Shown here: positions 1 through 64,000 of the stretch, piece by piece
How positions within the stretch are numbered: the stretch's first letter is position 1
Layout of the letters: each line of letters opens with the position of its first letter
Assembly: GCA_903825435.1 (NCBI GenBank)
Contig: CAIKAP010000081.1
Coordinates: 13,118-77,117, forward strand
Source: an uncultured Verrucomicrobiota bacterium
GTDB lineage: Bacteria > Verrucomicrobiota > Verrucomicrobiia > Palsa-1439
Direction: 5' to 3'
DNA length: 64,000 bases
Program-made: the position numbers and the translations under genes
The notes under the pieces: generated by a model
The model's database searches: none
What the model was told of the DNA's origin: nothing
Seen by the model: the letters and a program-made list of their open reading frames with translations, nothing else

Positions 1-2625
1 CCGGATGAACTCGCGCCACGCGTCGCGCAGGTCGTACGTCGTGCCGCGCGCCACGATCATGTTGCCGCCGAAGTTGGCGAGCCGCTGCGTCTGCGGCACG
101 AACAGTTCCCACTCCGCGTACGTCGTCTGCATGTCCGTCACCGGTGCCGACAGCGCCAGCTCGCGCGGCCAGAGCGATTTCAGAGAGCCGACCGATTTCT
201 TGTACACGATGTCCACCGCAAACGCCTCGTCGCGGTTGACGCCGCGCGGCAACGGCACCAGCAGTTTGTCGCCGCTGCGCTCCGGTTTCGCCGGCTCGCT
301 GCGGACGTAGCACGACCAGAACTCCGCGCCCGTGGGCAGCGTGAAGCTCTGGAATTGTTTGTCGTTGTTTTTCACGAGGAACGACGCCTGCGTCAGCGTC
401 TGGCCGTCCTCGGTCACCACCGTCGTCAACTGCGTCCGGTCCGCCACCGCCTCCAGCACCGGCAGTTCCTCGAACCGCGTGACCTCGGTGATGACTTCGT
501 ACGCGTCGCCCGTGTACTGGTACGCCAGCAACACCGGCCGTGTGATCAACGCCCGGTCGTGCGCCGCCAGTTCGCCCTCGTCCACGCGGCGAATCGTCGC
601 CGCCGGCGCAGCAGGAACATTTCCGGAACTTGACGCCGGCACGGTCGCTTCGACGCCGGCGCTCTTTTTGCCCTCGGCAATCTGCAAATTCGAGGCGCTG
701 GTGACGGCGATGCTGCCGGTCTCGCGCTCGACACCGGCGCAATGGATGCCGCCGACCGGCAACGCGGCCTTGTGCGGATCGAACTGCATATCGTACGTCA
801 CGACGAGCGTGTAGCCGCCCCACGCTTTCTCCTGGAGACCGATGACCCAGACGTCGCCCTGTTGTTCCTTGCGCCGGATGTTCGGCCCGGTGAAATCAAT
901 GTTCTTCCAGAGCGCCGGTAGCTTGAGGCGAAACTCCTGCACGCCTTGGTTGAGGATGGCGTAGCGAATCGTCGCACTGCCGCCGACAATGCCGTCGCCG
1001 ACGGTGACGAGGTTGAAGATGTCGGCGGTGATCCGCGCGGCGAGCCGCTCGGCGGTCAACGTCAGTTTCCAGTCCGCCTGCTCGGCGTTGTAGGCGAGCA
1101 CCTCGTCGGTGCGGTTCGCCAGCAAATTGATCGGGACTTCGCGCAACCCGGCAAGGCCGTCCGCCGCCGTCTTGATCTGGATGCCCGCTGCCGCCGCCAC
1201 GCCGACTTGCGCCGTCTCCTTCGCCGCGCCGGTCAGGCGCAACGGCAGGATGACCACCTTACGGATGTTGTCCGTGGGAGCGGTTTGTAACCGCGACTTC
1301 TCCGCCTCCCGGTCGCGGATGGAATCCGCTCCCACAGGAGTAAGCGCTTGTTCGAGTTGCACGTCCAGCGTCCGTTTGCCGAGCACCCGGCTCGCAAACG
1401 TCACCGTCAATTTGCCGCCGGAAGATTTCCAGTCCTCGACGCCTTCGCCGCGCACGTCGGCCACGACGAACCCGGTCTGCGGCGCGAGTTCGAGCGCGTA
1501 GATACCGGCTTTCTCGACGCTGAGCGACAGCGCGTGCGTGACCAGCAACCGCGATTCCTCCAGCCGCGTCGTCACCCGGTCCACCACGTTCACCACCGGC
1601 TCAATCCGGCGCAGTTTCAACGCCAGCCCGATGGGCCGCGCGTGGAACTGGTACGCCGCGAGTGCGCCCGCCGCCGCGTTGACTTGGCGCAGGCCGTCTG
1701 CCTTCTCGATCTCGACAAGCACGTCCTCCGCCGACACGGTCAGCGCACCCGCTTCGCGCTCGACTTCGAGCGGTTGCGGCGGCACGACGCCCACCGTCGC
1801 CGCCGCGCTCTCGACCGTCTGCTCCGAGAACAACGTCAGCGCGTAGTTCTTCTCAACAGGACGGACAAACTCGATGACAAGCGTCTGCTCCTTCACCTGC
1901 CAGTCGCGGACGTTCTCGCCTTGCAGCTTCGTGAGCGCCTGGTTCGGCGGCAACGTGACTTGGAGCTGTTTGATGCTTCCCTGGACGACCTCGTACCGCA
2001 ACGCCGTGTTGTACTTCACCACCGTCGGCGTGATCTGGACCGCGACGACGGAGTCGCACGTCAGCAACGCCTTCCGCGCGACCTCGGCGATCTTGCTTTG
2101 CCAGCGGAGCGCGACGGTCTGCTCCGCGCCGAGGAACCCGGCGACGCGCGCCGCGCCGCTGTCCGACACCGTGCCCTTGAGCAACTGCACCTCAACGCCT
2201 TCGCCCGCCGCCTGCGCCTTCACCGACGCGATGGCGGCGACAGGCCCGTTGAACGTGATCTGGTTCCACGGCTCGGCCCGCGTGATCTTGGCGAGCAGGT
2301 CGAGCTTGAGTTTGTGACGGCCTTCCTTGGTGATGACGAGCGTGTACGCCGGGCCTTTGCGCTCCAGCGTCACTCCCTCCGGGAACTTCGAGGTCAACAC
2401 CGCCACGTCGCCGTCGAACAACGGCACCGCGGCCTCGCCCTTGCCCGTGACCTGCACGTCCACCTCGGCGGTGAACCGCGCCTCGGTGTCGGAGAGCTTG
2501 CCGTCGTAACGCACCTCGCGCACCGTCACGTCCGGTTCCGGCGTCGGCAACGGAGGCGCATCATTGGCAAAGAGATTGGCGGCGAACAGAACGGAAGCGA
2601 TCAGACAAGTGAACCGGCGCATGGC
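1..2625 (-). CDS. large secreted hypothetical protein (partial, C-terminus beyond window start)
   Basis: minus-strand ATG at 2623-2625 preceded by GGAGGA; N-terminus MRRFTCLIASVLFAANLFA is signal-peptide-like; minus frame appears open to position 1 while every plus-strand ORF here is an Arg-rich antisense artefact; absent from ORF track because its stop lies outside the window. Confidence 0.55.
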
Positions 2626-2708
2626 GTCCTCCATCGTTAGAGTTATTGTACTCACGCCAGCAGTCTAACATCATACTGAGCCATCTGTTAAGTAAAAGAC
2701 CTGTAAAA

Positions 2709-2731
2709 ATGTTCCGGCTTTGTTCCGGCTG
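2709..2731 (+). repeat. GTTCCGG direct-repeat element (ATGTTCCGGCTTTGTTCCGGCTG)
   Basis: two GTTCCGG heptamers 11 bp apart; member of a 13-copy family in this window; lies in the promoter region of the secreted-protein gene. Confidence 0.8.
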
Positions 2732-2904
2732 CCCTGTCAAAAAATCAGAAGGCCGCGCCAGCGGCGCGATCTCCTTGTGATGATGCTGTTGCCGTCTTAC
2801 GGCACGGTGACCAACGCGGGATCGCTCCAGCCACCGGTATTATGGCTGCCTTTGGCGGCGACACGCATTCAGACACGGCTGACCGGCGGCGCAACGAAGC
2901 CGTG

Positions 2905-3040
2905 TTGCTGGTGAACAACGTCGTTTCGTTCCGGGGAGATGCACTGTTGTCGTTGAACAACGCGCCATTGTCGTCGAACCTACTGGCATTGTCGTTAAAC
3001 AATGCGGCGTTGTTCTCGAACAAAATGACGTTGTTCCATC
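2905..3040. repeat. array of ~6 tandem 21-bp units each containing a TTGT(C/T)(G/C)T-N2-GAACAA inverted-repeat site (iteron/operator-like)
   Basis: TTGTCGTTGAACAA at 2947, TTGTCGTCGAACC at 2968, TTGTCGTTAAACAA at 2989, TTGTTCTCGAACAA at 3010 (perfect 6-2-6 palindrome), degenerate units at 2905, 2926, 3031; spacing exactly 21 bp. Confidence 0.75.
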
Positions 3041-3222
3041 ACTTTTCCGCCTTGATCAACGCTGGAAAGACCGCATTTCAAGCAACTTACACGCTTTTAC
3101 CAGAAAACAGGCTACCGGTGAGATGGTCAAGTGGTCAGCGCCTGCCCGCCGTCCCACCATCCGTTGGTATCCGGGCAAAAAATAGCGGCAAGTCACTTCC
3201 CAGCGAACTCAAATTAAGCGTG

Positions 3223-6039
3223 CTAGAGCTGCCGCGATTTCCGTTTTGGTCGAGCCGCCGCGACGAGCGGGGCGGTGATCTTTTCGTAGAGGGCGAACAG
3301 GTATTCGACGCGGTGGCGGTCGCTCGCGAATGGTTCGGGCCGGTAACAGCGATCCACGGCGCGGTCGAGGGCTTGATGCGCTTTCAACAGCGGCGCGGGC
3401 ATCGTCAACGGATCGTAGAGATCGGCCAGCGTCGCGGTCGGATACTGCGCCCGCGCGTCCAACACCGCCTGCGCCGCCGCGGCCACCGCCGCCCGCTGCT
3501 TCTCCGTCACCGCCCCCGGCCACGAATACGTGTTGTAAACCATGCTGCCAGAATACCGGTAATCTGACTTCAACCGACCGCCGACTTGCCTTACCCACGC
3601 CATGTGCATTGCCGACGTGAGCACGCCGAAAAGGTAAAGGCTGTCTGATGGCACGAGGAAATTCGTGTTTGCCGAAATCACAGTCGGTGACATGAAGCCG
3701 ATGGGAATGTAGTTGCGACGCTCGGAAGAAACTTCCGGAATGAGGATGTATTTGGTTGCCGGCTGCGAGATATAAAAGAACAGCGTTGGTGTCTGCGCGG
3801 CTTTGCGCGTGGGTGCAGCGGTGCTTTTCGCGCGGAACTCTTTCACAGCTTGCACGCGCTTCATGACTTCAGGCAAGTCGCGAAACTCTGACGGGCTGGC
3901 GTCCTTGAGCCAGAGACACCAGCGCATGTTGCCGTTGATGAATTCTTCGGAGCCGGTAAAGCGTTTGAGAAATTTCACGGCTCCCGGCTCGACGGCGAGG
4001 AGTTCCTTCTTCTCGGCGTCAGTGAGGATGAAGTTACCGCCGTCAGACGGCTTGTTACCGCAACGCATCTCAGGCACGTCCGCAAGTGGTGTGGTGCGCT
4101 TGGTGACGAAGCTATCGGAGCCGGGAGTCAGATACGGGCTGATGTTGGCGGCTTCGCTGACGACCGGATGCTCATCGTCGGTGTCGTAGTCGTAGATGCG
4201 CTTGTTGCCGGTGTCGAATGCGCCGAAGCCGATGATAACGACGTGAACGTGTGCCTTGCCGCGCGCTTCGCTTTCCCAAGCGAAGGTGCGGTGCGCGAAG
4301 TGAATCTTCACCCGGTAACGGCCAAAGAGTAGCCCCCAAACGATTGGGACTTGCTCGCCTTGCGTGATGGAGTTGGTGGCGACCAAGCCGACGCGGATCT
4401 GCGTGCCCTGAATATATTCGGCGGCCCGGTAGAACCACGAGACGACGTAATCCATGTCGCCGGTATTCTTGAAGTCACGGAAAACGATAGCCATGTCAGC
4501 ATGTTGGTCGGCATTTTGGTAATGCTTTCCAACGAACGGCGGATTGCCGAGGACGAAGGAGCATTGATCGGGCGGCAGGACGGTGCGCCAGTCGGTGCGA
4601 AGCGCGTTGCCGACTTGGATTGTCGGCTTGGCGCGGAGCGGCAGGCGTTGGTACATCTGACCGAAGGCTTGCGAGAGCGCGACGTTGGCTTGGTGGTCGG
4701 TGAGCCAGAGCGCAACCTCGGCGATGCGTGCCGGGAATTCCTCGACTTCGATGCCGTAGAACTGGTGAACGTTCAACTTGGAAAGCTGGTTCACGGCGTC
4801 GAGGGACATCTCGTGTTGCGCGCCGTGGAGTTCGAGGAGGACTTCGAGTTCGAGTTTGCGGAGTTCGCGGTAGGTGAGGACGAGGAAGTTGCCGCAGCCG
4901 CAGGCGGGATCGAGGAAGCGGAGTTTGCTGAGCTTGTCGTGAAACTCCTGGAGGCGCGCGGTGCGGCGGGTGGACCGGTCGGCTTTGATGGTCTCGAACT
5001 CGGCGCGGAGGTCGTCGAGGAACAGGGAGCGGATGAGTTTGAGGATGTTCTTCTCGGCGGTGTAGTGCGCGCCGATCTGGCGGCGGGCCTTGCTGTCCAT
5101 GACGGCTTGGAACAGCGAGCCGAAGACGGCGGGGGAGATGGTTTCCCAGCGGAAGGCGCAGCAGGCGAGGAGGCCGTTGCGCATGTCGGCGTTGAACTCG
5201 GCGAATTCGAGGTGCTCGGCAAAGAGGTCGCCGTTGACGTAGGGGAACTGGCTGAGTTCCTCGTCGAGTTTCTTCTGGCGTTGTGGGGTGTCGGTGTTGA
5301 GGACGCGGAAGAGTTGTTCGAGGCGGACACCGAGATCGGAGCCGTCCTCGGCAGTGCGGTCGCGGATGAAGAGTTCGAAGGCTTTCTGGGGGAAGATGCC
5401 GTTGTCCTCTGCGAAAAGACAGAAAAGGATGCGGACGAGGAAGCGTTTGAGTTCGTGGCCGGTATAGCCGCCCGTTTCCAACGCGTCGTGCAAGTCGCAC
5501 ATGAGTTGCGTGGCGACGAGGTTGGCGGGGTCTTCGGGATTGAGCCGGTGATGGGTATAGCCGGCGATAAAAGCGAAGTGGCGGACGTGCTTGTGGAGTT
5601 CCGTCAGTGGAAATTCGATGGTGGGCGGGAGGCGCTGGAACAAAGGTGCGTCAGGGTCTTGCTCCGGCTCCAGATCGTGAATAGCGATGCGGGCGAAGTC
5701 GGAGACAATCAGCCAGCGGGGAATCTCGCGGTCACGGCCGGTATCCTTGAGACCGCGGATGTAGGCCATGCCTTGCGCGTGGGCCTTGCCGAGTTCTGCC
5801 CCAGCGGACTTGTGCTCGACGAGCAATCGCCCCGGCCAAAACAGGTCAATGAATCCCCAATCGCCGGAGAGTTTCTTGACCGGCTCCTCGAACGTGGCAA
5901 CGGTGCGGCGGCGGACGCCAAAGACGTTGAAGAACTCATTCCAGAAGGTTTGGCGCTCGGCGGCTTCACGCGTTTCGCCTTTCCAGTCTTTGCTAAAGGC
6001 GATGGCGCGGTGGCGAATCTCATTCCATGACAGCGGCAT
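3223..6039 (-). CDS. MmeI-family Type IIL restriction-modification enzyme (N-terminal PD-(D/E)XK nuclease + gamma-class N6-adenine methyltransferase + TRD in one chain)
   Basis: 938 aa; N-terminus MPLSWNEIRHRAIAFSKDWKG and FIDLFWPGRLLVEHKS (D-X9-EXK) align with MmeI; motif I LDPACGCGNFL; motif IV NPPF; GAHYT motif X. Confidence 0.85.
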   Translation of the reverse strand: MPLSWNEIRHRAIAFSKDWKGETREAAERQTFWNEFFNVFGVRRRTVATFEEPVKKLSGDWGFIDLFWPGRLLVEHKSAGAELGKAHAQGMAYIRGLKDTGRDREIPRWLIVSDFARIAIHDLEPEQDPDAPLFQRLPPTIEFPLTELHKHVRHFAFIAGYTHHRLNPEDPANLVATQLMCDLHDALETGGYTGHELKRFLVRILFCLFAEDNGIFPQKAFELFIRDRTAEDGSDLGVRLEQLFRVLNTDTPQRQKKLDEELSQFPYVNGDLFAEHLEFAEFNADMRNGLLACCAFRWETISPAVFGSLFQAVMDSKARRQIGAHYTAEKNILKLIRSLFLDDLRAEFETIKADRSTRRTARLQEFHDKLSKLRFLDPACGCGNFLVLTYRELRKLELEVLLELHGAQHEMSLDAVNQLSKLNVHQFYGIEVEEFPARIAEVALWLTDHQANVALSQAFGQMYQRLPLRAKPTIQVGNALRTDWRTVLPPDQCSFVLGNPPFVGKHYQNADQHADMAIVFRDFKNTGDMDYVVSWFYRAAEYIQGTQIRVGLVATNSITQGEQVPIVWGLLFGRYRVKIHFAHRTFAWESEARGKAHVHVVIIGFGAFDTGNKRIYDYDTDDEHPVVSEAANISPYLTPGSDSFVTKRTTPLADVPEMRCGNKPSDGGNFILTDAEKKELLAVEPGAVKFLKRFTGSEEFINGNMRWCLWLKDASPSEFRDLPEVMKRVQAVKEFRAKSTAAPTRKAAQTPTLFFYISQPATKYILIPEVSSERRNYIPIGFMSPTVISANTNFLVPSDSLYLFGVLTSAMHMAWVRQVGGRLKSDYRYSGSMVYNTYSWPGAVTEKQRAAVAAAAQAVLDARAQYPTATLADLYDPLTMPAPLLKAHQALDRAVDRCYRPEPFASDRHRVEYLFALYEKITAPLVAAARPKRKSRQL

Positions 6040-6246
6040 GGCGACGGAGTGTAGTCGGTAGGAAAGAGCAGGACAAGCACGATGCTTATCCGACGCGGAC
6101 GCCTCAGCGAGGCGTTCCTACCAACAACCAGAATCGCAGTTCCGGCAATAGGCCCGATTGACGTTGACGGCGCAATCAGGCCGTGATGAACGCTGCCGAT
6201 CTGGTATTACGGTGAATAATTGGCTTCAAGAAATGTCCAAAAGCAA

Positions 6247-8115
6247 ATGAAGAAGATGAATTACTTGATACTCATCAGTATTGCTTTGACCGCGCTAGCG
6301 AATGCCGCGGAAAACGTCACCCCAAAAGTCGCCGACGCGCTCGTGTCGCCACGGCCGGGTAGCGTGACGTTTACCGGCTGGTTGGGCGAAAATCTGGAGA
6401 CTTGCAGACAGGGGCGAATCTTCGGCCAAAGCGTGCCCGACTTGGTTAGGCCGTTTGCGGTGCGCGAGGAGGACAAGATGTGGCGTTGCGAGTTTTGGGG
6501 CAAATGGTTCACCTCGGCCGCGCTTGCCTATCGGTACCAGGCCGATCCAAAACTGCATGCCATTCTTGATGAAGCCGTCACAGGCCTGCTAGCCACGCAA
6601 ACGTCCGACGGTGGAATCACGACCTACAAACCGGCTGCGGAGTTTTCCAACTGGGACACCTGGGGCCGCAAATACAGTTTGCTCGGCCTGTTGGCGTACT
6701 ATGACCTGACTGGTGATGCCAAAACACTCGACGCCGCATGCCGGCACGCTGACCGTGTCCTCAAACAATTCGGACCAGACAAGGCCGACATTGCTGCCAA
6801 TGGTTGGTGGACCGGCATGGCCGCCAGCAGCATCCTCGAACCGATGGTGTTGCTCTACCGCCGCACCGGTGACGAGCGGTACCTGCGTTTTGCCGAGTAC
6901 ATCGTCCAGTCGTGGGAAGGCCCGAAAGGCCCCGACCTCGTCCGTAAGGCGCTTGCCGGTACGGCGGTCTTCAAGATGTTTCCCGGCCCCGATCCGAAAC
7001 AGAAAGGTTACATGGGCGGCGGTTCCTCAAAAGCCTACGAAATGATGTCCTGCTACGAGGGCTTGGTTGAACTCCATCGCGTCACCGGCGAACCGAAGTA
7101 CCTAGAAGCAGCTCAGAAAGTCTTTGCCAGTATTCGCGACACCGAGATCACATTTATTGGTTCCGGTTCGAATTGGGAACGTTGGTGCAACGGCCGCGCG
7201 CGCCAAATCGAACCGTTACCGGAATGGATGGAAACATGCGTCACGGTGACGTGGATTAAGTTAGCCGCGCAGCTCCTGTGCGCGACCGGCGACCCGCGTT
7301 ACGCCGACGAAATAGAACGGAGCGTTTACAACGCGCTGTTGGGCGCACAGAAAGACGACGGCACGTGGTGGTGTCATTACAACCCACTCGAAGGCCGGCG
7401 CAGGGCTGCACCCGAGCATTGCAAGATGCATCAGAATTGTTGCGTCGCCAACGGCCCGCGCGGCCTGATGTTATTGCCGACGCTGGCTGTGATGACCAGC
7501 AAGGATGGCCCCGTCGTAAATCTCTATGAGCCATGCAAGACGACACTCCTCGACATTGACAGCGATTACCCGCGCGACAACGTCGTGGACATCACCATCC
7601 ACCCGCCATCACCACAACACTTCACGCTGAGTCTGCGAATCCCCGCGTGGAGCCGTGCGACCAAACTGGAGGTCAACGGCAAGCCAGTGGCAAACGTTCA
7701 GCCCGGCGCCTACGTGCGGCTGTCGCGCACATGGAAGCAGGGCGACAAAGTCCGGCTCACGCTCGATTTCACGGTTCATTGCGAGAAAGACCCCGGCGGC
7801 TCCGGCCGCGTGGCGATCACGCGCGGTCCGGTGGTGTTCGCGCTCGACAAGAGGATCGCGAACCCGTCGACAGGCGAAGGCGTGGTAATGGCTGCCGCAG
7901 ACGGCAGCGTGAAAGCTGTCGCTGTCAAAACTGACGGCGTGCGGATAACGCTGGACGTGCCGTTCGATACAGGAGGCAAAAATTCGCTGCTGCGGTTTTG
8001 CGACTATGCCTCTGCCGGGCACACGTGGGCAGAAGACTCCATGCTGCGGGTTTGGCTGCCGCAGCCGCTGAACCTAGCGGACCCGTTTGCCGGTATCGCG
8101 CCGAAAAAGAAATGA
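6247..8115 (+). CDS. glycoside hydrolase family 127 (beta-L-arabinofuranosidase-like, DUF1680) with signal peptide
   Basis: signal peptide MKKMNYLILISIALTALANA; GH127-type Cys cluster HCKMHQNCCVANGPRG; length ~620 aa; start chosen at internal ATG 6247 (ORF opens at 6220). Confidence 0.65.
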   Translation: MKKMNYLILISIALTALANAAENVTPKVADALVSPRPGSVTFTGWLGENLETCRQGRIFGQSVPDLVRPFAVREEDKMWRCEFWGKWFTSAALAYRYQADPKLHAILDEAVTGLLATQTSDGGITTYKPAAEFSNWDTWGRKYSLLGLLAYYDLTGDAKTLDAACRHADRVLKQFGPDKADIAANGWWTGMAASSILEPMVLLYRRTGDERYLRFAEYIVQSWEGPKGPDLVRKALAGTAVFKMFPGPDPKQKGYMGGGSSKAYEMMSCYEGLVELHRVTGEPKYLEAAQKVFASIRDTEITFIGSGSNWERWCNGRARQIEPLPEWMETCVTVTWIKLAAQLLCATGDPRYADEIERSVYNALLGAQKDDGTWWCHYNPLEGRRRAAPEHCKMHQNCCVANGPRGLMLLPTLAVMTSKDGPVVNLYEPCKTTLLDIDSDYPRDNVVDITIHPPSPQHFTLSLRIPAWSRATKLEVNGKPVANVQPGAYVRLSRTWKQGDKVRLTLDFTVHCEKDPGGSGRVAITRGPVVFALDKRIANPSTGEGVVMAAADGSVKAVAVKTDGVRITLDVPFDTGGKNSLLRFCDYASAGHTWAEDSMLRVWLPQPLNLADPFAGIAPKKK

Positions 8116-8267
8116 AACGCGCGAGCTAGTGGGTAGCTCAAGACCGACAACCTCGAAACAGTTCTGCTCGCGATAAAAACCGCGCGTACTGAGCGTTTCG
8201 GTACATTGGAGTCAGCCGTTTGAATCAAGCTTGCTGTTGGTTTGTCTTGGCGGTAGAAAAAAGTATC

Positions 8268-9797
8268 ATGAAACCGCTTCTTGCCTTTATCGCTCTTGCC
8301 GCCACGCTGGCCGGCGCCGCGCCGCGTCCAAACATCCTGTACATCATGTCCGACGACCACGCTGCGCAGGCAATCAGCGCCTATGGCAGTCCCATCAACC
8401 AGACGCCGAACCTCGACCGTATTGCCCGTGAAGGGATGCGGTTTGACCGCGTGTTCTGTGTGAACTCGATCTGCACGCCGAGCCGCGCGACGATCCTCAC
8501 GGGTAAGTACAGCCATATGAACGGCGTGCCGGTCTTCAACCGGTTCGACGGCTCTCAGCCGACCGTCGCGAAATATCTTCAAGCCGCCGACTACCACACA
8601 GGTATGATCGGTAAATGGCACCTCGGTAGCGACCCGACCGGGTTTGATTACTGGACAGTCCTGCCCGGCCAAGGCGTCTATCACGACCCGTCGTTCCTCG
8701 AACCGACCGGCCGTCGCGTCATCCAAGGTTACGCCACCGACATCATCACCGACCTCGCACTTGATTTTCTCAAGAACCGGCCGAAGGACAAACCGTTTTT
8801 CCTGATGTGCCACCACAAAGCACCGCACCGTTCGTGGGAACCCGATGCGAAACATAAGGCGATGTTTGCCGGTAAGCAGATTCCCGAACCGACGACACTC
8901 TGGGACGATTACGCGACACGCACCGACGCCATCCGCGAGTGTCGGCAGAAAGTGTTCTACGACCTGACCCGGTACGACTTAAAACTCGAACCGCCAACCA
9001 ACTTGAAGGGACCGGAGCGCAACAAATGGCTCAGCGTCAAACCGACCGAAGTCGAAATCGAAGTCAACGGTCAAAAGAAGACGCTCACCGGCAACGAGTT
9101 GAAGAAGTGGAAATACCAGCGTTACCTGCAAGACTACCTCGCCTGCGTCCAGTCCATCGACGACAACGTCGGCCGGTTGCTCGACTACCTCGACCAAGCC
9201 GGTCTGCGCGAGAACACCATCGTCATCTACACCAGCGATCAAGGCTTCTTCCTCGGTGAACACGGCTTGTACGACAAACGTTTCATGTATGAAGAATCGA
9301 TTCACATGCCATTCCTCATCCGCTGGCCCGGCGTCACCAAGCCCGGCACCGTGCAACCCGCGATGGCGATCAACCCCGACTTCGCGCCCACATTCATGGA
9401 CATCGCCGGGCTGGCCGTGCCCGCCGACATGCAAGGCCGCAGCCTCGTCCCGCTGCTCAAAGGCGAGCGCCCCGCCGACTGGCGCACGAGTTGGTACTAC
9501 CGCTACTACCACGATCCCGGCAACCACAACACGCGTGCCCATTACGGCGTCCGCACAGAAACGCACAAACTGATCTACTTTTGGAAGCAAGATCAATGGG
9601 AGCTTTATGACCTCGTCGCTGACCCGTATGAACTCCACAACATCTATGACGATATTGCCGCCGCCGATACCGTGGCAAAACTGAAAACGGAGATGTATCG
9701 GTTGAAGAAAGAGTTGAGAGACGACGACCAGTTTGCCAATAAACAGCCGACGGATAACGTGGATAGCCAGCCGGTCAAGTATAAGAAAGCGCCATGA
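8268..9797 (+). CDS. sulfatase (formylglycine-dependent)
   Basis: signal peptide MKPLLAFIALAATLAGA; SDDHAAQAISAYG and the C-T-P-S-R-A sulfatase signature (CTPSRATILTGKY). Confidence 0.85.
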   Translation: MKPLLAFIALAATLAGAAPRPNILYIMSDDHAAQAISAYGSPINQTPNLDRIAREGMRFDRVFCVNSICTPSRATILTGKYSHMNGVPVFNRFDGSQPTVAKYLQAADYHTGMIGKWHLGSDPTGFDYWTVLPGQGVYHDPSFLEPTGRRVIQGYATDIITDLALDFLKNRPKDKPFFLMCHHKAPHRSWEPDAKHKAMFAGKQIPEPTTLWDDYATRTDAIRECRQKVFYDLTRYDLKLEPPTNLKGPERNKWLSVKPTEVEIEVNGQKKTLTGNELKKWKYQRYLQDYLACVQSIDDNVGRLLDYLDQAGLRENTIVIYTSDQGFFLGEHGLYDKRFMYEESIHMPFLIRWPGVTKPGTVQPAMAINPDFAPTFMDIAGLAVPADMQGRSLVPLLKGERPADWRTSWYYRYYHDPGNHNTRAHYGVRTETHKLIYFWKQDQWELYDLVADPYELHNIYDDIAAADTVAKLKTEMYRLKKELRDDDQFANKQPTDNVDSQPVKYKKAP

Positions 9798-9798
9798 G

Positions 9799-10524
9799 AT
9801 GAGATGGGCGACCACAACGTCACCCCGGCGGCGAATCGTTTTGGCCATCATTAAAACGATTACGCTGACCGCTTTACTGTTGTTGATGCTGAGTACAGAG
9901 GCGTTGCCTGCGGAGGACATTCGCAAGACCATTGGGAATCTCGGTCGCGAACAGTTTGCCGTGCGTGAGGAGGCACAGCAACGCCTGGTAAAACTCGCCG
10001 AGTCGGACCACAAAGCCGTGCTCGCCGCGTGTGTACTGATCTACCGGCAGACGCAAGACCCGGAGGTGAAGACGCGACTCAAGGACGTGATGGAGACGGT
10101 GGTGGACCGGTATCTATTCTGCGTGCCGCGCGGTTATCTCGGCGTTCGATTGAACTGTGTGAACATCAAAGGCGGCCAGCCTGTCGTGCAGGGAACGACC
10201 GCGCCGCCGGGCGCTGCATGGGTGTCGCAAGTAATGGACAACACCGGCGCTCAGAAAGCCTGGGTGCAAGCGAACGATTTTATCATTGGCGTGGAAGGTA
10301 GCCGCTGGGAGTCGGGTCCTGACGGCTTCATCGAGTACGTCCAGTCCAAACGTCCCGGCGATCACCTGAAGCTTTCCTTATTGCGAGGTACGGCTACGAA
10401 CGCTGCCGACGCTGTGCTCGGCGAGCTTCCGCAGACCGAAGCGGAACGCGTCTACACGAAGGAGCGCAGCAAAGAGTTCTTCAATCGCTGGCTGAACGAA
10501 CAAACCGAAAAGCAAAGTCAGTAA
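9799..10524 (+). CDS. secreted PDZ-domain hypothetical protein
   Basis: ATG overlapping sulfatase stop; hydrophobic N-terminus; PDZ-like core GYLGVRLNCV...GAAWVSQVMDNTGAQKAWVQANDFIIGVEG. Confidence 0.5.
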   Translation: MRWATTTSPRRRIVLAIIKTITLTALLLLMLSTEALPAEDIRKTIGNLGREQFAVREEAQQRLVKLAESDHKAVLAACVLIYRQTQDPEVKTRLKDVMETVVDRYLFCVPRGYLGVRLNCVNIKGGQPVVQGTTAPPGAAWVSQVMDNTGAQKAWVQANDFIIGVEGSRWESGPDGFIEYVQSKRPGDHLKLSLLRGTATNAADAVLGELPQTEAERVYTKERSKEFFNRWLNEQTEKQSQ

Positions 10525-10568
10525 TGCAAACTTCCCTTCGGCACTTTGTTTTTGATAACATGGCCGCC

Positions 10569-11987
10569 ATGAGATTCATCTTCGTCTTCGCCCTGCTGTT
10601 GGTCGCGCTCCCGACCCAAGCCCGGTTGAATGTGTTGTTTATTGCGAGCGACGACATGAACTGCGACCTCAGCTGTTACGGCAATCCCGTGATCAAGACG
10701 CCGAACCTCGACCGGCTTGCGGCGCGCGGTACGTGCTTCGAGCGAGCGTACTGCCAGTTCCCGTTGTGCAGTCCGAGCCGAACATCGTTGATGACGGGGC
10801 TGCGTCCCGACACGACGCAGGTGTTCGACCTGAAGAAACATTTCCGCTCCGTGCTGCCCGGCGTGGTGACGTTGCCGCAGTTGTTCATGACCAACGGTTA
10901 CTACGCCGCGCGCGTCGGTAAGATCTACCACTACGGTGTGCCCAGCGAAATCGGCACCAGCGGCCTCGACGACCCGGCCTCATGGCAGAAGGTCGTCAAC
11001 CCGCGCGGCCGCGACAAGGACGAGGAGGGCAAACTCACCAACTACACGCCTCACCGACCCGGCCTCGGCAGTTCGTTGAGTTTCCTCGCCGCCGACGGCG
11101 CCGACGAGGAACAAACCGACGGTATCGGCACGACGGAGGCCCTCAACCTGCTCGAAGCGAACAAAGACCGCCCCTTCTTCCTCGCAATGGGCTACTATCG
11201 GCCGCATTGCCCGTACGTGGCGCCGAAGAAATACTTCCAGCGCGTCCCGTTCGATCTAGTGCGGATGCCGGAGATTTCCGAGGTGTGGAAAGCGCAGGTG
11301 CCGCCGCCCGCGACAGCCTCGACGCAACCGTGGCCGTGGTTCGGTGTGACCGAGTCGCAGGCCCGCGAATCCAAACACGCCTACTGGGCGGCCATCGAAT
11401 TCGTGGACGCACAGGTCGGCCGCCTGCTGGAGGCGCTCGACCGGCTGAAACTCGCCGACAACACCATCATCGTGTTCTGGGGCGACAACGGCTATCATGT
11501 CGGCGATAACGGCATGTGGAAGAAAATGAGCTTGTTCGAGTACTCCGCGCGCGTGCCAGTCATCATCGCCGCGCCGGGACAGAAGACGCGAGGCGGCGTC
11601 AGTCCGCGCACCGTGGAACTGCTCGACCTCTATCCGACGCTGGCTGAGTTGTGCGGCCTCAAGCCGTTGCATAAACTCGACGGACGCAGCCTGAAGCCGC
11701 TGCTCGACGACCCGCGTGCCACGTGGGACAAACCAGCGTTTACGCAAGTCTGGCGCGGTAAGTTCGCCGGCCACAGCGTGCGAACCGAGCGGTGGCGCTA
11801 CACCGAGTGGGACGACGGCCGCGAGGGCGCTGAGCTTTACGATTATGCCGCCGACCCCACCGAACAACACAACCTCGCCTCCGATTCAAAGCATGCCGCC
11901 GTCATCGCAGGGTTAAAACCTCTTCTCCAAGCCAACTGGACCAATCCTTACCGGCCCACTGCTAGGCCGAGCAAGAAAGGCAAGTGA
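10569..11987 (+). CDS. sulfatase (iduronate-2-sulfatase-like)
   Basis: signal peptide MRFIFVFALLLVALPTQA; SDDMNCDLSCYG; C-S-P-S-R signature (CSPSRTSLMTGLRPD). Confidence 0.85.
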   Translation: MRFIFVFALLLVALPTQARLNVLFIASDDMNCDLSCYGNPVIKTPNLDRLAARGTCFERAYCQFPLCSPSRTSLMTGLRPDTTQVFDLKKHFRSVLPGVVTLPQLFMTNGYYAARVGKIYHYGVPSEIGTSGLDDPASWQKVVNPRGRDKDEEGKLTNYTPHRPGLGSSLSFLAADGADEEQTDGIGTTEALNLLEANKDRPFFLAMGYYRPHCPYVAPKKYFQRVPFDLVRMPEISEVWKAQVPPPATASTQPWPWFGVTESQARESKHAYWAAIEFVDAQVGRLLEALDRLKLADNTIIVFWGDNGYHVGDNGMWKKMSLFEYSARVPVIIAAPGQKTRGGVSPRTVELLDLYPTLAELCGLKPLHKLDGRSLKPLLDDPRATWDKPAFTQVWRGKFAGHSVRTERWRYTEWDDGREGAELYDYAADPTEQHNLASDSKHAAVIAGLKPLLQANWTNPYRPTARPSKKGK

Positions 11988-13270
11988 ACAAGACCTCCGC
12001 GCCACACGTTCGTTACATGGTGATTTTCTTTGCGATCACGCTCGCGATCATCACGTATGTGGACCGCGTCTGCATGTCGCAGGCGGCGAAATTTATACAA
12101 GATGACCTGCACTTCAGTAAGGAACGGATGGGGCTGGTGTTTGCGGCGTTTACATTGGGGTACGGATTGTTCGAGGTGCCGGGGGGCTGGCTCGGCGACA
12201 AGTTCGGGCCGCGACGGATGCTATTGAGGGTCGTGCTGATGTGGTCGCTGTTCACTGTGGCGACAGGCTGGGCGTGGAACTGGACGGCGCTGCTGGTCTG
12301 CCAGTTTCTGTTTGGCGCGGGCGAGGCAGGGTGTTTTCCTAATCTGACGAAGGTGTTCACGATCTGGCTGCCGAAGCACGAGCGGGTCCGTGCGCAGGGT
12401 TGGATGTGGTTGAGTGCGCGCTGGGGCGGGGCGTTTACGCCGTTGTTGGTGGTGTGGGTGCTGAGTTTAGTGAGTTGGCGGTGGGCGTTTGGAATTTTTG
12501 GCCTACTCGGCGTGGTATGGGCCATCTGGTTCTACCGCTGGTTCCGTGACAATCCGCGCGAGCATCCCAATATGAGCGAGGAGGAACTGGCGTTGCTGGA
12601 CGGCGCGGAGCTGCCCGCGGCCGGGCGCGTCAAGGTGCCATGGAAACGTCTGTTGACCAGCCCGCGGATATGGCTCTTGTTCGTGCCGTTCTTCTGCATG
12701 AACTATGGCTGGTATTTTTACGTGACTTGGCTACCGACCTACCTGCGCGAAGCGCGTCATGTCAGCCTTGAAAAAAGCGCACTGCTGGCCGGGCTGCCGT
12801 TGTTTTTTGGTGGACTGGGCAGCCTGTTCAGCGGCTTGATCGCCACGCGCGCCGCCAAGTGGCTCGGCAATACCACCTGCGCCCGTCGCGCGCTTGCCTT
12901 CACAGGCCTAGCCGGCGCGGCGGTGATGATGCTCTGGTCGCCGAGTATCGAGAGCGCGACGTTGGCGATGATCGTGCTCGGCGTTGCCAGTTTCTCCAAC
13001 GACCTCGCCATGCCCGGCGCCTGGGGCGCGTGCATGGACATCGGCGGCCGCTACGCCGGGTCGCTTTCAGGAACGATGAACATGATGGGCCAGGCCGGCG
13101 GCACGCTTTGCCCGATCGCCGTCGCCTACATCCTTAAGCACACCAACAGCAATTGGAACGTGGCGTTCTGGGCCGCCGCCGCCGCCTATGCGATCGGCGC
13201 ACTTTGCTGGCTGTTCATTGACCCTGTAACACCGCTGGAGGAGGAGCCTCGGACGAAAGCAGCAACATGA
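11984..13270 (+). CDS. MFS transporter (sugar/hexuronate-type)
   Basis: 12-TM-like hydrophobic profile; MFS motif GWLGDKFGPRRMLL; start overlaps sulfatase stop. Confidence 0.7.
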   Translation: MNKTSAPHVRYMVIFFAITLAIITYVDRVCMSQAAKFIQDDLHFSKERMGLVFAAFTLGYGLFEVPGGWLGDKFGPRRMLLRVVLMWSLFTVATGWAWNWTALLVCQFLFGAGEAGCFPNLTKVFTIWLPKHERVRAQGWMWLSARWGGAFTPLLVVWVLSLVSWRWAFGIFGLLGVVWAIWFYRWFRDNPREHPNMSEEELALLDGAELPAAGRVKVPWKRLLTSPRIWLLFVPFFCMNYGWYFYVTWLPTYLREARHVSLEKSALLAGLPLFFGGLGSLFSGLIATRAAKWLGNTTCARRALAFTGLAGAAVMMLWSPSIESATLAMIVLGVASFSNDLAMPGAWGACMDIGGRYAGSLSGTMNMMGQAGGTLCPIAVAYILKHTNSNWNVAFWAAAAAYAIGALCWLFIDPVTPLEEEPRTKAAT

Positions 13271-13347
13271 AGTGTTGCTGCTTCATCAAGACCAACGCAA
13301 AACTGTTCGCGTTAAAACTCACGGCGCATGGCGGATATTCTATTTGT

Positions 13348-13923
13348 TCAAAAAGTGCAGTCCAGCTCTATTGATCGCTTCAACAAGCGCAGATACTCGC
13401 ATCGCGGAATCTCCATCGTGCCGAATTGCGCCAGGTGCGGCGTCTGCCATTGCGTGTCCAGCAGCGCAAACCCGCGGTCGCGCAATCGCTCGACCAGCGC
13501 CACCAGCGCCACCTTCGACGCGTCCGTCGCGCGGTGAAACATGCTCTCGCCGAAAAACGCCCCGCCGATGTGGACGCCGTACAAGCCGCCGACGAGTTTG
13601 CCTTCGAGCCGCATCTCGACGCTGTGGGCGAAGCCGAGCTGATGAAGCTGGCAGTAGCTGGCGACGATCTCCTCTGAGATCCAGGTCCCTTCCGGTCGTT
13701 TGCAGCATTCGCGCATGACCCGTTCAAATTCGAAGTCGAACGTCACGGTAAACTGATTCTTCTTCAACGCCCGACGCAAGCCGTGCGGGACATGAAAGTG
13801 GTCGTCCAACGGAATCACGGCGCGCGGGTCGGGCGAGAACCAGCCGATCTCGTCGCGCTTGTCCATCGCCATCGGGAAAATCCCCCGGCAATAGGCCCCA
13901 ATCAGGACTTCGGGCGTCAGCAT
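13348..13923 (-). CDS. aat: leucyl/phenylalanyl-tRNA--protein transferase
   Basis: 191 aa; GAYCRGIFPMA, WFSPDPRAVIPL and GESMFH motifs typical of L/F-transferase. Confidence 0.85.
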   Translation of the reverse strand: MLTPEVLIGAYCRGIFPMAMDKRDEIGWFSPDPRAVIPLDDHFHVPHGLRRALKKNQFTVTFDFEFERVMRECCKRPEGTWISEEIVASYCQLHQLGFAHSVEMRLEGKLVGGLYGVHIGGAFFGESMFHRATDASKVALVALVERLRDRGFALLDTQWQTPHLAQFGTMEIPRCEYLRLLKRSIELDCTF

Positions 13924-13966
13924 GGTTTAATTCTAGCACACGTTTCGCCTAGGATGCGCGGCCATT

Positions 13967-14887
13967 GTGACCGAACGACAAAAAGGAATCATCGCACTGG
14001 CGGTCGTGTTGGTGGCGTGGAGCCTGTCGAGCGTGTTCGTGAAGTACCTGATCCGCGAAGGCTACGACGCGCATACGCAGAACTTCTACCGCTACGCCGC
14101 CGGCACGCTCGTCGTGTTGCCGTTCCTGGCCCGCAGCGTCCGCCAGCGCGGCGTGAAACCGAACCGGCGGTTGCTCCTCCTGCTGTTGCTGGCGACGATT
14201 CCCAACCTGAGCCATCAGATTTGCTGGACCGTGTCGCTGAACTGGATCAACCCAGGCCTGGCGTCGTTCCTGAACAAGTCCAGCGTCCTGTTCGCCGCGC
14301 TGCTGGCGTTCGTGTTGTACGCCGAGGAACGCTGGCTGTGGCGGTCGCGCCGGTTCCTGGCGGGGCTGGGGCTGACGATTCTCGGCACCGTCGGGCTGGC
14401 GCTGCTGCGGGGCGACCTCGGCCGGGTCGAGTCGAACCTCGGCGTCGTGCTGGTGTTGATCGCGGCATTTTCGTGGGCCATGTACAGCGTCGCCGTCAAA
14501 CAGCCAACTTCGGAGGCCGGTTCGACGTTTTCGTTCGGCGTTGTCGGCCTCTACACCACGGCGGTGTTGTGGCTCGCGGCGCTGCGCTGGGGCGACCTCG
14601 GCCTGTGGTGGCGCGCCCCGTGGCACGTGAACGCCATCATGATTCTCTCCGGCGTGTTCTGCATCGGCATCGCGCACACCTGCTATTATTACGCCATGCA
14701 GCGGCTGACCGTTTCGGTGTGCGCCACGATGCTGCTGACAACGCCGGTGGGCACGCTGCTGATCTCGCGGTGGATGTTCCACGAGGAGATGACCGCCGGG
14801 CAACTCGTCTCGGGTGTGGTCCTCATCGTCGGCGCCTTCCTGACGCTGCTGGCGAAGGACAAAACTGTCGTGGCAGAACCGGTTTAG
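13967..14887 (+). CDS. EamA/DMT-family transporter
   Basis: 10-TM protein with two EamA-like halves; 306 aa. Confidence 0.6.
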   Translation: MTERQKGIIALAVVLVAWSLSSVFVKYLIREGYDAHTQNFYRYAAGTLVVLPFLARSVRQRGVKPNRRLLLLLLLATIPNLSHQICWTVSLNWINPGLASFLNKSSVLFAALLAFVLYAEERWLWRSRRFLAGLGLTILGTVGLALLRGDLGRVESNLGVVLVLIAAFSWAMYSVAVKQPTSEAGSTFSFGVVGLYTTAVLWLAALRWGDLGLWWRAPWHVNAIMILSGVFCIGIAHTCYYYAMQRLTVSVCATMLLTTPVGTLLISRWMFHEEMTAGQLVSGVVLIVGAFLTLLAKDKTVVAEPV

Positions 14888-16332
14888 CGATGCCCGCCGA
14901 GATCGGAATCGTACACGTAGCCTTCCTCGCCGTGTTCGCTGACGTCGAGGCCTTGCATCTCAAGCTCCGGTTCGACGCGGAGGTCGCCCAGTAACTTGCC
15001 GACGAGCCACGCGATGGCCAGCGTGGCACCGACCGACCATACCAACATCAGGCCGCCAGCCTTGAGCTGTTCCAGCCAGAGCGTCTTGCCGACGAGACCG
15101 TTCAGGTTCGTCGCGAGGTTCGGGTTGATCTTCGTCGAGGCAAACACCCCGGCCAGGATCGTCCCGAGCGTGCCGCCGACGGCGTGGACGCCAAACGTGT
15201 CGAGCGAATCGTCATAGCCGAACTTTGATTTCAGCTTGCTGCACGACAGGAACGTCGCCGTGCCCGCCACCGCGCCAATCAGAATCGCCGAACCGGCGCT
15301 GACAAAACCGCAGCCGGGCGTGATCGTCGCCAGACCCGCGACGGCACCGGAACAGAAGCCGAGCACGCTCGGTTTGCCGCGCGTGATGTACTCGATACCG
15401 GCCCACGCGACGCTACCGACTGCGGCGGCCAACGTGGTGGCGACAAACGCGTTCGACGCGATGCCGTCGGCCGCGACCGCGCTGCCGGCGTTGAAGCCGT
15501 ACCAGCCGACCCACAACATGCCGGTGCCAACCATGCAGAGCACCATCGAGTGCGGCGGCATCGGTTCCTTGCCGTGGCCGAGACGTTTGCCGAGGAAGAT
15601 GCAGAGCGCCAACGCCGACCAGCCGCTGGTCATGTGAACAACGATGCCGCCTGCGAAATCAATCGCCTTGATCTTGGCGTCGGGATTGGCGAGGCCGTTC
15701 ATCCAGCCGCCGTTGCCCCAGATCAGGTGCGCCGCGGGGAAATAGACGATGAACATCCAGAGCGTGCTGAACAACAGAATGGCGGAGAACTTCATCCGTT
15801 CGGCGATGGCGCCGATGATGAGCGCCGGGGTGATGATGGCGAACATGAGCTGATAGATCGCGAAGATGTTGTGCGAGACCCACGAGGCGTAGTCGGGGTT
15901 CGGCGTGGCGTCAACGTTTTTGAAGAAGGCAAATCCAAATCCGCCGAGGAAGCCGTTGCCCTTGCCGAAACAGAGGCTGTAGCCAACGGCCCACCACAAC
16001 ACCGACACCAGCCCGGCAAGGCCGAGGCATTGCGCCAGCACCGAAAGCACGTTCTTGCGGCGCACGAGGCCGCCGTAGAACAGCGCCAGCCCCGGCAACG
16101 TCATGAACAACACCAGCGCCGACGAGACCATCATCCAGCCGTTGTGGCCCGGCCCCGGCCCGGCGACCTTGGTTGCCGTGGTGGTGCGGGCCGTGTTGTT
16201 GAGGTAAGCCTCAATGTCGGCGACGCGCTGTTCGAGCGTCGGTTCCTTCGCGGGCGCGTCCGCGGCGCGAAGCGTGTTGGCAAAACACAGTGCGAGCAAC
16301 AAAACGACACAATACCGGCGTATCAAGTGCAT
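14884..16332 (-). CDS. amt: ammonium transporter with N-terminal signal peptide/coiled-coil extension
   Basis: Amt signatures (GGIVVHMTSGWSALALCIFLGKR); start set at MHLIRRY (ATG 16330-16332, AGGAG upstream) rather than ORF start 16416. Confidence 0.85.
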   Translation of the reverse strand: MHLIRRYCVVLLLALCFANTLRAADAPAKEPTLEQRVADIEAYLNNTARTTTATKVAGPGPGHNGWMMVSSALVLFMTLPGLALFYGGLVRRKNVLSVLAQCLGLAGLVSVLWWAVGYSLCFGKGNGFLGGFGFAFFKNVDATPNPDYASWVSHNIFAIYQLMFAIITPALIIGAIAERMKFSAILLFSTLWMFIVYFPAAHLIWGNGGWMNGLANPDAKIKAIDFAGGIVVHMTSGWSALALCIFLGKRLGHGKEPMPPHSMVLCMVGTGMLWVGWYGFNAGSAVAADGIASNAFVATTLAAAVGSVAWAGIEYITRGKPSVLGFCSGAVAGLATITPGCGFVSAGSAILIGAVAGTATFLSCSKLKSKFGYDDSLDTFGVHAVGGTLGTILAGVFASTKINPNLATNLNGLVGKTLWLEQLKAGGLMLVWSVGATLAIAWLVGKLLGDLRVEPELEMQGLDVSEHGEEGYVYDSDLGGHR

Positions 16333-16365
16333 AACAAAACTCTCCTTCGTCAGGAGGCCGTCGGA

Positions 16366-16382
16366 ATGCAATACCTGTGCCA
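16366..16382 (-). promoter_or_regulatory. sigma-54 (-24/-12) promoter for amt
   Basis: minus strand reads CTGGCACAGGTATTGCATT = TGGCAC-N5-TTGCA, about 45 bp upstream of the amt ATG. Confidence 0.7.
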
Positions 16383-16471
16383 GTCGCAATGGTGTGGTTT
16401 TCAACCTCCACCACAACAGTCACTTCCGGTTTTGCGATGAACACACACCAACATCGCTGGTCGTCGAAAAC

Positions 16472-16496
16472 TGACCAGCGTGGTCAAATCACGCCA
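16472..16496. promoter_or_regulatory. palindromic upstream site TGACCAGCGTGGTCAAATCACGCCA (putative enhancer-binding-protein UAS)
   Basis: TGACCA-N3-TGGTCA inverted repeat ~90 bp upstream of the sigma-54 promoter; related copies at 18424, 29767, 36667, 43288. Confidence 0.5.
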
Positions 16497-16508
16497 ATAC
16501 CGTTTCGC

Positions 16509-18285
<1,777 letters not shown>

Positions 18286-18319
18286 GACAAATCTCCTTCG
18301 TCGGTTGACTGGCACGAAT

Positions 18320-18335
18320 GCACCGCCTGTGCCAG
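18320..18335 (-). promoter_or_regulatory. sigma-54 promoter for amt (second paralog)
   Basis: minus strand CTGGCACAGGCGGTGCA = TGGCAC-N5-GTGCA (GG/GC correctly spaced). Confidence 0.6.
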
Positions 18336-18382
18336 TGGCGGGGGCGATTTCGACAAACGAAGCCGGTGCAAGCACTTCCGCA

Positions 18383-18450
18383 CAACCGGAATAAAACCGG
18401 AACATGACGCCGGTGCGGTCAACTAACCAACGTGGTCAATTTCCGACACC
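18383..18450. repeat. 68-bp composite repeat: GTTCCGG element (rc) + TAACCAACGTGGTCAATTTCCGACACC upstream site; left copy of kdp-flanking direct repeat
   Basis: about 91% identical to 29727-29792; lies in the divergent amt/kdpA intergenic region. Confidence 0.75.
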
Positions 18451-18523
18451 GTTAACAACTTTTTAGCACTTCCGCTCCGCCTTTTAATTATGCGGCTCGC
18501 GCGTGCCGTGTCACGTTCGTTCC

Positions 18524-20176
18524 ATGAAACAGAACGAAGTCTTTCAACTGCTGGCGTTCTTCGGACTGCTCGTCGCGCTCGCACCGTTGCTTGGTGCGTA
18601 CATGGCGCGGGTTTTCGATGGCCAGCCACGTAAATTGGAGCGGCTGATCTACCGGCTCGGCGGCGTACGTGCTGACGAGGAGATGTCGTGGAAACGATAT
18701 TTTGCCGCGGTGTTGCTGTTCAATGTCGTCGGTATAGTCACGCTGATGGCCATCGAGATGACGCAGGCGTGGCTGCCATTCAACCCTCAGCATCTCCCGA
18801 ATGTTCCGTGGGCGCTGGCGTTGAACACCGCCATCAGTTTCATCACGAACACCAACTGGCAGGCGTACTCTGGTGAAAACACGATGAGTTACTTCACTCA
18901 GATGGCCGGGCTGGCGGTGCACAATTTCCTCAGCGCCGCCACCGGCATCGCAGTGTTGCTGGCGCTGGCGCGCGGCCTGAAACGCGCCTCGGCACAGTCA
19001 CTCGGCAGTTTCTGGGTGGACCTCACGCGCGCGACACTCTACGTGCTGCTGCCGTTGTCATTGGTCCTGTCTGTCATATTAGTCTCACAAGGCGTCGTAC
19101 AAAATCTCGCACCCTACCGGACCGTGAAGACACTCGAAGGCGCAGAACAAGTCATTCCCGGCGGCCCGGCCGCATCTCAGGTTGCGATCAAACAACTCGG
19201 CACCAACGGCGGGGGCTTCTTCGGCCAGAACAGCGCGCATCCGTTCGAGAATCCGACGCCGCTCAGCAACTTCGTCGAGATGTTCGGCTTGCTGATTGTG
19301 GCGGCATCGCTGGTGTACGCGTTCGGCTTGCTCGTCGGCGACAAACGGCATGCCTGGTGTCTGTTCGGCGTGATGTTGGTCCTGTTGGTTGGCAGCTTCG
19401 CGGTGGCGTGGTGGGCCGAAAGCCAGTCCGCCGGCAACATGGAAGGCAAGGAACAACGCTTCGGCGTCATGAACAGCGTGCTCTTCGCCGTCGCCACCAC
19501 AGGCACCTCTTGTGGCGCAGTAAACGCGATGCACGACAGTTTCACGCCGCTGGCGGGGCTGATGCCGATGTGGAACATGATGCTCGGCTGCATCGCGTTT
19601 GGCGGCGTCGGCGCCGGTCTGTATGGAATGATGATGCACGTGCTGTTGACGGTGTTCATCGCCGGGCTGATGGTCGGGCGGACGCCGGAATATCTCGGCA
19701 AGAAAATCCAGGCGTGGGAAGCGACGTGGGCCGTCGTGGCGATTCTGATCCCGAACTTCCTGATTCTGATCGGCTCGGCGGTCGCGTGCAGCGTCGCGAC
19801 CGGGCTTGCCGGCCTGAACAACGCCGGGCCGCACGGCTTGAGTGAAATCTTTTACGCCTACGCCTCCGCCTCGAACAACAACGGCAGCGCCTTTGCCGGC
19901 CTGAACGTGAACACCTACTTCTACAATCTCACGCTCGGCGGCGCGATGTTCCTCGGCCGGTTCGGCGTCATCCTCGCCGTGCTCGCCATTGCCGGTCACC
20001 TTGCCGCGAAGAAGACCGTACCGGCGTCACCGGGAACGTTCCCGACCAACGGACTGACGTTCGCCTGTGTGCTGTTCGGCGTCATCATCATCATCGGCGC
20101 GCTGACGTTCTTCCCCGCGCTTTGCCTCGGGCCAATCGTCGAGCATGGACTCATGCTGACCGGAAGGAATTTCTAA
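18524..20176 (+). CDS. kdpA: potassium-transporting ATPase subunit A
   Basis: aligns along its length with E. coli KdpA ([35 protein letters not shown]); start at MKQNEV preferred over ORF start 18503. Confidence 0.9.
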
Positions 20177-22230
20177 TGAGTACCAAAGTCGAAATCAAAT
20201 ACTCCGAGCTGGTCCGCCACGCGGTCATTGACGCCTTCAAGAAGCTCGACCCGCGCGACGAGATCAAGAACCTGGTCATGTTCGTCGTCTATGTTGGCGC
20301 GATCCTGAGCACCGGCGTTTTGTTCCGGAATTGTTCCGGCTTCAATATCCAGATCTGCCTCTGGCTCTGGTTTACGTGCCTCTTCGCGAATTTCGCCGAG
20401 GCGATGGCCGAGGGCCGCGGCAAGGCGCACGCCGACGCGTTGAAGAAGATGCGGACGAAGACGCTGGCCCGCAAACGCGACGGCCAGCGAGTCAACGCCG
20501 CCGAGCTGCGCAAGGGCGACGAAGTTGTCTGCGAAGCCGGTGACACCATCCCCGCCGACGGCGAAATCATCGAAGGCATCGCGACCGTTGACGAATCCGC
20601 CATCACCGGCGAGTCCGCGCCCGTCATCCGCGAAAGCGGCGGCGACCGCAGCGCCGTCACCGGTGGCACGCGCGTCATCAGCGACAAGATCATCATTCGC
20701 GTCACCGCCGATGCCGGCAACTCGTTCCTCGACCGGATGATTTCGATGATCGAAGGCGCGCGCCGGCAAAAAACACCGAACGAAATCGCGTTGAACATCC
20801 TTCTCGTCAGCCTGACCGCACTGTTTATCCTCGTCGTCATCACGTTGCCGGCGTTCGCCCGGTACAACGAGAAGGCCGCGAGCCAGACCGGTGTGGTGCT
20901 CACAACGCTGCCGGTGTTGCTGGCACTGATTGTGTGTTTAATCCCGACGACCATCGGCGGCCTGCTCAGCGCTATTGGCATTGCCGGCATTGACCGGTTG
21001 ATGCGGCGCAACGTGCTCGCCACCAGCGGACGCGCCGTCGAGGCGGCGGGTGACGTGGACGTGTTGCTGCTCGACAAGACCGGCACGATCACACTCGGCA
21101 ACCGGATGGCGACGGAATTCATTCCTGCGCCCAGTGTGAAGATCGAGGAACTCGCCGACGCCGCGCAACTCGCGTCGCTTGCCGACGAAACGCCGGAAGG
21201 ACGTTCCATCGTTGTGCTCGCGAAGGAAAAACACGGACTCCGTGGCCGCGAAGTCGCCGAGCCGCACGCCGTGCCGGTGCCGTTCACGGCGCAGACCCGG
21301 ATGAGCGGCGTGGATTTTGGCGACGGCACGCGCCGCATCCGCAAAGGGGCGACCGAGGCCGTCCAGGCGTTTGTCGAATCGCAAGGCGGTGTCATGCCGA
21401 AAGCTGTGACGCAAATCGTCGAACAGATTTCGCGCAGTGGCGGCACGCCGCTAGTCGTGTGCGACGGCAAGAACGTGCTTGGTGTCATCCAACTCAAGGA
21501 CGTTGTCAAAGGCGGCATCAAGGAGCGTTTCGCCCAGCTCCGCAAAATGGGCGTGCGCACCGTGATGATTACCGGCGACAACCCGCTGACCGCCGCCGCC
21601 ATCGCCGCCGAGGCGGGCGTGGATGATTTCATCGCGCAGGCGAAACCCGAAGACAAACTCGCCCGCATCCGTCACGAGCAAGCTGGCGGCAAATTGATCG
21701 CGATGATCGGCGACGGCACGAACGACGCTCCTGCGTTGGCGCAAGCCGATGTCGGCGTCGCGATGAACACCGGCACGCAAGCCGCCCGCGAAGCTGGGAA
21801 CATGGTGGACCTCGACTCGAATCCGACAAAGCTGATTGAGGTCGTCGAGATCGGCAAGCAACTCTTGATGACGCGCGGCGCGTTGACGACGTTTAGCATC
21901 GCCAACGACGTGTCAAAATATTTCGCAATCCTGCCGGCAATGTTCGGCGTACTCTACGCGACGACTGCGCTGGGTAAAGGCCCGCTCGACAAGTTGAACG
22001 TCATGCACCTGCACTCGCCGGAGAGCGCAATCCTTAGTGCGGTGATTTTCAACGCGCTGATCATCGTCGCGCTGATTCCGCTGGCGTTGCGCGGCGTGAA
22101 GTACCAGCCGCTCGGCGCCGCCGTAATCCTGCGCAAGAACATGCTGATCTACGGCGTCGGCGGCCTCATCATTCCGTTCATCTTCATCAAACTGATCGAC
22201 ATCGCGCTCGTCGCATTGAGGCTCGCATGA
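20176..22230 (+). CDS. kdpB: potassium-transporting ATPase subunit B (P-type ATPase)
   Basis: [21 protein letters not shown] motifs; ATG overlaps kdpA stop (TAATGA). Confidence 0.9.
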
Positions 22231-22769
22231 AACTACTCATCCAATCCATTTTGTTGACGGTCATTTTCACCATCATCACCGGCATCCTGTATCCGCTGGC
22301 GATTACCGGCATCGCACAAGTCGCGTTTCCCCGGCAAGCCAACGGCGACGTGACGCTGCTGGCGCAGAAATTTACCGGCGATAAATACTTCTGGCCGCGT
22401 CCGTCGGCCTGCGATTACGCGACCGTGCCGTCCGGCGCCAGCAACCTCGGCCCGACCAGCGCAGCGCTGCAATCCAACGTCGCCGCGCGCGTGGCGTTGC
22501 TCGGCACGAATGCACCCGCCGACATGCTGTATGCTTCCGGCAGTGGGCTTGACCCGCACATCAGTCCGGAGGCGGCACGCTTTCAAGTTAAGCGCGTCGC
22601 GGCGGCGCGCACCGCCGAGGTCGCCAAGGTGAGCGCGCTCGTTGAAAGGTTCATCGAGCCGCTGCAGTGGGGCTTTCTCGGCGAGCCGCGTGTGAATGTT
22701 TTGAAACTAAATCTGGCGCTCGACCAACAAGAATCAGGAGGGCATCATGAAGATCAAGCCCGGCATTAA
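22227..22769 (+). CDS. kdpC: potassium-transporting ATPase subunit C
   Basis: 180 aa, N-terminal TM helix, KdpC-like; overlaps kdpB stop. Confidence 0.85.
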
Positions 22770-23667
22770 AGACGTTCTGTGGATGGCCGCCGGTGCGGCT
22801 ATCCTGCTCGTGGTCATCGTGGCGATGTTGCATTTCTACAAAGACTGGAATCCTGCTGCGCAACTCGCCTTCAAAGCCCGTCGAGGTGATCTGGTGGGAC
22901 GGATGCAATTGGACCTGGCCTCTGCCTCGGAGACGGAGAAAAGTGCGGTTCTCGCCATCACCGATGAAGAGTCACAGAAGTTCGCCGACCAAGCCCGCGC
23001 AGCGTCGGCAAAGGTGGAGCAGGAACGTCGTGAACTCGGAGAACTTCTGGCGGCAGGCGGCACGCAAGGCGAGAAGGATCTGCTGGCTCAATTCGCCACG
23101 GCTTTCGCCGAGTTTCAGCACATTGACAACGATCTGCTCGCGTTGGCGGTCAAGAACACCAACCTCAAGGCGTCCAGCCTCACGTTCGGCCCGGCCGCCG
23201 CCGCGCTGAAGGAAATGGACGCCGCGCTGGCGCGGCTCATGACCGACGACGCGAAAGTCGTGCGCCTCGCTGACGACGCACGGATCGCCGCGTGGCGGCT
23301 GCTGGCGTTGCTGCCGCCGCACATCGCCGAGGAGGACGAAAAGAAGGAAGACGCGATGGAAGCGTTGATGGCCACGGAAGATGCGCAGGTCCGTAAAAAT
23401 CTGGATATGCTCGCGGCGCTCCCGCAATTCACCAGCAATCCCGAACTGGCAACCGCCGCGGCGCGTTATGCCGAGTTCAGCAAACTCAAAACACAAATCC
23501 TCGCACTCTCCCGCGAGAACACCAACGTCCGTTCGCTGTCCATATCGCTGAATCAAAAGCGCAAGGTGACACTGGTGTGCCAGGACGCGCTGAACGCCTT
23601 GCAGCAGGCCATCCAGGCGGAACCCATCGCCGGGGTTACGTACGGAAAACCGATGAGTCCGCGTTGA
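22747..23667 (+). CDS. membrane-anchored coiled-coil hypothetical protein, translationally coupled to kdpC
   Basis: overlaps kdpC 3' end by 23 nt; single N-terminal TM then helical Ala/Leu-rich domain; no recognisable catalytic motif. Confidence 0.45.
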   Translation: MKIKPGIKDVLWMAAGAAILLVVIVAMLHFYKDWNPAAQLAFKARRGDLVGRMQLDLASASETEKSAVLAITDEESQKFADQARAASAKVEQERRELGELLAAGGTQGEKDLLAQFATAFAEFQHIDNDLLALAVKNTNLKASSLTFGPAAAALKEMDAALARLMTDDAKVVRLADDARIAAWRLLALLPPHIAEEDEKKEDAMEALMATEDAQVRKNLDMLAALPQFTSNPELATAAARYAEFSKLKTQILALSRENTNVRSLSISLNQKRKVTLVCQDALNALQQAIQAEPIAGVTYGKPMSPR

Positions 23668-23729
23668 CTGGCGGCAGTTGCAGTTACCGTCCTCTCTTTG
23701 TTGTAGATGCTTGCCTCCCGATGTGGCTT

Positions 23730-24683
23730 CTAAAGTGAGCAAAGCCAGCGCGTCAAAGAGGCGATTTGGCCTTCGTCGGTAAGGTTGGCAGCATTTTCAA
23801 TCTTACCGGATTGAAGCTGCGACCAGATTTCTTTTGCCATTTTCGTTTCGATGGCCGCGCCAATGAAGAACGTGTGGGGTTTCTGTTTGTGCTTGGCGAA
23901 CGATGTTTGGATGCGATCCAGAGCGGTGCGGGCGGTCTTCCAGTGTTCGTCCGCACCGGCAGGGTCAATGCCGCCTTTCAATTCGCCGAGTGCGATGTAG
24001 GCTGCGGCGTTGCCGTATACCTGCCGGCACAGGGCTTCGGGGGCGGAGTTGAAAAGCGACAGATCAACGTTGTTGCGAAATAACGGCACCGTCAGGTTGT
24101 AGATCAAGGTTCTGGTCTTACCATTGATCTGCCAACTCAGGCCGCGGACGTGGAGTTCTATGTCGGCGTCATCTTCTGGCGTGTCCGACCAGACGTTGCT
24201 CTCACCGTGCAACCACCGGTAGCCGTTGCCCGCTAATTTGAGGTGCGCGATGATCGAGCGCGTAAGTTTGCACTGTGCCATGAAACCGCCAGCATTTCGC
24301 ATTGAGCCGCCCAACGTATCGCCGCGTGTGAGCAAGAATCGGAAGACAAGTTCCTCAACAAAATTCATACCGGCTGGTTCGAGAAAATTCGCGATTAGCT
24401 CTTCGACGGCTTTGCGCTTGTCGGCCTTTTGTAGGTGGTTCGCAGCCTTGTCGGAAATGCCGGCTGCCGTTACCAGTCCGGATTGGATTGCTGGAATCTT
24501 CAGGAGGTCAGACGGTCGCTGTGCTTGAGATGCAGCAGCCTTCAAGGCACGCGCCTGAACCACATAGGGAGTCGCTCGGCGGTTCTTCTCCAATGCGAGC
24601 GCGACAAAGCCGGCACGAACGGCTTCATAGGTGGTTTCAAGATCAGCCGCAGACTTCAGGTGGGAGCGATAGGGTTTGTTCAT
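23730..24683 (-). CDS. putative Type II restriction endonuclease (partner of adjacent methyltransferase)
   Basis: 317 aa, no recognised family; tail-to-head with the MTase 3 bp away; reduced GC; assignment is by context. Confidence 0.45.
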
Positions 24684-24686
24684 GGT

Positions 24687-26276
24687 TCAACGTTTCCGCC
24701 AGACGTACACGCATTTTCGCAGCGGGTCGCGTCCGTGTGCGCCCATTTGTTGGCTGCTGTTTCCTTTTCCGTTTGGCAAAACCAAAATGCTTTCGATGTT
24801 GAAGCCGAGTTGTGCGGCCATTTCCGAGAGAATAAGGTCCACCGCAATGCTCGCACCGGCATAGCGCACGTTGTCATTGACCATGATAAGCGGCGCGCCA
24901 CGTTTCAACACGCGGACACTCTCGGCAATGACACAGGCCATTTCGTAGAAGTACCCTCGCACCATACGAGGAATGCCGGTATTGTTCAGCAGGTCGAGTT
25001 CTCGCTGAGAATCCAGATACCGCAGGATGCGTTGAAGCAGGGGGAGTTCGTTTGCCACGGCCAGAGCGTGTTTCCACTTTGGATTGAGTGCAAGCATGTC
25101 CTTCTCACGGTTCTCGACGGTGCAACTTAACATAGCCTGTCGCAGTTTAACCAAGCCAGCCTCGTCCACGCCGAGCAACGCAAGTTCCAACGCGTATGTG
25201 CGGGTGTAGTCGTAGCGGTTGCAGTAGGGCGGCGATGTGAGAATACAGTCGTAAGCAGCAGCTTTGAACGTCGGCATGATCTCCAAACAAGAACCGCTGT
25301 GCAAAACCACGTCGGCGCGCGAGTGTGTCGTGAAAAACAAGTCTTCGGGAATTGTTGCTGCTCCGAGATCGTCAACGATCTCGCCGAGTTTGCCTTTGAT
25401 GGCTTCATCGAAAGGTTGAATCCGTCCTTTGTCGAAGATCTTCTTCCCGATACGACGACCGGAACGATAATCCCATCGCAGATACTGCCCATCCTTGCGC
25501 GTAAAACCGACCGACTCAAGAACGCAAAGCAATGCGAACCGTAGAATCGCCTTCACAACGTCGTTCTCATGCTCGGAAGCGGCCAAGTATCTCCCGATGG
25601 CTTTGACTGTCGCCGGTGGGTACGCCCCCTTCGTGATGCGTAGTTCGTTAATCGAACGGCATTCCTTGGAGTGTTGCCACGGTTGCCGAACCTTCCATCG
25701 TGTGAGCGTTTCGATGTCTGGAGGACGGAACTCCAAATCAATCATCTGCTTGGTTTCGATGATGGTCTGCCCGATTGGCAGAAGTTCGATTCCTTCCGCT
25801 TTCATTCCCATCGCGCCAGCCGCAAACAAGGCCGTGCCACTCCCTGCAAATGGATCGAGCAGGACGCCGGAGGACAAATGGAAACGATTCAGAAAATGCT
25901 CAACCAGTCCGGCGGAAAACGCTTCCTTGTATTTGTACCACCGGTAAACGGCGCGGCTTTTGTTCGCCTGAAAGCTCACGAGCGAGCGCGTCAGTTCGTT
26001 GGCGACAACGATCTTGTGTCGCCAACGACGCTCCAAATCAGAACTTAAGGCGTCAATCTCCCGCAGTGCCGGGGAATCCACAACCTCGCCGTTCTTGGGC
26101 TCGCGCGCATCATCTAAAACGGCCGGAGACGCCAGCGCAAAAGATACAGACTGCACCTTCCTTGGCGGCTGTTCCATCGTTTGGGTGCCGAGCGTTTCCT
26201 CACGCACACGGGGTGTGCGGCGCTTCTTCGGCAAATACGTGACTTGTTTCCTCGGCATCAGCGCGGAGTATGCCAA
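24687..26276 (-). CDS. alpha-class DNA methyltransferase (N4-cytosine or N6-adenine; motif I ... TRD ... SPPY)
   Basis: motif I LLDPFAGSGT about 280 aa before motif IV ILTSPPYCNRYDYT; true start may be internal (MEQPP). Confidence 0.75.
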   Translation of the reverse strand: MAYSALMPRKQVTYLPKKRRTPRVREETLGTQTMEQPPRKVQSVSFALASPAVLDDAREPKNGEVVDSPALREIDALSSDLERRWRHKIVVANELTRSLVSFQANKSRAVYRWYKYKEAFSAGLVEHFLNRFHLSSGVLLDPFAGSGTALFAAGAMGMKAEGIELLPIGQTIIETKQMIDLEFRPPDIETLTRWKVRQPWQHSKECRSINELRITKGAYPPATVKAIGRYLAASEHENDVVKAILRFALLCVLESVGFTRKDGQYLRWDYRSGRRIGKKIFDKGRIQPFDEAIKGKLGEIVDDLGAATIPEDLFFTTHSRADVVLHSGSCLEIMPTFKAAAYDCILTSPPYCNRYDYTRTYALELALLGVDEAGLVKLRQAMLSCTVENREKDMLALNPKWKHALAVANELPLLQRILRYLDSQRELDLLNNTGIPRMVRGYFYEMACVIAESVRVLKRGAPLIMVNDNVRYAGASIAVDLILSEMAAQLGFNIESILVLPNGKGNSSQQMGAHGRDPLRKCVYVWRKR

Positions 26277-26304
26277 CGCGGGCCGGTTGGCGCAAGCTTG
26301 CGTT

Positions 26305-26327
26305 ATGTTCCGGTTTTGTTCCGGCTG
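26305..26327 (+). repeat. GTTCCGG direct-repeat element (ATGTTCCGGTTTTGTTCCGGCTG); opens 15-codon uORF 26305-26352 (MFRFCSGCFLAFGLR)
   Basis: between MTase start and kdpD ATG (26371); uORF stop TAA at 26350-26352. Confidence 0.8.
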
Positions 26328-26370
26328 CTTTCTTGCGTTCGGACTTCGTTAAGTACATACTCCCGTCACC

Positions 26371-29025
26371 ATGACCGAGCCGCAACGACCGGATCCGGAC
26401 AAGCTGTTGGCGTCGCTCCAGCGCGCGGAGGCGAAACGTCAGCGGGGACGGCTGAAGATTTTCTTCGGCATGTGTCCGGGTGTCGGCAAAACCTACGCGA
26501 TGCTGGAGAGCGCGCGCCGGTTGGTGGCGCAGCGCGAGGATGTCGTGGTCGGGCTGGTCGAGACGCACGGCCGGACGGAGACGGCGGCGTTGCTGGAAGG
26601 TCTGACTATCGCACCACGCAAGAAAATTCCCTATCGCGGCGTGACGCTGGAGGAAATGGATCTCGACTGGATTCTCCAGCGACGTCCGCAGGTCGCAGTC
26701 GTGGACGAACTGGCTCACACGAACGCGCCGGGTTCGCGTCACGTGAAGCGGTACCAAGACGTACTCGAATTGCTGGATGCCGGGATTGATGTGTTGACGA
26801 CGTTGAATGTCCAGCACATCGCCAGCCGGGCGGACACGGTGCGGCAGATTTCGGGCGTGGCGGTGCACGAGACGGTGCCGGACACGGTGTTCGAGGCGGC
26901 GGATGAGATCGAGCTGGTGGATTTGTCGGTCGAGGATTTGCGGAAGCGGCTGGAGGAGGGGAAGGTTTATCTCGGCGAGCGCGCGATGACGGCGGCGGAG
27001 AATTTCTTCCGGGAAGGCAACCTGAGCGCGCTGCGCGAAATGTCGTTGCGGCTGACGGCCGAGCGCGTGGACCAACAGGTGCGCGAGTCGCGCGAGGACC
27101 AGCAGGTTGCGGAAGTCTGGAAGGCAGGCGAACGGTTGATGGTCGCGGTGAGCAGCAGCCCGGCGTCGGCGCGGTTGATCCGGTGGACGCGACGGATGGC
27201 GTTTGCGTTGAAGGCGCCGTGGCTGGCGGTGTGTGTGAAGCCGACGCGCAAGCTGACGGAGGACGCCGAGCGGCAGTTGACGAGCAACCTCGAAGTGGCG
27301 CGCGAACTCGGCGCGGAAGTCGTGATGACCAGCGGCGACGATATCGTCGAGGCGCTGTTGCGCGTGGCGCGCGAGCACAACGTCACGCAGATTGTCGTCG
27401 GCCAATCCGGACAACATCCGCTTATCGAGATGTTGCGTGGCGGCATCGTGAACCGGCTGACGCGGCTGGCGGGCGACATTGACGTGTACGTCGTGCGCTC
27501 GGAAAGCGGGCAACAACGGTGGCGGTGGCGTCTGCCCGAGCCGTCGTTGCGGTCGCCGCCGCGCGAGTACGCGATCAGCGCGGCGACGGTGGCGGGGTTG
27601 ACGCTGGTGAACTGGTTTATCGCGCCGGTGGCGGGTTACCAGGCGGTGGCGTTGTTCTATCTGCTGGCAATCGTGGTGCTGGCGCTGGCGCTCGGACGCG
27701 GTCCGGTGATGCTGGCGGCGCTGTTGGGCGCGCTATTGTGGGATTACCTGTTCATCCCGCCGTTGTTTACGTTCTACATCTCGAAGTTTTCCGACATCAC
27801 GATGTTGGCGGCGTACTTCGTCGTGGCGCTGGTGACCGGCCACCTGACGTCGCGGCTGCGCGCGCAACAGATCGCGGAGCGGCGCCGCGAAGAGCGCGCG
27901 ACGGCGTTGTACGAGCTGGCGCGCGACGTGGCGGGCGCGGCAAATCTCAGCGAGGTGATCGGCTTGGCGTCGCGGCAGGTGGGGGCGTTGTTCGGTTGCG
28001 ATCTGGCGGTGTTGTTGCCCACGGCCAACGGCCTCGCCGCGCACGCGGCCGGCAGCGCGATGGTGGACGAGAAGGAGCGTGGCGTGGCGCAATGGGCGCT
28101 CGATCACCGGCAGACGGCGGGCCGGTTCACGGACACGCTGCCGTCGTCGCGCGGGATGTACGTGCCGTTGCGGGCGGCGAGCGGCTGCGTCGGCGTGATG
28201 GGCGTGTTGTCGCGCGAGGAGCGGGAGTTGACGCTGGAGCAGCGGGATTTGCTGGAGACGTTCGCGTCGCAGATCGCGATGGTGATCGAACGGGAACGGT
28301 TGCAGACGGAGGCGCACGGCGCGGAGGTGCTGTCGCAAGCGGAGCAATTGCACCGGACGTTGTTGAACTCGGTGTCGCACGAGTTGCGGATTCCAATCGC
28401 CGCTGTGCTGGCGGCGGCGGAAGGCTTGGAGAAACGGGTCGCGCCGACGGAGAATTCGCTCGTCGGCGAAATCCGCGAGGCGGCGCTGCGATTGAACGCG
28501 CTCGTGCGAAACCTGCTGGACATGGCGCGGCTGGAGTCGGGGATGTTGAAGCCGAAGATGGAATGGTTCGAGGTCGGCGAACTGGTCAACGCGGTCGTGG
28601 AGGAACATTTCAAATTGTTCGAGCATCACGAGCTGTCGTTGTCGCTGCCGGACGGGCTGCCGTTGGTGTACGGCGATTTTGGATTGCTGCAACAAGCGCT
28701 CGGTAACCTGCTCCAGAACGCGCGCCGCTACACGCCTTCCGGCACCGAGATCAAAATCTCGGCGGCGGTGGACGAGCGGGAGTTGTTGTTGAGCGTCGCC
28801 GACAACGGTCCCGGCTTCGGCGTGGACAATCCGGAAATGTTGTTCCAGAAATTCCAGCGCGGCGCGGGCGCGGCGCCGGGCGGAGCGGGGCTTGGTCTGT
28901 CGATTGTAAAAGGTTTTGTCGAAGCGCACGGCGGGCGCGTCGAGGCGCGCAATCGCGACGACGGCGGTGCGCAGGTGACGATCCGGTTGCCGCTGCCGCA
29001 ACAACCGAAGGAGCTGGCGACATGA
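26371..29025 (+). CDS. kdpD: KdpD sensor histidine kinase
   Basis: N-terminal KdpD domain (KIFFGMCPGVGKTYAML), Usp-like domain, 4 TM, HisKA (LNSVSHELRIPI) and HATPase (GLGLSIV) regions. Confidence 0.9.
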   Translation: MTEPQRPDPDKLLASLQRAEAKRQRGRLKIFFGMCPGVGKTYAMLESARRLVAQREDVVVGLVETHGRTETAALLEGLTIAPRKKIPYRGVTLEEMDLDWILQRRPQVAVVDELAHTNAPGSRHVKRYQDVLELLDAGIDVLTTLNVQHIASRADTVRQISGVAVHETVPDTVFEAADEIELVDLSVEDLRKRLEEGKVYLGERAMTAAENFFREGNLSALREMSLRLTAERVDQQVRESREDQQVAEVWKAGERLMVAVSSSPASARLIRWTRRMAFALKAPWLAVCVKPTRKLTEDAERQLTSNLEVARELGAEVVMTSGDDIVEALLRVAREHNVTQIVVGQSGQHPLIEMLRGGIVNRLTRLAGDIDVYVVRSESGQQRWRWRLPEPSLRSPPREYAISAATVAGLTLVNWFIAPVAGYQAVALFYLLAIVVLALALGRGPVMLAALLGALLWDYLFIPPLFTFYISKFSDITMLAAYFVVALVTGHLTSRLRAQQIAERRREERATALYELARDVAGAANLSEVIGLASRQVGALFGCDLAVLLPTANGLAAHAAGSAMVDEKERGVAQWALDHRQTAGRFTDTLPSSRGMYVPLRAASGCVGVMGVLSREERELTLEQRDLLETFASQIAMVIERERLQTEAHGAEVLSQAEQLHRTLLNSVSHELRIPIAAVLAAAEGLEKRVAPTENSLVGEIREAALRLNALVRNLLDMARLESGMLKPKMEWFEVGELVNAVVEEHFKLFEHHELSLSLPDGLPLVYGDFGLLQQALGNLLQNARRYTPSGTEIKISAAVDERELLLSVADNGPGFGVDNPEMLFQKFQRGAGAAPGGAGLGLSIVKGFVEAHGGRVEARNRDDGGAQVTIRLPLPQQPKELAT

Positions 29026-29693
29026 GTCCGGTGGCGTTGATCATCGAGGACGAAATCCAGATGCGGCGCCTGTTGCGCGTCGGCCTGGAAGGCGCGGGCT
29101 ACAAAGTCGGCGAGGCGTCGGACGGCCAGCAGGGATTGCAGGAGATCGTGTACCAGCGACCCGACGTGGTGCTGCTCGATTTGGGATTGCCCGACATGGA
29201 CGGCGTCGAGGTGCTGAAACGGTTGCGCGAGTGGTCGCATGTGCCGGTGGTGGTGTTGACAGTGCGCGAGGACGAACACGACAAGGTCCGTGCGCTCGAC
29301 GCGGGCGCGGACGATTACCTGACGAAACCGTTCAGCACGGCGGAACTGCTGGCGCGGTTGCGGGCCGTGCAACGGCGCGCGCCCGAGGCGCAGGAGGAAC
29401 CGGTGTTTGTGTGCGGTGATCTCACGATGGATTTCGTCGCGCGAACGGTGGCGGTGAAGGGCAGGGAGGTGCATCTGACGGCGACGGAGTATTCGCTATT
29501 GCACGAACTGGTTCGCCACGCAGGTAAGGTGGTGACGCACAAACAACTGTTGCGCGCCGTCTGGGGACCGCAGGCCGAGACGCAGTCGCAGTACCTGCGC
29601 GTCTACATCACGCACGTGCGCCAGAAGTTGGAGTCCGCGGGCCGTCTGATCCGCAACGAGCCTGGTGTCGGCTACAGGTTGCTCACCGGCTAG
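29022..29693 (+). CDS. kdpE: KdpE OmpR-family response regulator
   Basis: receiver domain (VLLDLGLPDMDG) + winged-helix C-terminus; overlaps kdpD stop. Confidence 0.9.
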   Translation: MSPVALIIEDEIQMRRLLRVGLEGAGYKVGEASDGQQGLQEIVYQRPDVVLLDLGLPDMDGVEVLKRLREWSHVPVVVLTVREDEHDKVRALDAGADDYLTKPFSTAELLARLRAVQRRAPEAQEEPVFVCGDLTMDFVARTVAVKGREVHLTATEYSLLHELVRHAGKVVTHKQLLRAVWGPQAETQSQYLRVYITHVRQKLESAGRLIRNEPGVGYRLLTG

Positions 29694-29726
29694 ACACGGA
29701 TTGGTACCAGAAACCGGTAAAAACGC

Positions 29727-29792
29727 AGCCGGAACAAAACCGGAACATGACGCCGGTGCAGTCAACTAACCAGCGTGGTCAATTCCCGACAC
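29727..29792. repeat. right copy of 68-bp composite repeat (GTTCCGG element rc + TAACCAGCGTGGTCAATTCCCGACAC)
   Basis: about 91% identical to 18383-18450, same orientation, 34 bp after kdpE stop; no sigma-54 promoter or gene follows it. Confidence 0.75.
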
Positions 29793-29817
29793 TGCGTCGC
29801 ACCGCGTTGGCGAAACT

Positions 29818-30837
29818 TTAGCTTTGGCCGCTTTCTGCCTGCCGTGTAATCGCCGGTAACTGAAGCCTCTCGATTCGTTGCATGCCGAGAGGTTGGGGAC
29901 TTCCACCCGCCAGTACGCGACCGACGTTTTCTTGAATTGATACGACATCCCACTGAATGGTTTGATAGATCACATAGCGATCCTGCCACACATGCACGTG
30001 GTCGCGCATTTCCTTGACAAGAAGCTTTCTCGCTTTGTCGGACTGTTGAATCGCTTCTTCAAGCGGGACTTTGTAGGTCGGACTTGTGATGTAATTCAAC
30101 ATCTGTGTTGCCACGCGGTTCTTTTCTTCACCGTCCAGCTTCGCCTTGGTCATTTCGACGATGTGAGCGCGGCAAAGATGCGCGAGGGGCACAACTCCGA
30201 GTGGTGCAACGATCAGGACGTTGCCTTCACGCCCCAAACCGGTAAACCCCTTCTTGATACCCGTCGTGATTAGAATCGCGAAGTGAGCCTCACGAATTCG
30301 CTTTGCCTCCGCTGTTTGGTGAATGTGTGACGGCAAAATGCTGGGTGTTCGTTTGCACTCGTAGATAATCACACCAGCCTGACGCCCTTGAAAGATGACA
30401 GCATGGAGAATATCCCCTCCCTTGCCCTTGTGCTCGATTCGATCCTGAGGAAACTCCTTCTGTAGGCGTCTGCACAGTGTATCTTCAAACTCCAAGCCTT
30501 CTGTTTGCGGCGTCGTCCCTTTGGCCAATTGCGCGATGCGCGCATTCGCAATCTCCAACTTCTTCTGTAGTCCAGCCGTCAACCGTTCCTGCCGCTTTCT
30601 CTCCACCAGTGCTCCCTTCTTTTGCCCGTCTGCGTCTGCCTCTTTTAATCGTTGGCGTGTTTGGGAGAGTTGCTTCTTCAAGGAACTCGTGGCTTGTTGT
30701 GCCTGATGCAGCAGGCGATTGGCCTTCTCAATGTCTGCCTTCTGAGCCTTCTCCCTCTCGGCCTGAATATGCAGAACCGCTTCGTACTTGCCCTTCGCTA
30801 ACGTGCTTCCACAGAGCGGACACTTGTATGTCTTCAT
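29818..30837 (-). CDS. DUF2130-family protein (N-terminal zinc ribbon, coiled coil, C-terminal PD-(D/E)XK-like nuclease core)
   Basis: start MKTYKCPLCGS (GAGGAG RBS; ATG at 30835-30837); coiled-coil middle; D...ECK motif (GGDILHAV...IIYECKR); GC about 50%. Confidence 0.65.
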   Translation of the reverse strand: MKTYKCPLCGSTLAKGKYEAVLHIQAEREKAQKADIEKANRLLHQAQQATSSLKKQLSQTRQRLKEADADGQKKGALVERKRQERLTAGLQKKLEIANARIAQLAKGTTPQTEGLEFEDTLCRRLQKEFPQDRIEHKGKGGDILHAVIFQGRQAGVIIYECKRTPSILPSHIHQTAEAKRIREAHFAILITTGIKKGFTGLGREGNVLIVAPLGVVPLAHLCRAHIVEMTKAKLDGEEKNRVATQMLNYITSPTYKVPLEEAIQQSDKARKLLVKEMRDHVHVWQDRYVIYQTIQWDVVSIQENVGRVLAGGSPQPLGMQRIERLQLPAITRQAESGQS

Positions 30838-31112
30838 AGTCTCCTCGTGTAAGAAGGTTGCGACCGCTGGAGCGGTCTTGACCAATCAAAACCACTTCTG
30901 GCGAACGCTTTTGACGGGACTCGTGAATAGTCCGGAGATTTACTCCTGACACCGAACACTCGTCGGTGTTCCGGCAACACCGTATCTGCTGGCGTTTGTA
31001 GCAGTGTGGGCGCTTGAGCATTCTGTCCAGCGGCTTCTTCCTTCGTTTTCATTCCGCCACTTTATGCGAGGACATGGCAGCATAAAACAGACACGCGGTC
31101 TGAGGGGATGTC

Positions 31113-31883
31113 CTATTTTTTTGAGCGCGGCCGGCCGCGTTTTTTGAAGTGCAATCCGATTCGCCGACAGAGTTGCTGTACCATTTGCTGGTCTGCGAGT
31201 TCCAGTTCCGGTGTCTTGCCGCGCATTGAGGGAATGCGCGCCGTAAGCCAATGATACAACTCAGTCGTGCTACCGAGTGCTGAGACTTCCCACCAGTTTT
31301 CAAGCAGCGCCGAATAGATCGGTAAAGCGGTCGTGTGTCTGGCCGGCCTGCCCTGATCATCTAGAAGCTTAACGTGCAGTCCGCGAGCAAAGCCATCAAA
31401 CCACGCAATCGCGTGTTGGAAGGAAAAGAACTTCGCAGAGCCTATGCGCTGTTTGAGCGATTCAATCTGTTCTTCGTCCCTGAATAGTTTGTGTTCCTCT
31501 GTTGGGTGAAACTCTGAAGCCATCAAACAACCAGCATAAAAGCCTTCTTTTCGGCTCAAACTTTCTGGTGTCGCGTCATCTTCAATCTCCCATTTCGGCA
31601 ATGGAAACATCGCTTGGATTCTTTGACGAACAGTGACGACCCATTCAGGAACTGTTCGCTCCGACCAGAAGAGAAGCTCTTCCAACTCCTTTGGAACACA
31701 GTTTTCTCGTTTTATGTCCTCAAGAATGTCGTTCGGGAACATCGAGCGGATCATGGCGGACATCCATCGCACCAAGTAAAGCAAGCCCTCTATTTCGCGC
31801 GGGGGTCGTACCCCACGCCGCTTACAGTCCTCCGCAATCTCAATAACCTTGCGGAGTGCATCTTTGCTGGTGTCGTCCGACAT
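31113..31883 (-). CDS. hypothetical protein (no recognisable domain), co-oriented with the DUF2130 gene
   Basis: 256 aa, low GC, no TM; a GC-rich hairpin and stop codon lie at its 3' end. Confidence 0.5.
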   Translation of the reverse strand: MSDDTSKDALRKVIEIAEDCKRRGVRPPREIEGLLYLVRWMSAMIRSMFPNDILEDIKRENCVPKELEELLFWSERTVPEWVVTVRQRIQAMFPLPKWEIEDDATPESLSRKEGFYAGCLMASEFHPTEEHKLFRDEEQIESLKQRIGSAKFFSFQHAIAWFDGFARGLHVKLLDDQGRPARHTTALPIYSALLENWWEVSALGSTTELYHWLTARIPSMRGKTPELELADQQMVQQLCRRIGLHFKKRGRPRSKK

Positions 31884-31916
31884 GCAAGCATCCTACCTGT
31901 CATGTCGCCGGCACGC

Positions 31917-31985
31917 AAGCTGGAGTCCGCGAGCCGCCTGATCCGCAACGAGCCGGGCATCGGCTACCGGCTGTTGGCGGACTAA
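31917..31985 (+). pseudogene. orphan 3' fragment of an OmpR-family response-regulator gene (kdpE-like tail KLESASRLIRNEPGIGYRLLAD*)
   Basis: about 80% nucleotide and 18/22 amino-acid identity to the kdpE 3' end at 29625-29693; no receiver domain upstream. Confidence 0.7.
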
Positions 31986-34126
31986 GCCTGTGGCGGGCGG
32001 CCTTTCCGGAAGAGGCGGATTGGCAGAATCACCACAGGCACACCGGCGAAACGGAGGCGGCGCTGGATGAAATAGGAGGTGTCGTTGTGCAGCATCCGGT
32101 CGTACCAGCGCGGTTCGTCGAACACGATCTCGCCGGCAAAGACGACGGCGCGCGGATATTCGCGGTGCATCTCCAGGCAGAGCGTGGAGACTTCCTCGAC
32201 GACGTCCAACCCGATGCGGTGCGCCCCGCGCGCGGGCACGCCGAGGCGATGGGAGAACTCGATGTATTGGTCGAGGGTGTCACGCGTGCGTTTCTCCAGA
32301 TGCTCGACTTGGTTTTCGCCCTTGAAGAACTCGGAGTTCATCACGCCGACGGAGACGAAGACGACGTTTTGGAACGTCTTCGGGAACATGCGGAAGATGT
32401 TCAGGAGGCAATGGATGCCGAGCTTGGCACTGCCGCCGACGAGGATGACGGCAGTCGGTTTCTTCGGGTCGAACTCGGGCAGCGTTGATGCGTTGGTGCT
32501 GGTGGGAATGTTGTCGAGGGAGCTTTCGACTTCGCGGACACGTCGGGCAACGTCGCGATAGTGCGAGCGGATGAGGAAACAAAGGCCAATGCAGAGGCCG
32601 GTCACGGCGAGTGTGACCCAGCCGCCTTCGCCCAGTTTCTCGATGAGCATCACCGCCAGGATCGAAAGGCACAACACCAGACCGGTCGCGTGCACGGGCA
32701 AATGTTGTTTCCATTTTGGGTCGGTCTTGCGGTGTCGGATCCAGAACCGGACCATGCCCATTTCCGAGAGCGAGAACGTGGCGAAGACGTTGATGCTGTA
32801 CATGACGACCAGCAACGTAATACTGCCGCGCGTGTACGCCAACGCCCCCGCGGCAGCGGTGCCGATCAGTAGCACGCCGTTCTGTGTCGTGAGCCGGTCG
32901 GAGAGCGCGGCGAACCGGCGTGGTAACCACGAATCGAGCGCCATGTTGGCCATCACGCGCGGGCCGTCAATGAAACCGGTTTGCGCCGCGACGAGCAGCA
33001 GGACCGATTCCGACAGAATCGTGACCGCCGCGAACCATTTCCCGACCGGTAACCCGGCGACCTGCCAGTTGCCGGCAAACGCGTTCGCGAGGACGGTGTT
33101 CAGGGTTTGACCCTCGACGGGTTTCACGCGGAAGAGCATGTAGCAGAGGAGCAGTCCGCCGGCGGTCAACGCGAGCGAGACGGCCATGTAGGTCATGGTG
33201 CGTTTGCCGGTCTGGACTTTCGGGTCGCGCATGATGCCAAGGCCGTTGGACACGGCCTCGATGCCGGTGTAGGTGCCCGCGCCGAGCGAGTAGGCGCGCA
33301 TGACCAGCAGGAATAATTTCCAGCCGCCCAACATCAACCACGCCTCGCGCCAGCCGGCGCGCGCCTGGTGCACCACCATCGGCGCGTCGCCGACGTGCAT
33401 CAACAGGCCGCCACCGATCAGGATGATGTGCGTGACGATGAACGTCAGGAACACGGGCACGAGCATCGAGACTGATTCCTTGACGCCGCGCATGTTCATC
33501 ACGGTCAACAACACGATCGTGCCGAACTCCACCGGCAGCTTGAAATGCTGGTAGTGCAGCGGCAACAAACTGAACAGGGCGTCAGTGCCGCTGGCGATGG
33601 AGACGGTGATGGTGAGGATGTAGTCCACCAGCAACGCGCAGCCGGAGACAACGCCGGCAGTGTTGCCGAGCAGTTCGGTGGCAACGACGTAACCGCCGCC
33701 GCCATGAGGGAAATGCTCGATGATGCGGCTGTACGCGTAGGAAATGATGAACACCGTAAGTGCCGTTGCCGCGGCGAGCACGACGGCAAGCCAGACATTG
33801 TTGCCGAGCGCCTTGTATGCTTCCTCGGGGCCGTAAGCTGACGACGACAGGCCGTCCGCGCCAAGGCCGACCCACGCAAGAAACGCGATGAGCGAAATCT
33901 TGTGGACAAGCGACGGGTCTTTCAGGTCGCGCGGAGCGCCGAGCACGGCGCGTCGCAACTTCTTACCAAACGTTTGGGGCAATTGCCCCGGTGCAACCGG
34001 TTCCATACTGTCCTCTCGCTTGCCTACGAGGTTAGCTGACGGGCTAAGAGGGAGAAGAACGACTCTCTTCTCCGAACATGTCGGAGTTAGCCCCAAACGA
34101 CTTGGGTCCCCCGTTCCGCGCGACAC
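31982..34126 (-). CDS. APC-superfamily amino acid/polyamine permease with extended cytoplasmic C-terminal domain
   Basis: 12 TM APC-like core (GAGTYTGIEAVSNG) + ~220-aa soluble C-terminus; real start probably internal (MEPVAPGQ, near 34005). Confidence 0.6.
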   Translation of the reverse strand: MSRGTGDPSRLGLTPTCSEKRVVLLPLSPSANLVGKREDSMEPVAPGQLPQTFGKKLRRAVLGAPRDLKDPSLVHKISLIAFLAWVGLGADGLSSSAYGPEEAYKALGNNVWLAVVLAAATALTVFIISYAYSRIIEHFPHGGGGYVVATELLGNTAGVVSGCALLVDYILTITVSIASGTDALFSLLPLHYQHFKLPVEFGTIVLLTVMNMRGVKESVSMLVPVFLTFIVTHIILIGGGLLMHVGDAPMVVHQARAGWREAWLMLGGWKLFLLVMRAYSLGAGTYTGIEAVSNGLGIMRDPKVQTGKRTMTYMAVSLALTAGGLLLCYMLFRVKPVEGQTLNTVLANAFAGNWQVAGLPVGKWFAAVTILSESVLLLVAAQTGFIDGPRVMANMALDSWLPRRFAALSDRLTTQNGVLLIGTAAAGALAYTRGSITLLVVMYSINVFATFSLSEMGMVRFWIRHRKTDPKWKQHLPVHATGLVLCLSILAVMLIEKLGEGGWVTLAVTGLCIGLCFLIRSHYRDVARRVREVESSLDNIPTSTNASTLPEFDPKKPTAVILVGGSAKLGIHCLLNIFRMFPKTFQNVVFVSVGVMNSEFFKGENQVEHLEKRTRDTLDQYIEFSHRLGVPARGAHRIGLDVVEEVSTLCLEMHREYPRAVVFAGEIVFDEPRWYDRMLHNDTSYFIQRRLRFAGVPVVILPIRLFRKGRPPQA

Positions 34127-34177
34127 GCGGATTCGGCATCGGCGGGGAAGATAGTCCCCGCCGCTGTTTTGTCAAGC

Positions 34178-35263
34178 TCACTGGCGAAACTCCGGGTAAC
34201 TCATCAATCCCGTCTCGCCGATATCCAGTCCTTCCCATTCGACCTCCGGCGCCACGCGCATCGGTGTCAACCGGTCCAGCGCCTTGAACAACACCCATGC
34301 GGCCGCGAATCCACCGCCGCCGAGCGCCGCCATGCCGGCGACTTGCGCCGCAAAATGTCCAGTACTGGCAAACGACGCGGCCAAAACGCCGCAGAGGCCG
34401 CCCGCGCCGTGGATCGAGATCGAACCGGCTGGGTCGTCAATTTTCACGCGGTCGAACCACGGCACCAGCACGCACGCCAGCAACCCGGCGACTGCGCCGG
34501 TGAACAGGCCGAACGTCGGCCCCGCGATGGCGCCGCTGGCGGCCAGCCCGGCCAACAGGCCGGTCACCGCGAGCGTCGGGTCGGGTTTGCCGTTTCGCAA
34601 CGTCATGAAAGTGACCGCAGCGATCGTGCCGCCTGCGCCCGCCAGCGCGGTGGTGGCGGCGTCGGCGTTGAGCGCGAGCCAGCCGACGCTGAGCAGCATG
34701 CTGCCGGTTAGCGCGAGCGGAACGTTGTGTGCAGGGATCGGCAGCGGGCGGCCGTCCTTGTTGTAGCGGCCGAGACGCGGACCGATGACCAGCGCACCGG
34801 CCAGTGCGACCGCGCCGCCGAAAAGATGAATCACGCCGGAGCCGCTGGGGTCGAGGTAGCCGAGCTTGGCGAGCCAGCCGCCATTCCAACTCCAGAGTGC
34901 GGCGACCGGCCAGAGCACGCCCGCAATGGCGAGCGCGCTGAGGTAGAAATGTTTAAGGCTCCAGCGTTCCGCGAGCGCGCCGATGGGGATGCAAACGACA
35001 ATCGCGGTGGTCGCGGCACGGAAAAGAAAGAGGGTGTTGTTGTCCGGAACATTTCCGGAACATCGGCTGCCGAGGAGCCAGAACGCGGCGAGCGCGAGCG
35101 CGGTGCCGAACAACGCGAGGAAAATGGTGTGACTGGCGTTTTTGGCCCGGCTCAGCCCGGCGGCCAGGAGAGAGAGGCCGCCGGGCATGAGGAGGACCAA
35201 CACGGCCGCCGCCGTAACCGACGAAGGAGACGCACTGACGACCGTGTTGGTGGGTATGGGCAT
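34178..35263 (-). CDS. short Amt/Rh-type ammonium channel (third paralog)
   Basis: 361 aa; VIHLFGGAVALAGALVIGPRLGRY and HGAGGLCGVLAA motifs; contains an in-frame GTTCCGG element (35044-35063) encoding RCSGNVPDN. Confidence 0.75.
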   Translation of the reverse strand: MPIPTNTVVSASPSSVTAAAVLVLLMPGGLSLLAAGLSRAKNASHTIFLALFGTALALAAFWLLGSRCSGNVPDNNTLFLFRAATTAIVVCIPIGALAERWSLKHFYLSALAIAGVLWPVAALWSWNGGWLAKLGYLDPSGSGVIHLFGGAVALAGALVIGPRLGRYNKDGRPLPIPAHNVPLALTGSMLLSVGWLALNADAATTALAGAGGTIAAVTFMTLRNGKPDPTLAVTGLLAGLAASGAIAGPTFGLFTGAVAGLLACVLVPWFDRVKIDDPAGSISIHGAGGLCGVLAASFASTGHFAAQVAGMAALGGGGFAAAWVLFKALDRLTPMRVAPEVEWEGLDIGETGLMSYPEFRQ

Positions 35264-35268
35264 GGCGT

Positions 35269-36492
35269 TTAGAATACGTAGGCAACGCCAACGCCCAAGA
35301 GGACCTGATCGCTCTTGGCGGTGTTACCACTGGTGAACGGTTCTTTCTCGCAGTGATCCCAGCGAATCTCGGGACGCACTTGGAGGTTTGGCAGCGGTGT
35401 CAGGCTCAACGTTGCTGTCAGGCTGGCAACGTTCGGCGAGCTGCCTGCCGGGCCTGCCCCAGTACGGGTGGCGCCGTCGTCCACGATGTAGTCGCCGCGC
35501 AATGCAAGGCCGACCTTGTCGGTGAACTGATACACGCCCCACAATCCGGCGCCGTACCATTCGGCTTTGGCGACGGTGCCGGAGACCGGGTGAGCGGCGT
35601 TGTCTTCCGTGCCGTAGTCGAGCTGTCCGTACAGCGTGAGCTTCGAACCGACCTTCTGGGTGACTATGACTTCGCCGCCTTTGCGCCAGCTCGAGGTATT
35701 GCCGGTTTGTTCGGGGCCGCCGTAGCCGAGCAACGAGATGGAGGTCTTGTCGCTGAGCGTCAGGTTTATCTTGCCCATGTAGGAGTAACCGCTGTTGTTG
35801 TCGGTGACTTTGTCCCAGCCGTTGAACACGGCAGCCTGAACTTCAACCTTGTCGTTGAACTTGTACGAAAGCAGTGCGCCGACCTGTGAGGTGTTCTCGA
35901 CGTACAGGAACTGATTGCCGAGTGTCCAGTTCGGGTTGGCGGTTTCCTCGACGACCTCGACGCCCATCAACGTCACCATCTTACCGATCGCGACCTTCAA
36001 GCCGTTGCCGATGGGCACGTTGATGTTGACGTAGGCCTGTTCGAGGCAGATCGGGTCGCGACCACTGCCAAGCCCGGACGTGAAGCTGTTGATGAACTTC
36101 GCGTCCTCACCGACGATGAGGTCGGCGCGGTAACCGATGTCGAACTTGTCCTTGTTGTAGTCAACGGGTTTTCCCAGCGCCAACTTCAGCTTGTTGGCGG
36201 CGAACTGGTCGTTCTTGTTGACGTAGCCGCCGACGGGCGCGCTGTCGTTGAAGTTGTGGAAGAACGAAGAGGAAACGTAGCCGCTGAGCGTGGACTTCCC
36301 GAGGAAGGCCAGCGTCTGGGCCGGCAACGTGTTCGTCGTCAGCGCGGAGCCTTCCAACTGCGCTACGCGCTGTTCGAGCGCCTTGATCTTGTCGAGCAAC
36401 TCCTGTTCGCCGGCGTAGGCGGTGCCGCAGAGCAGCACCGCTGCGGCTACAGCCGGTCGCAGTTTCGTCATCCATCGCATTCGGTCTTTCAT
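35269..36492 (-). CDS. outer-membrane beta-barrel porin with N-terminal coiled coil, co-transcribed with the short Amt
   Basis: signal peptide MKDRMRWMTKLRPAVAAAVLLCGTAYA (GGAGGAAAT RBS); alternating beta-strand pattern; C-terminal VGVAYVF; ORF track start 36633 is inflated by the element ATG. Confidence 0.6.
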   Translation of the reverse strand: MKDRMRWMTKLRPAVAAAVLLCGTAYAGEQELLDKIKALEQRVAQLEGSALTTNTLPAQTLAFLGKSTLSGYVSSSFFHNFNDSAPVGGYVNKNDQFAANKLKLALGKPVDYNKDKFDIGYRADLIVGEDAKFINSFTSGLGSGRDPICLEQAYVNINVPIGNGLKVAIGKMVTLMGVEVVEETANPNWTLGNQFLYVENTSQVGALLSYKFNDKVEVQAAVFNGWDKVTDNNSGYSYMGKINLTLSDKTSISLLGYGGPEQTGNTSSWRKGGEVIVTQKVGSKLTLYGQLDYGTEDNAAHPVSGTVAKAEWYGAGLWGVYQFTDKVGLALRGDYIVDDGATRTGAGPAGSSPNVASLTATLSLTPLPNLQVRPEIRWDHCEKEPFTSGNTAKSDQVLLGVGVAYVF

Positions 36493-36526
36493 ATTTCCTC
36501 CAACGGTTGAGTTTGCGTTTTCGTAT

Positions 36527-36546
36527 CCGGAACATTTCCGGAACAT
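36527..36546 (-). repeat. GTTCCGG element (rc: ATGTTCCGGAAATGTTCCGG) in porin 5' leader
   Basis: lies between the putative sigma-54 promoter and the porin ATG; same 24-nt string as at 35044-35067. Confidence 0.75.
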
Positions 36547-36560
36547 CGGCAGACCACATT

Positions 36561-36577
36561 CGCAGTGCCCGTGCCAG
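36561..36577 (-). promoter_or_regulatory. putative sigma-54 promoter for porin-amt operon
   Basis: minus strand CTGGCACGGGCACTGCG (TGGCACG-N4-CTGCG; GG and GC correctly spaced). Confidence 0.45.
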
Positions 36578-36666
36578 CAGTGGAGAGGGTTTCCGTAAAC
36601 GCTTGGCGTGCAATTCACTGTGGGAAGCGACAAAGTTCAGCCGGTGCAGAAGAAGACAACAGCGGT

Positions 36667-36690
36667 AGCCAGTCTGGTCAAATCACGCCA
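36667..36690. promoter_or_regulatory. UAS-family site AGCCAGTCTGGTCAAATCACGCCA
   Basis: 16/16 identity with TGGTCAAATCACGCCA at 16481-16496. Confidence 0.5.
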
Positions 36691-36734
36691 CGGCGCGCTT
36701 GTCGAAACGGCGATGACTGACTACACTGCGCGAT

Positions 36735-39203
36735 ATGGTCAAAAGATTCTCCACGTTTAGGGCGGCTCTTGTTAAGTCCAAGACTGAAGAGGAAGTCAAA
36801 CATGCCTACGCCGAACATTTCGGATTGGATTATGACACGGAGTTTCGCCACGACCTGTATTCCCGGGAAGTCTTCTACGAATTCAAATTCTCGCGCAGTC
36901 TGCAAAAGCGGGAGTCTCGCGCTGCCGTCATCGCGCAAGTGTTGTATTACGTTCGGCAACTGCGTTTTGGTCACGCAGACAAGGTTGTTCCGCCAGTGAT
37001 TTGCATTGCGGAGGGAAAGCAGGCTTTTTTCACAGAGACGAACAAGTGGCGGAAGTTTTATAGCAACGACAGCAAATACGATTGGGAACTTGCTCCGAGC
37101 AATCCGGACAAGCAATTGATTGCAGACCTCGTCGCTTTTCCGGAGACGAACAGCATCAAGGTCTTTGATGTTCTCGATGAAGCCGAGTATGAGATGTTCA
37201 AGCAGCTTCTTGAACATCATCGCGCTACGCAGCTTGCGTTGGATTTCCGAGTTAAGAAGCTCATCACCGAGGACAATTTCGAGGAAGTTTTTGATTATTG
37301 GAACAAATGTTTCGGCGAAGACGTCCGCAACGGAACGAAACCTTCGCGTTACTTTTTGTGCGACATCCAGCAAGGCCGTTCGCTCTACGATCGGAAAGAA
37401 AATAAAGTCGTATTTTTTGTTGGCCCGGAGGAGAAGCGCGCGAAGAAAATCCTGCCGAAAGAATATGAGTGGTTTTGGTCGAACTACGAGAAAGTCACCA
37501 ATGCTGACACCGCGCGCAACATCCTTGCGAAAGTCGACCGTCTGACCGAGGAGCCGATCCGCCGATTCACGGGCGAGTTTTTTACTCCTGTTCCTTTTGC
37601 TCGGAAGGCTCATCAATATCTTGAAAGGGTTCTCGGACCGAAGTGGTGGACGAAGAATTATCGCCTTTGGGATATGGCAGCAGGCACGGGAAATCTGGAA
37701 TGGTTTCTCCCCGCCGATTCTTACAAGAGCATTTACCTTTCGACGCTCTATGAAGAGGACGTGCAGCATTGCAAGCGCGTGTTTCCGGGGGCGACCATTT
37801 TCCAGTATGATTATCTGAATGATGACGTTGACAGTGTTTTTGATCAGCAATTACTCTTTAAGCAGCCCCGCAAAATGCCCGAGAGTTTATTGCGAGATCT
37901 GGCAAATCCAAAAATCAAATGGATCGTTTTCCTCAACCCACCGTTTGCCACGTCGAATAAGACGGGTTTCACCGGCGAAAGCAAGAAAAGCGTGAGCGAC
38001 ACTAAAATCCGCCCGCTCATGCACGAGCAGGGCCTGGGCGAAGTCTCGCGTGAATTGTTCGCGCAATTTGCTTTTCGCATCCAGCGGGAGTTCAGCGGCA
38101 AGAAGGCGTTTCTCGGTCTTTTCTCCAAGCTCAAATATGTCAACGCCAATAACGACCAGAAATTCCGTGATAACGTTTTCCAGTTTTTATTCAAAGACGG
38201 CTTTATGTTTTCGTCGGCGACATTTTCAGGCACTCAGCCAACGAATTCATTTCCGGTCGGCTTCCTAATTTGGGATTTATCGCGCCGCAAAAAACTTGAA
38301 GAACAAAACATTGAAGTCGCCATCCTCGATGCCGACACGAGCAAAATTGGACGAAAACGAATCGTCGCCGAACATCGCTCGCGCTTCTTGAGCAAATGGA
38401 TTGACCGACCGCCAACCACGGAAATCTTTCCGCCGTTTAGCAGCGCAATTTCTGTGAATGACGGCAACACAGACATCCGCGACCGTGTCGCGAAAGGTTT
38501 TCTTGCTTCGTTCATGTGCAAGGGAAACGACGTGCAAAATCACAACAACGTCGCCTTGCTCTCCGGCCCGTATGTCAGCGCGGGCGCGTTGTCCGTCGTA
38601 CCGGACAACTTCGATAAGGCGATGGTCGTTCACGCCGTCCGCAGGAGCGTTCGCCAGGGTTGGATTAACGACCGTGACCAATTCCTCCAACCCAAAGAAC
38701 AACCGGGCGCGAGTTTTGTGGTGCGCTGCGTGGTCAGAAGTCTGTTCGCCAATTCCAATGAGACCGTTTCACTGCGGAACGTTGCGTACGAGGGGAACAC
38801 GTTTCAGGTCGTTAATCATTTTTTCCCATTCAAAGTTGCCGTACTAAAGAAGTGGGAAATTTCCGATTCCGACATCAAGCATTCACTGGCGCGCGACACC
38901 GACGACCGCTTCGTTGCTAACTGGCTGGCAAAACAAAAACTGGACGCATCCAGCCGGGAACTGTTGGAACTCGGTCGTGAAATCTACAAGGCGTTTTTCA
39001 AGAACTTCAAAGATCTGCCGACCGCAAAATACAAAATCGAGCATTGGGATGCCGGTTGGTGGCAAATCAAACGATGCCTCGTCGAAGCCGGCTTGGAGAA
39101 AGAGCGCTTTGCACGAGTTGAAGAAATCAAGAAACAGTTAAACGCCGAAATTAGTGAAACGGCCTTGCAGTTGGGGATGATTGCCACCGTAGATTTGTTC
39201 TGA
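36735..39203 (+). CDS. Type IIG-like restriction-modification enzyme (N-terminal nuclease-like region + gamma-class N6-adenine MTase + C-terminal TRD), horizontally acquired
   Basis: 822 aa; motif X GEFFTP, motif I WDMAAGTGNLEW, motif IV FLNPPFATSN; candidate D...EGK nuclease motif near residue 80; GC well below flanks. Confidence 0.7.
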   Translation: MVKRFSTFRAALVKSKTEEEVKHAYAEHFGLDYDTEFRHDLYSREVFYEFKFSRSLQKRESRAAVIAQVLYYVRQLRFGHADKVVPPVICIAEGKQAFFTETNKWRKFYSNDSKYDWELAPSNPDKQLIADLVAFPETNSIKVFDVLDEAEYEMFKQLLEHHRATQLALDFRVKKLITEDNFEEVFDYWNKCFGEDVRNGTKPSRYFLCDIQQGRSLYDRKENKVVFFVGPEEKRAKKILPKEYEWFWSNYEKVTNADTARNILAKVDRLTEEPIRRFTGEFFTPVPFARKAHQYLERVLGPKWWTKNYRLWDMAAGTGNLEWFLPADSYKSIYLSTLYEEDVQHCKRVFPGATIFQYDYLNDDVDSVFDQQLLFKQPRKMPESLLRDLANPKIKWIVFLNPPFATSNKTGFTGESKKSVSDTKIRPLMHEQGLGEVSRELFAQFAFRIQREFSGKKAFLGLFSKLKYVNANNDQKFRDNVFQFLFKDGFMFSSATFSGTQPTNSFPVGFLIWDLSRRKKLEEQNIEVAILDADTSKIGRKRIVAEHRSRFLSKWIDRPPTTEIFPPFSSAISVNDGNTDIRDRVAKGFLASFMCKGNDVQNHNNVALLSGPYVSAGALSVVPDNFDKAMVVHAVRRSVRQGWINDRDQFLQPKEQPGASFVVRCVVRSLFANSNETVSLRNVAYEGNTFQVVNHFFPFKVAVLKKWEISDSDIKHSLARDTDDRFVANWLAKQKLDASSRELLELGREIYKAFFKNFKDLPTAKYKIEHWDAGWWQIKRCLVEAGLEKERFARVEEIKKQLNAEISETALQLGMIATVDLF

Positions 39204-39270
39204 AAAGGCATCTCTTCCCGTTCGCGCGGGGATGACGGCTCGCAATAGCGTGCCTTTCCGACTCACCGTC

Positions 39271-39292
39271 ATGTTCCGGTTTTGTTCCGGCT
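39271..39292 (+). repeat. GTTCCGG element (ATGTTCCGGTTTTGTTCCGGCT)
   Basis: in the convergent gap between the Type IIG gene and the PP2C-kinase gene; 26-nt identity with the 29727 copy. Confidence 0.8.
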
Positions 39293-39293
39293 T

Positions 39294-41084
39294 TTATTTC
39301 GGCGGGTGGAAGATCAGCCAGATGATCAAACCGAGAATCACCAGCAGCGGCAGGCCGATGGCGAGAATGACGGAGCGATAACGTCGCAGTGCAGATTGCA
39401 TCGGGGTGGCGGCTTGAAGCCGGTCGGCGCGGCCGGTGACGGTGACGAGTTCGGGGGAGTCGAGGTCAGCTTTCAACTCGGCGGCAGAGGCATAGCGGTC
39501 GTTGGGGTCGCGGGCCATCGCGTGCAAGATTATTTCTTCAACCTGTGGCGTGAGCGCCGGGTTGTGTTTGCGTGGCGCTTCGGGATCGCCGATGAGGCGG
39601 GCATTCATGACGACGAGCGGGTTGTCACCTTCGTACGGCGCGTGGCCGGTGAGCATTTCGTAGAGGATGGCGCCGAGCGAATAGATGTCGGTGCGGGCGT
39701 CGCCACGTTTGCCGCGGACTTGCTCGGGTGCCATGAAATCGGGCGTGCCGAGCGCGGGACTGAACCCGGCAAAGGTGATACGTTTTCCAGCCGCGCCGGC
39801 GATGCCGAAGTCCATGAGGCGGATCGTGCCGTCGGGACAGATCATGATGTTCTGCGGTTTCAGGTCGCGGTGGATGATGCCGTTTTGGTGGAGATAAATC
39901 AGGGCGTCGGTGACGCGGCTGGCAATGGAAAGGGCGTCGCGCGGTGGTAACGGGCGGACATTGGTGAGGAGGTGGGCGAGCGTGTAGCCGCGCAGGTATT
40001 CGGTGACGATGTACGGGCGGCTTTTGTTTTCGACTTTGATGAATTTGAGGATGAAAGGATGGTTGAGGCGGAGGCCGATGTCTTCTTCGCGCTCGAAGCG
40101 GGAGAAGAATCCGGGGTCGCTCTCGAACTGGAGGTGCGGGACTTTGACGGCGACGTATTGTTTGTCGTGGGCGAGGTCCTGCGCTTTGAAGATGGTGGCC
40201 ATGCCGCTGCGACTGATGGTCTCGGTGACGAGGAAACGGTTGTCGAGCGTCTGGCCGGGCTGGACTTCGGTGGTTGAGGCGGACGGCGCGGCGGGCGTGT
40301 GATAGACGGGGACGCCACGGTACGAACCGACTTCCTCGACGGCGTTGATCTGGACGACTTGGACGCTGACGTTATCTTCGGTGCCGCGTTGTTCCGCGAG
40401 GGCGACGAGCTGGCGACCGGCGGCGCTGGGATTGAACCGGCTGACGATGTCGCAGATCTCGCCGTCGGCGACACAACCGTGCAGGCCGTCGGTGCAGAGG
40501 ATGAGCCGGTCACCGGCGAGGAGATTGGTGTCGTCCACGTCAATGCGGATGGTCGGCTCCTGGCCGATGGTGCGCGTGAGCATGGAGCGGTTCTCGCTGG
40601 TGCGCGCGTCGGCCTCGTTGATGAGGCCGAACTTGCGCTGCATGGCGACGTAGGAATGATCGGTAGTGAGCTGGCGGATTTCGTTGCGGCGGGCGAGGTA
40701 GACGCGAGAGTCGCCGACGTTGCCGATGGTGGCGGTGTTGTGACGGAGGATGACGACGGCCAGCGTGGTGGCGATGCGGCTGCGACCGTGCTCCTTCATG
40801 CCCTCGTCGTACACGGCGAGGTTGGCGGCTTGAAAAATTTCGGTGATGAGTTGCTGCGGCGCGGTGCCGGGTTTGGCTTCGCGGAATATCTTGAGCGCAG
40901 CGTCAACGGCGAGCCGGCTGGCGACTTCGCCGCGCTGGAGGCCGCCGAGGCCGTCGGCAATGACGACGATACTGCCGCGCTCGCGTTTCTCGTCGAGTGA
41001 GTCGGGCTTCCAAAAACCGACGCTATCCTCGTTGTGGTCGCGAACGGGGCCTGCGGTGGTGAGTTCAGCGTAGGTCAGTTCCAT
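39294..41084 (-). CDS. bifunctional PP2C phosphatase / Hanks-type Ser/Thr protein kinase with C-terminal TM anchor
   Basis: N-terminal PP2C (NEDSVGF, IADGLGG, DGLHG), central kinase (VAVKV, HRDLKPQNIM, DFGIA, APE), C-terminal hydrophobic helix. Confidence 0.8.
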   Translation of the reverse strand: MELTYAELTTAGPVRDHNEDSVGFWKPDSLDEKRERGSIVVIADGLGGLQRGEVASRLAVDAALKIFREAKPGTAPQQLITEIFQAANLAVYDEGMKEHGRSRIATTLAVVILRHNTATIGNVGDSRVYLARRNEIRQLTTDHSYVAMQRKFGLINEADARTSENRSMLTRTIGQEPTIRIDVDDTNLLAGDRLILCTDGLHGCVADGEICDIVSRFNPSAAGRQLVALAEQRGTEDNVSVQVVQINAVEEVGSYRGVPVYHTPAAPSASTTEVQPGQTLDNRFLVTETISRSGMATIFKAQDLAHDKQYVAVKVPHLQFESDPGFFSRFEREEDIGLRLNHPFILKFIKVENKSRPYIVTEYLRGYTLAHLLTNVRPLPPRDALSIASRVTDALIYLHQNGIIHRDLKPQNIMICPDGTIRLMDFGIAGAAGKRITFAGFSPALGTPDFMAPEQVRGKRGDARTDIYSLGAILYEMLTGHAPYEGDNPLVVMNARLIGDPEAPRKHNPALTPQVEEIILHAMARDPNDRYASAAELKADLDSPELVTVTGRADRLQAATPMQSALRRYRSVILAIGLPLLVILGLIIWLIFHPPK

Positions 41085-41175
41085 GTTGGCGGGTGCAGGC
41101 TAATCGGCGTTGGAGGAAATTGCAAGGCGGTCGTCCTGCTCGCGCAAGACGACCGCCCTGGATTTAGGTTATTGT

Positions 41176-43137
41176 TTAGGCCGTTACGGTGCCGGTCTCC
41201 GGCCGTTCGGTGAGGAGGATCTCCTTTCCTTTGGCTTTGCTGGCGCGCACGAAATACAACGCGCCGTACACGCCCCAGACACCGACGAAGCCGAGGGCGA
41301 TGAACGGTTCCTTCCAGCTCATGCCGGCGACAGTGAACGGTCCAACCAGGTAGAACAGCATGCAAGCCAGATTCGCCACCAATCCGAAGATCGGCACAAA
41401 CATGTGCTTGAATCCGTTGAAGGAGTGGTGCTCCTTGAACGCCACCATCGCGATCACGCAGGTGATCATGTAGAGCAGGAATGTGCCGAAGTTGCTGATC
41501 AACGTAACGATAACCAGCGTGTTCGGAAGTTTCGCGTAGGTTTCCGGCTTAAAGATACCGAAGCTGTACCAGATGCTATGATACTTCGCATCCAACGCCG
41601 CCGGTGTCGTTCCGCCGAGGTACACCAGCACCGTAGCGATGCCAACTACCGCCGAGATTGCCGCCAACGTCCAGATGGCGCGATACGGCGAGAGGGTCCG
41701 GCCATGCACCAGCCCGAAGTGCGACGGCACTTCCTCGTCGCGGCCCATTGCGTAGGTCACGCGAGCACCGGTGCTGAGGCAGCTTAACGTGGTGCCAACC
41801 AGCGCCAGGAACACCGTGGACGCTTGCACGAGCATGAACGCCCGGCCAGCCGAGTAGCTTCCAAACAGCCAGGTGCCGACAACGACCATCATGTCACCGA
41901 CGGGCGCGCCCGAGGCGCCGGCGTTGGGCATAGTGTAGCCGTTGTGCAGGAAGTAGTTCGCTGCGAAGTATTCGATGAAATAGCAGAAACAGCCTTGAAT
42001 CAGCAGCGACAACAGCACGGCCCGCGGAATGTCGCGCTTGGCATTCTTCGCTTCCTCACCCATCGCGGTGACGGACTCGAATCCGACGAGGATCAGAATC
42101 GCGATGCACGCTTGGATGAAGATGAAGTTGAACCCATGTGGTTTCACCACCGACGAGGCGTTCTCGTGGAAGTTGAAGGTGGTGACACCTTTGTCATCCT
42201 TCGTAACAGCTTCCTCAGCTTTGTAGCTGACGGTGAACGGCACTGGTTTGCCATCTTTCATCTCCGGATACGGATCGCCCTCGGACAAGCCCAGTCCCTT
42301 GGGCAACGTCGCGAGATCTTCCTTCGCTACGGCTTTGTCACCCATCACGAACACGGGCTTGCCGTCTTTGTCCATCGTCGGCTTACCGGCTGCATCCAAC
42401 ACCGGCGTCGGTTTGCCATCGGCGCCTTTGACTGGCTCTTGCGCGACGTTGTAACTGACGGCAATGCCGTTGGACAAGTGATAGCCTTGTGAGTCTTGCG
42501 GGTGGCGCATCCGGTACGCAATCGCGATCACCGAGAACACCAACAGCGCAGAGATCTGGACGACGTTGATCAACGCGTTCACGCCCGTCGTGCCGCCGAC
42601 ACCACGGAAGGCGATGTAGGCCACGCCGAACGCGAATATGACGCAGAACAGAATCATGAACAGCGGGCTGTTGTAGTTGCCCGCGAACGTGTCCGGGAAG
42701 AATTGATTCAACAGATAACCGCCCAGAATCGCCGTCACACCGACCATACATCCTGGATAGATCCAGTAGTACAAGTGCGACGCCCAGCCGGTAATGAATT
42801 TCGCCAGCCGCGCGAATTTGTAAGCCTTGGTCTTCGACAAGAACGCTTGTTCCGCGTACAAGTACGACGACCCGGCGCCCGGATAGAGCTTGGACAATTC
42901 CGCGTAGCTGATCGCCGTGGCGAAGCACAGAAGCAGCGCCAGCAAAATGCCGAACCACATCGCACAACCCGCCATCGGCGCGCCGTAAAGCGATTGCATC
43001 TGGAACGTCAGCCACAGGAACGCGCCCGGCGCAATCAGCGCCATGGCATTCGAGGTAAGCCCCGTCAATCCCAGCGTCGCCTTGCTGGAGGGCTTATCGG
43101 TTGATGTTGATGTTGTCGACATTTGAGTTTCCTCCAT
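41176..43137 (-). CDS. APC-family amino acid permease with large extracytoplasmic loop
   Basis: 653 aa, APC core motifs, ~100-aa Lys/Asp-rich insert. Confidence 0.65.
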   Translation of the reverse strand: MEETQMSTTSTSTDKPSSKATLGLTGLTSNAMALIAPGAFLWLTFQMQSLYGAPMAGCAMWFGILLALLLCFATAISYAELSKLYPGAGSSYLYAEQAFLSKTKAYKFARLAKFITGWASHLYYWIYPGCMVGVTAILGGYLLNQFFPDTFAGNYNSPLFMILFCVIFAFGVAYIAFRGVGGTTGVNALINVVQISALLVFSVIAIAYRMRHPQDSQGYHLSNGIAVSYNVAQEPVKGADGKPTPVLDAAGKPTMDKDGKPVFVMGDKAVAKEDLATLPKGLGLSEGDPYPEMKDGKPVPFTVSYKAEEAVTKDDKGVTTFNFHENASSVVKPHGFNFIFIQACIAILILVGFESVTAMGEEAKNAKRDIPRAVLLSLLIQGCFCYFIEYFAANYFLHNGYTMPNAGASGAPVGDMMVVVGTWLFGSYSAGRAFMLVQASTVFLALVGTTLSCLSTGARVTYAMGRDEEVPSHFGLVHGRTLSPYRAIWTLAAISAVVGIATVLVYLGGTTPAALDAKYHSIWYSFGIFKPETYAKLPNTLVIVTLISNFGTFLLYMITCVIAMVAFKEHHSFNGFKHMFVPIFGLVANLACMLFYLVGPFTVAGMSWKEPFIALGFVGVWGVYGALYFVRASKAKGKEILLTERPETGTVTA

Positions 43138-43287
43138 TTGTTGTTGGGTTCAGTTGTTTCGGTCGGTTGGCACATCAACACCTGCTGTGCCACGGCCGGA
43201 GCGATTCGCTCCAACTACGCAGGAAAGAAGCCTTTAGCCGGAATGTCGTGGCAACACGCGCCGCGGGGCTGTTCCATTTTGCTGCCC

Positions 43288-43310
43288 ACGCTGGTCAAAA
43301 GCCGACACGC
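43288..43310. promoter_or_regulatory. UAS-family-like site CACGCTGGTCAAAAGCCGACACGC
   Basis: resembles CGTGGTCAATTYCCGACAC copies; ~65 bp upstream of the MmeI-like gene. Confidence 0.35.
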
Positions 43311-43375
43311 GCCCGGCCGCCGACCGGTAAGGACAGGCTTGCCGCAGCCTGTGTGCGTTGGCATACTGCGCAGGC

Positions 43376-46075
43376 ATGAACGCTTCCGATTTCATCGCCA
43401 AATGGAAACCCGTTGACCTCAGCGAGCGTTCCGCCGCCCAGCAGCATTTCCTCGATCTCTGCGAACTCGTCGGCCATCCCAAGCCGGTCGAAGCCGACAA
43501 GACCGGCGAGTCCTTCTGTTTCGAGAGAGGCGCGGCGAAGCAAGACGGCGGCGACGGCTGGGCCGACGTGTGGAAGAAAGACTTCTTCGGCTGGGAGTAC
43601 AAAGGCAAACACAAAGACCTCGATGCCGCCTACGACCAGCTCCTGCAATACCGCGAATCCCTCGAAAACCCGCCGCTGCTGGTCGTCTGTGACATGGACC
43701 GGATCATCGTCCACACGAACTTTACCAGCACCAAGGCCCAGACCTTTGCCATCCCGCTCGCCGAACTCGACACGCCGCGCAGCCTCGAAATCCTTCGTTC
43801 CGTCTTCTTCACCCCGGACAAGTTGAAGCCCGGCGTCACCAGCGAGGCCATCACCACCGCCGCTGCCCAGCGCCTCGCCGACGTGGCGCTGAAAATGCGC
43901 GACCGGGGACTCGACCCGCAAGCCGTCGCCCATTTCCTCGACCGCATTGTCTTCTGCCTATTTGCCGAGGATGTGGGACTGCTCCCGCGCGACTTGTTCA
44001 GCCAGATTGTTACCAAGTGCGCGCATGACCCGAAACGCTTCGGCAAGTACGTCGCTGACCTGTTTGTCGCGATGGCCAACGGTGGCGAATGTCTCATGCA
44101 AGACATCCGCCATTTCAACGGCAACCTCTTCGATGAATCTCCCGTGCTCGAACTCACCGGCGACGAGATCGCCAGTGTTCAAGCCGCCGCCGAACTCGAC
44201 TGGAGCGAGGTCGATGCCTCCATCTTCGGCACGCTCTTCGAGCGCGGCATGGACCCCGCCAAGCGCTCCCAACTCGGCGCGCACTACACCAGCCGCGACG
44301 ACATCACCACCCTCGTCGAGCCGGTTGTCATGCAACCGCTCCGCCGCGAATGGACCGACGTGCGCGCGAAGATGGATAAACTCCTTGCCGGCGACGCCAA
44401 GAAAAACCGCGCCGCCGCCGAGAAACAATTCCTGCAATTCCTCCAACGGCTCCAAGGCGTCCGCATCCGCGACCTCGGCTTCACGCCCAGCTTCCCGCAG
44501 GTCAACCCGCAGCAACTTCACGGCATCGAAATCAACCTCTACGCTCACGACCTCGCCCAGATGACTTGCTGGATTGGCTACATCCAATGGCTCCGCGCCA
44601 ACGGTTACGGTTTCCCCGCCGAACCCATCCTGCGCCGCCTCGACAAAAACTTCCAATGCGCCGACGCCCTCACTGCCACCTGGCCCGCCGTGGACTTCAT
44701 CGTCAGCAACCCGCCATTCCTCGGCGGAAAGAAGATGCGCGCCGAACTCGGTGACGAGTACATGGACAAGCTTTTTGCCGACTGGGGTGACCGCGTGCCG
44801 CCGGAAGCGGACTTCTGTTGCTACTGGTTCGAGAAAGCGCGCGCCCATCTCGAAACTGGCAAGGTGCAGCGGGCCGGGCTGCTCGCCACGCAAGCCATTC
44901 GCGGCGGCGCAAACCGGCAAGTCCTCAAACGCATCAAGGATACCGGCGACATCTTCTTTGCCGAGAGCGACCGCCCGTGGATTCTCGACGGTGCCAACGT
45001 CCACGTCTCCATGATCGGCTTCGACAATGGCAGCGACAAGACGCGCATCCTCGACGGCCTGCCGGTGCCGACAATCAACGCCAACCTCACCGCCGTGGCA
45101 GACGTGACGCAAGCCAAGCCGGTCGCCGCGAATCTTAACCTCTCCTTCATGGGCACGACCAAGGGCGGCGCGTTCGACATTCCCGAGACGCTCGCGCTGG
45201 AACTTCTCCGCCAACCCAATCCGCATGGCCGCCCCAACTCCGACATTGTTGTGCCGTGGGTCAACGGCCTCGACGTGACGCGCCGCTCACGCGGCATGTG
45301 GATTATTGATTTCGGCGTCGGCTTGCCGGAACAGGAAGCCGCCAAGTACGAAGCACCTTTCGAATATGTTCGGCAACACGTGAAACCGGAACGCGAGAAG
45401 TCGCGCACAACAATCTCGGAATGGTGGTTGCAGGAACGACGGCGTGAAGATATGCGTATCGCACTTGCGCCTTTGCCGCGTTTCCTTTGCACGTGCCGGG
45501 TATCCAAGCACCGCATCTTCATCTGGCTCACCGCGCCGACGCAACCGGACAGCGCGACATTCGCCTTCGCCCGGGCCGACGACTACTTCTTCGGTGTCCT
45601 GCACTCACGGGCGCATGAAGTCTGGGCGCTGAAACTCGGCACGCGATTGGAGACGCGACCGCGCTACACGCCGACGACCTGTTTCGAGACGTTTCCATTT
45701 CCCGGCGCGACGCCGGAGCAACAAGCCGCGATTGCCGCCGCCGCGCAGGAACTCGACACGCTTCGCACCAACTGGCTGAATCCGCCCGAATGGACGCGCG
45801 AAGAAGTCTTGGAGTTTCCCGCCCGCGCCGATGGCCCGTGGGCGCGGTACGTCCAGAACGGCGTTGCCCGCTACCCGCGCCTCGTGCCGAAGGATGCCGA
45901 CTGCGCCAAGAAACTCGCCAAGCGCACGCTGACCAATCTCTACAACGAGCGTCCGACGTGGCTCGCCAACGCCCACGCGAAGTTGGATGCCGCCGTTTTC
46001 GCCGCCTACGGCTGGCCGGTGACGGTGACGGACGAGCAAATCCTGGAGAGATTGCTCGCCTTGAATTTGCAGTAA
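43376..46075 (+). CDS. MmeI-like large SAM-MTase-family protein (nuclease motif and NPPF present, glycine-rich SAM loop apparently absent)
   Basis: D-X9-EXK (DVWKKDFFGWEYK); GAHYTS motif X; SNPPFLGG motif IV; region corresponding to FFDPACGCGNFL replaced by RDLGFTPSFPQ; start taken at MNASDF. Confidence 0.65.
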   Translation: MNASDFIAKWKPVDLSERSAAQQHFLDLCELVGHPKPVEADKTGESFCFERGAAKQDGGDGWADVWKKDFFGWEYKGKHKDLDAAYDQLLQYRESLENPPLLVVCDMDRIIVHTNFTSTKAQTFAIPLAELDTPRSLEILRSVFFTPDKLKPGVTSEAITTAAAQRLADVALKMRDRGLDPQAVAHFLDRIVFCLFAEDVGLLPRDLFSQIVTKCAHDPKRFGKYVADLFVAMANGGECLMQDIRHFNGNLFDESPVLELTGDEIASVQAAAELDWSEVDASIFGTLFERGMDPAKRSQLGAHYTSRDDITTLVEPVVMQPLRREWTDVRAKMDKLLAGDAKKNRAAAEKQFLQFLQRLQGVRIRDLGFTPSFPQVNPQQLHGIEINLYAHDLAQMTCWIGYIQWLRANGYGFPAEPILRRLDKNFQCADALTATWPAVDFIVSNPPFLGGKKMRAELGDEYMDKLFADWGDRVPPEADFCCYWFEKARAHLETGKVQRAGLLATQAIRGGANRQVLKRIKDTGDIFFAESDRPWILDGANVHVSMIGFDNGSDKTRILDGLPVPTINANLTAVADVTQAKPVAANLNLSFMGTTKGGAFDIPETLALELLRQPNPHGRPNSDIVVPWVNGLDVTRRSRGMWIIDFGVGLPEQEAAKYEAPFEYVRQHVKPEREKSRTTISEWWLQERRREDMRIALAPLPRFLCTCRVSKHRIFIWLTAPTQPDSATFAFARADDYFFGVLHSRAHEVWALKLGTRLETRPRYTPTTCFETFPFPGATPEQQAAIAAAAQELDTLRTNWLNPPEWTREEVLEFPARADGPWARYVQNGVARYPRLVPKDADCAKKLAKRTLTNLYNERPTWLANAHAKLDAAVFAAYGWPVTVTDEQILERLLALNLQ

Positions 46076-46095
46076 TCGGCCTTCCGCTGACCGTT

Positions 46096-46386
46096 TTACC
46101 GCACTGGTTCGTGCGCTTGGCGGCCGGTCACCTTGGCGTAGGCACGGCAAAATGGGCAGGTGTGGATCTCAATCCTCTTGACCAACTCGAACGCGACGCC
46201 GCGTTGCTTCTTGCGGGCACGCCGACAGACGGGGCAGACCGCGCAGACTTTGGCAAGTTTCCGGTCAAGCGCCGTGATGGTGGTTTGGCTCATGGCGCGC
46301 AGCATGAACGTTCCGCGGTCGCCCGTAAAGCCGGAACCATCATCCATTCGGACACTGCCATTGACGAACGGGGGTATGTGCGGCAT
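46096..46386 (-). CDS. small putative zinc-ribbon protein
   Basis: CAVCPVC...HTCPFC (two CxxC pairs); 96-aa ORF, start uncertain; could be spurious. Confidence 0.3.
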   Translation of the reverse strand: MPHIPPFVNGSVRMDDGSGFTGDRGTFMLRAMSQTTITALDRKLAKVCAVCPVCRRARKKQRGVAFELVKRIEIHTCPFCRAYAKVTGRQAHEPVR

Positions 46387-46400
46387 CTGTTACAGCAGAA

Positions 46401-46913
46401 ATGAAAACCATCACGCCCACCGAATTGCTGAAACTTCTCGCCACGCAGCCGGACTTGTCGTTGATCGATGTCCGCACCCCGGTGGAATTCGCCGAGGTCC
46501 ATGTGCCGCAAGCGCGGAACGAACCGCTTGATGAGTTCAAGCCGCGCAACGAACCGGTTTATCTCCTCTGCCGTTCCGGCAACCGCGCCGCGAAGGCGGC
46601 GGCGAAATGTCCGCAGGGCATCGTGGTCGAGGGCGGCACGCTGGCATGGATTGCGGCGGGCCTACCGGTCACGCGTGGCACCACCAAAGTCATCAGCCTC
46701 GAACGGCAGGTCCGCATCGCAGCCGGCGCGTTGGTGCTGGCCGGCGTGATACTCGGCTGGCGCGTGCATCCCGGCTTCTACGGGCTGTCGGCATTCGTCG
46801 GCGCAGGGCTTGTGTTCGCCGGTATCACGGATTTCTGCGGCATGGGATTGTTCCTGGCAAGAATGCCGTGGAATCGCGCGGCCGGTGCGGCGGTTTCCTG
46901 CAAGCTGTCCTGA
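46401..46913 (+). CDS. rhodanese-domain protein fused to DUF2892-like membrane domain
   Basis: rhodanese active-site loop LLCRSGNRA; C-terminal two hydrophobic helices. Confidence 0.65.
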   Translation: MKTITPTELLKLLATQPDLSLIDVRTPVEFAEVHVPQARNEPLDEFKPRNEPVYLLCRSGNRAAKAAAKCPQGIVVEGGTLAWIAAGLPVTRGTTKVISLERQVRIAAGALVLAGVILGWRVHPGFYGLSAFVGAGLVFAGITDFCGMGLFLARMPWNRAAGAAVSCKLS

Positions 46914-46917
46914 CGTG

Positions 46918-46939
46918 ATGTTCCGGTTTTGTTCCGGCT
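46918..46939 (+). repeat. GTTCCGG element (ATGTTCCGGTTTTGTTCCGGCT)
   Basis: in the convergent gap between the rhodanese gene and the PP2C gene. Confidence 0.8.
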
Positions 46940-46949
46940 TCCGGGGCGA

Positions 46950-47684
46950 TCAGACTTCGACGACCTCAATCACTTGGGCGGAGGTGTTGTCGGTCGTGCT
47001 GCGCTGCATCGCCAACGCTATCAGTTGCCGGCAGGCCGCGACGGGATCGAGCTGGTGGACGATACGGGCGATTTCGAGGTCCGACACGCACCCGTGCAGG
47101 CCGTCGCTGCACAACACCACGCGGTCGCCAGCGAACACCGGGGCTTGATCCATGTCCACCCGGACTTGCGGGTCCACGCCGAGGCCACGGGTGATGAGGT
47201 GGCGTTGATCGCTCATGCGCGATTCAGCTTCGGTGATGTGGCCGAACCGCCGTTGCATGCCGACCAGTGAATGATCCACGCTGAGCTGTTTGATCATGCC
47301 GCGGTGAACCAGATAGACGCGCGAGTCGCCGACGTTGCCGACGACAATGTCGCGCGCGCCAAACACCGCCACGGCCATCGTCGTCGCGATGTGGCCGGGG
47401 CCATCGGGCTCGAACCCTTTGTCGTAAACGGCCCAGTTGGCGGCCTTGAACAGCTCCAACATGCGCTGGTGTCGTGATGCGTCGGAGGGCGCCTCGCGGA
47501 ACGAGCGCAGGCCGGTGGTGATGGCGAGCGAGCTGGCAATGTCGCCGGAGCCGAGGCTGCCGACGCCGTCGGCCAGCAGCGCAATCGCGCCGCGTTCGCC
47601 GCCGTCGTCCTGCCAGAAGCCGACGCTGTCCTGATTGGTCGGGCACGGTCCGGTCACGGAAAGTTCTGCGTAATTCAGTTTCAC
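46950..47684 (-). CDS. PP2C-family Ser/Thr phosphatase
   Basis: 244 aa; NQDSVGF, LADGVGS, DGLHG motifs; N-terminal region ~50% identical to the PP2C domain at 39294-41084. Confidence 0.8.
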   Translation of the reverse strand: MKLNYAELSVTGPCPTNQDSVGFWQDDGGERGAIALLADGVGSLGSGDIASSLAITTGLRSFREAPSDASRHQRMLELFKAANWAVYDKGFEPDGPGHIATTMAVAVFGARDIVVGNVGDSRVYLVHRGMIKQLSVDHSLVGMQRRFGHITEAESRMSDQRHLITRGLGVDPQVRVDMDQAPVFAGDRVVLCSDGLHGCVSDLEIARIVHQLDPVAACRQLIALAMQRSTTDNTSAQVIEVVEV

Positions 47685-47773
47685 CGTGTCGCCATTCTAG
47701 CAACAACTCCTGCCGGGTCAATGCGCGGCGCAAGTATTGCGTTGGAGGCGCCGGTTCGGGTATTCTGGCGGGC

Positions 47774-48757
47774 ATGAACAAACCGATTCGTGTGATTCAG
47801 TGCGGGCTGGGCGCCATCGGCCGCAGCGCGGCGCGGTTGGTGTTGGAGAAGAAATCGTTGCGGCTTGTCGGCGCGGTGGACCCGCTCCACGCCGGGCGCG
47901 ATCTCGGCGAGGTGCTCGAACTCAACCGCAAACTCGGCATCCGCGTCAGTGACAAGCTTCCGGCAATCGAGGCCGACGCGGTGCTGCATTGCACCGGCTC
48001 GACGTTCGCTGGCGTGTACGGACAGTTCGCGGAGATTGTCGGCGCGGGGCTGCATTGCGTGTCGTCGTGCGAGGAGGCGTTGTTCCCGTTTTACCGCGAG
48101 CCGAAACTGGCGGCACAACTCAACCGGCTGTGCGCCCGCCACGGCGTGAGCGTGCTCGGCACGGGCGTCAATCCGGGCTTCGTGATGGACACGCTGGCGG
48201 CTGTCTCGACGGCGGTCTGCCAGCGCGTGGACGCGGTGCGGGTGTTGCGCGTGGTGGACGCGGGGACGCGACGCGAGGCGCTCCAGCGTAAGGTCGGCGC
48301 GGGCCTGCCGGCGTCGGAATTTTGCAAGCTGGCAAAGAGCTTGAAGATCCGGCACGTTGGGCTGAGCGAGTCGCTGGTGTTCGTCGCGGAAGCGTTCGGC
48401 TGGGACTTGGACGAGGTGGACGAAACGATCGCGCCGGTGCTGGCGGAGCGGACGATCCGGACGAAATACCTGACGGTGCCGAAGGGGAGCGCCGCCGGTG
48501 TGAGGCAGGTGGCGACGGGCTGGCACGGCAGTCGGAAGGTGCTGGAGTTGGAGTTGCAGATGTACGTCGGCGCGAAAAATCCGCGCGACGAGATCGTGGT
48601 GGAGGGCGTTCCGCCAATGCGGGTGGTGGTGGACGGCGGCACCGCTGGCGACTTGGCGACGCCGGCGATTCTGGTGAATTGCCTGCCGCGTCTGATGGAG
48701 GCGAAGCCGGGGTTACACACGATGTTGACAATCGGGTTGGTGCGGGCGATTGGCTGA
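47774..48757 (+). CDS. DapB-like NAD(P)-dependent oxidoreductase (dihydrodipicolinate-reductase/amine-dehydrogenase family)
   Basis: N-terminal Rossmann IRVIQCGLGAIGRS; 327 aa. Confidence 0.45.
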   Translation: MNKPIRVIQCGLGAIGRSAARLVLEKKSLRLVGAVDPLHAGRDLGEVLELNRKLGIRVSDKLPAIEADAVLHCTGSTFAGVYGQFAEIVGAGLHCVSSCEEALFPFYREPKLAAQLNRLCARHGVSVLGTGVNPGFVMDTLAAVSTAVCQRVDAVRVLRVVDAGTRREALQRKVGAGLPASEFCKLAKSLKIRHVGLSESLVFVAEAFGWDLDEVDETIAPVLAERTIRTKYLTVPKGSAAGVRQVATGWHGSRKVLELELQMYVGAKNPRDEIVVEGVPPMRVVVDGGTAGDLATPAILVNCLPRLMEAKPGLHTMLTIGLVRAIG

Positions 48758-48767
48758 GTCAGGTGTC

Positions 48768-49301
48768 ATGGCGAACATAGTTTATTTTGATCTGGAGACG
48801 CAGAAGAGCGCGGCGGAAGTCGGCGGCTGGAACCGCAAGGCTGACATGAAGATGTCGGTCGGTGTGACGTTCAGCACGGGGTCGGGCGAGTATAAGATTT
48901 ACGACGAGGCACACGTGCAGGACTTGGTGAAGGAGCTGATGCGTGCCGATCTGGTGGTGGGATTCAACATCTTGAATTTCGACTACGCTGTCCTTGGCGG
49001 ATATTCGCCGCTGGATTTGACGCAGGCGCCAACGCTGGATTTGATGGCGGACTTGGAGACGATCCTCGGGCACCGGTTGTCGCTGGACGCGGTGGCGAAG
49101 GCGACGCTGAATGCGCCGAAGATCGCGGATGGGATGCAGGCGCTGCGGTGGTGGAAGGAAGGCAAGCTGTTGGAGATCGCGGAGTACTGCTGTTTCGACG
49201 TGAAGATCACGAAGGACGTGCACGAGTACGGGAAGTCTCGCGGTGAGCTGTTCTACGTTGACCGGCTCGGCCAGAAGAAGTCCGTCAAGGTCAAGTGGTG
49301 A
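48768..49301 (+). CDS. DEDD-family 3'-5' exonuclease domain protein
   Basis: Exo I YFDLETQ, Exo II NILNFDYAVL, Exo III CCFDVKITKDVHEY. Confidence 0.55.
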   Translation: MANIVYFDLETQKSAAEVGGWNRKADMKMSVGVTFSTGSGEYKIYDEAHVQDLVKELMRADLVVGFNILNFDYAVLGGYSPLDLTQAPTLDLMADLETILGHRLSLDAVAKATLNAPKIADGMQALRWWKEGKLLEIAEYCCFDVKITKDVHEYGKSRGELFYVDRLGQKKSVKVKW

Positions 49302-49882
49302 ACCCCTCTGATGCCGATGCCGAGTTGATGTTGCGCGTCCGGCGCGGCGACCGCGCGGCGTTCCGCGAACTGGTCGAGCGCCACCAGCGTGGCGTCATCC
49401 AAACCATTCACCGCGCCATCGGCGACGCCTGGGAAGCTGAAGACCTCGCGCAGCGCGTCTTCGTCCAAGTCTGGCGCTCCGCGGGCCGCTACGAGCCGAC
49501 AGCGAAATTCACAACGTGGCTGTTCACCATCGTCCACAACACCATCCTCAACGAACACCGCCGGCGCGCCCGGCGCGGCGCGGAGTCGCTCGACGCGCTC
49601 GCGCAATCCGACGAGGAGACTGAGACCCTAGGGGCACAGTTTGCCGACGCGCAGTCGCCCGACCCGGCGCGCGCGGCGTCCGAGCGTGAGTTGCAGGCGC
49701 GCATCGGCGCGGCCATTCGCCGGTTGCCCGACAACCAGCGCACGGCGGTGGTGCTCTGCCGGTTCGAGGGCTTGTCCTACGAAGAGATAGCGAAGGTGCT
49801 ACATTGCTCGGTCCCGGCAGTCAAATCGCTCCTACACCGGGCGCGCGAGGCGCTGAAAGAAGAACTGCAAGGCTGGTGCTGA
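49295..49882 (+). CDS. ECF-type RNA polymerase sigma factor
   Basis: sigma-70 region 2 (EDLAQRVFVQVWRSAGRYEP...FTTWLFTIVHN) and region 4. Confidence 0.8.
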   Translation: MVNPSDADAELMLRVRRGDRAAFRELVERHQRGVIQTIHRAIGDAWEAEDLAQRVFVQVWRSAGRYEPTAKFTTWLFTIVHNTILNEHRRRARRGAESLDALAQSDEETETLGAQFADAQSPDPARAASERELQARIGAAIRRLPDNQRTAVVLCRFEGLSYEEIAKVLHCSVPAVKSLLHRAREALKEELQGWC

Positions 49883-49903
49883 CGAAACCTTTTCCCAGCA
49901 TCG

Positions 49904-50383
49904 GTGTTGAAAGAAAGCGAGGACACAATGAACTGCAAGGAAACACAGGCCAACTTCGATGAGCGGCTAGACAGCCGCCTCGATGTGGCATACAGCGCGG
50001 CATTCGACGCACACGTTGCCGACTGCCCCACCTGCGCAGCGCAGTGGCGCGCCTATGCGGGCGTGTGGAGTGCGGTCGCGCGGCACGTTGCGACAGAACC
50101 CTCAACCGGTTTCGCCGAGCGCACACTGCGGAGGCTGGACGAGACGCTGACGGAAAAACCACGTGGCTGGCTGGCGCCGTTGTGGCGCTGGGCACTGGCG
50201 GGTTCCTTGATCGTGACGCTCTCCGGTGCGGGATGGCTTGGCTGGCAACGCACCCACCACACCAACATGCAGGTCGAAGCATATATCACAGCGCAACAGG
50301 ATCGCTTGGAAGATTTCGACGTTGTGGCCTCGCTTCATTTGTTGAATGGAAACAATCCCCATGAGAAAGCAAACGTTAACTAG
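49904..50383 (+). CDS. anti-sigma factor (zinc-finger ZAS-like N-terminus, one TM)
   Basis: HVADCPTCAAQW motif; TM WRWALAGSLIVTLSGAGWL; directly downstream of ECF sigma. Confidence 0.7.
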   Translation: MLKESEDTMNCKETQANFDERLDSRLDVAYSAAFDAHVADCPTCAAQWRAYAGVWSAVARHVATEPSTGFAERTLRRLDETLTEKPRGWLAPLWRWALAGSLIVTLSGAGWLGWQRTHHTNMQVEAYITAQQDRLEDFDVVASLHLLNGNNPHEKANVN

Positions 50384-50837
50384 CCTCCTCGCGGTCATGC
50401 TGCTGCTGACGCTCTCGGGTAATGCGCCTACCGAGGAACCGCGCACCGCCGCCCTCGACGAAACGAAGTTGAACGAGATGTGGAACGTACTCTCCCCGCA
50501 CGACAAAGCGTCGGCGTTGCGCCTGCACAGCACCCTGCGCCAGATGCCGGCGGAAGAACGCAAATTCATCCACGAACGAATCGAGCGGTTCATGCAAATG
50601 CCGGCCGAAGAACGCCGCAAGCTCAAGGAAAACAACGAGCGCTGGGAGAAAATGACACCCGAACAGCGCCAGCAGGCACGCGACAAATTCAGCCAGCACC
50701 GCAAGGAATTCGAAGAGAAGTGGCGCAAGGAACACCCCGGCCAAGAGCCGCCACCTTTCCCGTATCATCACCGCAAACCCGACGGCTCCACCAACACCAT
50801 TTCCACATTGTCCGAACCAAAACCAAACAACCCATAG
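50361..50837 (+). CDS. DUF3106-like secreted protein (ECF-sigma-associated)
   Basis: signal peptide; repeated PAEER...L..N.ERW..M.PEQR motifs. Confidence 0.6.
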   Translation: MRKQTLTSLLAVMLLLTLSGNAPTEEPRTAALDETKLNEMWNVLSPHDKASALRLHSTLRQMPAEERKFIHERIERFMQMPAEERRKLKENNERWEKMTPEQRQQARDKFSQHRKEFEEKWRKEHPGQEPPPFPYHHRKPDGSTNTISTLSEPKPNNP

Positions 50838-50848
50838 GAGTTAGTATC

Positions 50849-51277
50849 ATGAAGTATCGTATACTCATCACCGCCCTCGCGTTGGCCCTGATCACCGGGA
50901 TCAGCGTCCGCGCCGAAGATCAACCTGCCGCCAAGCCCGGCCACGAAGGCCACCATCGTCCGATGGGCTTCCTCCCGCCGCCCATGGTGGAGAAACTCAC
51001 TGTCGATCAGAAGACCAAGTACGACGCCATCGTCGCGGACTTCCAAAAAGACACTCCAGATCTGCGTGAAAAGATGAAAGCTGCCCGTGAGGCCAAGGAC
51101 GAGGCAAAGATCAAAGAGCTGCGCGAGCAGATGGCGCCTTTCTTCAAAGCCGCCATGGGGAAAGTCATGGATATCCTCACCGACGAGCAGAAGGCCGAAC
51201 TCAAGAAGATGCGCGAACAGCGCGGCGGCCAACACGGCGGCGCTCACGGAAAGCCTGCCGTTGCCCCGCAGCAATGA
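50849..51277 (+). CDS. Spy/CpxP-family periplasmic protein (LTxxQ motifs)
   Basis: signal peptide MKYRILITALALALITGISVRA; LTVDQ and LTDEQ motifs; 142 aa. Confidence 0.65.
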   Translation: MKYRILITALALALITGISVRAEDQPAAKPGHEGHHRPMGFLPPPMVEKLTVDQKTKYDAIVADFQKDTPDLREKMKAAREAKDEAKIKELREQMAPFFKAAMGKVMDILTDEQKAELKKMREQRGGQHGGAHGKPAVAPQQ

Positions 51278-51338
51278 CCGTCACAACCGTCTAACCCACG
51301 CGACGAACACACCATTCCTGACGTTACGTGGCGGAAAA

Positions 51339-51413
51339 GTCGAACGCGTCGCCTCGAGCGAAAACTCCGGGAGCAAAGCTTGGAACCTCTCGGCGACGCG
51401 TTCATTTTTCTCC
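51339..51413 (+). terminator. long-stem hairpin followed by T-run (terminator-like or structured RNA)
   Basis: GAACGCGTCGCC (51342-51353) pairs with GGCGACGCGTTC (51392-51403), 38-nt loop, then ATTTTTCTCC. Confidence 0.4.
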
Positions 51414-51787
51414 GTCTTCACTTTTGCACGTGCTGTAGACCGGCGCGCCAAAGTCTTCCCGTCACAACCACGCGCTCACGAACCGCAACGACGACGAACG
51501 CGCCCGTTTCATTCACCACTGGGTGCGGAGCCGTCTTCAGGAAGAAAAACTAGTGCAAACCCAGCTTGATGATCTCGCCCACCACCGGCCGTGGCAACTT
51601 CTACGCCTGTCCAGACAATAAAAACCACAGAGCCAGTTACTGTTGCGGACAACCATAGAGCAACTCTGTTACCAATGCCTGATCCGTCGCCGACAACGCC
51701 GCCTTCGCGTGAGTTTACGTCGCGAAGTTAACACAATCCGCTTGCCTTTGACCAGCGACGACCTAACATATGCGCCTGCGAGTCCTT

Positions 51788-53191
51788 ATGTCGTCAATCC
51801 CCAACATTCTGGCAATCGTCGGCCGTCCCAACGTCGGGAAGAGTGCGCTTTTCAACCGCATCGTCGGGCGCCGCATCTCCATCGTTCATGAACAAGCCGG
51901 TGTCACCCGCGACCGCGTCAGCGCCACCGCCCGCTGGAACGACAAAACCTTCGAGGTCATCGACACCGGCGGCATCGCCTTCATGGACGACGAGAAAACC
52001 GGCGATGTGATCGCTACCGCCACGCGTCGCCAGGCCGAGGTCGCCATCGAGATGGCCAACGCCCTCATCCTCGTCGTGGATGTGATGGAGGGCCTCACGC
52101 CGCTTGACCGCGAAATCGCCCGCAAGCTCCGCACCAGCGGCAAAAAAGTTTTCCTTGCCGTCAACAAAGTGGACAACAATACCCGCGTGCGCGGTGCCGA
52201 CGAGTTCGCTGAGCTAGGGTTCGATCCTCTCTTTCCCATCGCCGCCATCCACGGCCTCGGTGTCGAGTCGCTCGTCACTGCGGCCACGGAGGACTTTGTT
52301 TCGGCCACCGCGACAGAGACGGCTCCGCCGACGCGGATCGCGATCGTTGGGCGGCCCAACGTTGGTAAATCATCGCTCATCAACGCCATTCTCCAAAGTG
52401 AACGCACCATCGTCAGCGAGATTGCCGGCACCACGCGCGATTCCGTAGACGCGCCGTTTACGCTTGGCGATAAACCGTACATCCTTGTGGACACCGCGGG
52501 CCTGCGTCACAAGCGCAAGATCGCGTCGTCGGTGGATCAGTTCGGCCTGATGCGCGCCGAGCGCAGCATCCGAGAGTGCGACGTTGCGGTGCTCATCCTC
52601 GACGCGATTGACGGCGTGACGAAGCAGGACAAGAAAATTGCCGGACAAATTCGTGAAGCCAATCGCTCGTGCGTGATCCTCGTCAACAAGTGGGACCTCG
52701 CAGCAGACGAAGATCGTCGAACAAAAAAAACATTTCGGGAGAAATACCTGGCGGCGCTGCATAAGGAGTTGTTTTTCCTGGACTGGGCGCCGGTGTTGTT
52801 CGTGTCGGCGAAGACCGGGCAAAGTGTTCCGGATTTGTTCCGGCAGGTGGCGATCATCGAGAACGAGATGCACCGGCACATCGACACGCCGGAGTTGAAC
52901 CGCATGCTGTCGCGCGCGACGCAATCGTATCCGGCGCCGCATGTCGGCGGGCATCGGTTCAAGATTTACTACGCCTTTCAAAAACCGGGAGCGCCGCCGA
53001 TGTTCACGCTGTTTGTGAACGACGAGCACAGCCTGACGCAACATTACGAGCGGTTTTTGGTGGACCGGATCCGTGCGGCGTGGGGTTTCACGGGCTGTCC
53101 GGTGCGACTACAATTGCGTCAGCGTGAGCGCCGGCCGTTTGTGCGCGGCTCCGGAGAAAAAAAGTTTCGTTCCCGAGAAGATTTTTCTTGA
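51788..53191 (+). CDS. der: ribosome-associated GTPase Der (EngA), tandem GTP-binding domains + KH-like domain
   Basis: two G1 boxes GRPNVGKS, DTGG/DTAG, NKVD/NKWD; start at MSSIPNILAIVG. Confidence 0.9.
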   Translation: MSSIPNILAIVGRPNVGKSALFNRIVGRRISIVHEQAGVTRDRVSATARWNDKTFEVIDTGGIAFMDDEKTGDVIATATRRQAEVAIEMANALILVVDVMEGLTPLDREIARKLRTSGKKVFLAVNKVDNNTRVRGADEFAELGFDPLFPIAAIHGLGVESLVTAATEDFVSATATETAPPTRIAIVGRPNVGKSSLINAILQSERTIVSEIAGTTRDSVDAPFTLGDKPYILVDTAGLRHKRKIASSVDQFGLMRAERSIRECDVAVLILDAIDGVTKQDKKIAGQIREANRSCVILVNKWDLAADEDRRTKKTFREKYLAALHKELFFLDWAPVLFVSAKTGQSVPDLFRQVAIIENEMHRHIDTPELNRMLSRATQSYPAPHVGGHRFKIYYAFQKPGAPPMFTLFVNDEHSLTQHYERFLVDRIRAAWGFTGCPVRLQLRQRERRPFVRGSGEKKFRSREDFS

Positions 53192-53269
53192 AACCACAAC
53201 TAATGGTGTTATACGGTCACGTTCGTCGCAATTACGTGGGGTGGGGAACCTCGCTGAAGTTTAACCGCA

Positions 53270-56200
53270 GTGAATTATTTTTATCCGGTGCGTTGCACGC
53301 GCAAGGAGGGAACAGTGATTACAGTAAGAGAGAATTCGGGGCGCCTTTCTGTGAATAAGGCGAAACAAGTACGTAAAGAAATCGTGACAGAAGTCGTCGC
53401 CGGCAACGGCACGGCCAATGGGAAGCGTAACAAACGCGTCGTTCAGGCCACTTCGCCAAGGAGAAGTGGCCTGACCGTCCCACACGTGTTCAGCCGGCCC
53501 GGCGTCCATCCGTTCGACGAGATGGAGTGGGATCGCCGTACCGCTGAGATTACCGACGATGCCGGCAAGACAATTTTCCGGCAAGAGAACGTCGAGGTAC
53601 CGAAGAATTGGTCGGTGCTCGCCACGAAGGTGGTCGTCTCGAAATATTTTTATGGCGAGAACGGCACCGCCGAGCGCGAGCAGAGCGTCAAGCAGTTGGT
53701 TCACCGCGTCACGCGCACCATCGCCGATTGGGGAAAAGGCGACGGCTATTTCGCGAGCGAGAAAGACGCGGAGACTTTTTGCAACGAGCTGACGTGGCTG
53801 TGTGTAAATCAGTACGGCTCGTTTAATTCGCCGGTCTGGTTCAACTGCGGCCTGCATCATATTTACGGCGTCGGCAAAAACAGCAGCGCCGGTAATCTGC
53901 ACTGGGACCCGTCGGCGAAGACAATTCAGCGCGCGCCGACGCAGTACGAATTCCCGCAATGTTCGGCCTGTTTCATCCAGTCGGTCGGCGACACGATGGA
54001 AGACATCATGGAACTCGCCCGCAGTGAGGCGATGCTTTTCAAATACGGCAGCGGCACCGGCACCGATCTCTCAACGTTGCGCAGCAAACGCGAAAAACTT
54101 TCCGGCGGCGGCCGCCCGAGCGGCCCGATGTCGTTCCTGAAAGTTTATGATGCCATCGCCAGCGTCGTGAAGTCCGGCGGCAAGACGCGCCGCGCGGCGA
54201 AGATGAACACGTTGAAAGTCTGGCATCCGGACATCAAGGATTTCATCGAGGCGAAATTGAAAGAAGAGCGCAAAGCACGGTCGCTGATTGATCAAGGCTA
54301 CGCTGGCGATTTTAACGGCGACGCGTACGGTTCCGTCGCGTTCCAAAATGAAAATCTCACCGTGCGCGTGAGCGACGATTTCATGCGCTCCGTACTCGAC
54401 GACAAGGATTGGACGACGCATTGGGTCACCAACGCGAACAAACCCGGTCCGACGTACAAAGCGCGCGAACTGATGCTCGGTATCGCCGAGGGTACGTGGA
54501 CTTGCGGCGATCCCGGCTGCCAGTACGAAGATACAATCCAGCGTTGGCACACTTGCAAGCACACCGCGCCGATCAATTCCTCGAATCCGTGCAGCGAGTA
54601 CATGTTCCTCGACAACTCCGCCTGCAATCTCGCGTCGTTGAACCTGATGAAATTCCTCCGCGACGACGGTAGCTTCGATGTCGAGCGTTACAAAGCGGCG
54701 GTGGAAATTTTTATCACCGCGCAGGAAATTCTCGTGGATCACTCCAGTTATCCGACCGAACAGATCGCGATGAACAGCCATCTGTTCCGCCCGCTCGGCC
54801 TCGGCTACGCCAATCTCGGTTGCCTGCTCATGGCGCTCGGCTTGCCGTACGACAGCGACGAAGGCCGCACGATCGCGGGCGCGCTCACCGCGATCCTGCA
54901 CCTGCACGCCTACACGCAATCGGCGCGTCTCGCCGAGAATGTCGGCACGTTTGAAGGATTTTTCGCCAATCGCGAGCCGATGCTTCAGGTTGTCGAAATG
55001 CACCGCGACAGCGTTAAACGTATCCACGTCAGTTGCCCCGACTATCTCCGCGCCGCGGCGCAACGTTGTGGCGACGAAGCCGTCGAACTCGGACGCCGCT
55101 CCGGCTACCGCAACGCGCAAGTCACCGTACTCGCCCCGACCGGCACCATCGCGTTCATGATGGATTGCGACACCACCGGCGTCGAGCCGGACATCGCGCT
55201 CGTAAAATACAAACTTCTCGCTGGCGGCGGCATGCTCAAGATCGTCAACCGCACCGTGCCGATGGCGTTGCGCAAACTTGGCTACAGCGCCGTCGAAATC
55301 GAAGCGATTGATAAATTTATCGAGGACAACGACACCATCGAAGGCTCGCCCGGCTTGAAGGACGAACACCTCCCGATTTTCGATTGCGCGTTCCGTCCCG
55401 CCAAAGGCAAACGCAGCATCCAATACATGGCGCACCTGCGAATGATGTCGGCGGTGCAGCCATTCATCAGCGGCGCGATTTCCAAGACGGTCAACATGCC
55501 GCAGGAATCCACCGTCGAAGACATCATGCAGACCTACATCGAAGGATGGAAGCTCGGCCTCAAAGCCGTCGCCATTTATCGCGACGGTTCCAAATATTCC
55601 CAACCGCTGAACACATCGAAGGGCGGCAACAACGGCGGCGCCAAAGCCGAAGCCGAGGCGGCCAAAAACGAAATCGAGATGCTCAACGCGCGCGTCCTCG
55701 AACTCGAAAAAGAAATCCAGGAACTCCGCCTGCGCGAAGCCACGCCGATCCGGCATCGTCTGCCCGACACGCGCCGCGCCATCACGCACAAGTTCGACAT
55801 CGCCGGACACGAAGGCTACATCACCGTCGGCCTTTACGAGGACGGCACGCCCGGCGAGCTGTTCATCACGATGGCCAAGGAAGGTTCGACCATCGGCGGA
55901 CTCATGGACACCATCGGCACGCTTGTCAGCCTCACGTTCCAATACGGTGTCCCGCTCGACACGCTCGTCAAGAAATTCGCCCACCAACGGTTCGAGCCGA
56001 GCGGATTCACCAAGAACACCGACATTCCGATCGCCAAATCCATCATCGATTATTTGTTCCGTTGGCTCGGCTGCCAGTTCATCCTCGGCTATCGCGAAGA
56101 GAATTCGCCCGCCGTCCAGCCCGAGTTGCCATTGAAGGAAATCGCCGAACAGGAAAAGAAGGCCCTCAACAAGCCGGTGCAGGAACTCGAAAAGACCGGC

Positions 56201-56392
56201 GAAGAACAGCCGACTGTAGTCGCGGGGCCGTCCGCGCGTCCCTCCGGGCTGTCGGCGGTGCAGGCGTTGAGCCGGACCGTCCAGCATTTCATGCAGGACG
56301 CGCCGACCTGCGACACCTGCGGCGCGATTACCGTCCGCAACGGCGCCTGCTACAAATGCCTGAATTGCGGCGCCTCCATGGGCTGCTCGTAA
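53270..56392 (+). CDS. nrdJ: adenosylcobalamin-dependent (class II) ribonucleotide reductase
   Basis: 1040 aa; RNR core motifs; C-terminal zinc ribbon CDTCGAITVRNGACYKCLNCG; exact start uncertain. Confidence 0.8.
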   Translation: MNYFYPVRCTRKEGTVITVRENSGRLSVNKAKQVRKEIVTEVVAGNGTANGKRNKRVVQATSPRRSGLTVPHVFSRPGVHPFDEMEWDRRTAEITDDAGKTIFRQENVEVPKNWSVLATKVVVSKYFYGENGTAEREQSVKQLVHRVTRTIADWGKGDGYFASEKDAETFCNELTWLCVNQYGSFNSPVWFNCGLHHIYGVGKNSSAGNLHWDPSAKTIQRAPTQYEFPQCSACFIQSVGDTMEDIMELARSEAMLFKYGSGTGTDLSTLRSKREKLSGGGRPSGPMSFLKVYDAIASVVKSGGKTRRAAKMNTLKVWHPDIKDFIEAKLKEERKARSLIDQGYAGDFNGDAYGSVAFQNENLTVRVSDDFMRSVLDDKDWTTHWVTNANKPGPTYKARELMLGIAEGTWTCGDPGCQYEDTIQRWHTCKHTAPINSSNPCSEYMFLDNSACNLASLNLMKFLRDDGSFDVERYKAAVEIFITAQEILVDHSSYPTEQIAMNSHLFRPLGLGYANLGCLLMALGLPYDSDEGRTIAGALTAILHLHAYTQSARLAENVGTFEGFFANREPMLQVVEMHRDSVKRIHVSCPDYLRAAAQRCGDEAVELGRRSGYRNAQVTVLAPTGTIAFMMDCDTTGVEPDIALVKYKLLAGGGMLKIVNRTVPMALRKLGYSAVEIEAIDKFIEDNDTIEGSPGLKDEHLPIFDCAFRPAKGKRSIQYMAHLRMMSAVQPFISGAISKTVNMPQESTVEDIMQTYIEGWKLGLKAVAIYRDGSKYSQPLNTSKGGNNGGAKAEAEAAKNEIEMLNARVLELEKEIQELRLREATPIRHRLPDTRRAITHKFDIAGHEGYITVGLYEDGTPGELFITMAKEGSTIGGLMDTIGTLVSLTFQYGVPLDTLVKKFAHQRFEPSGFTKNTDIPIAKSIIDYLFRWLGCQFILGYREENSPAVQPELPLKEIAEQEKKALNKPVQELEKTGEEQPTVVAGPSARPSGLSAVQALSRTVQHFMQDAPTCDTCGAITVRNGACYKCLNCGASMGCS

Positions 56393-56393
56393 C

Positions 56394-57113
56394 CTACTTC
56401 ACCGCGCAGACAAAAATCTTGTACGGCAACGCCGGCGTTTCCCAGTCGGTAAAAATCTCTGCGACCCGCGCGGTCCTCGCGTCCGACAGCCGGTAGCGCC
56501 GCGCGAGTTCGGCGACCGTCAACGGCAACGGCGGTGCGTCGCCCGCCGACGTCGCCGGCAACCCGGCCTCGGACAGGTGATGGCGCAACTCGCGGCTCGT
56601 CGGCAACCATTTACCCGTTTTCATCAACGCGTACGTCCGGTTCGAGTATTCCGCCTCGCGCCGGCGCGGGAAACAGACCGTCTGGTGCACGAACCGCTCG
56701 CCCGGCCGCATCTGCCGGCGCAGGTGACGCAGCAGCGGCAGCAGGCCGTCGCGCCCGGCGTAGTGCAACACCGAGCGCATCACGAACAACACCGGCCCGC
56801 GCGCCCGCAGGTCGGCGCGGCGAAATTCCTCGACGGATTTATGGAGTTGCTCGATGCGGTGGTGGTTTACGACTGCCAGTTGCGCGGGCGAGGCGTCGAG
56901 GTTGATCAGCCGGAACATTTCCGGAACATTTGACCGCGCCAACTCGGAGAGGATGAAACCGGTGCCGCCGCCGAGATCAACGACGGTTGTCGCGTTCCCG
57001 ATGGCGCGACGGATAGCGGCGATGAGTGGACGCGCCGCGTTGCGGTTGGAGAAATAACCTTCGTGGACGGAGTGCCAGGTGTCGCCGTAAACGTGTTCGT
57101 GGTGCGCCGGCAC
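56394..57113 (-). CDS. class I SAM-dependent methyltransferase (small-molecule/protein type)
   Basis: VVDLGGGTGFIL motif; 239 aa; contains in-frame GTTCCGG element at 56910-56929. Confidence 0.65.
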   Translation of the reverse strand: MPAHHEHVYGDTWHSVHEGYFSNRNAARPLIAAIRRAIGNATTVVDLGGGTGFILSELARSNVPEMFRLINLDASPAQLAVVNHHRIEQLHKSVEEFRRADLRARGPVLFVMRSVLHYAGRDGLLPLLRHLRRQMRPGERFVHQTVCFPRRREAEYSNRTYALMKTGKWLPTSRELRHHLSEAGLPATSAGDAPPLPLTVAELARRYRLSDARTARVAEIFTDWETPALPYKIFVCAVK

Positions 57114-57116
57114 GGC

Positions 57117-58490
57117 TCAGTTCCGCAGCGATTGGATCGGCGCGGGGATGCGGCCGCCGAGACGGACGAACGCGGCGCTGGCGCCGGTGTTGCGAATTTC
57201 CATCACCGTCGCGGAGCCGAACAGGCCGCCGAACTCGACCAGCTCGCCCGTCTTCGCGCCGGGCACGGGAATCAGGCGGACGCCGGTGGTTTTGTTGTTC
57301 ATGACGCCGATGGCCATCTCGTCGGCGATGATGGCGGAGATCGTCTCGGCGGGTGTGTCGCCCGGGATGGCGATCATGTCGAGGCCGACGGAACAGACAC
57401 TGGTCATCGCTTCGAGTTTCTCCAGCGTCAGGTGACCTTTCGCGGCGGCGTCGGCAAGCGCGCTGTCTTCGCTGACGGGAATAAACGCGCCGCTCATGCC
57501 GCCGACGGAACTCGACGCGAATGCGCCACCTTTCTTGACGGCGTCGGTCAACATCGCGACGGCGGCGGTCGAGCCGGGGGCGCCGATCTTCTCGATGCCG
57601 AGCGTGCGGAGGATTTCGCCGACGCTGTCGCCGACTTCCGGCGTCGGGGCGAGCGAGAGGTCAACGATGCCGAACGGCACGCCGAGTTCGGCGGCGACTT
57701 CGCGCCCGATGAGTTCGCCGACGCGAGTGACGCGGAAACTGGTGATTTTGATTTCCTCGGCGAGGTCGCCAAGCGTCAGCGGTCCGCCAAGCTGGATGCG
57801 GCGGTGCAACGCGCTGCTGACGACGCCGGGACCGGAGACGCCGATGTTGATGGTCGCCTCGGCTTCGCCTTCGCCATGGTATGCACCCGCCATGAACGGG
57901 TTGTCCTCGGGGATGTTCGAGAAAATGACGAGCTTGGCGCAGCCGAACCCGCGCTGCGCTGCCGTGGCCGCGGCGATCTTCAGGAGGATCTCGCCCATCT
58001 GGCGGACGGCGTCCATGTTGATGCCCGCACGGTGGCTGGCGACGTTGACGGAGGCGCAAACGCGCTGTGTGGAGGAAAGGACTTGCGGCAGGCTTTCCAT
58101 GACGATGGCGTCGCCGCCGCTGATGCCTTTCTGTACGAGCGCGGTGAAACCGCCGACGAGGTTGATGTTGCACTCCTTCGCGGCGTCGTCGAGCGTTTGC
58201 GCGAGACGCAACGCGGCGCCGTGGCCATGTCCGGCTAGGAGATGCGAGGCAGGAGAGATGGCGAGGCGTTTGTTGGTGACGGGAATGCCGTACTTGCCGC
58301 CGACGCGGTCGCAGGTGCGCACGAGCGTCGAGGCGTGGCGGAGGATTTTCTCGCGGAGCTTCCGGCAGACGTTGTCCACGCTGGAAGCGGCGCAATCGTT
58401 GACGTTCAGGCCGAGCGTCACGGTGCGGACGTCGAGGTGCTCGGCGTGCAACATCTGGATGGTCGAAAGAATTTCGTCGGTGCGGAGCAT
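57117..58490 (-). CDS. UPF0210/DUF711 (PFL-like) family protein
   Basis: 457 aa; N-terminus ILSTIQMLHAEHLDVRTVTLGLNV typical of UPF0210. Confidence 0.6.
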   Translation of the reverse strand: MLRTDEILSTIQMLHAEHLDVRTVTLGLNVNDCAASSVDNVCRKLREKILRHASTLVRTCDRVGGKYGIPVTNKRLAISPASHLLAGHGHGAALRLAQTLDDAAKECNINLVGGFTALVQKGISGGDAIVMESLPQVLSSTQRVCASVNVASHRAGINMDAVRQMGEILLKIAAATAAQRGFGCAKLVIFSNIPEDNPFMAGAYHGEGEAEATINIGVSGPGVVSSALHRRIQLGGPLTLGDLAEEIKITSFRVTRVGELIGREVAAELGVPFGIVDLSLAPTPEVGDSVGEILRTLGIEKIGAPGSTAAVAMLTDAVKKGGAFASSSVGGMSGAFIPVSEDSALADAAAKGHLTLEKLEAMTSVCSVGLDMIAIPGDTPAETISAIIADEMAIGVMNNKTTGVRLIPVPGAKTGELVEFGGLFGSATVMEIRNTGASAAFVRLGGRIPAPIQSLRN

Positions 58491-58768
58491 GCGGGCAACA
58501 TTCTAGGGACGAAGCCGGCACGAGACAAGCGCCGAAATCGGCCTTGTGTCACCGCTGCTGGGCGCGCTAGGGCAGTTCCAAACAGCCCGCATGGAGGGCG
58601 GCAACTCACCATTTGTGCATCGCTGGTCGTGCGGCTTGACTCCGAATTGGTTTTTGCACAGAATCCGCATTCGAAAGGAAAGAGAACGTGCCCAGAGGAG
58701 AATATCGCAAGCGTCACGAACGCTTCGGGCTGTCAGCCGAGGTTCAGGACTCCCCCCTTACCCCCTCC

Positions 58769-59392
58769 CTACTGGCGCCCATGCGACGCCTCTGCTGAAA
58801 AGCAATTTCCTATCAGTTGGCCTCCGGGGAGGCGGAGTTGGTTGGTGGCGACGAAGATGTTCTCGTGCTGGACGCGCGCGCTAAAACCTTCCTCGCGTCC
58901 CATCTCATCGAGGTCGGCCTGCAGGAGCGCCAGTTCCCAGCGTTTCGGAATCTCGACCTGCGCCGTCAACACGAAGTCCTCGCCTGCGCAATCCCAGTAG
59001 AGGTCCACGATGTTGATGTCCTTACCGGCGAGGTACTGGCTGAACCGGTGAATGATGCCGGGTTTGTCCTTGCCGAGAGCGGTGATGACGAACCGTTCAC
59101 CCATTTTGTGTTCGACTGGTGTAACGGGCGCCGCGTACGGCCGGGCTGCGACTTCCAACGCGCCGCCCGGTGGCGCCGCTTTCTGGATGCGCACGACGAT
59201 GTCCTGCGCCGCGACGGTTTTCGGAAAGCTGACAACGAGGATTTGCGTGAAATAGCCGCCGAGCACGGTCTGCGAACAGGCGTCGATGTTGCCGCCGAGC
59301 GCGACGATGACGCCACTGACCGCCGCGATGATGCCGGGGCGGTCGTCGGCCATCACGTTGAGGACGTACGCATGTTCAAAGCGGGTCTTCAT
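58769..59392 (-). CDS. tandem ACT-domain protein (GcvR/UPF0237-like)
   Basis: two ACT repeats (HAYVLNVMADDRPGIIAAVSGV; RFVITALGKDKPGIIHRFSQY); start at MKTRFEHAY. Confidence 0.6.
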   Translation of the reverse strand: MKTRFEHAYVLNVMADDRPGIIAAVSGVIVALGGNIDACSQTVLGGYFTQILVVSFPKTVAAQDIVVRIQKAAPPGGALEVAARPYAAPVTPVEHKMGERFVITALGKDKPGIIHRFSQYLAGKDINIVDLYWDCAGEDFVLTAQVEIPKRWELALLQADLDEMGREEGFSARVQHENIFVATNQLRLPGGQLIGNCFSAEASHGRQ

Positions 59393-59484
59393 TGGAAATG
59401 TTACACATTCTAGCGCAAGAGCGACAGGAAGGGAAGCGTATCGGAGGTTGTAGTCGCTGCGCCATCCCTGCACGCCGATGGTGG

Positions 59485-59835
59485 CTACGACGATGATGAA
59501 AGCTCAATCAGCAAGAAAATGAGTGCGATAACAAGCTCGATGATTCCGATGATTATAAACCACGTCAGAACCTTTCTCCGGATCCAAACAAGCGCGGATT
59601 CCAGCCAACGTGGATAAAAAACGGCCCATAAGAATAGGATTGTCGCAAATAGGAAAAGCGTTCCGAAAAACTCCAGCAAGAGAAACCGACCTGCTATTCC
59701 TTCCGGGCTAGTTGCCTCCTGTTTATACAGGAAGTAGGACAAGCCTCCGAGGACACAGGCAATCAGTGGAGTAAACAACGCCAGCAACCAACGATCACCT
59801 GTACTGAGTTCGATGTTGGAGCGGTCCGACAGCAT
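59485..59835 (-). CDS. small membrane protein (3-4 TM), hypothetical
   Basis: 116 aa, hydrophobic segments, lower GC than flanks. Confidence 0.4.
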   Translation of the reverse strand: MLSDRSNIELSTGDRWLLALFTPLIACVLGGLSYFLYKQEATSPEGIAGRFLLLEFFGTLFLFATILFLWAVFYPRWLESALVWIRRKVLTWFIIIGIIELVIALIFLLIELSSSS

Positions 59836-59848
59836 CCAATCAACGTCC

Positions 59849-62040
<2,192 letters not shown>

Positions 62041-62050
<10 letters not shown>

Positions 62051-63117
62051 GACAGCAGCACCCGTATGCCCTTGAGAATATCCACGGCACGTTGGAGGAC
62101 GACGTCGCGGACGGACGTGTCCTTGGATTTATCGGAGTCGGCGCCGTTGGTCTTGTTGGTGGACGATTTGACGCCGGGCAGATCGAGCGATTCGCCGCGG
62201 TGATATTTCACGAGGTCGGCTTCGGTCATCATCTTGTGGGTCTGCTCGGCGGTGAGACTGGCGGTGAGCGTCATGTTGGTCGAGTTCAACATCGCATTCT
62301 GCTCGGCCTTGGCGTCAATCTTCACAGGCACATCTGGCGTGATACCGCCGGGAAACATGTTGCCCTTGGGCAACTCAATCTTGGCGGCGGCGATGCGCAG
62401 TACGCGTCCGTCGGAGAGCGGCAGGTCCTCCCAAACGAGCGCGTCACCAGAGGTGGCAGCGCCGATAACGATACCACGGTCCTGGGCGCGCAACGCGCCG
62501 GCGAGCACCTCGGCGGCGCCGCGCGTGCAATGGTTCACAAGAATCATCAGCGGCGCGTCAGCCATGTTGGCGCTAGCGCGCGTGTCGGAACGGAAAGGCA
62601 CGGGCGGTTTGTCGGAAGACTTGATGGTGAACAAATCCTGGCCATCGCGCAGGAAACGGCCAGCCAGCGCGGCGGCGGCAGCGTAGTTGGTGCCATCGGC
62701 GAACCGCAGGTCGAGCACGTAGCCCGTCACGCGTGCCGCGGCAAACTTCGTCAGTTCGGCGTCGAGTTCCGACACCGCAGCCTGCTCAACATCGGCCAGC
62801 CGGATGTAGCCGATCTTCGGGTTAATCACTTCCGCACGCGCCAACCGCTGTCCAGTTTGGGCGCAGGCTTCGATCGCGGGGACTTTAGATTTTGCCTCCT
62901 CGGCGGTGAGCAGTTGCGCGCCAGCGCCGAGCGCCTTCAATAGGCCGGTAATCGTGGCGTCGCCGAGCTGTTTCCCGTCGAGCTGGCCCGCGTCGACGTA
63001 ATGAGATTTGAGCAAGCCGATGATCTCGGTCGTCTGCTTCAACTCGACGTCGTTGTCATCGGCGATGCAACCGACCGCCGCCAGTCCGATGGAAAATCCA
63101 ACGAGTAACTTCTTCAT
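62041..63117 (-). CDS. S41-family (C-terminal processing) peptidase, lipoprotein-like
   Basis: signal peptide + Cys (LAAVGCIA); [17 protein letters not shown] and GAATSGDA motifs; 3' end overlaps the fusion ORF start by 10 nt. Confidence 0.6.
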
Positions 63118-63126
63118 AATTCCTTC

Positions 63127-64000
63127 CTACCTTTTCCGCAACGCGCGGCCCGCAATATCGCGCCGGTACTGCATTCCGTCAAAATGAATCCGCGCCACCG
63201 CCTCGTAGGCCCGCGCCACCGCGCCCGCGATGCCGTCCCCGAGCGCCGTCACGCCAAGCACGCGGCCACCGTCGGTCACGATTGCGCCATCTGCGCCTGC
63301 CTTCGTCCCCGCATGGAAAACCGTCACGCCTGGTAACTTTGCCGCGTCATCGAGGACGGAAATGACCTTGCCCTTCGCGTAATCACCGGGGTAACCGCCG
63401 GAGGCGAGCACGACGCAGACGGCGGCTTCCGGTTTCCACGCGAGCGTCATTTCGCCGAGCTTGCCGTCGGCGGTCGCGCGACACGCTTCCGCGAGATCAA
63501 AATCCATTCGCGGCAACACGACCTGCGTCTCCGGGTCGCCGAACCGGCAATTGTATTCGAGCAACATCGGCCCGTGATCCTTCGTCAGCATGATACCGGC
63601 GTAGAGGACGCCCCGGTAATCAATCCCGTCGGTCTGCAATCCGGCGAGGGTGCGTTCGAAAATGTTCCGGATTTGTTCCGGTGGAACTTTGTCGAGCGCC
63701 GGTGTCGGCGAATACGCGCCCATGCCGCCGGTGTTCGGGCCGGTGTCGTTGTCGCCGATACGTTTGTGGTCCTGCGCGGCGGCGAGGATGCGGAAACATT
63801 TGCCGTCGGTGAGCGCCATGACGGACGCTTCCTCGCCGACGAGACATTCCTCGACGATGAGTTGGTCGCCCGCCGCGCCGAAAACCTTCTTCTCCATGAT
63901 GTCAGCGATGGCTTGTTCCGCCTCGGCGACGGTCTGCGCGACGATGACGCCTTTGCCGGCGGCGAGGCCGTCGGCCTTGACGACGACGGGCGCGCCCCAC
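63127..64000 (-). CDS. purD: phosphoribosylamine--glycine ligase (partial, N-terminus beyond window end)
   Basis: ATP-grasp core VVKADGLAAGKGV (63898-64000, upstream of ORF-track ATG) and C-terminal PurD domain; frame open to window edge. Confidence 0.85.
   Translation of the reverse strand, partial: WGAPVVVKADGLAAGKGVIVAQTVAEAEQAIADIMEKKVFGAAGDQLIVEECLVGEEASVMALTDGKCFRILAAAQDHKRIGDNDTGPNTGGMGAYSPTPALDKVPPEQIRNIFERTLAGLQTDGIDYRGVLYAGIMLTKDHGPMLLEYNCRFGDPETQVVLPRMDFDLAEACRATADGKLGEMTLAWKPEAAVCVVLASGGYPGDYAKGKVISVLDDAAKLPGVTVFHAGTKAGADGAIVTDGGRVLGVTALGDGIAGAVARAYEAVARIHFDGMQYRRDIAGRALRKR

Follow-up and report, generated by a model that had tools for sequence, protein, structure and literature searches.

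The locus described here lies in a 64,000-nt stretch of DNA from an uncultured verrucomicrobium, referred to as the window. Based on open reading frames and Pfam domains, kdpA, kdpB, kdpC and a 306-aa gene form a unit on the plus strand, and kdpD and kdpE lie downstream on the same strand (Table 1). The gap between kdpE's partner kdpD and the kdpABC unit is filled by two minus-strand genes, an arrangement that had been described in a sequence-only reading of this DNA and was confirmed by the open reading frames. The lower GC content which that reading had attributed to the insert was also found (0.53-0.56, vs 0.60-0.68 in the flanks), and the GC content at third codon positions (GC3) is 0.63-0.64 in the two minus-strand genes and 0.72-0.85 in the kdp genes. 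The window arrangement was matched by 10 independently assembled, collinear contigs of 99.1-100% identity, which came from several samples and more than one source (ENA, JGI, Logan); a number of them span both junctions. Because of this agreement the arrangement is not an assembly artefact; it is fixed in the population. The gene behind kdpC had been taken for a small coupled gene. Its product is indeed a membrane protein and its overlap with the kdpC stop was verified, but "small" was wrong: it is a conserved 4HB_MCP-like (four-helix-bundle, 4HB) member of the kdp operon, for which 1772 homologues were found. It directly follows kdpC in six related loci, and its place at the end of the kdpABC unit is conserved in the lineage.

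Table 1. Features of the kdpC-kdpE region in the window.
Feature	Position	Strand	Basis and remarks
4HB_MCP-like membrane protein gene, 306 aa	22747..23667	+	Pfam PF12729; left flank, overlaps kdpC stop by 23 nt
Spacer, 62 nt, between convergent stops of 4HB gene and endonuclease gene	23668..23729		blastn boundaries
AvaI/BsoBI family restriction endonuclease, Type IIP, PD-(D/E)XK, 317 aa	23730..24683	-	Pfam PF09194, PADLOC, 1DC1
Endonuclease catalytic residues	D207 24063-24065; E234 23982-23984; K236 23976-23978; H247 23943-23945	-	1DC1 alignment
Cognate DNA methyltransferase, alpha-class amino-methyltransferase, 523 aa	24687..26258	-	PADLOC, motifs, homology
Upstream region carried with the cassette	26259..26306	-	Homologous to L025 (91% nt) and L023 (81% nt) copies
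Candidate promoter TTGCGC-N17-CATACT	26267-26295	-	Conserved in alignment; ends 8 nt before methyltransferase ATG
GTTCCGG-TTTT-GTTCCGG, dispersed repeat copy	26307..26324	+	46 nt upstream of kdpD ATG, co-oriented with kdpD
kdpD, 884 aa, intact	26371-29025	+	Pfam domains; right flank
kdpE, 223 aa, intact	29022-29693	+	Pfam domains; right flank

The 317-aa protein encoded next to the 4HB gene had been regarded as a protein of no recognisable family and placed, by its position, as the cognate endonuclease. The first of these statements was mistaken. The protein matches PF09194 with an E-value of 1.8e-150 (501 bits, the curated cut-off being 25 bits), and its residues 5-317 span the whole profile (positions 1-313 of 313); it was also hit by the PADLOC profile REase_II (1.7e-122) and by BsoBI (PDB 1DC1; E=2.2e-113), to which it is identical at 177 of 315 positions (56%). 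Alignment with 1DC1 revealed that D207, E234, K236 and H247 correspond to D212, E240, K242 and H253 of BsoBI, of which Asp212, Glu240 and Lys242 are reportedly catalytic and His253 is said to have been proposed as such. The placement as an endonuclease was therefore right, and the nuclease fold is that of a full-length AvaI/BsoBI-family PD-(D/E)XK enzyme with the catalytic Asp, Glu, Lys and His kept. This family has more than 5700 homologues in many phyla, at 70-75% identity. The dN/dS of the endonuclease against three homologues is 0.05-0.10, and its protein sequence is identical across 14 contigs from different samples.

The other minus-strand gene encodes the methyltransferase. Its mechanically called reading frame is 529 aa long (24687-26276) with a TTG start at 26276; the conserved start is the ATG at 26258, which is shared, together with the length of 523 aa, by three copies in other contexts (L023, L025 and L027). 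An alpha-class enzyme had been proposed from the motifs, and this assignment was upheld: motif I (DPFAGSG, aa 135, 25836-25856) is N-terminal to motif IV (SPPY, aa 342, 25224-25235), the two are 207 aa apart, and their order is the reverse of that in the beta-class enzyme 2ZIE, to which both align. The alpha class is said to be defined by a motif I (FxGxG) that precedes motif IV ((S/D/N)PP(Y/F)) and is set apart from it by a long recognition region; SPPY is a motif typical for N4-cytosine enzymes. The protein matches PADLOC MTase_II PDLC03224 over nearly its full length (E=2.5e-154), and a methyltransferase that adjoins an annotated endonuclease of the AvaI/BsoBI family on plasmid pLAC3 is 36% identical to it over 481 aa (E=4e-91). 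In all eight loci of other organisms that were examined, the endonuclease is accompanied by a methyltransferase of 497-523 aa. The dN/dS of the methyltransferase is 0.11-0.18 against L025 and L023. Since its stop lies 3 nt before the endonuclease ATG and the methyltransferase gene comes first, the two genes would be read as one minus-strand unit.

The edges of the pair were located with blastn. Homology to copies of the pair elsewhere stops at 23717-23730 and at 26306-26326, and kdp homology breaks off at 23667-23675 and sets in again at 26369-26371; judged by these alignments, the two genes appear to form a self-contained cassette of ~2.6 kb at about 23717-26326. Both genes are probably read from the candidate promoter in the upstream region that came with the cassette; the promoter itself is a weak call, because no sigma-70-type promoter was found in a consensus scan of 23400-26500. 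The 62-nt spacer holds no terminator-like hairpin (folding z-scores of -0.07 and +0.51), and searches for terminators, promoters and RNA families around the junctions gave nothing significant. Neither target duplication nor terminal inverted repeats were detected, as the best flank-to-flank alignments scored 14-16 (vs 15.5 +/- 2.2 for shuffled sequence), and the repeats that flank the cassette are short and at chance level. No mobility gene (integrase, transposase, phage) lies between kdpC and kdpE, no mobility-gene family was recorded among the genes adjacent to the cassette in L023-L028, and no phage record with the endonuclease was found; IS elements or a recombinase gene adjoin only distant plasmid copies, which are 43-44% identical. 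In L027, small HNH and Bro-N genes are situated 1-3 kb from the cassette.

The origin of the cassette was approached through related kdp loci, which were reached via homologues of the 4HB protein. The restriction-modification (R-M) pair is absent from all six of them. At the junction, one or two Ser/Thr kinase genes in the same orientation are found in four loci (L019, L020, L151 and L152, the three closest relatives among them), and the other two (L021 and L022) have a 62-nt gap and no kinase. The M-R pair recurs, with an identical 3-nt junction, between unrelated genes in L023/L024 (81% nt identity), L025/L026 (91% nt identity), L027 and L028; these four unrelated contexts hold copies of 75-91% nt identity, and in L023, L025 and L027 the cassette is likewise GC-poorer than its flanks. 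Because the pair is missing from six of six related kdp loci and the same cassette is found in four unrelated contexts, we consider it highly probable that an intact Type IIP R-M cassette of the AvaI/BsoBI family was acquired horizontally between the kdpABC-4HB unit and kdpD. As placed, its genes point towards the last gene of that unit and away from kdpD. Since four of the six relatives, including the three closest, have kinase genes at this junction, a resident kinase was more likely replaced by the cassette than an intact operon split; the two loci without a kinase make an empty ancestral site possible as well. No contig of this species was seen to have an empty site, by which insertion could be told from replacement directly. 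The kdp-linked kinase is 77-87% identical among the relatives, and the window has only a paralogue of 50-60%; the PP2C-kinase at 39294-41084 was rejected as a relocated kdp kinase on account of these values. Entry would probably have proceeded by recombination with flanking DNA, in the manner of a "minimal mobile element", with no integrase, transposase or target duplication involved.

The kdpD gene on the far side of the cassette differs from what the rest of the locus would suggest. KdpD of the window is 50-53% identical to KdpD of the six relatives, which share 76-91% with one another, and the corresponding values against the relatives are 80-87% for KdpB and 74-83% for the 4HB protein. It is as distant from unrelated KdpD clusters as from the relatives' type, and a scan of a genome collection with KdpD peptides gave no close relative; its hits were a fragment at 58% and distantly related histidine kinases. 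The discordance of KdpE is mild (68-73%, vs 71-87% among relatives). Judged by these identities, kdpD of the window appears to be of a different lineage from kdpD of the relatives, and the junction to have been remodelled more widely. An insert inside the kdp operon, as had been read at first, is thus correct as far as horizontal acquisition is concerned, but simple insertion is too simple, given the kinase at the junction of the closest relatives and a kdpD of another lineage.

These identities could also be explained by a larger exchange, in which the cassette arrived as part of a block (~23.7-31.9 kb) that carried a foreign kdpDE and a DUF2130/256-aa gene pair, a second low-GC island after kdpE, and that replaced kinase-kdpDE in one or a few linked events. 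The gap between KdpD and the KdpB and 4HB values, and a KdpD as far from the relatives' type as from unrelated clusters, would be expected of such a block; in addition, 68 nt of the kdpE 3' end recur beyond the second island (31917-31984, 81% identical), and 29-nt inverted copies of a dispersed repeat bracket kdpDE (26300-26328 and 29725-29753). However, the R-M cassette occurs without kdpDE in its four other contexts, KdpE departs only mildly, and no more similar KdpD that could mark a donor was found, the top representatives reaching 53%. GC3 also differs sharply among the parts, being host-like in kdpDE (0.84-0.85), 0.63-0.64 in the R-M genes and 0.56-0.59 in the DUF2130 pair, so that separate events fit better. 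A single block is accordingly rather unlikely. Far less credible still is a pair that has been an ancestral, non-mobile kdp component of the lineage, for instance through recruitment of the methyltransferase for regulation. The pair is fixed in every junction-spanning contig of the population and the methyltransferase shares a divergent intergenic region with kdpD, but its absence from the related kdp loci, the recurrence of the same cassette in unrelated contexts, its deviant GC and its membership of a classical restriction family spread across phyla all speak against this; the synteny of related loci answered the question of an ancestral part in the negative.

Horizontal acquisition of a working cassette also has to be weighed against a cassette that has ceased to work or works on another site. 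The R-M pair is intact and both of its genes are under purifying selection (dN/dS 0.05-0.18). An AvaI/BsoBI-family enzyme would recognise CYCGRG and cleave after the first C, a specificity that is predicted for the window pair solely from the 56% identity to BsoBI. Judged by family membership, the methyltransferase would most likely place N4-methylcytosine in the predicted CYCGRG site, and the endonuclease would probably act as a homodimer that cuts unmethylated sites via D207, E234 and K236 with H247; incoming DNA would be restricted and loss of the cassette penalised, as in other Type II pairs. Within the window, CYCGRG is under-represented (28 sites vs 58-88 expected), but many other palindromic hexamers are equally or more depleted (GAGCTC, 0 vs 11-18 expected; GGGCCC, 0; CAGCTG, 1; GTCGAC, 4), and the non-palindromic CCCGAG/CTCGGG is only modestly low. 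As palindromic hexamers are depleted in general in the window, avoidance of CYCGRG is weak evidence of specificity. This unspecific depletion, and the altered-specificity variants that could exist within the family, leave some room for a system that is decaying or half active (a solitary methyltransferase with an inactivated endonuclease) or that has a specificity other than CYCGRG. Against these readings stand two reading frames of full length relative to their profiles, the four catalytic residues and both methyltransferase motifs, all intact, the low dN/dS and the endonuclease sequence common to the 14 contigs. In addition, AvaI and BsoBI, which are true isoschizomers, reportedly share no more than ~55% identity, and the 56% to BsoBI falls within that range. 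We regard these alternatives as very unlikely.

The position of the cassette may bear on transcription. Read-through from the kdpABC promoter would have to pass through 2.6 kb of genes transcribed the other way, and kdpDE would therefore rely on signals in the 112 nt that separate the methyltransferase ATG from the kdpD ATG. Uncoupling of kdpDE from kdpFABC read-through, as had been suggested, is plausible.

The same 112 nt contain the GTTCCGG element at which the insert had been said to end. The element is present, and homology to the L025 copy of the cassette ends at its 3' edge (~26326), but it is a dispersed genomic repeat and not a signature of insertion. Its consensus, cgtcAT-GTTCCGG-WWWT-GTTCCGG-CTgc, consists of two 7-nt direct repeats 11 nt apart. 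The window holds 12-13 copies (12 matches at up to 3 mismatches vs 0.07 expected), about one per 5 kb, in both orientations, in intergenic and in coding regions; with this number of copies, several of them intragenic, a role as insertion scar or att site was ruled out. One copy within kdpB replaces a variable loop, another borders the DUF2130 island, three different genomes have copies at that end of the R-M cassette where the methyltransferase gene lies, and 64-nt direct repeats that contain the element bracket the whole kdp locus. A metagenome scan for GTTCCGGNNNNGTTCCGG gave mostly chance matches, and only about 12 loci (A/T-rich spacers, 0.55-0.63 GC) resemble the repeat family; nothing was found in a viral scan. 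The idea that low-GC islands always lie 5' of the repeat was weakened, for the third low-GC segment, an 822-aa gene, is a conserved gene of the lineage and not an island, and repeat copies in other organisms show no GC step. The copies at the cassette ends, the inverted brackets of kdpDE, the 64-nt repeats around the kdp locus and the border of the DUF2130 island all point to an exchange sequence. It is a speculative and unlikely proposal that modules are exchanged in the Pedosphaera-like lineage through this apparently lineage-specific repeat, as a DNA-uptake-type signal or a recombination site. If it were true, the R-M cassette would count among several modules that were moved by a mechanism undescribed in Verrucomicrobiota. 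The dispersed repeat is more curious than the cassette, and it is the feature that could lead somewhere new.

As an R-M system, the pair is an ordinary member of the known AvaI/BsoBI family and offers nothing new, because its homologues are so many across phyla and R-M genes between conserved genes have already been described. Its value lies elsewhere. From it, a methylation motif (m4C at CYCGRG) can be predicted for a freshwater verrucomicrobium that has not been cultured. The 4HB-kdpD junction would be a hot spot of content swapping, with kinase genes, an R-M pair and a different kdpD as its occupants, which bears on the wiring of potassium sensing, and with kdpDE apart from the pump promoter, expression of the sensor pair could change.

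The closest known counterparts are the AvaI and BsoBI systems of Anabaena variabilis and Bacillus stearothermophilus, which have the same endonuclease family and the same partner methyltransferase family. The AvaI genes are reportedly ordered M-then-R, as in the window cassette, and both methylases are said to carry N4-cytosine motifs; BsoBI and the Firmicutes plasmid copies have the opposite order, R-then-M. The Enterococcus and Ligilactobacillus copies are surrounded by IS elements or plasmid backbone, whereas the window cassette has neither. The host here is an uncultured Pedosphaera-like verrucomicrobium, and the function is predicted from sequence. Among PD-(D/E)XK nucleases, BsoBI itself belongs to the alpha branch, as an enzyme of Type IIP (PMC4081073, PMC2441816).

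Compared with the canonical kdpFABC-kdpDE of E. coli, kdpA, kdpB, kdpC, kdpD and kdpE are likewise present, intact and co-directional in the window. The window adds the 4HB_MCP-like gene after kdpC, and the relatives add Ser/Thr kinase genes before kdpD; the pump and sensor units of the window are 2.7 kb apart, with the convergent R-M pair between them.

An R-M cassette that splits an operon had been called unusual, which is overstated, because R-M units between conserved genes without mobility genes are already on record (PMC2853133, PMC1797815). R-M gene complexes were described as mobile units that enter between conserved genes, either by insertion or by allelic substitution (Furuta, Abe & Kobayashi 2010, PMC2853133), and "minimal mobile elements" were described in Neisseria (PMC1797815). 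Like these, the window cassette is a two-gene R-M unit of deviant composition between conserved genes, with alternative occupants and no integrase or transposase. A "long target duplication" defines one of the Furuta classes (PMC2853133) and is absent from the window cassette. Natural transformation is not known for the organism. The comparison made here is one of genera, at 74-87% protein identity, and not one of strains within a species.

The order of genes across the kdp region (see the table), established by ORF scan and Pfam, agrees with the sequence-only reading, in which two minus-strand genes forming a restriction-modification (R-M) cassette separate kdpC and its coupled small gene from kdpDE. 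The GC content of the minus-strand pair is lower than its surroundings, as that reading also held (0.53-0.56 vs. 0.60-0.68 in the kdp genes), and GC3 follows the same trend (0.63-0.64 vs. 0.72-0.85). The same order is seen in ten independently assembled contigs (ENA, JGI, Logan), which align collinearly to the window at 99.1-100% identity; several of them cross both junctions. Therefore, the arrangement is genuine and fixed in this population. To judge from the names that its homologues bear, the organism belongs with the Pedosphaera-like Verrucomicrobiota.

Coordinates of the features discussed, in the window unless a related locus is named
Feature	Position	Strand	Remarks
kdpA	18.5-20.2 kb	+	ORF scan, Pfam
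kdpB	20176-22230	+	ORF scan, Pfam
kdpC	22227-22769	+	ORF scan, Pfam
306-aa 4HB_MCP-like gene (4HB)	22747-23667	+	overlaps kdpC stop; ORF scan, Pfam
317-aa ORF (endonuclease)	23730-24683	-	ORF scan, Pfam
529-aa ORF (methyltransferase)	24687-26276	-	ORF scan
kdpD	26371-29025	+	ORF scan, Pfam
kdpE	29022-29693	+	ORF scan, Pfam
Second low-GC segment	29694-31916
DUF2130 gene	29818-30837	-
256-aa ORFan	31113-31883	-
68-nt kdpE 3'-end duplicate	29625-29692; 31917-31984
822-aa protein gene (third low-GC segment)	36735-39203	+
Kinase paralogue	39294-41084
MmeI-like Type IIG gene	43358-46075	+	905 aa
Ammonium-transporter genes (three)	14884-18285; 34178-35263
GTTCCGG repeat, 18-nt sites	612, 2711, 18386, 20322, 26307, 29729, 35044, 36527, 39273, 46920, 52826, 56910, 63664
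GTTCCGG-TTTT-GTTCCGG at cassette edge	26307-26324
GTTCCGG repeat copy in kdpB	20322-20339		codons about 49-55
29-nt inverted repeat copies	26300-26328; 29725-29753
64-nt direct repeat	18386-18449; 29729-29792
Kinase segments in related kdp loci	L019 3453-4514; L020 9071-11381; L151 6541-7599; L152 6935-9588

The 317-aa protein had been placed as the cognate endonuclease, with no recognisable family. The placement was right and the family can be named, as the protein covers the whole of Pfam PF09194 (restriction endonuclease BsoBI; E=1.8e-150) and also matches a PADLOC Type II endonuclease model (1.7e-122) and crystallised BsoBI (PDB 1DC1; E=2.2e-113, 177 of 315 aligned residues identical). Residues D207, E234, K236 and H247 align to Asp212, Glu240, Lys242 and His253 of BsoBI, which reportedly have active-site roles (van der Woerd et al. 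2001). The match to 1DC1 also answers for the nuclease fold, since BsoBI is classed as Type IIP and falls in the alpha branch of the PD-(D/E)XK nucleases (PMC4081073, PMC2441816). The endonuclease family comprises more than 5700 members (70-75% identity) in Verrucomicrobiota, Planctomycetota, Nitrospira, Gammaproteobacteria, Zixibacteria and others.

The methyltransferase matches PADLOC PDLC03224 over almost its full length (E=2.5e-154), and gene callers and homologues concur on ATG 26258 as the start, for a length of 523 aa. Motif I (DPFAGSG, residue 135) precedes motif IV (SPPY, residue 342), and the two segments align to the beta-class enzyme 2ZIE in swapped order, in keeping with the alpha class assigned from the sequence alone. 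The protein is 36% identical (E=4e-91) to a Ligilactobacillus plasmid methyltransferase whose neighbour is annotated as an 'AvaI/BsoBI family' endonuclease. In the window, 3 nt separate the methyltransferase stop from the endonuclease ATG. The dN/dS values are 0.05-0.10 for the endonuclease against three homologous cassettes and 0.11-0.18 for the methyltransferase against two, dS being saturated against the third. Since these values are low in both genes, selection maintains both, and they constitute an intact AvaI/BsoBI-family pair under selection, methyltransferase first.

Six related kdp loci were recovered via homologues (1772) of the 306-aa 4HB_MCP-like membrane protein, and the R-M pair is absent from all of them, so it is very unlikely to be an ancestral part of kdp loci in this lineage. 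In L021 and L022, kdpD comes 62 nt after the 4HB gene; in the other four (L019, L020, L151, L152), among them the three closest relatives, kdpABC and the 4HB gene are followed by one or two Ser/Thr kinase genes in the same direction and then by kdpDE. The kinase genes in these Verrucomicrobiota operons point to kinase input into the potassium sensing of the lineage. In other organisms the cassette keeps its format (497-523-aa methyltransferase, 317-aa endonuclease, 3-nt junction) in unrelated contexts: between glycoside-hydrolase and other genes (L023/L024), adjoining an HZS-alpha-domain gene (L025/L026) or aspartate kinase (L027), and in a further, different setting (L028). By blastn, homology to these cassettes spans 23717-23730 to 26306-26326, with nucleotide identities of 91% (L025), 81% (L023) and 75-77% (L027 and L028), and kdp homology to the relatives stops at 23667-23675 and restarts at 26369-26371. 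Cassette GC is below that of the surroundings also in L023, L025 and L027. To judge from the pattern of presence, boundaries, GC and family spread, the R-M pair is most likely a horizontally travelling unit, and the insertion proposed in the sequence-only reading is supported. No integrase or transposase lies beside the window cassette, no phage records carrying the endonuclease were found, and only distant plasmid copies (43-44% identical) adjoin IS elements or a recombinase gene.

The sensor gene downstream of the cassette appears to differ in history from the genes upstream. Between the window and each of the six relatives, KdpD identity is 50-53% (76-91% among the relatives themselves), whereas it reaches 80-87% for KdpB, 74-83% for the 4HB protein and 68-73% for KdpE. 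The divergence of KdpD is spread over the entire protein, its best matches among 1.8 billion cluster representatives are 52-53% identical, and it is as far from the relatives' type as from clusters that are themselves distant from that type. This suggests a xenologous replacement of the sensor gene, which would put the cassette at the meeting point of a vertically inherited operon half and a sensor gene of different history. The kdp-linked kinase is 77-87% identical among the relatives; the window offers no more than a paralogue at 50-60% identity, which carries a fused PP2C domain, and the kdp-linked kinase is thus missing from its kdp locus. Directly after kdpE lies a second low-GC segment (GC 0.51-0.53, GC3 0.56-0.59), bounded by the duplicated kdpE 3' end (81% identical); 29694-31984 contains no integrase. 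The cassette, the discordant kdpDE and this DUF2130 segment might have been transferred together, but the cassette is found alone in other organisms and the compositions of the three differ. Co-transfer is therefore kept as a rival, and a cassette travelling by itself as the main reading.

The insert was said to end at a GTTCCGG element. This element is real, and L025 cassette homology stops at its edge; however, it is a dispersed repeat and not an insertion scar, since 12-13 copies occur in the 64-kb window vs. 0.07 expected. It recurs in some metagenome contigs of comparable GC (L077, L078, L087, L104, L131), at two copies per 3-8 kb in several of them, but no copy occurs in 56 kb of sequence from the loci of four relatives (L019-L022). 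Its consensus, cgtcAT-GTTCCGG-WWWT-GTTCCGG-CTgc, consists of two 7-nt direct repeats 11 nt apart, a layout identical to that of the pho box. Copies occur in either orientation. Intergenic ones, about half of the total, are located upstream of amt, kdpD and a porin gene or just beyond the stop codons of kdpE and of two phosphatase/kinase genes; about half lie inside coding regions. In kdpB, ~31 nt (CACCGGCGTTTTGTTCCGGAATTGTTCCGGC) stand in place of 37 nt coding for a variable loop in three relatives, and the reading frame is intact. Two of the three ammonium-transporter genes flank a P-II gene, two of the transporter gene copies are 82% identical over 447 nt (15457-15903 vs. 17410-17856), and the one at 34178-35263 adjoins the gene for an OmpL-like porin.

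The repeat keeps recurring at boundaries, namely the cassette end, kdpDE and the kdp locus. The sole copy in L023 adjoins the start of the methyltransferase gene, in the orientation opposite to that in the window, and L025 has an interrupted copy at this place. Inverted copies (96.5% identical) bracket kdpDE, 43 nt before the kdpD ATG and 32 nt past the kdpE stop. The whole kdp locus lies between the two copies of a direct repeat containing the motif (94% identical), one in the amt-kdpA intergenic region and the other just past kdpE. An uptake-signal-like role, a recombination site and a regulator site were considered. Outward-pointing inverted copies (36527 and 39273) also flank the 822-aa gene (GC 0.47-0.53), whose product has no match in Pfam or PADLOC. 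Judged by its conservation at 72-89% identity in more than 100 Pedosphaera-like assemblies, this is a lineage core gene and not an island, which weakens any rule that the repeat marks island borders.

The cassette is convergent with kdpABC-4HB and divergent from kdpD, and folding of the 62-nt convergent spacer gave no terminator-like structure. Read-through from the kdpFABC promoter supplies part of kdpDE expression in E. coli. Such read-through in the window would cross 2.6 kb of antisense genes, which makes the 112-nt divergent region the probable basis of kdpDE expression. Upstream of kdpD, all six relatives share a conserved TTTGAATGG-type box, and none is evident at this place in the window.

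The methyltransferase would place m4C at CYCGRG and the endonuclease would cut this site after the first C; the expected effects are protection from incoming DNA that lacks the modification and post-segregational stabilisation of the locus. CYCGRG occurs 28 times in the window vs. 58-88 expected. This shortage is consistent with the specificity but is not specific evidence for it, because many other palindromic hexamers are depleted equally or more. Avoidance of palindromic hexamers is strong and general in the window, as seen for GAGCTC (0 observed, 11-18 expected), GGGCCC (0, 6-20), CAGCTG (1, 14-22), CTCGAG (2, 21-42), GTCGAC (4, 26-39) and CTGCAG (2, 14-16), and suggests long exposure to many restriction systems. 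The cassette brings a conserved upstream 50 nt including TTGCGC-N17-CATACT (26267-26295), a candidate promoter ending 8 nt before the methyltransferase ATG; a consensus sigma-70 promoter scan of 23400-26500 returned none. The window has a second R-M gene, MmeI-like with helicase-spacer, methyltransferase, TRD and C-terminal domains, and in L022 an MmeI/Eco57I-like gene lies immediately upstream of kdpA.

AvaI and BsoBI reportedly both recognise CYCGRG and are ~55% identical (Ruan et al. 1996); avaIM is said to lie upstream of avaIR, and N4-cytosine motifs to occur in both methylases. By these accounts the window system is AvaI-like in gene order (M before R), and the divergence of its endonuclease from BsoBI is inside the range between true isoschizomers. 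No direct or inverted repeat common to both cassette flanks exceeds shuffled controls, so the class that Furuta et al. (PMC2853133) define by a 'long target duplication' does not fit. Allelic substitution offers a closer parallel, as does the 'minimal mobile element' of Neisseria, where alternative small gene sets, R-M systems included, occupy one site between conserved genes (PMC1797815). Set beside these systems, the window pair is an ordinary, further member of a well-known R-M family at a variable site.

What the first reader, a model, noticed from the sequence alone, without database searches (positions are those of the whole stretch)
26305..26352. Intergenic element copies start with ATG and open a conserved Cys-containing mini-ORF (MFR[FLK]CSG[CFY]...)
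At 2709, 26305, 39271, 46918, 29748 (rc), 18405 (rc) and 36546 (rc) the element begins ATG TTC CGG xTT TGT TCC GGC. Upstream of kdpD it forms a 15-codon ORF (MFRFCSGCFLAFGLR) ending 18 nt before the kdpD ATG. Upstream of the second amt and of the porin the mini-ORF is in frame with the downstream gene. This produces the long N-terminal extensions seen in the ORF track (MFRFYSGC... and ...MFRKCSGY...). The element may therefore be a translated leader or uORF, possibly for attenuation or a Cys-dependent regulatory peptide. Alternatively the ATG is incidental to a DNA-binding site. Either way it explains several implausibly early ORF starts in automated calls.
Basis: seen in the sequence. Interest (0 to 1): 0.5.

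Follow-up and report, generated by a model that had tools for sequence, protein, structure and literature searches.

The report
Clade-specific tandem octamer DNA word
The "mini-ORF" is a by-product of a 19-base DNA word, TGTTCCGG twice and 11 bases apart. The word is scattered through genes and spacers of one small group of freshwater Verrucomicrobiota and is conserved as DNA, not as a peptide.

Summary
The seven reported copies are real. The window holds 13 copies of TGTTCCGG-N3-TGTTCCGG: 11 perfect, one with one mismatch and one with two, against 0 expected by chance.

The translated-leader reading fails:
- Six copies lie inside genes (an unannotated 887-aa ORF, kdpB, an amt paralogue, der, a methyltransferase, purD), in different frames and once antisense.
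- Three copies lie between convergent genes.
- No copy has a Shine-Dalgarno sequence.
- ORF lengths from the first triplet run from 7 to 636 codons.
- The three closest kdpD relatives have no copy.

In 146 further copies from metagenomes, the base before TG is A in only 55%. Orientation relative to genes is even (35 sense, 31 antisense).

Copies arise by point substitutions, not insertions. Between species 76-88% identical, the octamers diverge 2.8% and their flanks 19%. Relatives slightly further away have none.

The element is therefore a lineage-specific iterated DNA word, most likely a tandem protein-binding site. Its role is not shown. My leading guess (about 0.35) is a self-DNA tag like the uptake sequences of Neisseria and Haemophilus. 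A chromosome-organising binding site is the main rival.

The parts
612..630 (-). Degenerate copy AGTTCCGGAAATGTTCCTG (2 mismatches) inside the 887-aa ORF 2-2664(-)
2710..2728 (+). Perfect copy, spacer CTT. Intergenic, antisense to both neighbouring (-) genes.
18386..18404 (-). Copy with one mismatch (TATTCCGG). It lies 100 nt upstream of amt (start 18285), between an enhancer-type palindrome and a TGGCAC-N5-GTGCA promoter. Its ATG opens a false 514-aa ORF. It is also part of a 67-nt repeat with 29726-29792.
20321..20339 (+). Perfect copy, spacer AAT, inside kdpB (codons LFRNCSG). It lies in the poorly conserved loop after the first membrane helix. There is no 21-bp insertion relative to E. coli KdpB.
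26306..26324 (+). The flagged copy: perfect, spacer TTT, 47-65 nt upstream of the kdpD ATG. It lies between the divergent methylase gene and kdpD.
26305..26352 (+). Chance 15-codon ORF MFRFCSGCFLAFGLR opened by the copy. It has no Shine-Dalgarno sequence and is absent from relatives.
29729..29747 (-). Perfect copy, spacer TTT, between the convergent genes kdpE and DUF2130
35044..35062 (-). Perfect copy, spacer AAA, inside the third amt paralogue 34178-35263(-). It is read as CSGNVPD, a different frame from MFR.
36527..36545 (-). Perfect copy, spacer AAA, 14-32 nt upstream of the porin ATG and downstream of a TGGCAC-N5-CTGC promoter-like site. Its ATG is in frame with the porin.
39272..39290 (+). 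Perfect copy, spacer TTT, between convergent genes. It lies 4 nt from the stop of the kinase gene 39294-41084(-).
46919..46937 (+). Perfect copy, spacer TTT, between the convergent rhodanese and PP2C genes
52825..52843 (+). Perfect copy, spacer ATT, inside der (codons VPDLFR). It was built from synonymous codon choices plus one Leu-to-Pro change, and is shared with two other species.
56910..56928 (-). Perfect copy, spacer AAA, inside the methyltransferase gene 56394-57113(-). The orthologue in L116 has three core mismatches and no indel.
63663..63681 (+). Perfect copy, spacer ATT, antisense inside purD (codons PPEQIRN). It lies in a segment that aligns poorly with solved PurD structures.

Best explanation
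The element is a DNA-level word, not a coding or RNA element. It consists of two TGTTCCGG octamers in direct repeat exactly 11 bp (one helical turn) apart, separated by an A/T-rich triplet (mostly TTT or AAA), with weak flank preferences (gcg..R before, C.g after). The ATG, Phe-Arg and Cys-Ser-Gly codons are simply what the word spells in one frame.

Shown (about 0.95 that it is a DNA-level word and not a uORF):
- It is scattered through coding and non-coding DNA in both orientations.
- It is created in place by point substitutions.
- It is kept almost invariant between species whose surrounding DNA has diverged by about 17%.
- It is confined to a narrow group of freshwater Verrucomicrobiota.

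Inferred (about 0.7): it is the docking site of a sequence-specific double-stranded-DNA-binding protein whose two subunits or domains bind head to tail on one face of the helix. The A/T triplet would supply a narrow, bendable minor groove.

Inferred further (about 0.35, my leading guess, and the figure given as the confidence of this whole statement): the sites act as a 'self' tag on the clade's DNA, like the uptake sequences of Neisseriaceae and Pasteurellaceae. Biased uptake and recombination, or an equivalent drive, would slowly spread perfect copies wherever proteins and promoters tolerate them.
For: - Chance is excluded: 11 perfect copies plus one at 1 mismatch and one at 2, against 0 expected. 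The mismatch spectrum is all-or-none: observed 11/1/1/4/12 at 0-4 mismatches, simulated 0/0/0.05/1/11.
- The unit is the pair: 23 of 27 TGTTCCGG octamers in the window are in pairs.
- In 146 unique perfect copies from metagenome contigs, information sits only in the two octamers, with spacer TTT 47% and AAA 27%.
- Of 141 copies, 66 are in coding sequence (35 sense, 31 antisense, all three phases) and 75 are intergenic. Convergent gene pairs outnumber divergent ones 15 to 5.
- Copies in genes are in register with homologues and need no indel: der, purD, kdpB, rsmB and the methyltransferase.
- Nine orthologous comparisons at 76-88% identity show 4 mismatches in 144 octamer positions and 21 in 108 flank positions, Fisher p = 2e-5.
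- The clade is narrow. The word is present in the window, L114, L173, L200 and MAGs CAZNOK01 and VHCW01. It is absent from 43 kb of Der relatives at 74-78% identity and from 35 kb of KdpD relatives at 77-79%.
- About 32 bits of perfectly kept sequence is far more than is needed to specify a few hundred sites. Uptake sequences share this property (own knowledge; general properties in PMC2817400, PMC3630211).
Against: - No experiment and no whole genome were available, so uptake bias, competence genes and genome-wide distribution are untested.
- Density is low for an uptake sequence: 1 per 5.8 kb in the window and only about 1 per 27 kb as 'extra' copies in ascertained metagenome loci. Known uptake sequences run at about 1 per kb (own knowledge).
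- Known uptake sequences are single asymmetric words, not tandem octamers.
- Density is uneven between loci. That could instead mean regional clustering, as expected for chromosome-organising sites.
- Natural transformation has not been reported for this group. Literature searches found nothing relevant.
Confidence: 0.35

Rival explanations
1. The copies are binding sites of a chromosome-organising or nucleoid-associated protein. They would work like ParB-parS, Noc, SlmA or MatP sites and position or structure the chromosome rather than regulate genes.
For: - Copies are near-perfect, high in information and independent of orientation.
- They occur inside genes and are conserved at orthologous positions between species.
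- Density is uneven (1 per 5.8 kb in the window against about 1 per 27 kb elsewhere), which would fit regional clustering.
Against: - Known systems of this kind use palindromes and tens of sites per genome (own knowledge). This word is a direct repeat and is denser.
- The word is limited to a very narrow clade, whereas such systems are usually conserved widely.
- No candidate protein was identified.
Confidence: 0.25
2. The copies are recombination or integration sites. A recombinase or recombination pathway would act at the word, so acquired segments end up next to it.
For: Four intergenic copies lie at junctions of segments that relatives lack.
- 26306 lies at the edge of the BsoBI R-M pair, which is missing in L335.
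- 29747 lies at the edge of the DUF2130 segment, which is missing in L333 and is flanked by a 68-nt kdpE duplicate.
- 36545 and 46919 bracket 10.4 kb that is missing in L114 and L116.

Against: - All junctions are intergenic anyway, so the association may be chance. It was not tested statistically.
- Nearly half of all copies are inside intact genes with no rearrangement.
- Flanking copies are in mixed orientation.
- There is no recombinase gene nearby.
Confidence: 0.12
3. The word is the operator of a tandem-binding transcription factor of the OmpR/PhoB type (pho-box geometry) or a LexA-like repressor. TGTTC is the Verrucomicrobia LexA half-site, and GTTC-N7-GTTC is the alphaproteobacterial LexA box.
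For: - The geometry is that of a pho box: conserved repeat, A/T spacer and 11-bp period.
- The word also reads GTTC-N7-GTTC and shares TGTTC with the phylum's LexA box (PMC4951493).
- Some copies lie in the upstream regions of amt, porin and kdpD.
Against: - 47% of copies are inside genes.
- Intergenic copies favour convergent over divergent spacers, 15 to 5.
- There is no coherent regulon. Only 1 of 120 metagenome loci carries a porin and none carries amt or kdpA-D.
- The position relative to the porin promoter differs between window and L114.
- The all-or-none mismatch spectrum is unlike real operators.
- LexA palindromes in the window are at chance level.
Confidence: 0.08
4. The word is a translated upstream ORF or leader peptide (MFRxCSG...) that regulates the downstream gene.
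For: - Seven intergenic copies begin with ATG.
- One copy forms a 15-codon ORF that ends 18 nt before kdpD.
Against: - There is no Shine-Dalgarno sequence, and ORF length is variable.
- Copies occur in other frames, antisense and between convergent genes.
- A occupies position -1 in only 55% of copies.
- The copy is absent from the kdpD leaders of relatives.
- Conservation is at the nucleotide level, including synonymous positions.
Confidence: 0.02
5. The word is a miniature mobile element, or a structured RNA or terminator hairpin, that spreads by insertion.
For: - Some intergenic TTT-type copies share up to 26-35 nt (I1, I6).
- Many copies lie just after stop codons.
Against: - Orthologous sites without the word differ by substitutions, never by a clean indel.
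- Flanks carry almost no information across 178 copies.
- Only a 4-bp CCGG stem can form, and folding z-scores run from -2.1 to +0.8.
- There is no Rfam match.
- There is no orientation bias relative to transcription.
Confidence: 0.03

Closest known systems
DNA uptake sequences (DUS of Neisseriaceae, USS of Pasteurellaceae)
   Same: - Short word far above chance and shared by related species.
- Found in both orientations, in genes and spacers.
- Perfect copies greatly outnumber near-misses.
- Placed in tolerant parts of proteins by substitution.
- Enriched after gene ends.
- Much more information than the number of sites requires.
   Different: - Tandem octamer with a fixed 11-bp period, rather than one 9-12-mer.
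- Density about 5-25 times lower.
- Different phylum, where neither transformation nor a receptor is known.
- Uptake bias is untested.
HIP1, the highly iterated palindrome GCGATCGC of cyanobacteria
   Same: - Clade-limited word iterated across coding and non-coding DNA.
- Maintained at the DNA level, with its function still debated.
- Both contain a potential methylation site (CCGG here).
   Different: - HIP1 is a single 8-bp palindrome at about 1 per kb.
- This is a 19-bp direct repeat at lower density.
- No link to a methyltransferase was tested.
Pho box and other OmpR/PhoB-family operators
   Same: Two direct repeats with an 11-bp period and an A/T-rich spacer. This implies head-to-tail binding on one face of the helix.
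   Different: - Not confined to promoters.
- No regulon.
- Copies are perfect rather than degenerate.
LexA boxes: Verrucomicrobia TGTTC-N4-GAACA and alphaproteobacterial GTTC-N7-GTTC
   Same: - It shares the TGTTC half-site of the phylum's LexA box (PMC4951493).
- It shares the direct-repeat spacing of the alphaproteobacterial box.
   Different: - It needs the extra CCGG.
- It is not next to SOS genes.
- It is far too numerous.
- It is restricted to one small clade, while the LexA box spans the phylum.
Replication-origin iterons of phages and satellites (P4 alpha-type TGTTCACC repeats)
   Same: The same octamer TGTTCCGG occurs at a 10-11 bp period in arrays of 4-6 copies on viral contigs. One array lies beside a Toprim primase-like gene. 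Proteins that read this octamer in tandem therefore probably exist.
   Different: - Chromosomal copies are isolated pairs dispersed over the genome and inside genes.
- They are not clustered next to a replication gene.
Chi and KOPS, oriented chromosomal words
   Same: Frequency is of the order of one per several kb, and the word is chromosome-wide and species-specific.
   Different: - Those words are 8-mers co-oriented with replication.
- Here the strands split 7 to 6 in a window with no clear switch of GC-skew sign.
- The word here is bipartite.

Membership tests
Translated uORF / leader peptide | Start codon preceded by a ribosome-binding site | tested here: not met
   No GGAG, GAGG or AGGA lies 4-18 nt upstream of any intergenic copy. 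The only hit is at the antisense purD copy.
Translated uORF / leader peptide | Located in the 5' leader of a gene, in sense orientation | tested here: not met
   Six of 13 window copies are inside genes and three lie between convergent genes. Across the clade, coding copies split 35 sense to 31 antisense.
Translated uORF / leader peptide | Peptide conserved while synonymous positions drift, and conserved in orthologous leaders | tested here: not met
   Octamers are kept at the nucleotide level (2.8% against 19% divergence). The spacer flips from AAA to TTT. The kdpD leaders of L333-L335 lack the element.
DNA uptake sequence (DUS/USS) | Word very strongly over-represented genome-wide (hundreds to thousands of copies, about 1 per kb) | tested here: inconclusive
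   The window has 11 perfect copies in 64 kb against 0 expected. Density is only 1 per 5.8 kb there and about 1 per 27 kb elsewhere. No whole genome was available.
DNA uptake sequence (DUS/USS) | Both orientations, in coding and non-coding DNA, with perfect copies far outnumbering near-misses | tested here: met
DNA uptake sequence (DUS/USS) | Shared by related species and absent outside the group | tested here: met
   It is present in at least five related genomes or MAGs. It is absent from L116, L118 and L333-L335.
DNA uptake sequence (DUS/USS) | Coding copies arise by substitution in tolerant protein segments | tested here: met
   Shown for der, purD, kdpB, rsmB and the methyltransferase.
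DNA uptake sequence (DUS/USS) | Competent cells preferentially take up DNA carrying the word | not testable with these tools
   The organisms are uncultured, so this needs an experiment.
DNA uptake sequence (DUS/USS) | Genome encodes competence machinery (type IV pilus, ComEA, ComEC, DprA) | not tested
   None is present in the 64-kb window.
OmpR/PhoB-type operator | Direct repeats with an 11-bp period and an A/T spacer | tested here: met
OmpR/PhoB-type operator | Sites lie in promoters of a coherent regulon and are degenerate | tested here: not met
Verrucomicrobia LexA box | Palindrome TGTTC-N4-GAACA upstream of SOS genes | tested here: not met
   The arrangement is a direct repeat. Palindromes in the window are at chance level. 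No SOS genes are adjacent. The motif definition comes from PMC4951493.
REP / MITE-like repeats | Hairpin-forming, intergenic only, present or absent as an insertion | tested here: not met
Chi / KOPS | Strong co-orientation with replication | tested here: inconclusive
   Strands split 7 plus to 6 minus, and GC skew in the window is near zero to positive without a clear switch. One 64-kb window is a small sample.
Origin iterons | Three or more clustered copies beside a replication gene | tested here: not met
   Chromosomal copies are isolated pairs. Arrays occur only on viral contigs.

The most novel reading that the evidence does not exclude
A small group of uncultured freshwater Verrucomicrobiota marks its own DNA with a bipartite tag, two TGTTCCGG octamers one helical turn apart. 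The tag works like the uptake sequences of Neisseria and Haemophilus, biasing DNA uptake or recombination towards kin. This would be the first such system outside the Proteobacteria and the first with a tandem architecture.
Probability: 0.3. Interest if true: 0.8.

Novelty: new variant of a known kind. Interest (0 to 1): 0.55.

Why it matters
- For annotation: the word creates false start codons and N-terminal extensions (amt, porin) and false small ORFs (the kdpD "leader"). Gene callers for these genomes should mask it.
- For biology: genome-wide words kept at the DNA level inside genes are rare. A 2025 survey (10.1101/2025.10.24.684340) describes uptake-enhancing sequences only in Neisseriaceae and Pasteurellaceae. 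A tandem version in uncultured lake Verrucomicrobiota would point to an unrecognised self-recognition or chromosome-organising system.
- As a marker: the word gives a simple sequence signature for this clade in metagenomes.
- The function remains inferred.

Tried and rejected
- Literature search for the octamer returned only primer sequences. Searches on Verrucomicrobia with uptake sequences or competence found nothing relevant.
- Rfam found no family at any copy. The only hit in the window is an unrelated c-di-AMP riboswitch.
- RNA folding of six copies gave no consistent structure.
- I first suspected a sense-strand bias, about 10 of 13 copies in the window. It vanished with more data: 35 sense to 31 antisense.
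- An amt/kdp/porin regulon was rejected. Only 1 of 120 motif-bearing metagenome loci has a porin and none has amt or kdpA-D.
- I first took the L114 porin-leader copy as orthologous to window 36545. The alignment shows it lies on the other side of the promoter. The true orthologue is in L200.
- The insertion or MITE idea was rejected because orthologous empty sites differ by substitutions only.
- The LexA palindrome scan was at chance level.
Genome-wide copy numbers could therefore not be obtained, and I could not walk along relatives' contigs because of the look-up restrictions.
- The viral scan gave mainly unrelated spacer families (CAA, GTC) and iteron arrays, not dispersed copies.

Full report
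**1. Observation**

The flagged sequence at 26305-26325 reads ATGTTCCGGTTTTGTTCCGGC.

Restated as TGTTCCGG-N3-TGTTCCGG, the window holds 11 perfect copies, one with one mismatch (18386-18404, minus) and one with two (612-630, minus). The next class, at three mismatches, sits at background: observed 11/1/1/4/12 at 0-4 mismatches against 0/0/0.05/1/11 simulated. Of 27 TGTTCCGG octamers in the window, 23 are in such pairs, so the unit is the pair.

- The 15-codon ORF runs 26305-26352 and ends 18 nt before the kdpD ATG.
- The copies at 18405 and 36546 are in frame with amt and the porin and produce over-long ORFs.

**2. Where the copies are**

Pfam annotation and the gene calls on the parent contig place the copies as follows.

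| Copy (strand) | Location |
|---|---|
| 612-630 (-) | Inside an unannotated 887-aa ORF |
| 2710 (+) | Intergenic, antisense to both neighbouring genes |
| 18404 (-) | Upstream region of amt |
| 20321 (+) | Inside kdpB |
| 26306 (+) | Upstream region of kdpD |
| 29747 (-) | Between convergent genes |
| 35062 (-) | Inside an amt paralogue |
| 36545 (-) | Upstream region of the porin |
| 39272 (+) | Between convergent genes |
| 46919 (+) | Between convergent genes |
| 52825 (+) | Inside der |
| 56928 (-) | Inside a methyltransferase gene |
| 63663 (+) | Inside purD, antisense |

The reading frames differ between genes:
- kdpB reads LFRNCSG.
- The amt paralogue reads CSGNVPD.
- der reads VPDLFR.
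- purD reads PPEQIRN on the other strand.

No intergenic copy has a Shine-Dalgarno-like sequence. The ORF opened by the first triplet runs from 7 to 636 codons, with nothing shared after the seventh residue. The conserved "peptide" is therefore just the word read in one frame.

**3. Origin of the window and spread of the word**

The window belongs to an 85-kb contig of a metagenome-assembled genome. Its Der and KdpD proteins are closest to Verrucomicrobiia MAGs.

It still showed one Verrucomicrobiota MAG (CAZNOK01) with at least 17 positive stretches and another (VHCW01) with four, against single, presumably chance, hits elsewhere. A metagenome scan, also truncated, gave 120 stretches, many from a small number of samples.

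In 146 unique perfect copies from those stretches:
- Information is confined to the two octamers.
- The spacer is TTT in 47%, AAA in 27%, and other A/T triplets in most of the rest.
- The base before TG is A 55%, G 31%, T 11%, C 3%.
- Flanks carry only weak preferences.

Of 141 copies in loci of matching base composition:
- 66 lie in predicted coding sequence: 35 sense and 31 antisense, in all three phases.
- 75 are intergenic. Convergent gene pairs outnumber divergent pairs 15 to 5.

That pattern is the opposite of what promoters, operators or leaders would show.

**4. How copies arise and persist**

In der, homologues align without any gap at the copy. The close relatives read VPDLFR, and more distant ones read VLDLFR, VNDLFE and similar. 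The codons are:

| Genome | Codons | State |
|---|---|---|
| Window | AGT GTT CCG GAT TTG TTC CGG | Perfect copy |
| L114 (83% Der identity) | ...TTC CGT | One synonymous mismatch |
| L116 | AGC GTT CTG GAC CTG TTT CGC | No copy |
| L118 | AAC GTG CTG GAT TTG TTC CGA | No copy |

The word was thus assembled from synonymous choices plus one Leu-to-Pro change.

The purD and kdpB copies lie in segments that align poorly with solved structures, again without a 21-bp insertion.

An all-against-all comparison of the fetched loci gave nine orthologous pairs between motif-bearing species at 76-88% identity:
- The octamers show 4 mismatches in 144 positions.
- The twelve flanking bases show 21 in 108 (Fisher p = 2e-5).
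- Background divergence is about 17%.

Where the partner genome lacks the word, it differs by several substitutions, never by a clean indel.

The orthologous porin-leader copies of the window and L200 have identical octamers and near-identical flanks, but spacers AAA and TTT. This is a Lys-to-Phe change in the supposed peptide. It argues that the spacer only needs to be an A/T tract.

**5. Limits of the clade**

- L114 has one perfect and two one-mismatch copies in 21 kb.
- L116 and L118 (Der 78% and 74%) have none in 43 kb.
- The three closest KdpD relatives (77-79%) have none in 35 kb and none upstream of kdpD.
- In L335 the 4HB gene and kdpD are adjacent, without the restriction-modification genes that separate them in the window.

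The kdpD "leader ORF" is therefore not a conserved feature of kdpD.

**6. What it is not**

- There is no Rfam family at any copy.
- There is no stable or consistent fold: only a 4-bp CCGG stem, with z-scores from -2.1 to +0.8.
- There is no strand bias in a window with no clear GC-skew switch: 7 plus to 6 minus. This argues against a Chi- or KOPS-type word, though one window is a small sample.
- The phylum's LexA box is TGTTC-N4-GAACA (PMC4951493). It shares the TGTTC half-site, and the word also reads GTTC-N7-GTTC like the alphaproteobacterial box. But such palindromes are at chance level here, and neither the number nor the placement of copies fits an SOS regulon.

**7. Most likely mechanism**

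- **Shown:** the constraint acts on double-stranded DNA sequence, independent of transcription direction and reading frame.
- **Inferred (about 0.7):** a protein reads two octamers head to tail on one face of the helix, with an A/T tract between them. That is the geometry of pho boxes and of iterons. Viral contigs carry arrays of four to six copies of the same octamer at a 10-11 bp period, one beside a Toprim primase-like gene. Readers of this octamer in tandem therefore plausibly exist.
- **Role, inferred more weakly:** the following combination is what uptake sequences show (PMC2817400, PMC3630211, and 10.1101/2025.10.24.684340 for the current taxonomic scope).
  - Scatter across the available contigs.
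  - Large excess of information.
  - All-or-none spectrum.
  - Origin by substitution at tolerant positions.
  - Enrichment after gene ends.
  - A narrow clade.

I put a self-tag of that kind at about 0.35. Against it:
- Density is lower: 1 per 5.8 kb here and about 1 per 27 kb as extra copies elsewhere.
- The architecture is tandem.
- There is no evidence of competence.

The rivals are:
- A chromosome-organising binding site (about 0.25). This would also explain the uneven density.
- A link with recombination (about 0.12). Several intergenic copies sit at junctions of segments absent from relatives. I did not test this statistically.

**8. Verdict**

- The translated-leader interpretation is refuted.
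- The underlying object is an undescribed, clade-specific tandem-octamer DNA word of unknown function. It is a new variant of the known class of iterated genomic words.

Noticed in passing
window 34006-34148 (-): c-di-AMP riboswitch (RF00379, 71 bits). It forms the leader of the amino-acid-permease-family gene 31982-34126(-), next to the kdp genes. This fits c-di-AMP control of potassium uptake.
   Followed up: no
window 16469-16496, 18421-18448, 29764-29791, 36663-36690: A 28-nt element containing the palindrome TGACCAnnnTGGTCA. At amt (18404 copy) and the porin it lies upstream of TGGCAC-N5-(G/C)TGC sigma-54-type promoter-like sites, and at 16469 it lies upstream of the first amt gene. These are probably enhancer-binding-protein sites. 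The copy at 29764 has no convincing promoter or gene after it.
   Followed up: partly
window 18383-18449 and 29726-29792: A 67-nt repeat (93% identical) that joins the palindrome element to a copy of the octamer word. The CAZNOK01 orthologue (L037) is closer to the 29.7-kb copy than to the orthologous one. This looks like a relic duplication of the amt upstream region.
   Followed up: partly
window 3223-6039 (-), 43358-46075 (+), 23730-26276 (-): Two MmeI-like type IIL restriction-modification genes and a BsoBI-like endonuclease plus methylase in one 64-kb window. The BsoBI pair is missing between the 4HB gene and kdpD in relative L335.
   Followed up: partly
window 29625-29692 and 31917-31984: The 3' end of kdpE is duplicated (81% identical) on either side of a 2.2-kb segment holding DUF2130 and a 256-aa gene. 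Relative L333 lacks that segment. The pattern suggests insertion by recombination anchored in kdpE.
   Followed up: partly
window 36.7-46.9 kb: A 10.4-kb segment between the porin and PP2C genes is absent in relatives L114 and L116. It holds an 822-aa unknown protein, a kinase-phosphatase fusion, a permease, an MmeI-like gene and a rhodanese. Copies of the word sit at both junctions and once inside.
   Followed up: partly
L274 400-450; L302 100-150; L269 3987-4047; L240 1369-1622; L252 3209-3471 (viral contigs): Iteron-like arrays of 4-6 TGTTCCGG octamers at a 10-11 bp period, some as inverted blocks about 200 nt apart. In L269 the array lies just downstream of a 984-aa Toprim primase-like gene. 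They resemble the origin repeats of satellite phage P4 (own knowledge).
   Followed up: partly
window 14884-16416 (-) and 16861-18285 (-): Two tandem amt paralogues, 81% identical over a 300-nt stretch (15401-15700 vs 17354-17653), with a P-II gene between them. A third, shorter amt lies at 34178-35263(-), next to the porin.
   Followed up: no

What the first reader, a model, noticed from the sequence alone, without database searches (positions are those of the whole stretch)
29694..31985. Low-GC two-gene block (DUF2130 nuclease-like + unknown 256-aa protein) swapped in downstream of kdpE, leaving a duplicated kdpE 3' end
Immediately after the block there is an orphan, in-frame copy of the last 22 codons of an OmpR-type regulator (31917-31985). 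It is about 80% identical at nucleotide level to the true kdpE tail (29625-29693). This means the cargo arrived by recombination within kdpE from a donor that carried its own kdpE allele. That is a gene-3'-end-targeting replacement without an integrase in sight. The cargo is about 50% GC versus about 63% for the flanks. DUF2130 proteins carry a zinc ribbon, a coiled coil and a D...ECK motif, and the partner protein has no recognisable domain. Such pairs are typical of uncharacterised anti-phage or toxin modules, making this a candidate undescribed defence cassette.
Basis: partly seen in the sequence, partly recalled or inferred. Interest (0 to 1): 0.65.

Follow-up and report, generated by a model that had tools for sequence, protein, structure and literature searches.

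The report
Foreign nuclease gene pair displacing kdpE's end
A small, horizontally acquired pair of genes (a DNA-cutting enzyme and an unknown DNA-binding-like partner) sits between two potassium-uptake loci of a Verrucomicrobia genome; it brought a replacement end for the regulator gene kdpE and left the old end as a stub, which is a known style of gene acquisition, and its function is still untested.

Summary
kdpE (29022-29693) ends in a 69-nt tail that recurs, in frame and with its own stop, at 31917-31985 (55/69 nt, 18/22 aa; next best match in the window is 36/69). Between the copies lie two minus-strand genes with GC3 0.56-0.59, against 0.80-0.85 in the flanks. The tails differ mostly at synonymous sites (dN/dS 0.16), so they are two kdpE alleles, not a decaying duplicate. 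The orphan's stop overlaps the stop of a KimA-like K+ importer that has a c-di-AMP riboswitch, so the orphan is the resident end. No integrase was found.

The most likely history is an import anchored by homology in kdpE and joined illegitimately at 31916/31917, a C-terminal displacement. An integrase acting in trans is not excluded.

The pair recurs in two other contexts. The nuclease also occurs alone, and the partner family also occurs beside an integrase or an Xis-like gene. A defence role is plausible but unproven. Interest is moderate.

The parts
29022..29693 (+). kdpE, an intact 223-aa OmpR-type response regulator. Its last 22 codons (29625-29693, 'tail A') are the copy now in use. The segment from 29609 onward may be donor-derived.
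   Evidence: Pfam Response_reg plus Trans_reg_C. A variant contig, L094, is 100% identical from 28373 to 29608 and diverges from 29609.
29726..29792 (+). 67-nt element, 93% identical to 18383-18449 (the region upstream of kdpA). It starts with a dispersed 22-nt motif, CCGGAACAAAACCGGAACATGA. On the minus strand it folds into a long hairpin followed by UUUUUA, which could be a terminator for the nuclease gene.
   Evidence: The minus-strand fold is -34 kcal/mol, z -2.4.
29818..30837 (-). 339-aa short DUF2130-family PD-(D/E)xK nuclease. It has an N-terminal CPLCG knuckle, a 92-residue helix, a restriction-endonuclease-like core (D142, E160-C-K162) and a C-terminal helical hairpin.
30838..31112 (-). 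275-nt spacer between the two cargo genes. It is about 205 nt longer than in L002 and L096 (60-63 nt). A weak terminator-like hairpin lies at 31102-31088.
31113..31883 (-). 256-aa protein ('p256') of an undescribed family. It is all-helical. The conserved C-terminal ~100 aa end in ...LCRRIGLHFKKRGRPRSKK, a small helical domain followed by an AT-hook-like basic tail.
31917..31985 (+). Orphan kdpE 3' end ('tail B'): 22 codons plus a TAA stop, with nothing in-frame upstream. It is inferred to be the resident, displaced end.
   Evidence: Its TAA (31983-31985) overlaps the TAG of the convergent APC gene (31984-31982).
31982..34006 (-). KimA/YdaO-like APC-superfamily transporter (674 aa from the ATG at 34006). 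It is the right-hand neighbour, on the same strand as the cargo, with no terminator predicted between it and p256.
   Evidence: Pfam AA_permease_2. The exact 674-aa product is on record. Terminator scan.
34006..34148 (-). c-di-AMP riboswitch (ydaO/yuaA leader) in front of the APC gene.
   Evidence: Rfam RF00379, 71 bits against a gathering score of 38, E 1.8e-14.

Best explanation
What it is. A ~2.1-kb horizontally acquired islet lies in a Verrucomicrobiota chromosome. It sits between the convergent genes kdpE and a KimA-like K+ importer controlled by a c-di-AMP riboswitch.

How it got there (inferred). Originally kdpE ended with tail B, and its stop overlapped the importer's stop. DNA from a related donor then recombined, with homology inside kdpE as the anchor. 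That DNA carried the donor's own kdpE 3' end (tail A), a short host-like element and the two cargo genes. Its far end was joined illegitimately at 31916/31917. This is homology-facilitated illegitimate recombination, giving a 'C-terminal displacement'. kdpE stays intact with the donor's end, and the resident 22 codons are left as an orphan. No dedicated recombinase is needed.

What the cargo is. The fold and motifs are shown; the activity is inferred. One gene encodes a short DUF2130-family enzyme. It has a restriction-endonuclease-like PD-(D/E)xK core with invariant D142/E160/K162, mounted on a ~90-residue helix. It starts with a conserved CxxC knuckle that has only two conserved Zn ligands, so it probably dimerises. 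The gene upstream encodes p256, an all-helical protein of an undescribed family with a small C-terminal helical domain and a basic RGRPR tail. p256 is most likely the DNA-binding or regulatory partner.

Most likely function (inferred, low confidence). A nuclease-based conflict module, either defence or addiction. Both genes are under purifying selection, and the pair travels as a unit within this clade. In this genome it may be transcribed by read-through from the riboswitch-controlled importer gene.
For: Structure of the locus:
- The tails are 55/69 identical and in frame, with a sharp edge at 31917. The next best match in the window is 36/69.
- They differ at 8 synonymous and 5 non-synonymous sites, dN/dS 0.16, which indicates two functional alleles.
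- The orphan's stop overlaps the APC stop. This needs no coincidence only if tail B and the APC gene are the old junction.
- Cargo GC3 is 0.56-0.59 against 0.80-0.85 in the host genes.
- No integrase, no tRNA and no terminal inverted repeats around the block.
- Another contig of the same population, L094, is 100% identical over 1,236 nt up to 29608. This point falls right after the QYLRVY codons. It then carries a third tail and a different downstream gene. That is expected if homologous crossovers resolve at the last conserved stretch of kdpE.
- The mechanism has precedent (PMC3240628; PMC5361080).

Cargo:
- The pair is conserved in L002 (about 78% nt identity, next to kdpA) and in L096 (p256 45% and nuclease about 65% aa identity, a different neighbourhood).
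- dN/dS is 0.03-0.31.
- Nuclease fold and invariant catalytic residues. DUF2130 is listed in the PD-(D/E)xK superfamily (PMC3424549).
- Neighbourhoods of homologues hold toxin-antitoxin, Abi, restriction-modification and integrase genes.
- The window itself carries BsoBI and MmeI-like restriction-modification systems.
Against: - No close relative with an uninterrupted kdpE-APC junction was recovered, so the direction of the event and the donor are inferred, not shown.
- L094 is a 1.5-kb MEGAHIT contig that ends 138 nt after the variant kdpE's stop (about 240 nt past the breakpoint), so it could be a chimeric assembly.
- The 67-nt element next to tail A is 93% identical to a resident sequence, while the tails are only 80% identical. 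This fits a one-step import from a diverged donor poorly. It may mean a multi-step history or a dispersed host element.
- On function: there is no hit to any known defence model. The nuclease often occurs without p256. Classical DUF2130 genes on plasmids sit among ParB and backbone genes, not defence genes. No activity of any kind has been tested.
Confidence: 0.55

Rival explanations
1. Site-specific integration. The block is a small integrative element, or the remnant of one, that targets the 3' end of kdpE. The two tails are attL and attR. The integrase acted in trans or has since been lost.
For: - Imperfect direct repeats flank the cargo and share a 17-nt identical core.
- The target gene is reconstituted by an element-borne 3' end, as with elements that insert in tRNA genes or in guaA (own knowledge).
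- A distant p256-family gene overlaps the stop of a tyrosine-integrase gene in L098, and another sits next to an Xis/MerR-like HTH gene in L097.
- L094 suggests a second, different insertion at the same place in kdpE.
Against: - No integrase was found in the block, among 29 large ORFs of the window scanned with Pfam, or by tblastn with the L098 integrase.
- Only 33 nt separate p256 from tail B and 124 nt separate the nuclease gene from kdpE, so no room remains for a decayed integrase gene.
- The same pair in L002 and L096 is not next to kdpE.
- L094 breaks at 29609, not at the edge of the repeat (29625) or at its core.
Confidence: 0.2
2. Nuclease-driven spread. The DUF2130 gene is a selfish, homing-endonuclease-like gene. 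Its product cuts empty sites, and repair copies the gene together with flanking donor sequence. p256 would be a hitch-hiker or a targeting factor.
For: - Homologues 60-65% identical are solitary inserts at different intergenic positions of nuo operons in two genomes. Each genome has an empty site where the other has the insert. The inserts are bounded by the same 36-nt inverted repeats and lie beside GIY-YIG genes.
- Co-conversion would explain the donor-type tail A.
Against: - Clean homing replaces the recipient flank and does not leave an orphan copy.
- There are no inverted repeats around the block in the window.
- The 36-nt repeats could be a dispersed element of those genomes.
- No cleavage specificity is known for this family.
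Confidence: 0.1
3. Local tandem duplication of the kdpE end followed by decay, a remnant of a paralogous regulator gene, or a mis-assembly.
For: Short repeats can arise by replication slippage, and assemblers can join similar sequences.
Against: - The differences are mostly synonymous and the orphan has no frameshift or internal stop.
- No other regulator-like copy exists in the window; the best other match is 36/69.
- The structure is identical in independent assemblies from several archives.
- The 2.1 kb between the copies has foreign codon usage.
Confidence: 0.03
4. The pair is not a conflict module but serves K+ homeostasis, for example a regulator plus a nucleic-acid enzyme recruited to kdp/kimA loci.
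For: - Two of three occurrences lie in kdp loci: kdpE/kimA here and the 3' end of kdpA in L002.
- There is a possible read-through from the riboswitch-controlled importer gene.
- A copy of the kdpA-upstream element lies next to the block.
Against: - L096 has no kdp genes nearby.
- Other homologues sit in nuo operons, defence-like islands and plasmids.
- The codon usage is foreign.
- The link to kdp genes is equally explained if kdp genes served as homology arms during transfer.
Confidence: 0.07

Closest known systems
C-terminal displacement by homology-facilitated illegitimate recombination (rhs/CDI 3' ends; T6SS effector-immunity arrays in Vibrio cholerae; HFIR in Acinetobacter, Streptococcus, Pseudomonas and E. 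coli)
   Same: Incoming DNA is anchored by homology in a conserved upstream gene. The new 3' region plus cargo is installed, and the old 3' region is pushed downstream as an orphan. No element-encoded recombinase is involved (PMC3240628, PMC5361080).
   Different: The displaced gene here is a housekeeping response regulator, kdpE, not a polymorphic toxin. Only 22 codons are displaced. The cargo is unrelated to the displaced gene. The donor and the microhomology at the illegitimate junction are unknown.
Integrase-borne genomic islands that target the 3' end of a gene (tRNA genes, guaA, rlmH/orfX) and cis-mobilisable elements without an integrase
   Same: Imperfect direct repeats of the target gene's 3' end flank the cargo, and the gene is kept intact by an imported end.
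   Different: No integrase was found in the block or elsewhere in the window. The block is very small (2.1 kb). The same cargo sits at other, non-kdpE sites in other genomes.
Pfam DUF2130 (PF09903, COG4487), a PD-(D/E)xK family of unknown function
   Same: Shared features are homology (E about 1e-80 to members that pass the Pfam threshold), the D...E-x-K core and the coiled-coil segment. The family is listed as PD-(D/E)xK in PMC3424549.
   Different: This clade is shorter (about 315-340 aa, against 430-535 aa for the plasmid examples). It carries an N-terminal CxxC knuckle. This particular protein falls below detection by the PF09903.14 model.
Structural neighbours of the nuclease core: archaeal Hjc resolvase, Can2/Card1 CRISPR ancillary nucleases, NucC, type II restriction enzymes
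   Different: Sequence identity is 7-13%. There is no CARF or other sensor domain. The long helix and the CxxC knuckle are absent from these neighbours. Substrate and activation are unknown.
Two-gene nuclease-plus-partner defence systems and type II toxin-antitoxin pairs
   Same: A small operon with a putative DNA-binding protein upstream of a nuclease, with foreign composition, among restriction-modification and toxin-antitoxin genes.
   Different: No PADLOC model matches. The partner is large (256 aa) for an antitoxin. The nuclease often occurs alone. No phenotype is known.

Membership tests
Pfam DUF2130 (PF09903) | Match to the family HMM above the gathering score (26.7 bits) | tested here: inconclusive
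   hmmscan of this protein against PF09903.14 finds nothing even at E<=10. The precomputed PF09903.15 annotation lists the identical protein P0001 and all 120 listed homologues. Homologues 45-51% identical score 73-87 bits. tblastn hits RefSeq 'DUF2130 domain-containing protein' genes at E 2e-16.
Pfam DUF2130 (PF09903) | PD-(D/E)xK catalytic core (D ... E-x-K on a restriction-endonuclease-like fold) | tested here: met
HFIR / C-terminal displacement | An orphaned resident 3' end lies immediately downstream of the imported segment, and the gene is completed by a diverged allelic 3' end | tested here: met
   Tail A and tail B are 55/69 identical with dN/dS 0.16. The orphan abuts the old neighbour with overlapping stop codons.
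HFIR / C-terminal displacement | A homologous crossover upstream in the anchor gene, and microhomology at the illegitimate joint | not testable with these tools
   This needs the donor sequence and an uninserted relative. Only L094, which breaks at 29609 and may be chimeric, hints at crossovers in this part of kdpE. The metagenome scan failed.
Integrase-mediated genomic island / cis-mobilisable element | A tyrosine or serine recombinase encoded in or next to the element | tested here: not met
   No recombinase domain in the block or in 29 large ORFs of the window scanned with Pfam. tblastn with the L098 integrase found nothing.
Integrase-mediated genomic island / cis-mobilisable element | Flanking direct repeats with an identical core (att sites) at the 3' end of a gene | tested here: met
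   69-nt repeats with the 17-nt identical core CTGATCCGCAACGAGCC. HFIR predicts the same repeats, so this feature does not discriminate.
Known anti-phage defence systems (PADLOC-DB v2.0.0) | Match of either protein to a defence-system model | tested here: not met
   The nuclease gives only weak LmuB hits in its coiled-coil region (E 1.6e-5 to 9e-4). p256 gives none.
Conserved two-gene module (p256 + short DUF2130) | Adjacent, co-oriented homologues of both genes in unrelated neighbourhoods | tested here: met
   The pair occurs in the window, in L002 and in L096. It is facultative. The nuclease occurs without p256 in L003/L004, L006-L009 and L011. p256 relatives occur without the nuclease in L097 and L098.
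KimA/YdaO-type K+ importer with c-di-AMP riboswitch (the right-hand neighbour) | An APC-superfamily permease preceded by the ydaO/yuaA leader | tested here: met
   AA_permease_2. RF00379 at 71 bits against a gathering score of 38. K+ transport itself was not tested.

The most novel reading that the evidence does not exclude
p256 plus the short CxxC/coiled-coil DUF2130 nuclease is an undescribed two-component nuclease system, either defensive or selfish. It spreads among Verrucomicrobia by carrying fragments of conserved host genes (the kdpE 3' end here, kdpA in L002) as portable homology arms, so it installs itself without a recombinase. In this genome it would be expressed under the c-di-AMP riboswitch of the adjacent K+ importer.
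Probability: 0.12. Interest if true: 0.7.

Novelty: new variant of a known kind. Interest (0 to 1): 0.38.

Why it matters
If the history is right, this is a clean example outside toxin loci of recombinase-free C-terminal displacement. A foreign islet is installed inside a core two-component regulator gene without inactivating it. That bears on how small defence or selfish islets enter streamlined operons in poorly studied phyla.

The cargo gives a testable handle on DUF2130, a widespread PD-(D/E)xK family with no known function. It also defines a partner family with no Pfam model and no structural neighbour. If the pair proves to be a defence or addiction module, it would add a new system.

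Without experiments it remains an uncharacterised islet of a familiar kind.

Tried and rejected
- Direct family scans of both proteins (Pfam, NCBIfam, PHROGs, PADLOC) gave nothing usable.
- PDB sequence searches with single sequences and with profiles were empty.
- Viral-contig scans found nothing for the nuclease family, the p256 family or the dispersed motif.
- The plasmid search for p256 was empty.
- The search for an uninterrupted kdpE-APC junction did not succeed. The GTDB scan with KdpE found no relative closer than 75% aa identity and none with the convergent APC neighbour. The single metagenome scan was lost to a tool error. A first attempt to scan genomes with the p256 alignment failed because it has no conserved block.
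- I tested whether the genes upstream of solitary DUF2130 genes are remote p256 homologues (AbiJ_NTD4 protein in L003, 129-aa ORF in L006). They are not: hhalign probability 0.1%.
- I looked for terminal inverted repeats around the window's block, like those around the DUF2130 genes in nuo operons. There are none.
- I considered that the 67-nt element means the donor had the order kdpE-promoter-kdpA. That order was not seen in Verrucomicrobia relatives, which have kdpABC-kdpDE contiguous, and the element begins with a dispersed motif. This is left unexplained.
- The promoter scan found no sigma-70-like site in the block.
- The literature holds no functional study of DUF2130, PF09903 or COG4487.
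Full report
**1. What is in the sequence**

The region reads as follows:
- kdpD, 26371-29025 (+)
- kdpE, 29022-29693 (+)
- a 124-nt gap
- a 339-aa gene, 29818-30837 (-)
- a 275-nt spacer
- a 256-aa gene, 31113-31883 (-)
- 33 nt
- an orphan kdpE end, 31917-31985 (+)
- an APC-type permease, 31982-34006 (-)

The orphan and the true kdpE tail (29625-29693) are 55/69 nt identical. Both are in frame and both end in a stop. The similarity ends abruptly at 31917. No other place in the window matches the tail better than 36/69.

The same arrangement is present at 99.98% identity in independent ENA assemblies L001 and L095. The exact proteins are recorded on 9-11 contigs from four archives. It is therefore not an assembly artefact.

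The two cargo genes have GC3 of 0.59 and 0.56. kdpD, kdpE, kdpA and the permease have 0.80-0.85.

The best relatives of KdpE are Verrucomicrobiia MAGs at 75% aa identity or less. The window thus comes from a Verrucomicrobiota genome with no close representative in GTDB.

**2. Which tail is the old one, and how the block arrived**

The two tails differ at 8 synonymous and 5 non-synonymous sites, dN/dS 0.16. That is the signature of two alleles that each evolved as a working gene end. It is not what a duplicate decaying after insertion would show.

The orphan's TAA (31983-31985) overlaps the TAG of the convergent permease gene (31984-31982). If the orphan belonged to the imported DNA, the insertion would have had to end exactly on that overlap. 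If the orphan is the resident end, no coincidence is needed. I therefore take kdpE(tail B)-permease as the ancestral junction. The insert is then the DNA from within kdpE to 31916.

I found no integrase in the block, among 29 large ORFs of the window scanned with Pfam, or by tblastn with an integrase linked to the partner family. There is no tRNA, and no inverted repeats bound the block.

The simplest mechanism is homologous exchange anchored in kdpE combined with an illegitimate join at the far end. This is homology-facilitated illegitimate recombination (PMC3240628). It is the process proposed for 'C-terminal displacement' with orphaned 3' regions in rhs, CDI and T6SS loci (PMC5361080).

One further datum fits this. 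The 90% cluster of KdpE contains a 228-aa variant, P0191. Its contig L094 is 100% identical to the window over 1,236 nt up to 29608, right after the QYLRVY codons. It then carries a third, quite different tail and a different convergent gene. That is what crossovers resolving at the last conserved stretch of kdpE would produce. However, L094 is a short MEGAHIT contig and may be chimeric.

An integrase acting in trans remains a live rival. The repeats share a 17-nt identical core. Distant members of the partner family sit directly behind a tyrosine integrase in L098 or beside an Xis-like HTH gene in L097.

I could not obtain an uninserted relative. The GTDB scan found none, and the metagenome scan was lost to an error.

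**3. A complication**

Just after the kdpE stop, positions 29726-29792 are 93% identical to 18383-18449, in the divergent region upstream of kdpA.

The first 22 nt of this element, CCGGAACAAAACCGGAACATGA, is a dispersed motif with 7 copies in 64 kb, where none is expected by chance. Four of these copies abut compositionally foreign blocks:
- the MmeI-like gene
- the BsoBI restriction-modification system
- this gene pair
- an 822-aa gene of unknown function

On the minus strand the 29726-29792 copy folds into a long hairpin followed by UUUUUA. This is a possible terminator for the nuclease gene.

Verrucomicrobia relatives keep kdpABC-kdpDE contiguous. A donor with the order kdpE-promoter-kdpA is therefore not supported. 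I leave the element unexplained. It suggests that the history may have had more than one step.

**4. The neighbours**

Rfam finds a c-di-AMP riboswitch (RF00379, 71 bits) directly upstream of the permease start. The permease is thus a KimA/YdaO-type K+ importer. Such permeases sit next to kdpDE in several phyla.

The cargo lies between two K+ uptake units, on the same strand as the importer gene. No terminator is predicted between them, so read-through transcription is possible. This is inferred, not shown.

**5. The 339-aa protein**

hmmscan does not connect this protein to PF09903 directly. The link comes from its relatives:
- It has 309 homologues, all with a precomputed PF09903 hit.
- Relatives 45-51% identical score 73-87 bits on the model.
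- tblastn hits RefSeq 'DUF2130 domain-containing protein' genes on plasmids at E 2e-16.

DUF2130 is listed as a PD-(D/E)xK family of unknown function (PMC3424549). I found no functional study.

In an alignment of 52 sequences, C9, D142, E160, C161 and K162 are invariant and C6 is nearly so. The AF2 model has mean pLDDT 85. It shows an N-terminal beta-knuckle, a helix spanning residues 15-106, an alpha/beta core and a C-terminal helical hairpin.

Only two Zn ligands are conserved, which suggests an intermolecular site. The motif CPxCG recalls the Rad50 zinc hook. That comparison is from my own knowledge and was not tested.

**6. The 256-aa protein**

It matches no curated family. The word-indexed search found only itself. 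Exhaustive phmmer found 64 relatives, most of which share the C-terminal ~100 residues...TTATPIY..W.EV..L.SV.EL...RLEKLC.RIGL.F..RGRPRK.

A DNA-binding or regulatory role is an inference from the basic, AT-hook-like tail and the small helical domain.

**7. Do the two genes belong together?**

Yes, within their immediate clade:
- L002 (about 78% nt identity) carries the same pair with a 63-nt spacer. There it faces the 3' end of kdpA and a decayed antitoxin gene.
- L096 carries a 45%-identical p256 relative 60 nt upstream of a ~65%-identical nuclease, next to an AAA_14/DUF4143 gene.

Both genes are under purifying selection, with dN/dS 0.03-0.31.

The partnership is nevertheless facultative:
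- Nuclease homologues 60-65% identical occur alone in a defence-like island with AbiJ_NTD4, PLD, EVE, Dcm and SRAP genes (L003/L004).
- They also occur as solitary inserts at different intergenic sites of nuo operons (L006-L009, L011). There they are bounded by identical 36-nt inverted repeats and lie beside GIY-YIG genes.
- Their upstream genes are unrelated to p256.
- Classical, longer DUF2130 genes on plasmids sit among ParB and backbone genes.

**8. Verdict**

The reading of an allelic kdpE end brought in by recombination is the best-supported history, but it describes a known process rather than a new one.

'Candidate defence cassette' remains a hypothesis. The context is rich in restriction-modification, toxin-antitoxin and mobile genes, and the pair is a conserved nuclease-plus-partner module. 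Against this, no defence model matches, the partner is dispensable for the nuclease elsewhere, and a selfish or addiction role is equally possible.

I rate the finding as a new variant of a known kind, of moderate interest. Its main value is as an entry point to DUF2130 and to an undescribed partner family.

Noticed in passing
window 34006-34148 (-) and 31982-34006 (-): A c-di-AMP riboswitch (RF00379, 71 bits) lies directly upstream of the APC permease. The permease is therefore a KimA/YdaO-like K+ importer, convergent with kdpDE. Similar permeases lie next to kdpDE in Binatia, Anaerolineales and other lineages.
   Followed up: partly
window 18383-18449 and 29726-29792: A 67-nt direct repeat at 93% identity. 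The minus strand of each copy folds better than shuffled sequence (z about -2.4). The 29726 copy is followed by UUUUUA.
   Followed up: partly
window 2707, 18386, 26303, 29729, 39269, 46916, 63660: The dispersed motif CCGGAACAAAACCGGAACAT occurs 7 times (up to 3 mismatches) where none is expected by chance. Four copies abut compositionally foreign genes: MmeI-like, BsoBI R-M, the nuclease pair and the 822-aa gene. It is absent from every other fetched locus except L001, which is the same genome, and from viral contigs. Its function is unknown.
   Followed up: partly
window 22747-26276: A 4HB_MCP-like gene and a complete BsoBI-type R-M system (R 23730-24683, M 24687-26276; GC3 about 0.64) are inserted between kdpC and kdpD. 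In Verrucomicrobia relatives these genes are contiguous.
   Followed up: partly
window 3223-6039 (-): A full-length MmeI-family type IIL restriction-modification enzyme with all five MmeI domains. This is a third foreign defence-type locus in the window.
   Followed up: no
window 36735-39203 (+): An 822-aa ORF with low GC (0.50; GC3 0.60) has no significant match in Pfam, NCBIfam or PADLOC. It is another foreign gene of unknown function, bounded by a copy of the dispersed motif.
   Followed up: no
L094 (ENA k141_101300), equivalent to window 28373-29608: This contig is 100% identical to the window through kdpD and kdpE up to nt 29608. It then carries a different kdpE end (MNHLRRKIEADPTQPRLIKTETGIGYRLLDAER) and a convergent oxidoreductase-like gene. 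It is either a second haplotype that recombined at the same spot or a chimeric assembly.
   Followed up: partly
L006 7935-9056; L011 7938-9069 and 9412-9449: Solitary DUF2130 genes sit inside nuo operons (between nuoF and nuoG in one genome, between nuoL and nuoM in another). They are bounded by the same 36-nt inverted repeat (core GTCATTCTGAGCGCAGCGAAGAATCTC), which also occurs at the 3' end of an adjacent GIY-YIG gene. In L006 an outer 34-nt inverted repeat encloses the whole insert of PhdYeFM, PIN and DUF2130 genes.
   Followed up: partly
L098 3847-5711; L097 993-2306: Distant p256-family genes are coupled to mobile-element genes. In L098 one overlaps the stop of a tyrosine-integrase gene, near AbiE and Eco57I genes. 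In L097 one lies between a HicA-family toxin gene and an Xis/MerR-like HTH gene.
   Followed up: partly
L002 1344-1642: Between the nuclease gene and the kdpA 3' end of L002 lies a truncated ORF. To my eye its N-terminus resembles HigA-type antitoxins, though no family search was run. This suggests that the pair once travelled in a larger island that has since decayed.
   Followed up: no
window 30840-31045: The spacer between p256 and the nuclease gene holds about 205 nt that are absent from L002 and L096. The sequence is not repeated elsewhere in the window or in the fetched loci.
   Followed up: partly
window 14884-18405 (-): Two ammonium-transporter genes lie in tandem, with a PII (GlnB/K)-like ORF between them. 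They share repeats 76-90% identical with a 1953-1956-nt period. They lie immediately upstream of, and divergent from, the kdp operon.
   Followed up: no

What the first reader, a model, noticed from the sequence alone, without database searches (positions are those of the whole stretch)
36527..39292. Low-GC Type IIG-like RM gene inserted between the porin promoter and the PP2C-kinase gene, bracketed by GTTCCGG elements
The 822-aa protein carries gamma-class N6-adenine MTase motifs (GEFFTP, DMAAGTGN, NPPF) after an N-terminal region with a candidate D...EGK nuclease motif. Its GC is far below the flanks, and the spurious 390-aa antisense ORF at 36678-37850 is a low-GC artefact. Element copies sit on both sides, and a TGGTCAAATCACGCCA site identical to the amt UAS lies 60 bp upstream. 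It is the third independent RM-type acquisition in the window.
Basis: partly seen in the sequence, partly recalled or inferred. Interest (0 to 1): 0.5.

Follow-up and report, generated by a model that had tools for sequence, protein, structure and literature searches.

The report
Unannotated single-chain restriction-modification gene, horizontally acquired
A foreign, low-GC gene sitting between a porin gene and a kinase gene encodes a one-protein DNA cutter plus DNA methylase, probably a bacterial immune enzyme; its large family is labelled only "hypothetical protein" in every database searched.

Summary
The ORF is real: 36735..39203 (+), 822 aa, GC 0.50 and GC3 0.60, against about 0.61 and 0.80 in neighbouring genes.

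**Insertion.** Eighty syntenic relatives keep permease-kinase-porin-amt and none has this gene. It is an insertion into the kinase-porin spacer.

**Protein.** The single sequence hits nothing in Pfam, NCBIfam, PADLOC or PDB. A confident AlphaFold model (pLDDT 91.5) shows:
- a spacer;
- a gamma-class N6-adenine methyltransferase (GEFFTP, DMAAGTGN, NPPF);
- a TRD-like region and a helical C-terminus.

The whole chain is closest to DrdV, LlaBIII and MmeI.

- The conserved nuclease set is E18, D40, E49-x-K51 and Q68xxxY72 (89-93 of 95 diverse relatives). The proposed E93-G-K95 is not conserved.
- The GTTCCGG doublets do flank the gene, but 13 occur across the window. They are a lineage-specific dispersed motif, not ends of this insertion.

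**Family.** It has at least 1,457 clusters at 50% identity, spans many phyla and occurs on small plasmids. It has no conserved neighbour and no companion methylase, as in the MmeI family.

**Verdict.** A Type IIG/IIL-like restriction-modification enzyme from an unmodelled family. Activity is inferred, not shown.

The parts
36735..39203 (+). 822-aa gene for a single-chain nuclease, methyltransferase and TRD protein (Type IIG/IIL-like)
36735..37229 (+). N-terminal PD-(D/E)xK nuclease domain (about aa 1-165; boundary approximate). Conserved residues are E18, D40, E49-F-K51 and Q68-x-x-x-Y72.
37230..37559 (+). Spacer or connector domain (about aa 166-275), helices plus a small three-stranded sheet
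   Evidence: Secondary structure of the models. It occupies the position of the helical spacer of MmeI (PMC4833311). Assigning it that role is inference.
37560..38234 (+). [quoted passage not shown] Motif X is GEFFTP (nt 37572-37589), motif I is DMAAGTGN (nt 37671-37694), and motif IV is NPPF (nt 37935-37946).
   Evidence: G280, T284, D313, G317, N401 and P402 are invariant in 95 of 95 relatives. The family profile hits DrdV at E 4.4e-5, plus M.BseCI and HsdM. PHROG 3820 'DNA methyltransferase' scores E 6e-4. Family member P0205 passes the Pfam N6_Mtase cut-off.
38235..39203 (+). C-terminal half: a beta-rich TRD-like region (about aa 501-700) and a helical C-terminal bundle (about aa 701-822)
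36527..36544 (-). GTTCCGG-N4-GTTCCGG doublet about 40 bp upstream of the porin start codon. This is context, not part of the gene.
   Evidence: It is one of 13 copies in the window.
39273..39290 (+). GTTCCGG-N4-GTTCCGG doublet between the 822-aa gene stop and the kinase stop. This is context, in inverted orientation to the left copy.
   Evidence: No direct repeat of 8 bp or more flanks the gene.
36666..36690 (.). 25-nt site (TAGCCAGTCTGGTCAAATCACGCCA) that matches 16472-16496 at 21 of 25 positions, with a 16-nt exact core. It is probably a host nitrogen-regulon operator of the divergent porin-amt operon.
   Evidence: Function is inferred from its position next to amt genes at both places.
36678..37850 (-). 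Spurious 390-aa antisense ORF
   Evidence: Present. It is not conserved. It is explained by the absence of TTA, CTA and TCA in sense codons 1-372.

Best explanation
The gene encodes a stand-alone, single-polypeptide restriction-modification enzyme of the Type IIG/IIL kind, acquired by horizontal transfer into the kinase-porin intergenic region of a Verrucomicrobiota (Pedosphaera/Limisphaerales-like) genome.

**Proposed mechanism (inferred by analogy with MmeI, DrdV and BpuSI)**
- The C-terminal TRD and the gamma-class methyltransferase domain clamp an asymmetric recognition site and flip out one adenine.
- With S-adenosylmethionine the enzyme N6-methylates that adenine, which marks host DNA as self.
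- On unmethylated foreign DNA, the N-terminal PD-(D/E)xK nuclease cuts at a fixed distance to one side of the site. The spacer domain holds the nuclease away from the site. Catalysis is assigned to D40, E49 and K51, with E18 and Q68xxxY72 in support.
- No companion methyltransferase is ever adjacent. Protection is therefore probably by the enzyme's own methylation, as in the Type IIL MmeI family.

**Shown here:** the ORF, its foreign composition, the insertion relative to syntenic genomes, the folds, the conserved catalytic residues and the solitary gene context.

**Inferred:** DNA cleavage, methylation, site specificity, cut distance and the anti-phage role.
For: **Foreign origin**
- GC is 0.499 against about 0.61 in the flanks, and GC3 is 0.604 against about 0.80.
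- Syntenic loci in the 80-locus set keep the order permease, kinase, porin, amt, permease. None of the 80 kinase loci holds the gene. The kinase-porin gap is 480-690 bp in the syntenic loci, against 2,805 bp here.

**Fold**
- The full AF2 model has pLDDT 91.5.
- Foldseek gives BpuSI (Type IIG) and DrdV (Type IIL) at E 5.5e-10, and MmeI at 3.8e-8.

**Active sites kept under selection.** In 95 full-length representatives at 26-54% identity:
- nuclease: E18 in 89, D40 in 92, E49 in 91, K51 in 91, Q68 in 93, Y72 in 91;
- methyltransferase: G280, T284, D313, G317, N401 and P402 in 95, and Y or F at position 404 in 93.

**Sequence links to DNA methyltransferases**
- The family profile hits DrdV, M.BseCI and HsdM.
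- Five of 54 members hit Pfam N6_Mtase weakly, and P0205 passes its cut-off.

**Solitary module**
- No neighbour family recurs in more than 5 of 83 loci.
- The MmeI family shows the same pattern: no companion methyltransferase and no conserved neighbour (PMC2731913).

**Mobile or defence-like ecology**
- The distribution is sporadic across Verrucomicrobiota, Bacteroidota, Ignavibacteria, Acidobacteriota, Planctomycetes and Beta- and Gammaproteobacteria.
- The gene is carried as cargo on 9-16 kb plasmids and on pMP118.
- One relative carries an N-terminal TIR domain.
Against: - No biochemical or methylome data exist for any member. Every database name found is 'hypothetical protein', and no paper cites the accessions searched.
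- The query itself scores nothing in Pfam, NCBIfam or PADLOC, including their RM models, or in PDB by sequence.
- Global TM-scores to the RM structures are low, 0.2-0.27. The match is domain by domain, not a rigid whole-chain superposition.
- The TRD assignment rests on position and alignment length only.
- The TRD region is not hypervariable within the close clade, so diversification of specificity is not evident.
- No homologue was found in 50,697 phage records. This is neutral evidence.
Confidence: 0.7

Rival explanations
1. It is an orphan (solitary) N6-adenine DNA methyltransferase. The N-terminal nuclease-like domain is vestigial or used only for DNA binding, so the protein methylates but does not restrict.
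For: The gene stands alone. The methyltransferase motifs are the most strictly conserved part, 95 of 95. The orphan methyltransferase CamA is among the structural hits.
Against: The full nuclease catalytic set (E18, D40, E49, K51, Q68, Y72) is kept in 89-93 of 95 relatives that are only 26-54% identical to the query. That argues for selection on catalysis. The gene is sporadic and absent from all 80 syntenic relatives, unlike lineage-conserved regulatory orphans. It also rides on small plasmids.
Confidence: 0.1
2. It is a defence or addiction protein that uses the same domains in a non-classical way. Examples are a modification-dependent or abortive-infection effector, or a plasmid-stabilising 'selfish' module, rather than a Type IIG/IIL restriction enzyme with fixed-distance cutting.
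Against: The two best nuclease-domain matches and the best whole-chain matches are bona fide Type IIL and IIG enzymes. The domain order is identical to that of MmeI. PADLOC finds no other defence family. Only one TIR fusion was seen among the 150 representatives listed.
Confidence: 0.1
3. It is one component of a multi-gene system, such as a BREX PglX-like, Type I or Type ISP-like system, whose partners lie elsewhere in the genome.
For: PglX/BrxX, LlaBIII and HsdM are strong structural matches for the methyltransferase-TRD module.
Against: No conserved neighbour was found in 83 loci from many phyla. On 9-10 kb plasmids it is the only such gene. It has its own nuclease domain. No helicase or ATPase domain was detected. 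PADLOC finds no BREX or Type I hit.
Confidence: 0.05
4. It is a native, vertically inherited gene. Its low GC reflects only its amino-acid composition, which is rich in Lys, Phe, Asn and Glu.
For: GC2 is low, at 0.356. Across 63 loci the gene's GC tracks the host's (r = 0.94), which indicates long residence in many hosts.
Against: GC3, which is free of amino-acid effects, is 0.604 against about 0.80 in the neighbours. The gene is missing from all 80 syntenic loci. Its contexts differ between genomes. The distribution crosses phyla and includes plasmids.
Confidence: 0.03

Closest known systems
Type IIL restriction-modification enzymes of the MmeI family (MmeI, PDB 5HR4; DrdV, PDB 7LO5)
   Different: About 100-200 aa shorter (822 aa, against 919 for MmeI and about 1,016-1,029 for the DrdV chains). 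Sequence identity in structural alignments is only 9-12%. No Pfam family other than those listed reached E 0.01 in any of 54 members, and none of those listed is an MmeI model. The spacer contains a small beta-sheet as well as helices. The nuclease motif spacing is D-x8-ExK, plus QxxxY. Single-strand methylation, the two-site requirement and a 20/18 cut are untested.
Type IIG enzymes of the Eco57I/BpuSI kind (BpuSI, PDB 3S1S)
HsdR nuclease domain of Type I enzymes and RecB-family nucleases (EcoR124I HsdR 2W00, AddAB, Cas4, lambda exonuclease)
   Same: The fold is PD-(D/E)xK, and the conserved motif series is E...D...ExK...QxxxY. From my own knowledge, the QxxxY motif is characteristic of RecB-family nucleases and has been described in EcoR124I HsdR. 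I did not check this in a paper here.
   Different: There is no helicase or translocase domain. Here the nuclease is fused to a methyltransferase-TRD module.
BREX PglX/BrxX and Type ISP LlaBIII methyltransferase-TRD modules
   Different: There are no BREX partner genes and no helicase domain, and this protein has its own N-terminal nuclease.

Membership tests
Type IIG/IIL restriction-modification enzymes (functional class) | Endonuclease and methyltransferase domains in one polypeptide | tested here: met
   The N-terminal domain has a PD-(D/E)xK fold. Gamma-class methyltransferase motifs X, I and IV lie in the same chain. Whole-chain best matches are DrdV, MmeI and BpuSI.
Type IIG/IIL restriction-modification enzymes (functional class) | Target-recognition domain in the same chain | tested here: inconclusive
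Type IIG/IIL restriction-modification enzymes (functional class) | Cleavage at a fixed distance outside an asymmetric recognition site, with SAM dependence or stimulation | not testable with these tools
   This needs enzyme assays.
Type IIL (MmeI-like) subclass | No companion methyltransferase gene and no conserved neighbour | tested here: met
   In 83 loci the commonest neighbour family occurs in only 5. Contexts differ between genomes. This matches PMC2731913.
Type IIL (MmeI-like) subclass | Methylation of one strand only, with two sites needed for cleavage | not testable with these tools
   This needs methylome and cleavage experiments.
MmeI sequence family (Pfam MmeI domain models) | Significant match to the family's profile HMMs | tested here: not met
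   The query has no Pfam hit at E<=1 other than a spurious glycosyltransferase match. No MmeI model appears among the families matched by 54 members at E<=0.01.
Eco57I family (Pfam PF07669) | Significant match to PF07669 | tested here: not met
   The query has no hit. One of 54 members matches at E 0.0025.
N6_Mtase (Pfam PF02384) gamma-class adenine methyltransferases | Match to PF02384, with motifs in the order X, I, IV and an NPPY/F motif IV | tested here: inconclusive
   The query itself has no hit. Five of 54 members hit weakly. Relative P0205 passes the curated cut-off, 36.6 against 20.4 bits. The motif order and NPPF are present and invariant. The family profile hits HsdM, M.BseCI and DrdV.
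PD-(D/E)xK nuclease superfamily | Restriction-endonuclease-like alpha/beta fold, with D...(D/E)xK on adjacent strands | tested here: met
Known RM and defence protein models (PADLOC-DB 2.0.0) | Match to any RM or defence HMM | tested here: not met
   The query matches no family at E<=1. The neighbouring classical Type II RM pair scores E 1e-122 and 1e-154 in the same library.
BREX (PglX) | Co-located BREX partner genes; the methyltransferase lacks a nuclease domain | tested here: not met
   There are no conserved neighbours, no PADLOC hit, and a nuclease domain is present.
Type ISP (LlaGI/LlaBIII) | Helicase-like ATPase domain between the nuclease and the methyltransferase | tested here: not met
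   Only a spacer of about 110 aa lies between the two domains. No ATPase domain appears in Pfam or in the model.

The most novel reading that the evidence does not exclude
The lineage-specific GTTCCGG-N4-GTTCCGG doublets are not just background repeats. They may be recombination or capture sites next to which foreign defence genes accumulate. There are about 13 doublets per 64 kb, and none in the 165 loci fetched from other genomes.

Four of the six edges of the three foreign blocks in this window lie within about 100 bp of a doublet:
- the Type II RM pair at 23730-26276;
- the low-GC block at 29818-31883;
- this gene, which is flanked by an inverted pair.

Independently of that, the protein would found a previously unrecognised, cross-phylum family of single-chain restriction-modification enzymes that all current profile libraries miss.
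Probability: 0.1. Interest if true: 0.6.

Novelty: new variant of a known kind. Interest (0 to 1): 0.4.

Why it matters
**An annotation blind spot.** If the protein is an active enzyme, RM and defence annotation is missing a whole family. It has at least 1,457 clusters at 50% identity and is found in many phyla and on small plasmids. Pfam, NCBIfam, PADLOC, RefSeq and UniProt all leave it as 'hypothetical'.

**New reagents.** Single-chain Type IIG/IIL enzymes are the class whose specificity has been rationally re-engineered, as with the MmeI family. A new and compact (about 820 aa) scaffold could give new recognition sequences and cut geometries. Cultured carriers exist for direct testing: L. 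salivarius UCC118, L. helveticus FAM8627, Thiobacillus denitrificans RG and Rhodanobacter sp. B05.

**For this genome.** It is an ordinary event, one more horizontally acquired defence gene. It lies close to the control region of a nitrogen-regulated porin-amt operon.

Tried and rejected
**Single-sequence searches.** Pfam, NCBIfam, PADLOC and PDB gave nothing usable. The only Pfam line, Glyco_tranf_2_5 at E 0.007 and below its cut-off, is treated as noise.

Rejected, because it is not conserved.

**GTTCCGG doublets as terminal inverted repeats of a mobile unit.** Not supported, for four reasons:
- there are 13 copies in the window, some inside coding regions;
- there is no target-site duplication;
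- homology between gene copies ends at the ORF;
- the motif is absent from all other loci that carry the gene.

A looser association of doublets with the edges of foreign blocks remains possible.

**Sigma-54 reading of TGGTCAAATCACGCCA.** Rejected by inspection, because the GG/GC spacing does not fit.

**Promoter and terminator scan of 36400-39400.** Not above the shuffled expectation. A TTGTCG-N17-TACACT pair just upstream of the ATG was seen by eye only.

**Other searches that found nothing**
- Conserved partner genes: none.
- Phage records: no homologue.
- Literature searches by accession, and for methylome links: nothing.

**Calls that failed for technical reasons**
- The first genome scan with the 54-sequence alignment failed because the alignment was too diverse. 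It was repeated with a closer alignment.
- One Pfam call and one paper search failed on input format.

**Not possible.** Model coordinates are not exposed, so the spatial clustering of catalytic residues could not be measured.
Full report
**Observation**

The ORF at 36735..39203 (+) is real. It is 822 aa long and starts with ATG.

Its composition is clearly atypical:
- Gene GC is 0.499, against 0.612 and 0.620 in the 10 kb on either side.
- GC3 is 0.604, against 0.78-0.85 in the porin, amt, kinase and permease genes. The dip is therefore not only an amino-acid effect, although GC2 is also low at 0.356.

- an OmpL-like porin (PF07642) at 35269-36489 (-);
- an ammonium transporter at 34178-35263 (-);
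- a PP2C-plus-kinase protein at 39294-41084 (-).

The 390-aa antisense ORF at 36678..37850 lies in the codon-aligned reverse frame. It is open only because sense codons 1-372 contain no TTA, CTA or TCA. It is not conserved in homologous loci, where the longest ORF in that frame ranges from 68 to 572 aa. In L044, an 81%-identical relative, it is 86 aa.

**Is it an insertion?**

I searched metagenome contigs with the kinase protein and fetched 80 loci at 53-71% identity.
- Syntenic loci in this set keep the order permease, kinase, porin, amt, permease. Examples are L087, L088, L089, L093, L107 and L118.
- None of the 80 loci contains a homologue of the 822-aa protein.
- The kinase-porin distance in those loci is 480-690 bp, against 2,805 bp in the window.

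Nucleotide homology between this copy and 80-odd other copies of the gene runs only from 36727 to 39204, which is the ORF itself. No direct repeat of 8 bp or more flanks the gene.

So a roughly 2.5-kb segment carrying just this gene was inserted into the kinase-porin spacer. The mechanism is unknown.

**The flanking DNA motifs**

GTTCCGG-N4-GTTCCGG doublets do lie on both sides, at 36527-36544 (-) and 39273-39290 (+). They are not specific to this gene:
- The window has 11 exact doublets and 13 real copies. A search allowing up to 2 mismatches gives 14 matches against about 1 expected.
- Some copies lie inside coding regions, for example within the amt ORF at 35044-35061.
- Apart from one pair of copies, the shared sequence is only about 20-30 bp.
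- The motif is absent from all 165 loci fetched from other genomes, including those that carry the gene.

It is therefore a lineage-specific dispersed motif and not demonstrably the end of this insertion. One point is still unexplained. Four of the six edges of the three compositionally foreign blocks in the window lie within about 100 bp of a doublet.

The 16-nt TGGTCAAATCACGCCA at 36675-36690 has an exact twin at 16481-16496. By my reading the similarity extends to 21 of 25 nt. The twin lies between a glnK-like gene and an amt gene. The simplest reading is a host operator shared by nitrogen-regulated operons. That would place the left junction of the insert between 36691 and about 36727. This is inference.

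**The protein**

As a single sequence it matches nothing:
- Pfam, NCBIfam and PADLOC give no hit, and PDB by sequence gives none.
- The only weak signal is PHROG 3820, 'DNA methyltransferase', at E 6e-4.

Yet it belongs to a large family:
- 2,602 hits in the 90%-clustered database. All the names shown are 'hypothetical protein' and none has a Pfam domain.
- 1,457 representatives at 50% clustering, with the full-length architecture of about 800-860 aa kept down to 26% identity.
- RefSeq names for cultured carriers are also 'hypothetical protein': WP_059754075 in Thiobacillus denitrificans and WP_077514267 in Rhodanobacter.

In an alignment of 95 diverse full-length representatives, two sets of residues stand out:
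- Methyltransferase motifs are essentially invariant. G280-x-F/Y-x-T284-P (motif X), D313-x-x-x-G317-x-x-N320 (motif I) and N401-P-P-Y/F (motif IV) appear in the gamma-class order X, I, IV.
- An N-terminal set is kept in 89-93 of 95: E18, D40, E49-x-K51 and Q68-x-x-x-Y72. This is a PD-(D/E)xK series of the RecB type.

Position 93 is usually D and position 95 is usually N.

A profile of the family hits DrdV (7LO5) at E 4.4e-5, plus M.BseCI and Type I HsdM chains. Five of 54 members hit Pfam N6_Mtase weakly. One relative, P0205, passes the Pfam cut-off.

**Structure**

AlphaFold2 with the 54-sequence alignment gave pLDDT 91.5 and pTM 0.86.

| Search | Best matches |
|---|---|
| Foldseek against PDB, whole chain | BpuSI (Type IIG) and DrdV (Type IIL), both E 5.5e-10; MmeI 3.8e-8; then CamA, HsdM, BrxX/PglX, BsaXI |

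The N-terminal domain therefore has a restriction-endonuclease-like fold.

The domain order is nuclease (about 1-165), spacer (about 166-275), methyltransferase (about 276-500), a beta-rich TRD-like region (about 501-700) and a helical C-terminus. This parallels MmeI, which is 1-155, 156-300, 301-620, 621-825 and 826-919 (PMC4833311).

**Context and ecology**

- In 83 loci from many phyla, no neighbouring gene family recurs in more than 5 loci. Contexts differ: one copy follows FtsK and another follows argininosuccinate synthase.
- There is no adjacent second methyltransferase. This is what was reported for the MmeI family, which protects the host by single-strand methylation from the same polypeptide (PMC2731913).
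- A genome scan found 194 species-level genomes with the gene. The best 80 include Verrucomicrobiota at 72-81% identity. At about 50% identity they include Bacteroidota, Ignavibacteria, Acidobacteriota, Planctomycetes and Beta- and Gammaproteobacteria.
- The gene's GC is lower than its flanks in 54 of 63 loci (mean -0.049), while still tracking host GC (r = 0.94).
- Twenty-four plasmids carry relatives. They include 9-16 kb plasmids of Fluviibacter, Acinetobacter and Lactobacillus, and pMP118 of L. salivarius UCC118. All are annotated 'hypothetical'.
- No phage record has it.
- Variants exist. One has an N-terminal TIR domain on an otherwise complete protein. Another has a 368-aa LAGLIDADG-containing insert that replaces the motif I region, which looks like an intein.

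**Interpretation**

The best-supported reading is a horizontally acquired, stand-alone, single-chain restriction-modification enzyme of the Type IIG/IIL kind (confidence about 0.7).

*Shown:*
- the foreign composition and the insertion;
- the folds;
- both catalytic sets conserved across a deep family;
- the solitary gene context.

*Inferred by analogy:*
- site-specific N6-adenine methylation for self-marking;
- cleavage of unmodified DNA at a fixed offset set by the spacer;
- the anti-phage or anti-plasmid role.

*Rivals:*
- An orphan methyltransferase with a vestigial nuclease (0.1). The conserved nuclease residues and the sporadic distribution argue against it.
- A non-classical defence or addiction use of the same domains (0.1). 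The TIR fusion and the plasmid cargo hint at it.
- A component of a multi-gene system (0.05). No partner genes were found.
- A native gene (0.03). GC3 and synteny argue against it.

**Comparison and novelty**

The protein works like MmeI, DrdV or BpuSI, but it fails every sequence-membership test for known families. None of the matches found involves an MmeI model. Eco57I is matched by 1 of 54 members, weakly. The query matches no PADLOC RM model, whereas the classical Type II RM pair next door at 23730-26276 scores E 1e-122 and 1e-154 in that library.

I file it as a new variant of a known kind, that is, a distinct and currently unmodelled family of single-chain RM enzymes. A specialist would not be very surprised. 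The value lies in closing an annotation gap and in possible new specificities.

**The 'three RM acquisitions' claim**

One other acquisition is confirmed, the Type II pair at 23730-26276. The low-GC block at 29818-31883 has no assignable function, only weak coiled-coil-type hits to LmuB models.

Noticed in passing
window 612, 2711, 18386, 20322, 26307, 29729, 35044, 36527, 39273, 46920, 52826, 56910, 63664 (start of each 18-bp copy): A dispersed 18-bp motif, (T)GTTCCGG-[A/T-rich 4 nt]-GTTCCGG, made of two 7-bp direct repeats one helical turn apart. A search allowing up to 2 mismatches gives 14 matches against about 1 expected; 13 are real copies. It occurs on both strands, in intergenic and coding DNA, and in none of the 165 loci fetched from other genomes. 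The layout resembles an OmpR/PhoB-type box, but the density of about 1 per 5 kb is closer to that of an uptake-signal or REP-like repeat. It remains unexplained.
   Followed up: partly
window 23730-26276 (-), 29818-31883 (-), 36735-39203 (+): Four of the six edges of the three compositionally foreign blocks lie within about 100 bp of a GTTCCGG doublet (26307, 29729, 36527, 39273). The association is post hoc and rests on small numbers, but it is worth a genome-wide test.
   Followed up: partly
window 23730-24683 (-) and 24687-26276 (-): A classical Type II restriction-modification pair. The REase matches PADLOC PDLC03415 at E 1.7e-122 and the MTase matches PDLC03224 at E 2.5e-154 and Pfam N6_N4_Mtase. 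The MTase gene's GC3 is 0.63, lower than its neighbours.
   Followed up: partly
window 29818-30885 (-) and 31113-31883 (-): A second low-GC island (GC about 0.52, GC3 0.56-0.59) holds two genes with no Pfam or NCBIfam family. There are only weak coiled-coil-like hits to LmuB models (E 1.6e-5). Function is unknown.
   Followed up: partly
window 16472-16496, 36666-36690, about 18410-18450, about 29760-29790: A recurring imperfect palindrome, TTGACCA-N3-TGG(T/C)(T/C)A, lies next to three ammonium-transporter loci: amt1, amt2 after glnK, and porin-amt3. It is a candidate operator of a nitrogen regulator. Two copies share a 16-nt exact core.
   Followed up: partly
window 14884-18405 (-): An amt-glnK-amt cluster: two AmtB-like transporters of 510 and 514 aa flank a P-II (GlnK-like) gene at 16509-16895. 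The assignment is by reading the translations only.
   Followed up: no
P0123 (1,068 aa, metagenomic representative): A family member has an N-terminal TIR domain (PF13676, E 2.6e-11, aa 17-147) fused to a complete nuclease, methyltransferase and TRD protein. It is 43% identical to the window protein over residues 10-820.
   Followed up: partly
P0252 (1,221 aa) and possibly P0270 (1,144 aa): These family members carry an insert of about 368 aa containing a LAGLIDADG_3 domain. The insert replaces the stretch around methyltransferase motif I (query residues 305-329). It looks like an intein in the SAM-binding motif.
   Followed up: partly
L009 8576-10077 (JAYVQC010000168.1): A second, partial copy of the gene lies about 120 bp downstream of the full copy. 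It is homologous to window 37633-39134, the C-terminal roughly 500 aa. It may be a tandem partial duplication or a nuclease-less paralogue.
   Followed up: no
L166, L167, L168, L169, L170 (plasmids pSHINM1, pYUSHP14-3, pFAM8627, pMP118, pUM157): Relatives at 24-30% identity are cargo genes on small plasmids of cultured bacteria, next to replication, partition, toxin-antitoxin and Fic genes. All are annotated 'hypothetical protein'. These strains are convenient for experiments.
   Followed up: partly
window 36691-36734: A TTGTCG-N17-TACACT pair ends 7 nt before the ATG, and no Shine-Dalgarno sequence is visible. This may be a weak sigma-70-type promoter giving a leaderless or near-leaderless mRNA. 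It was seen by eye only and falls below the scan tool's threshold.
   Followed up: no
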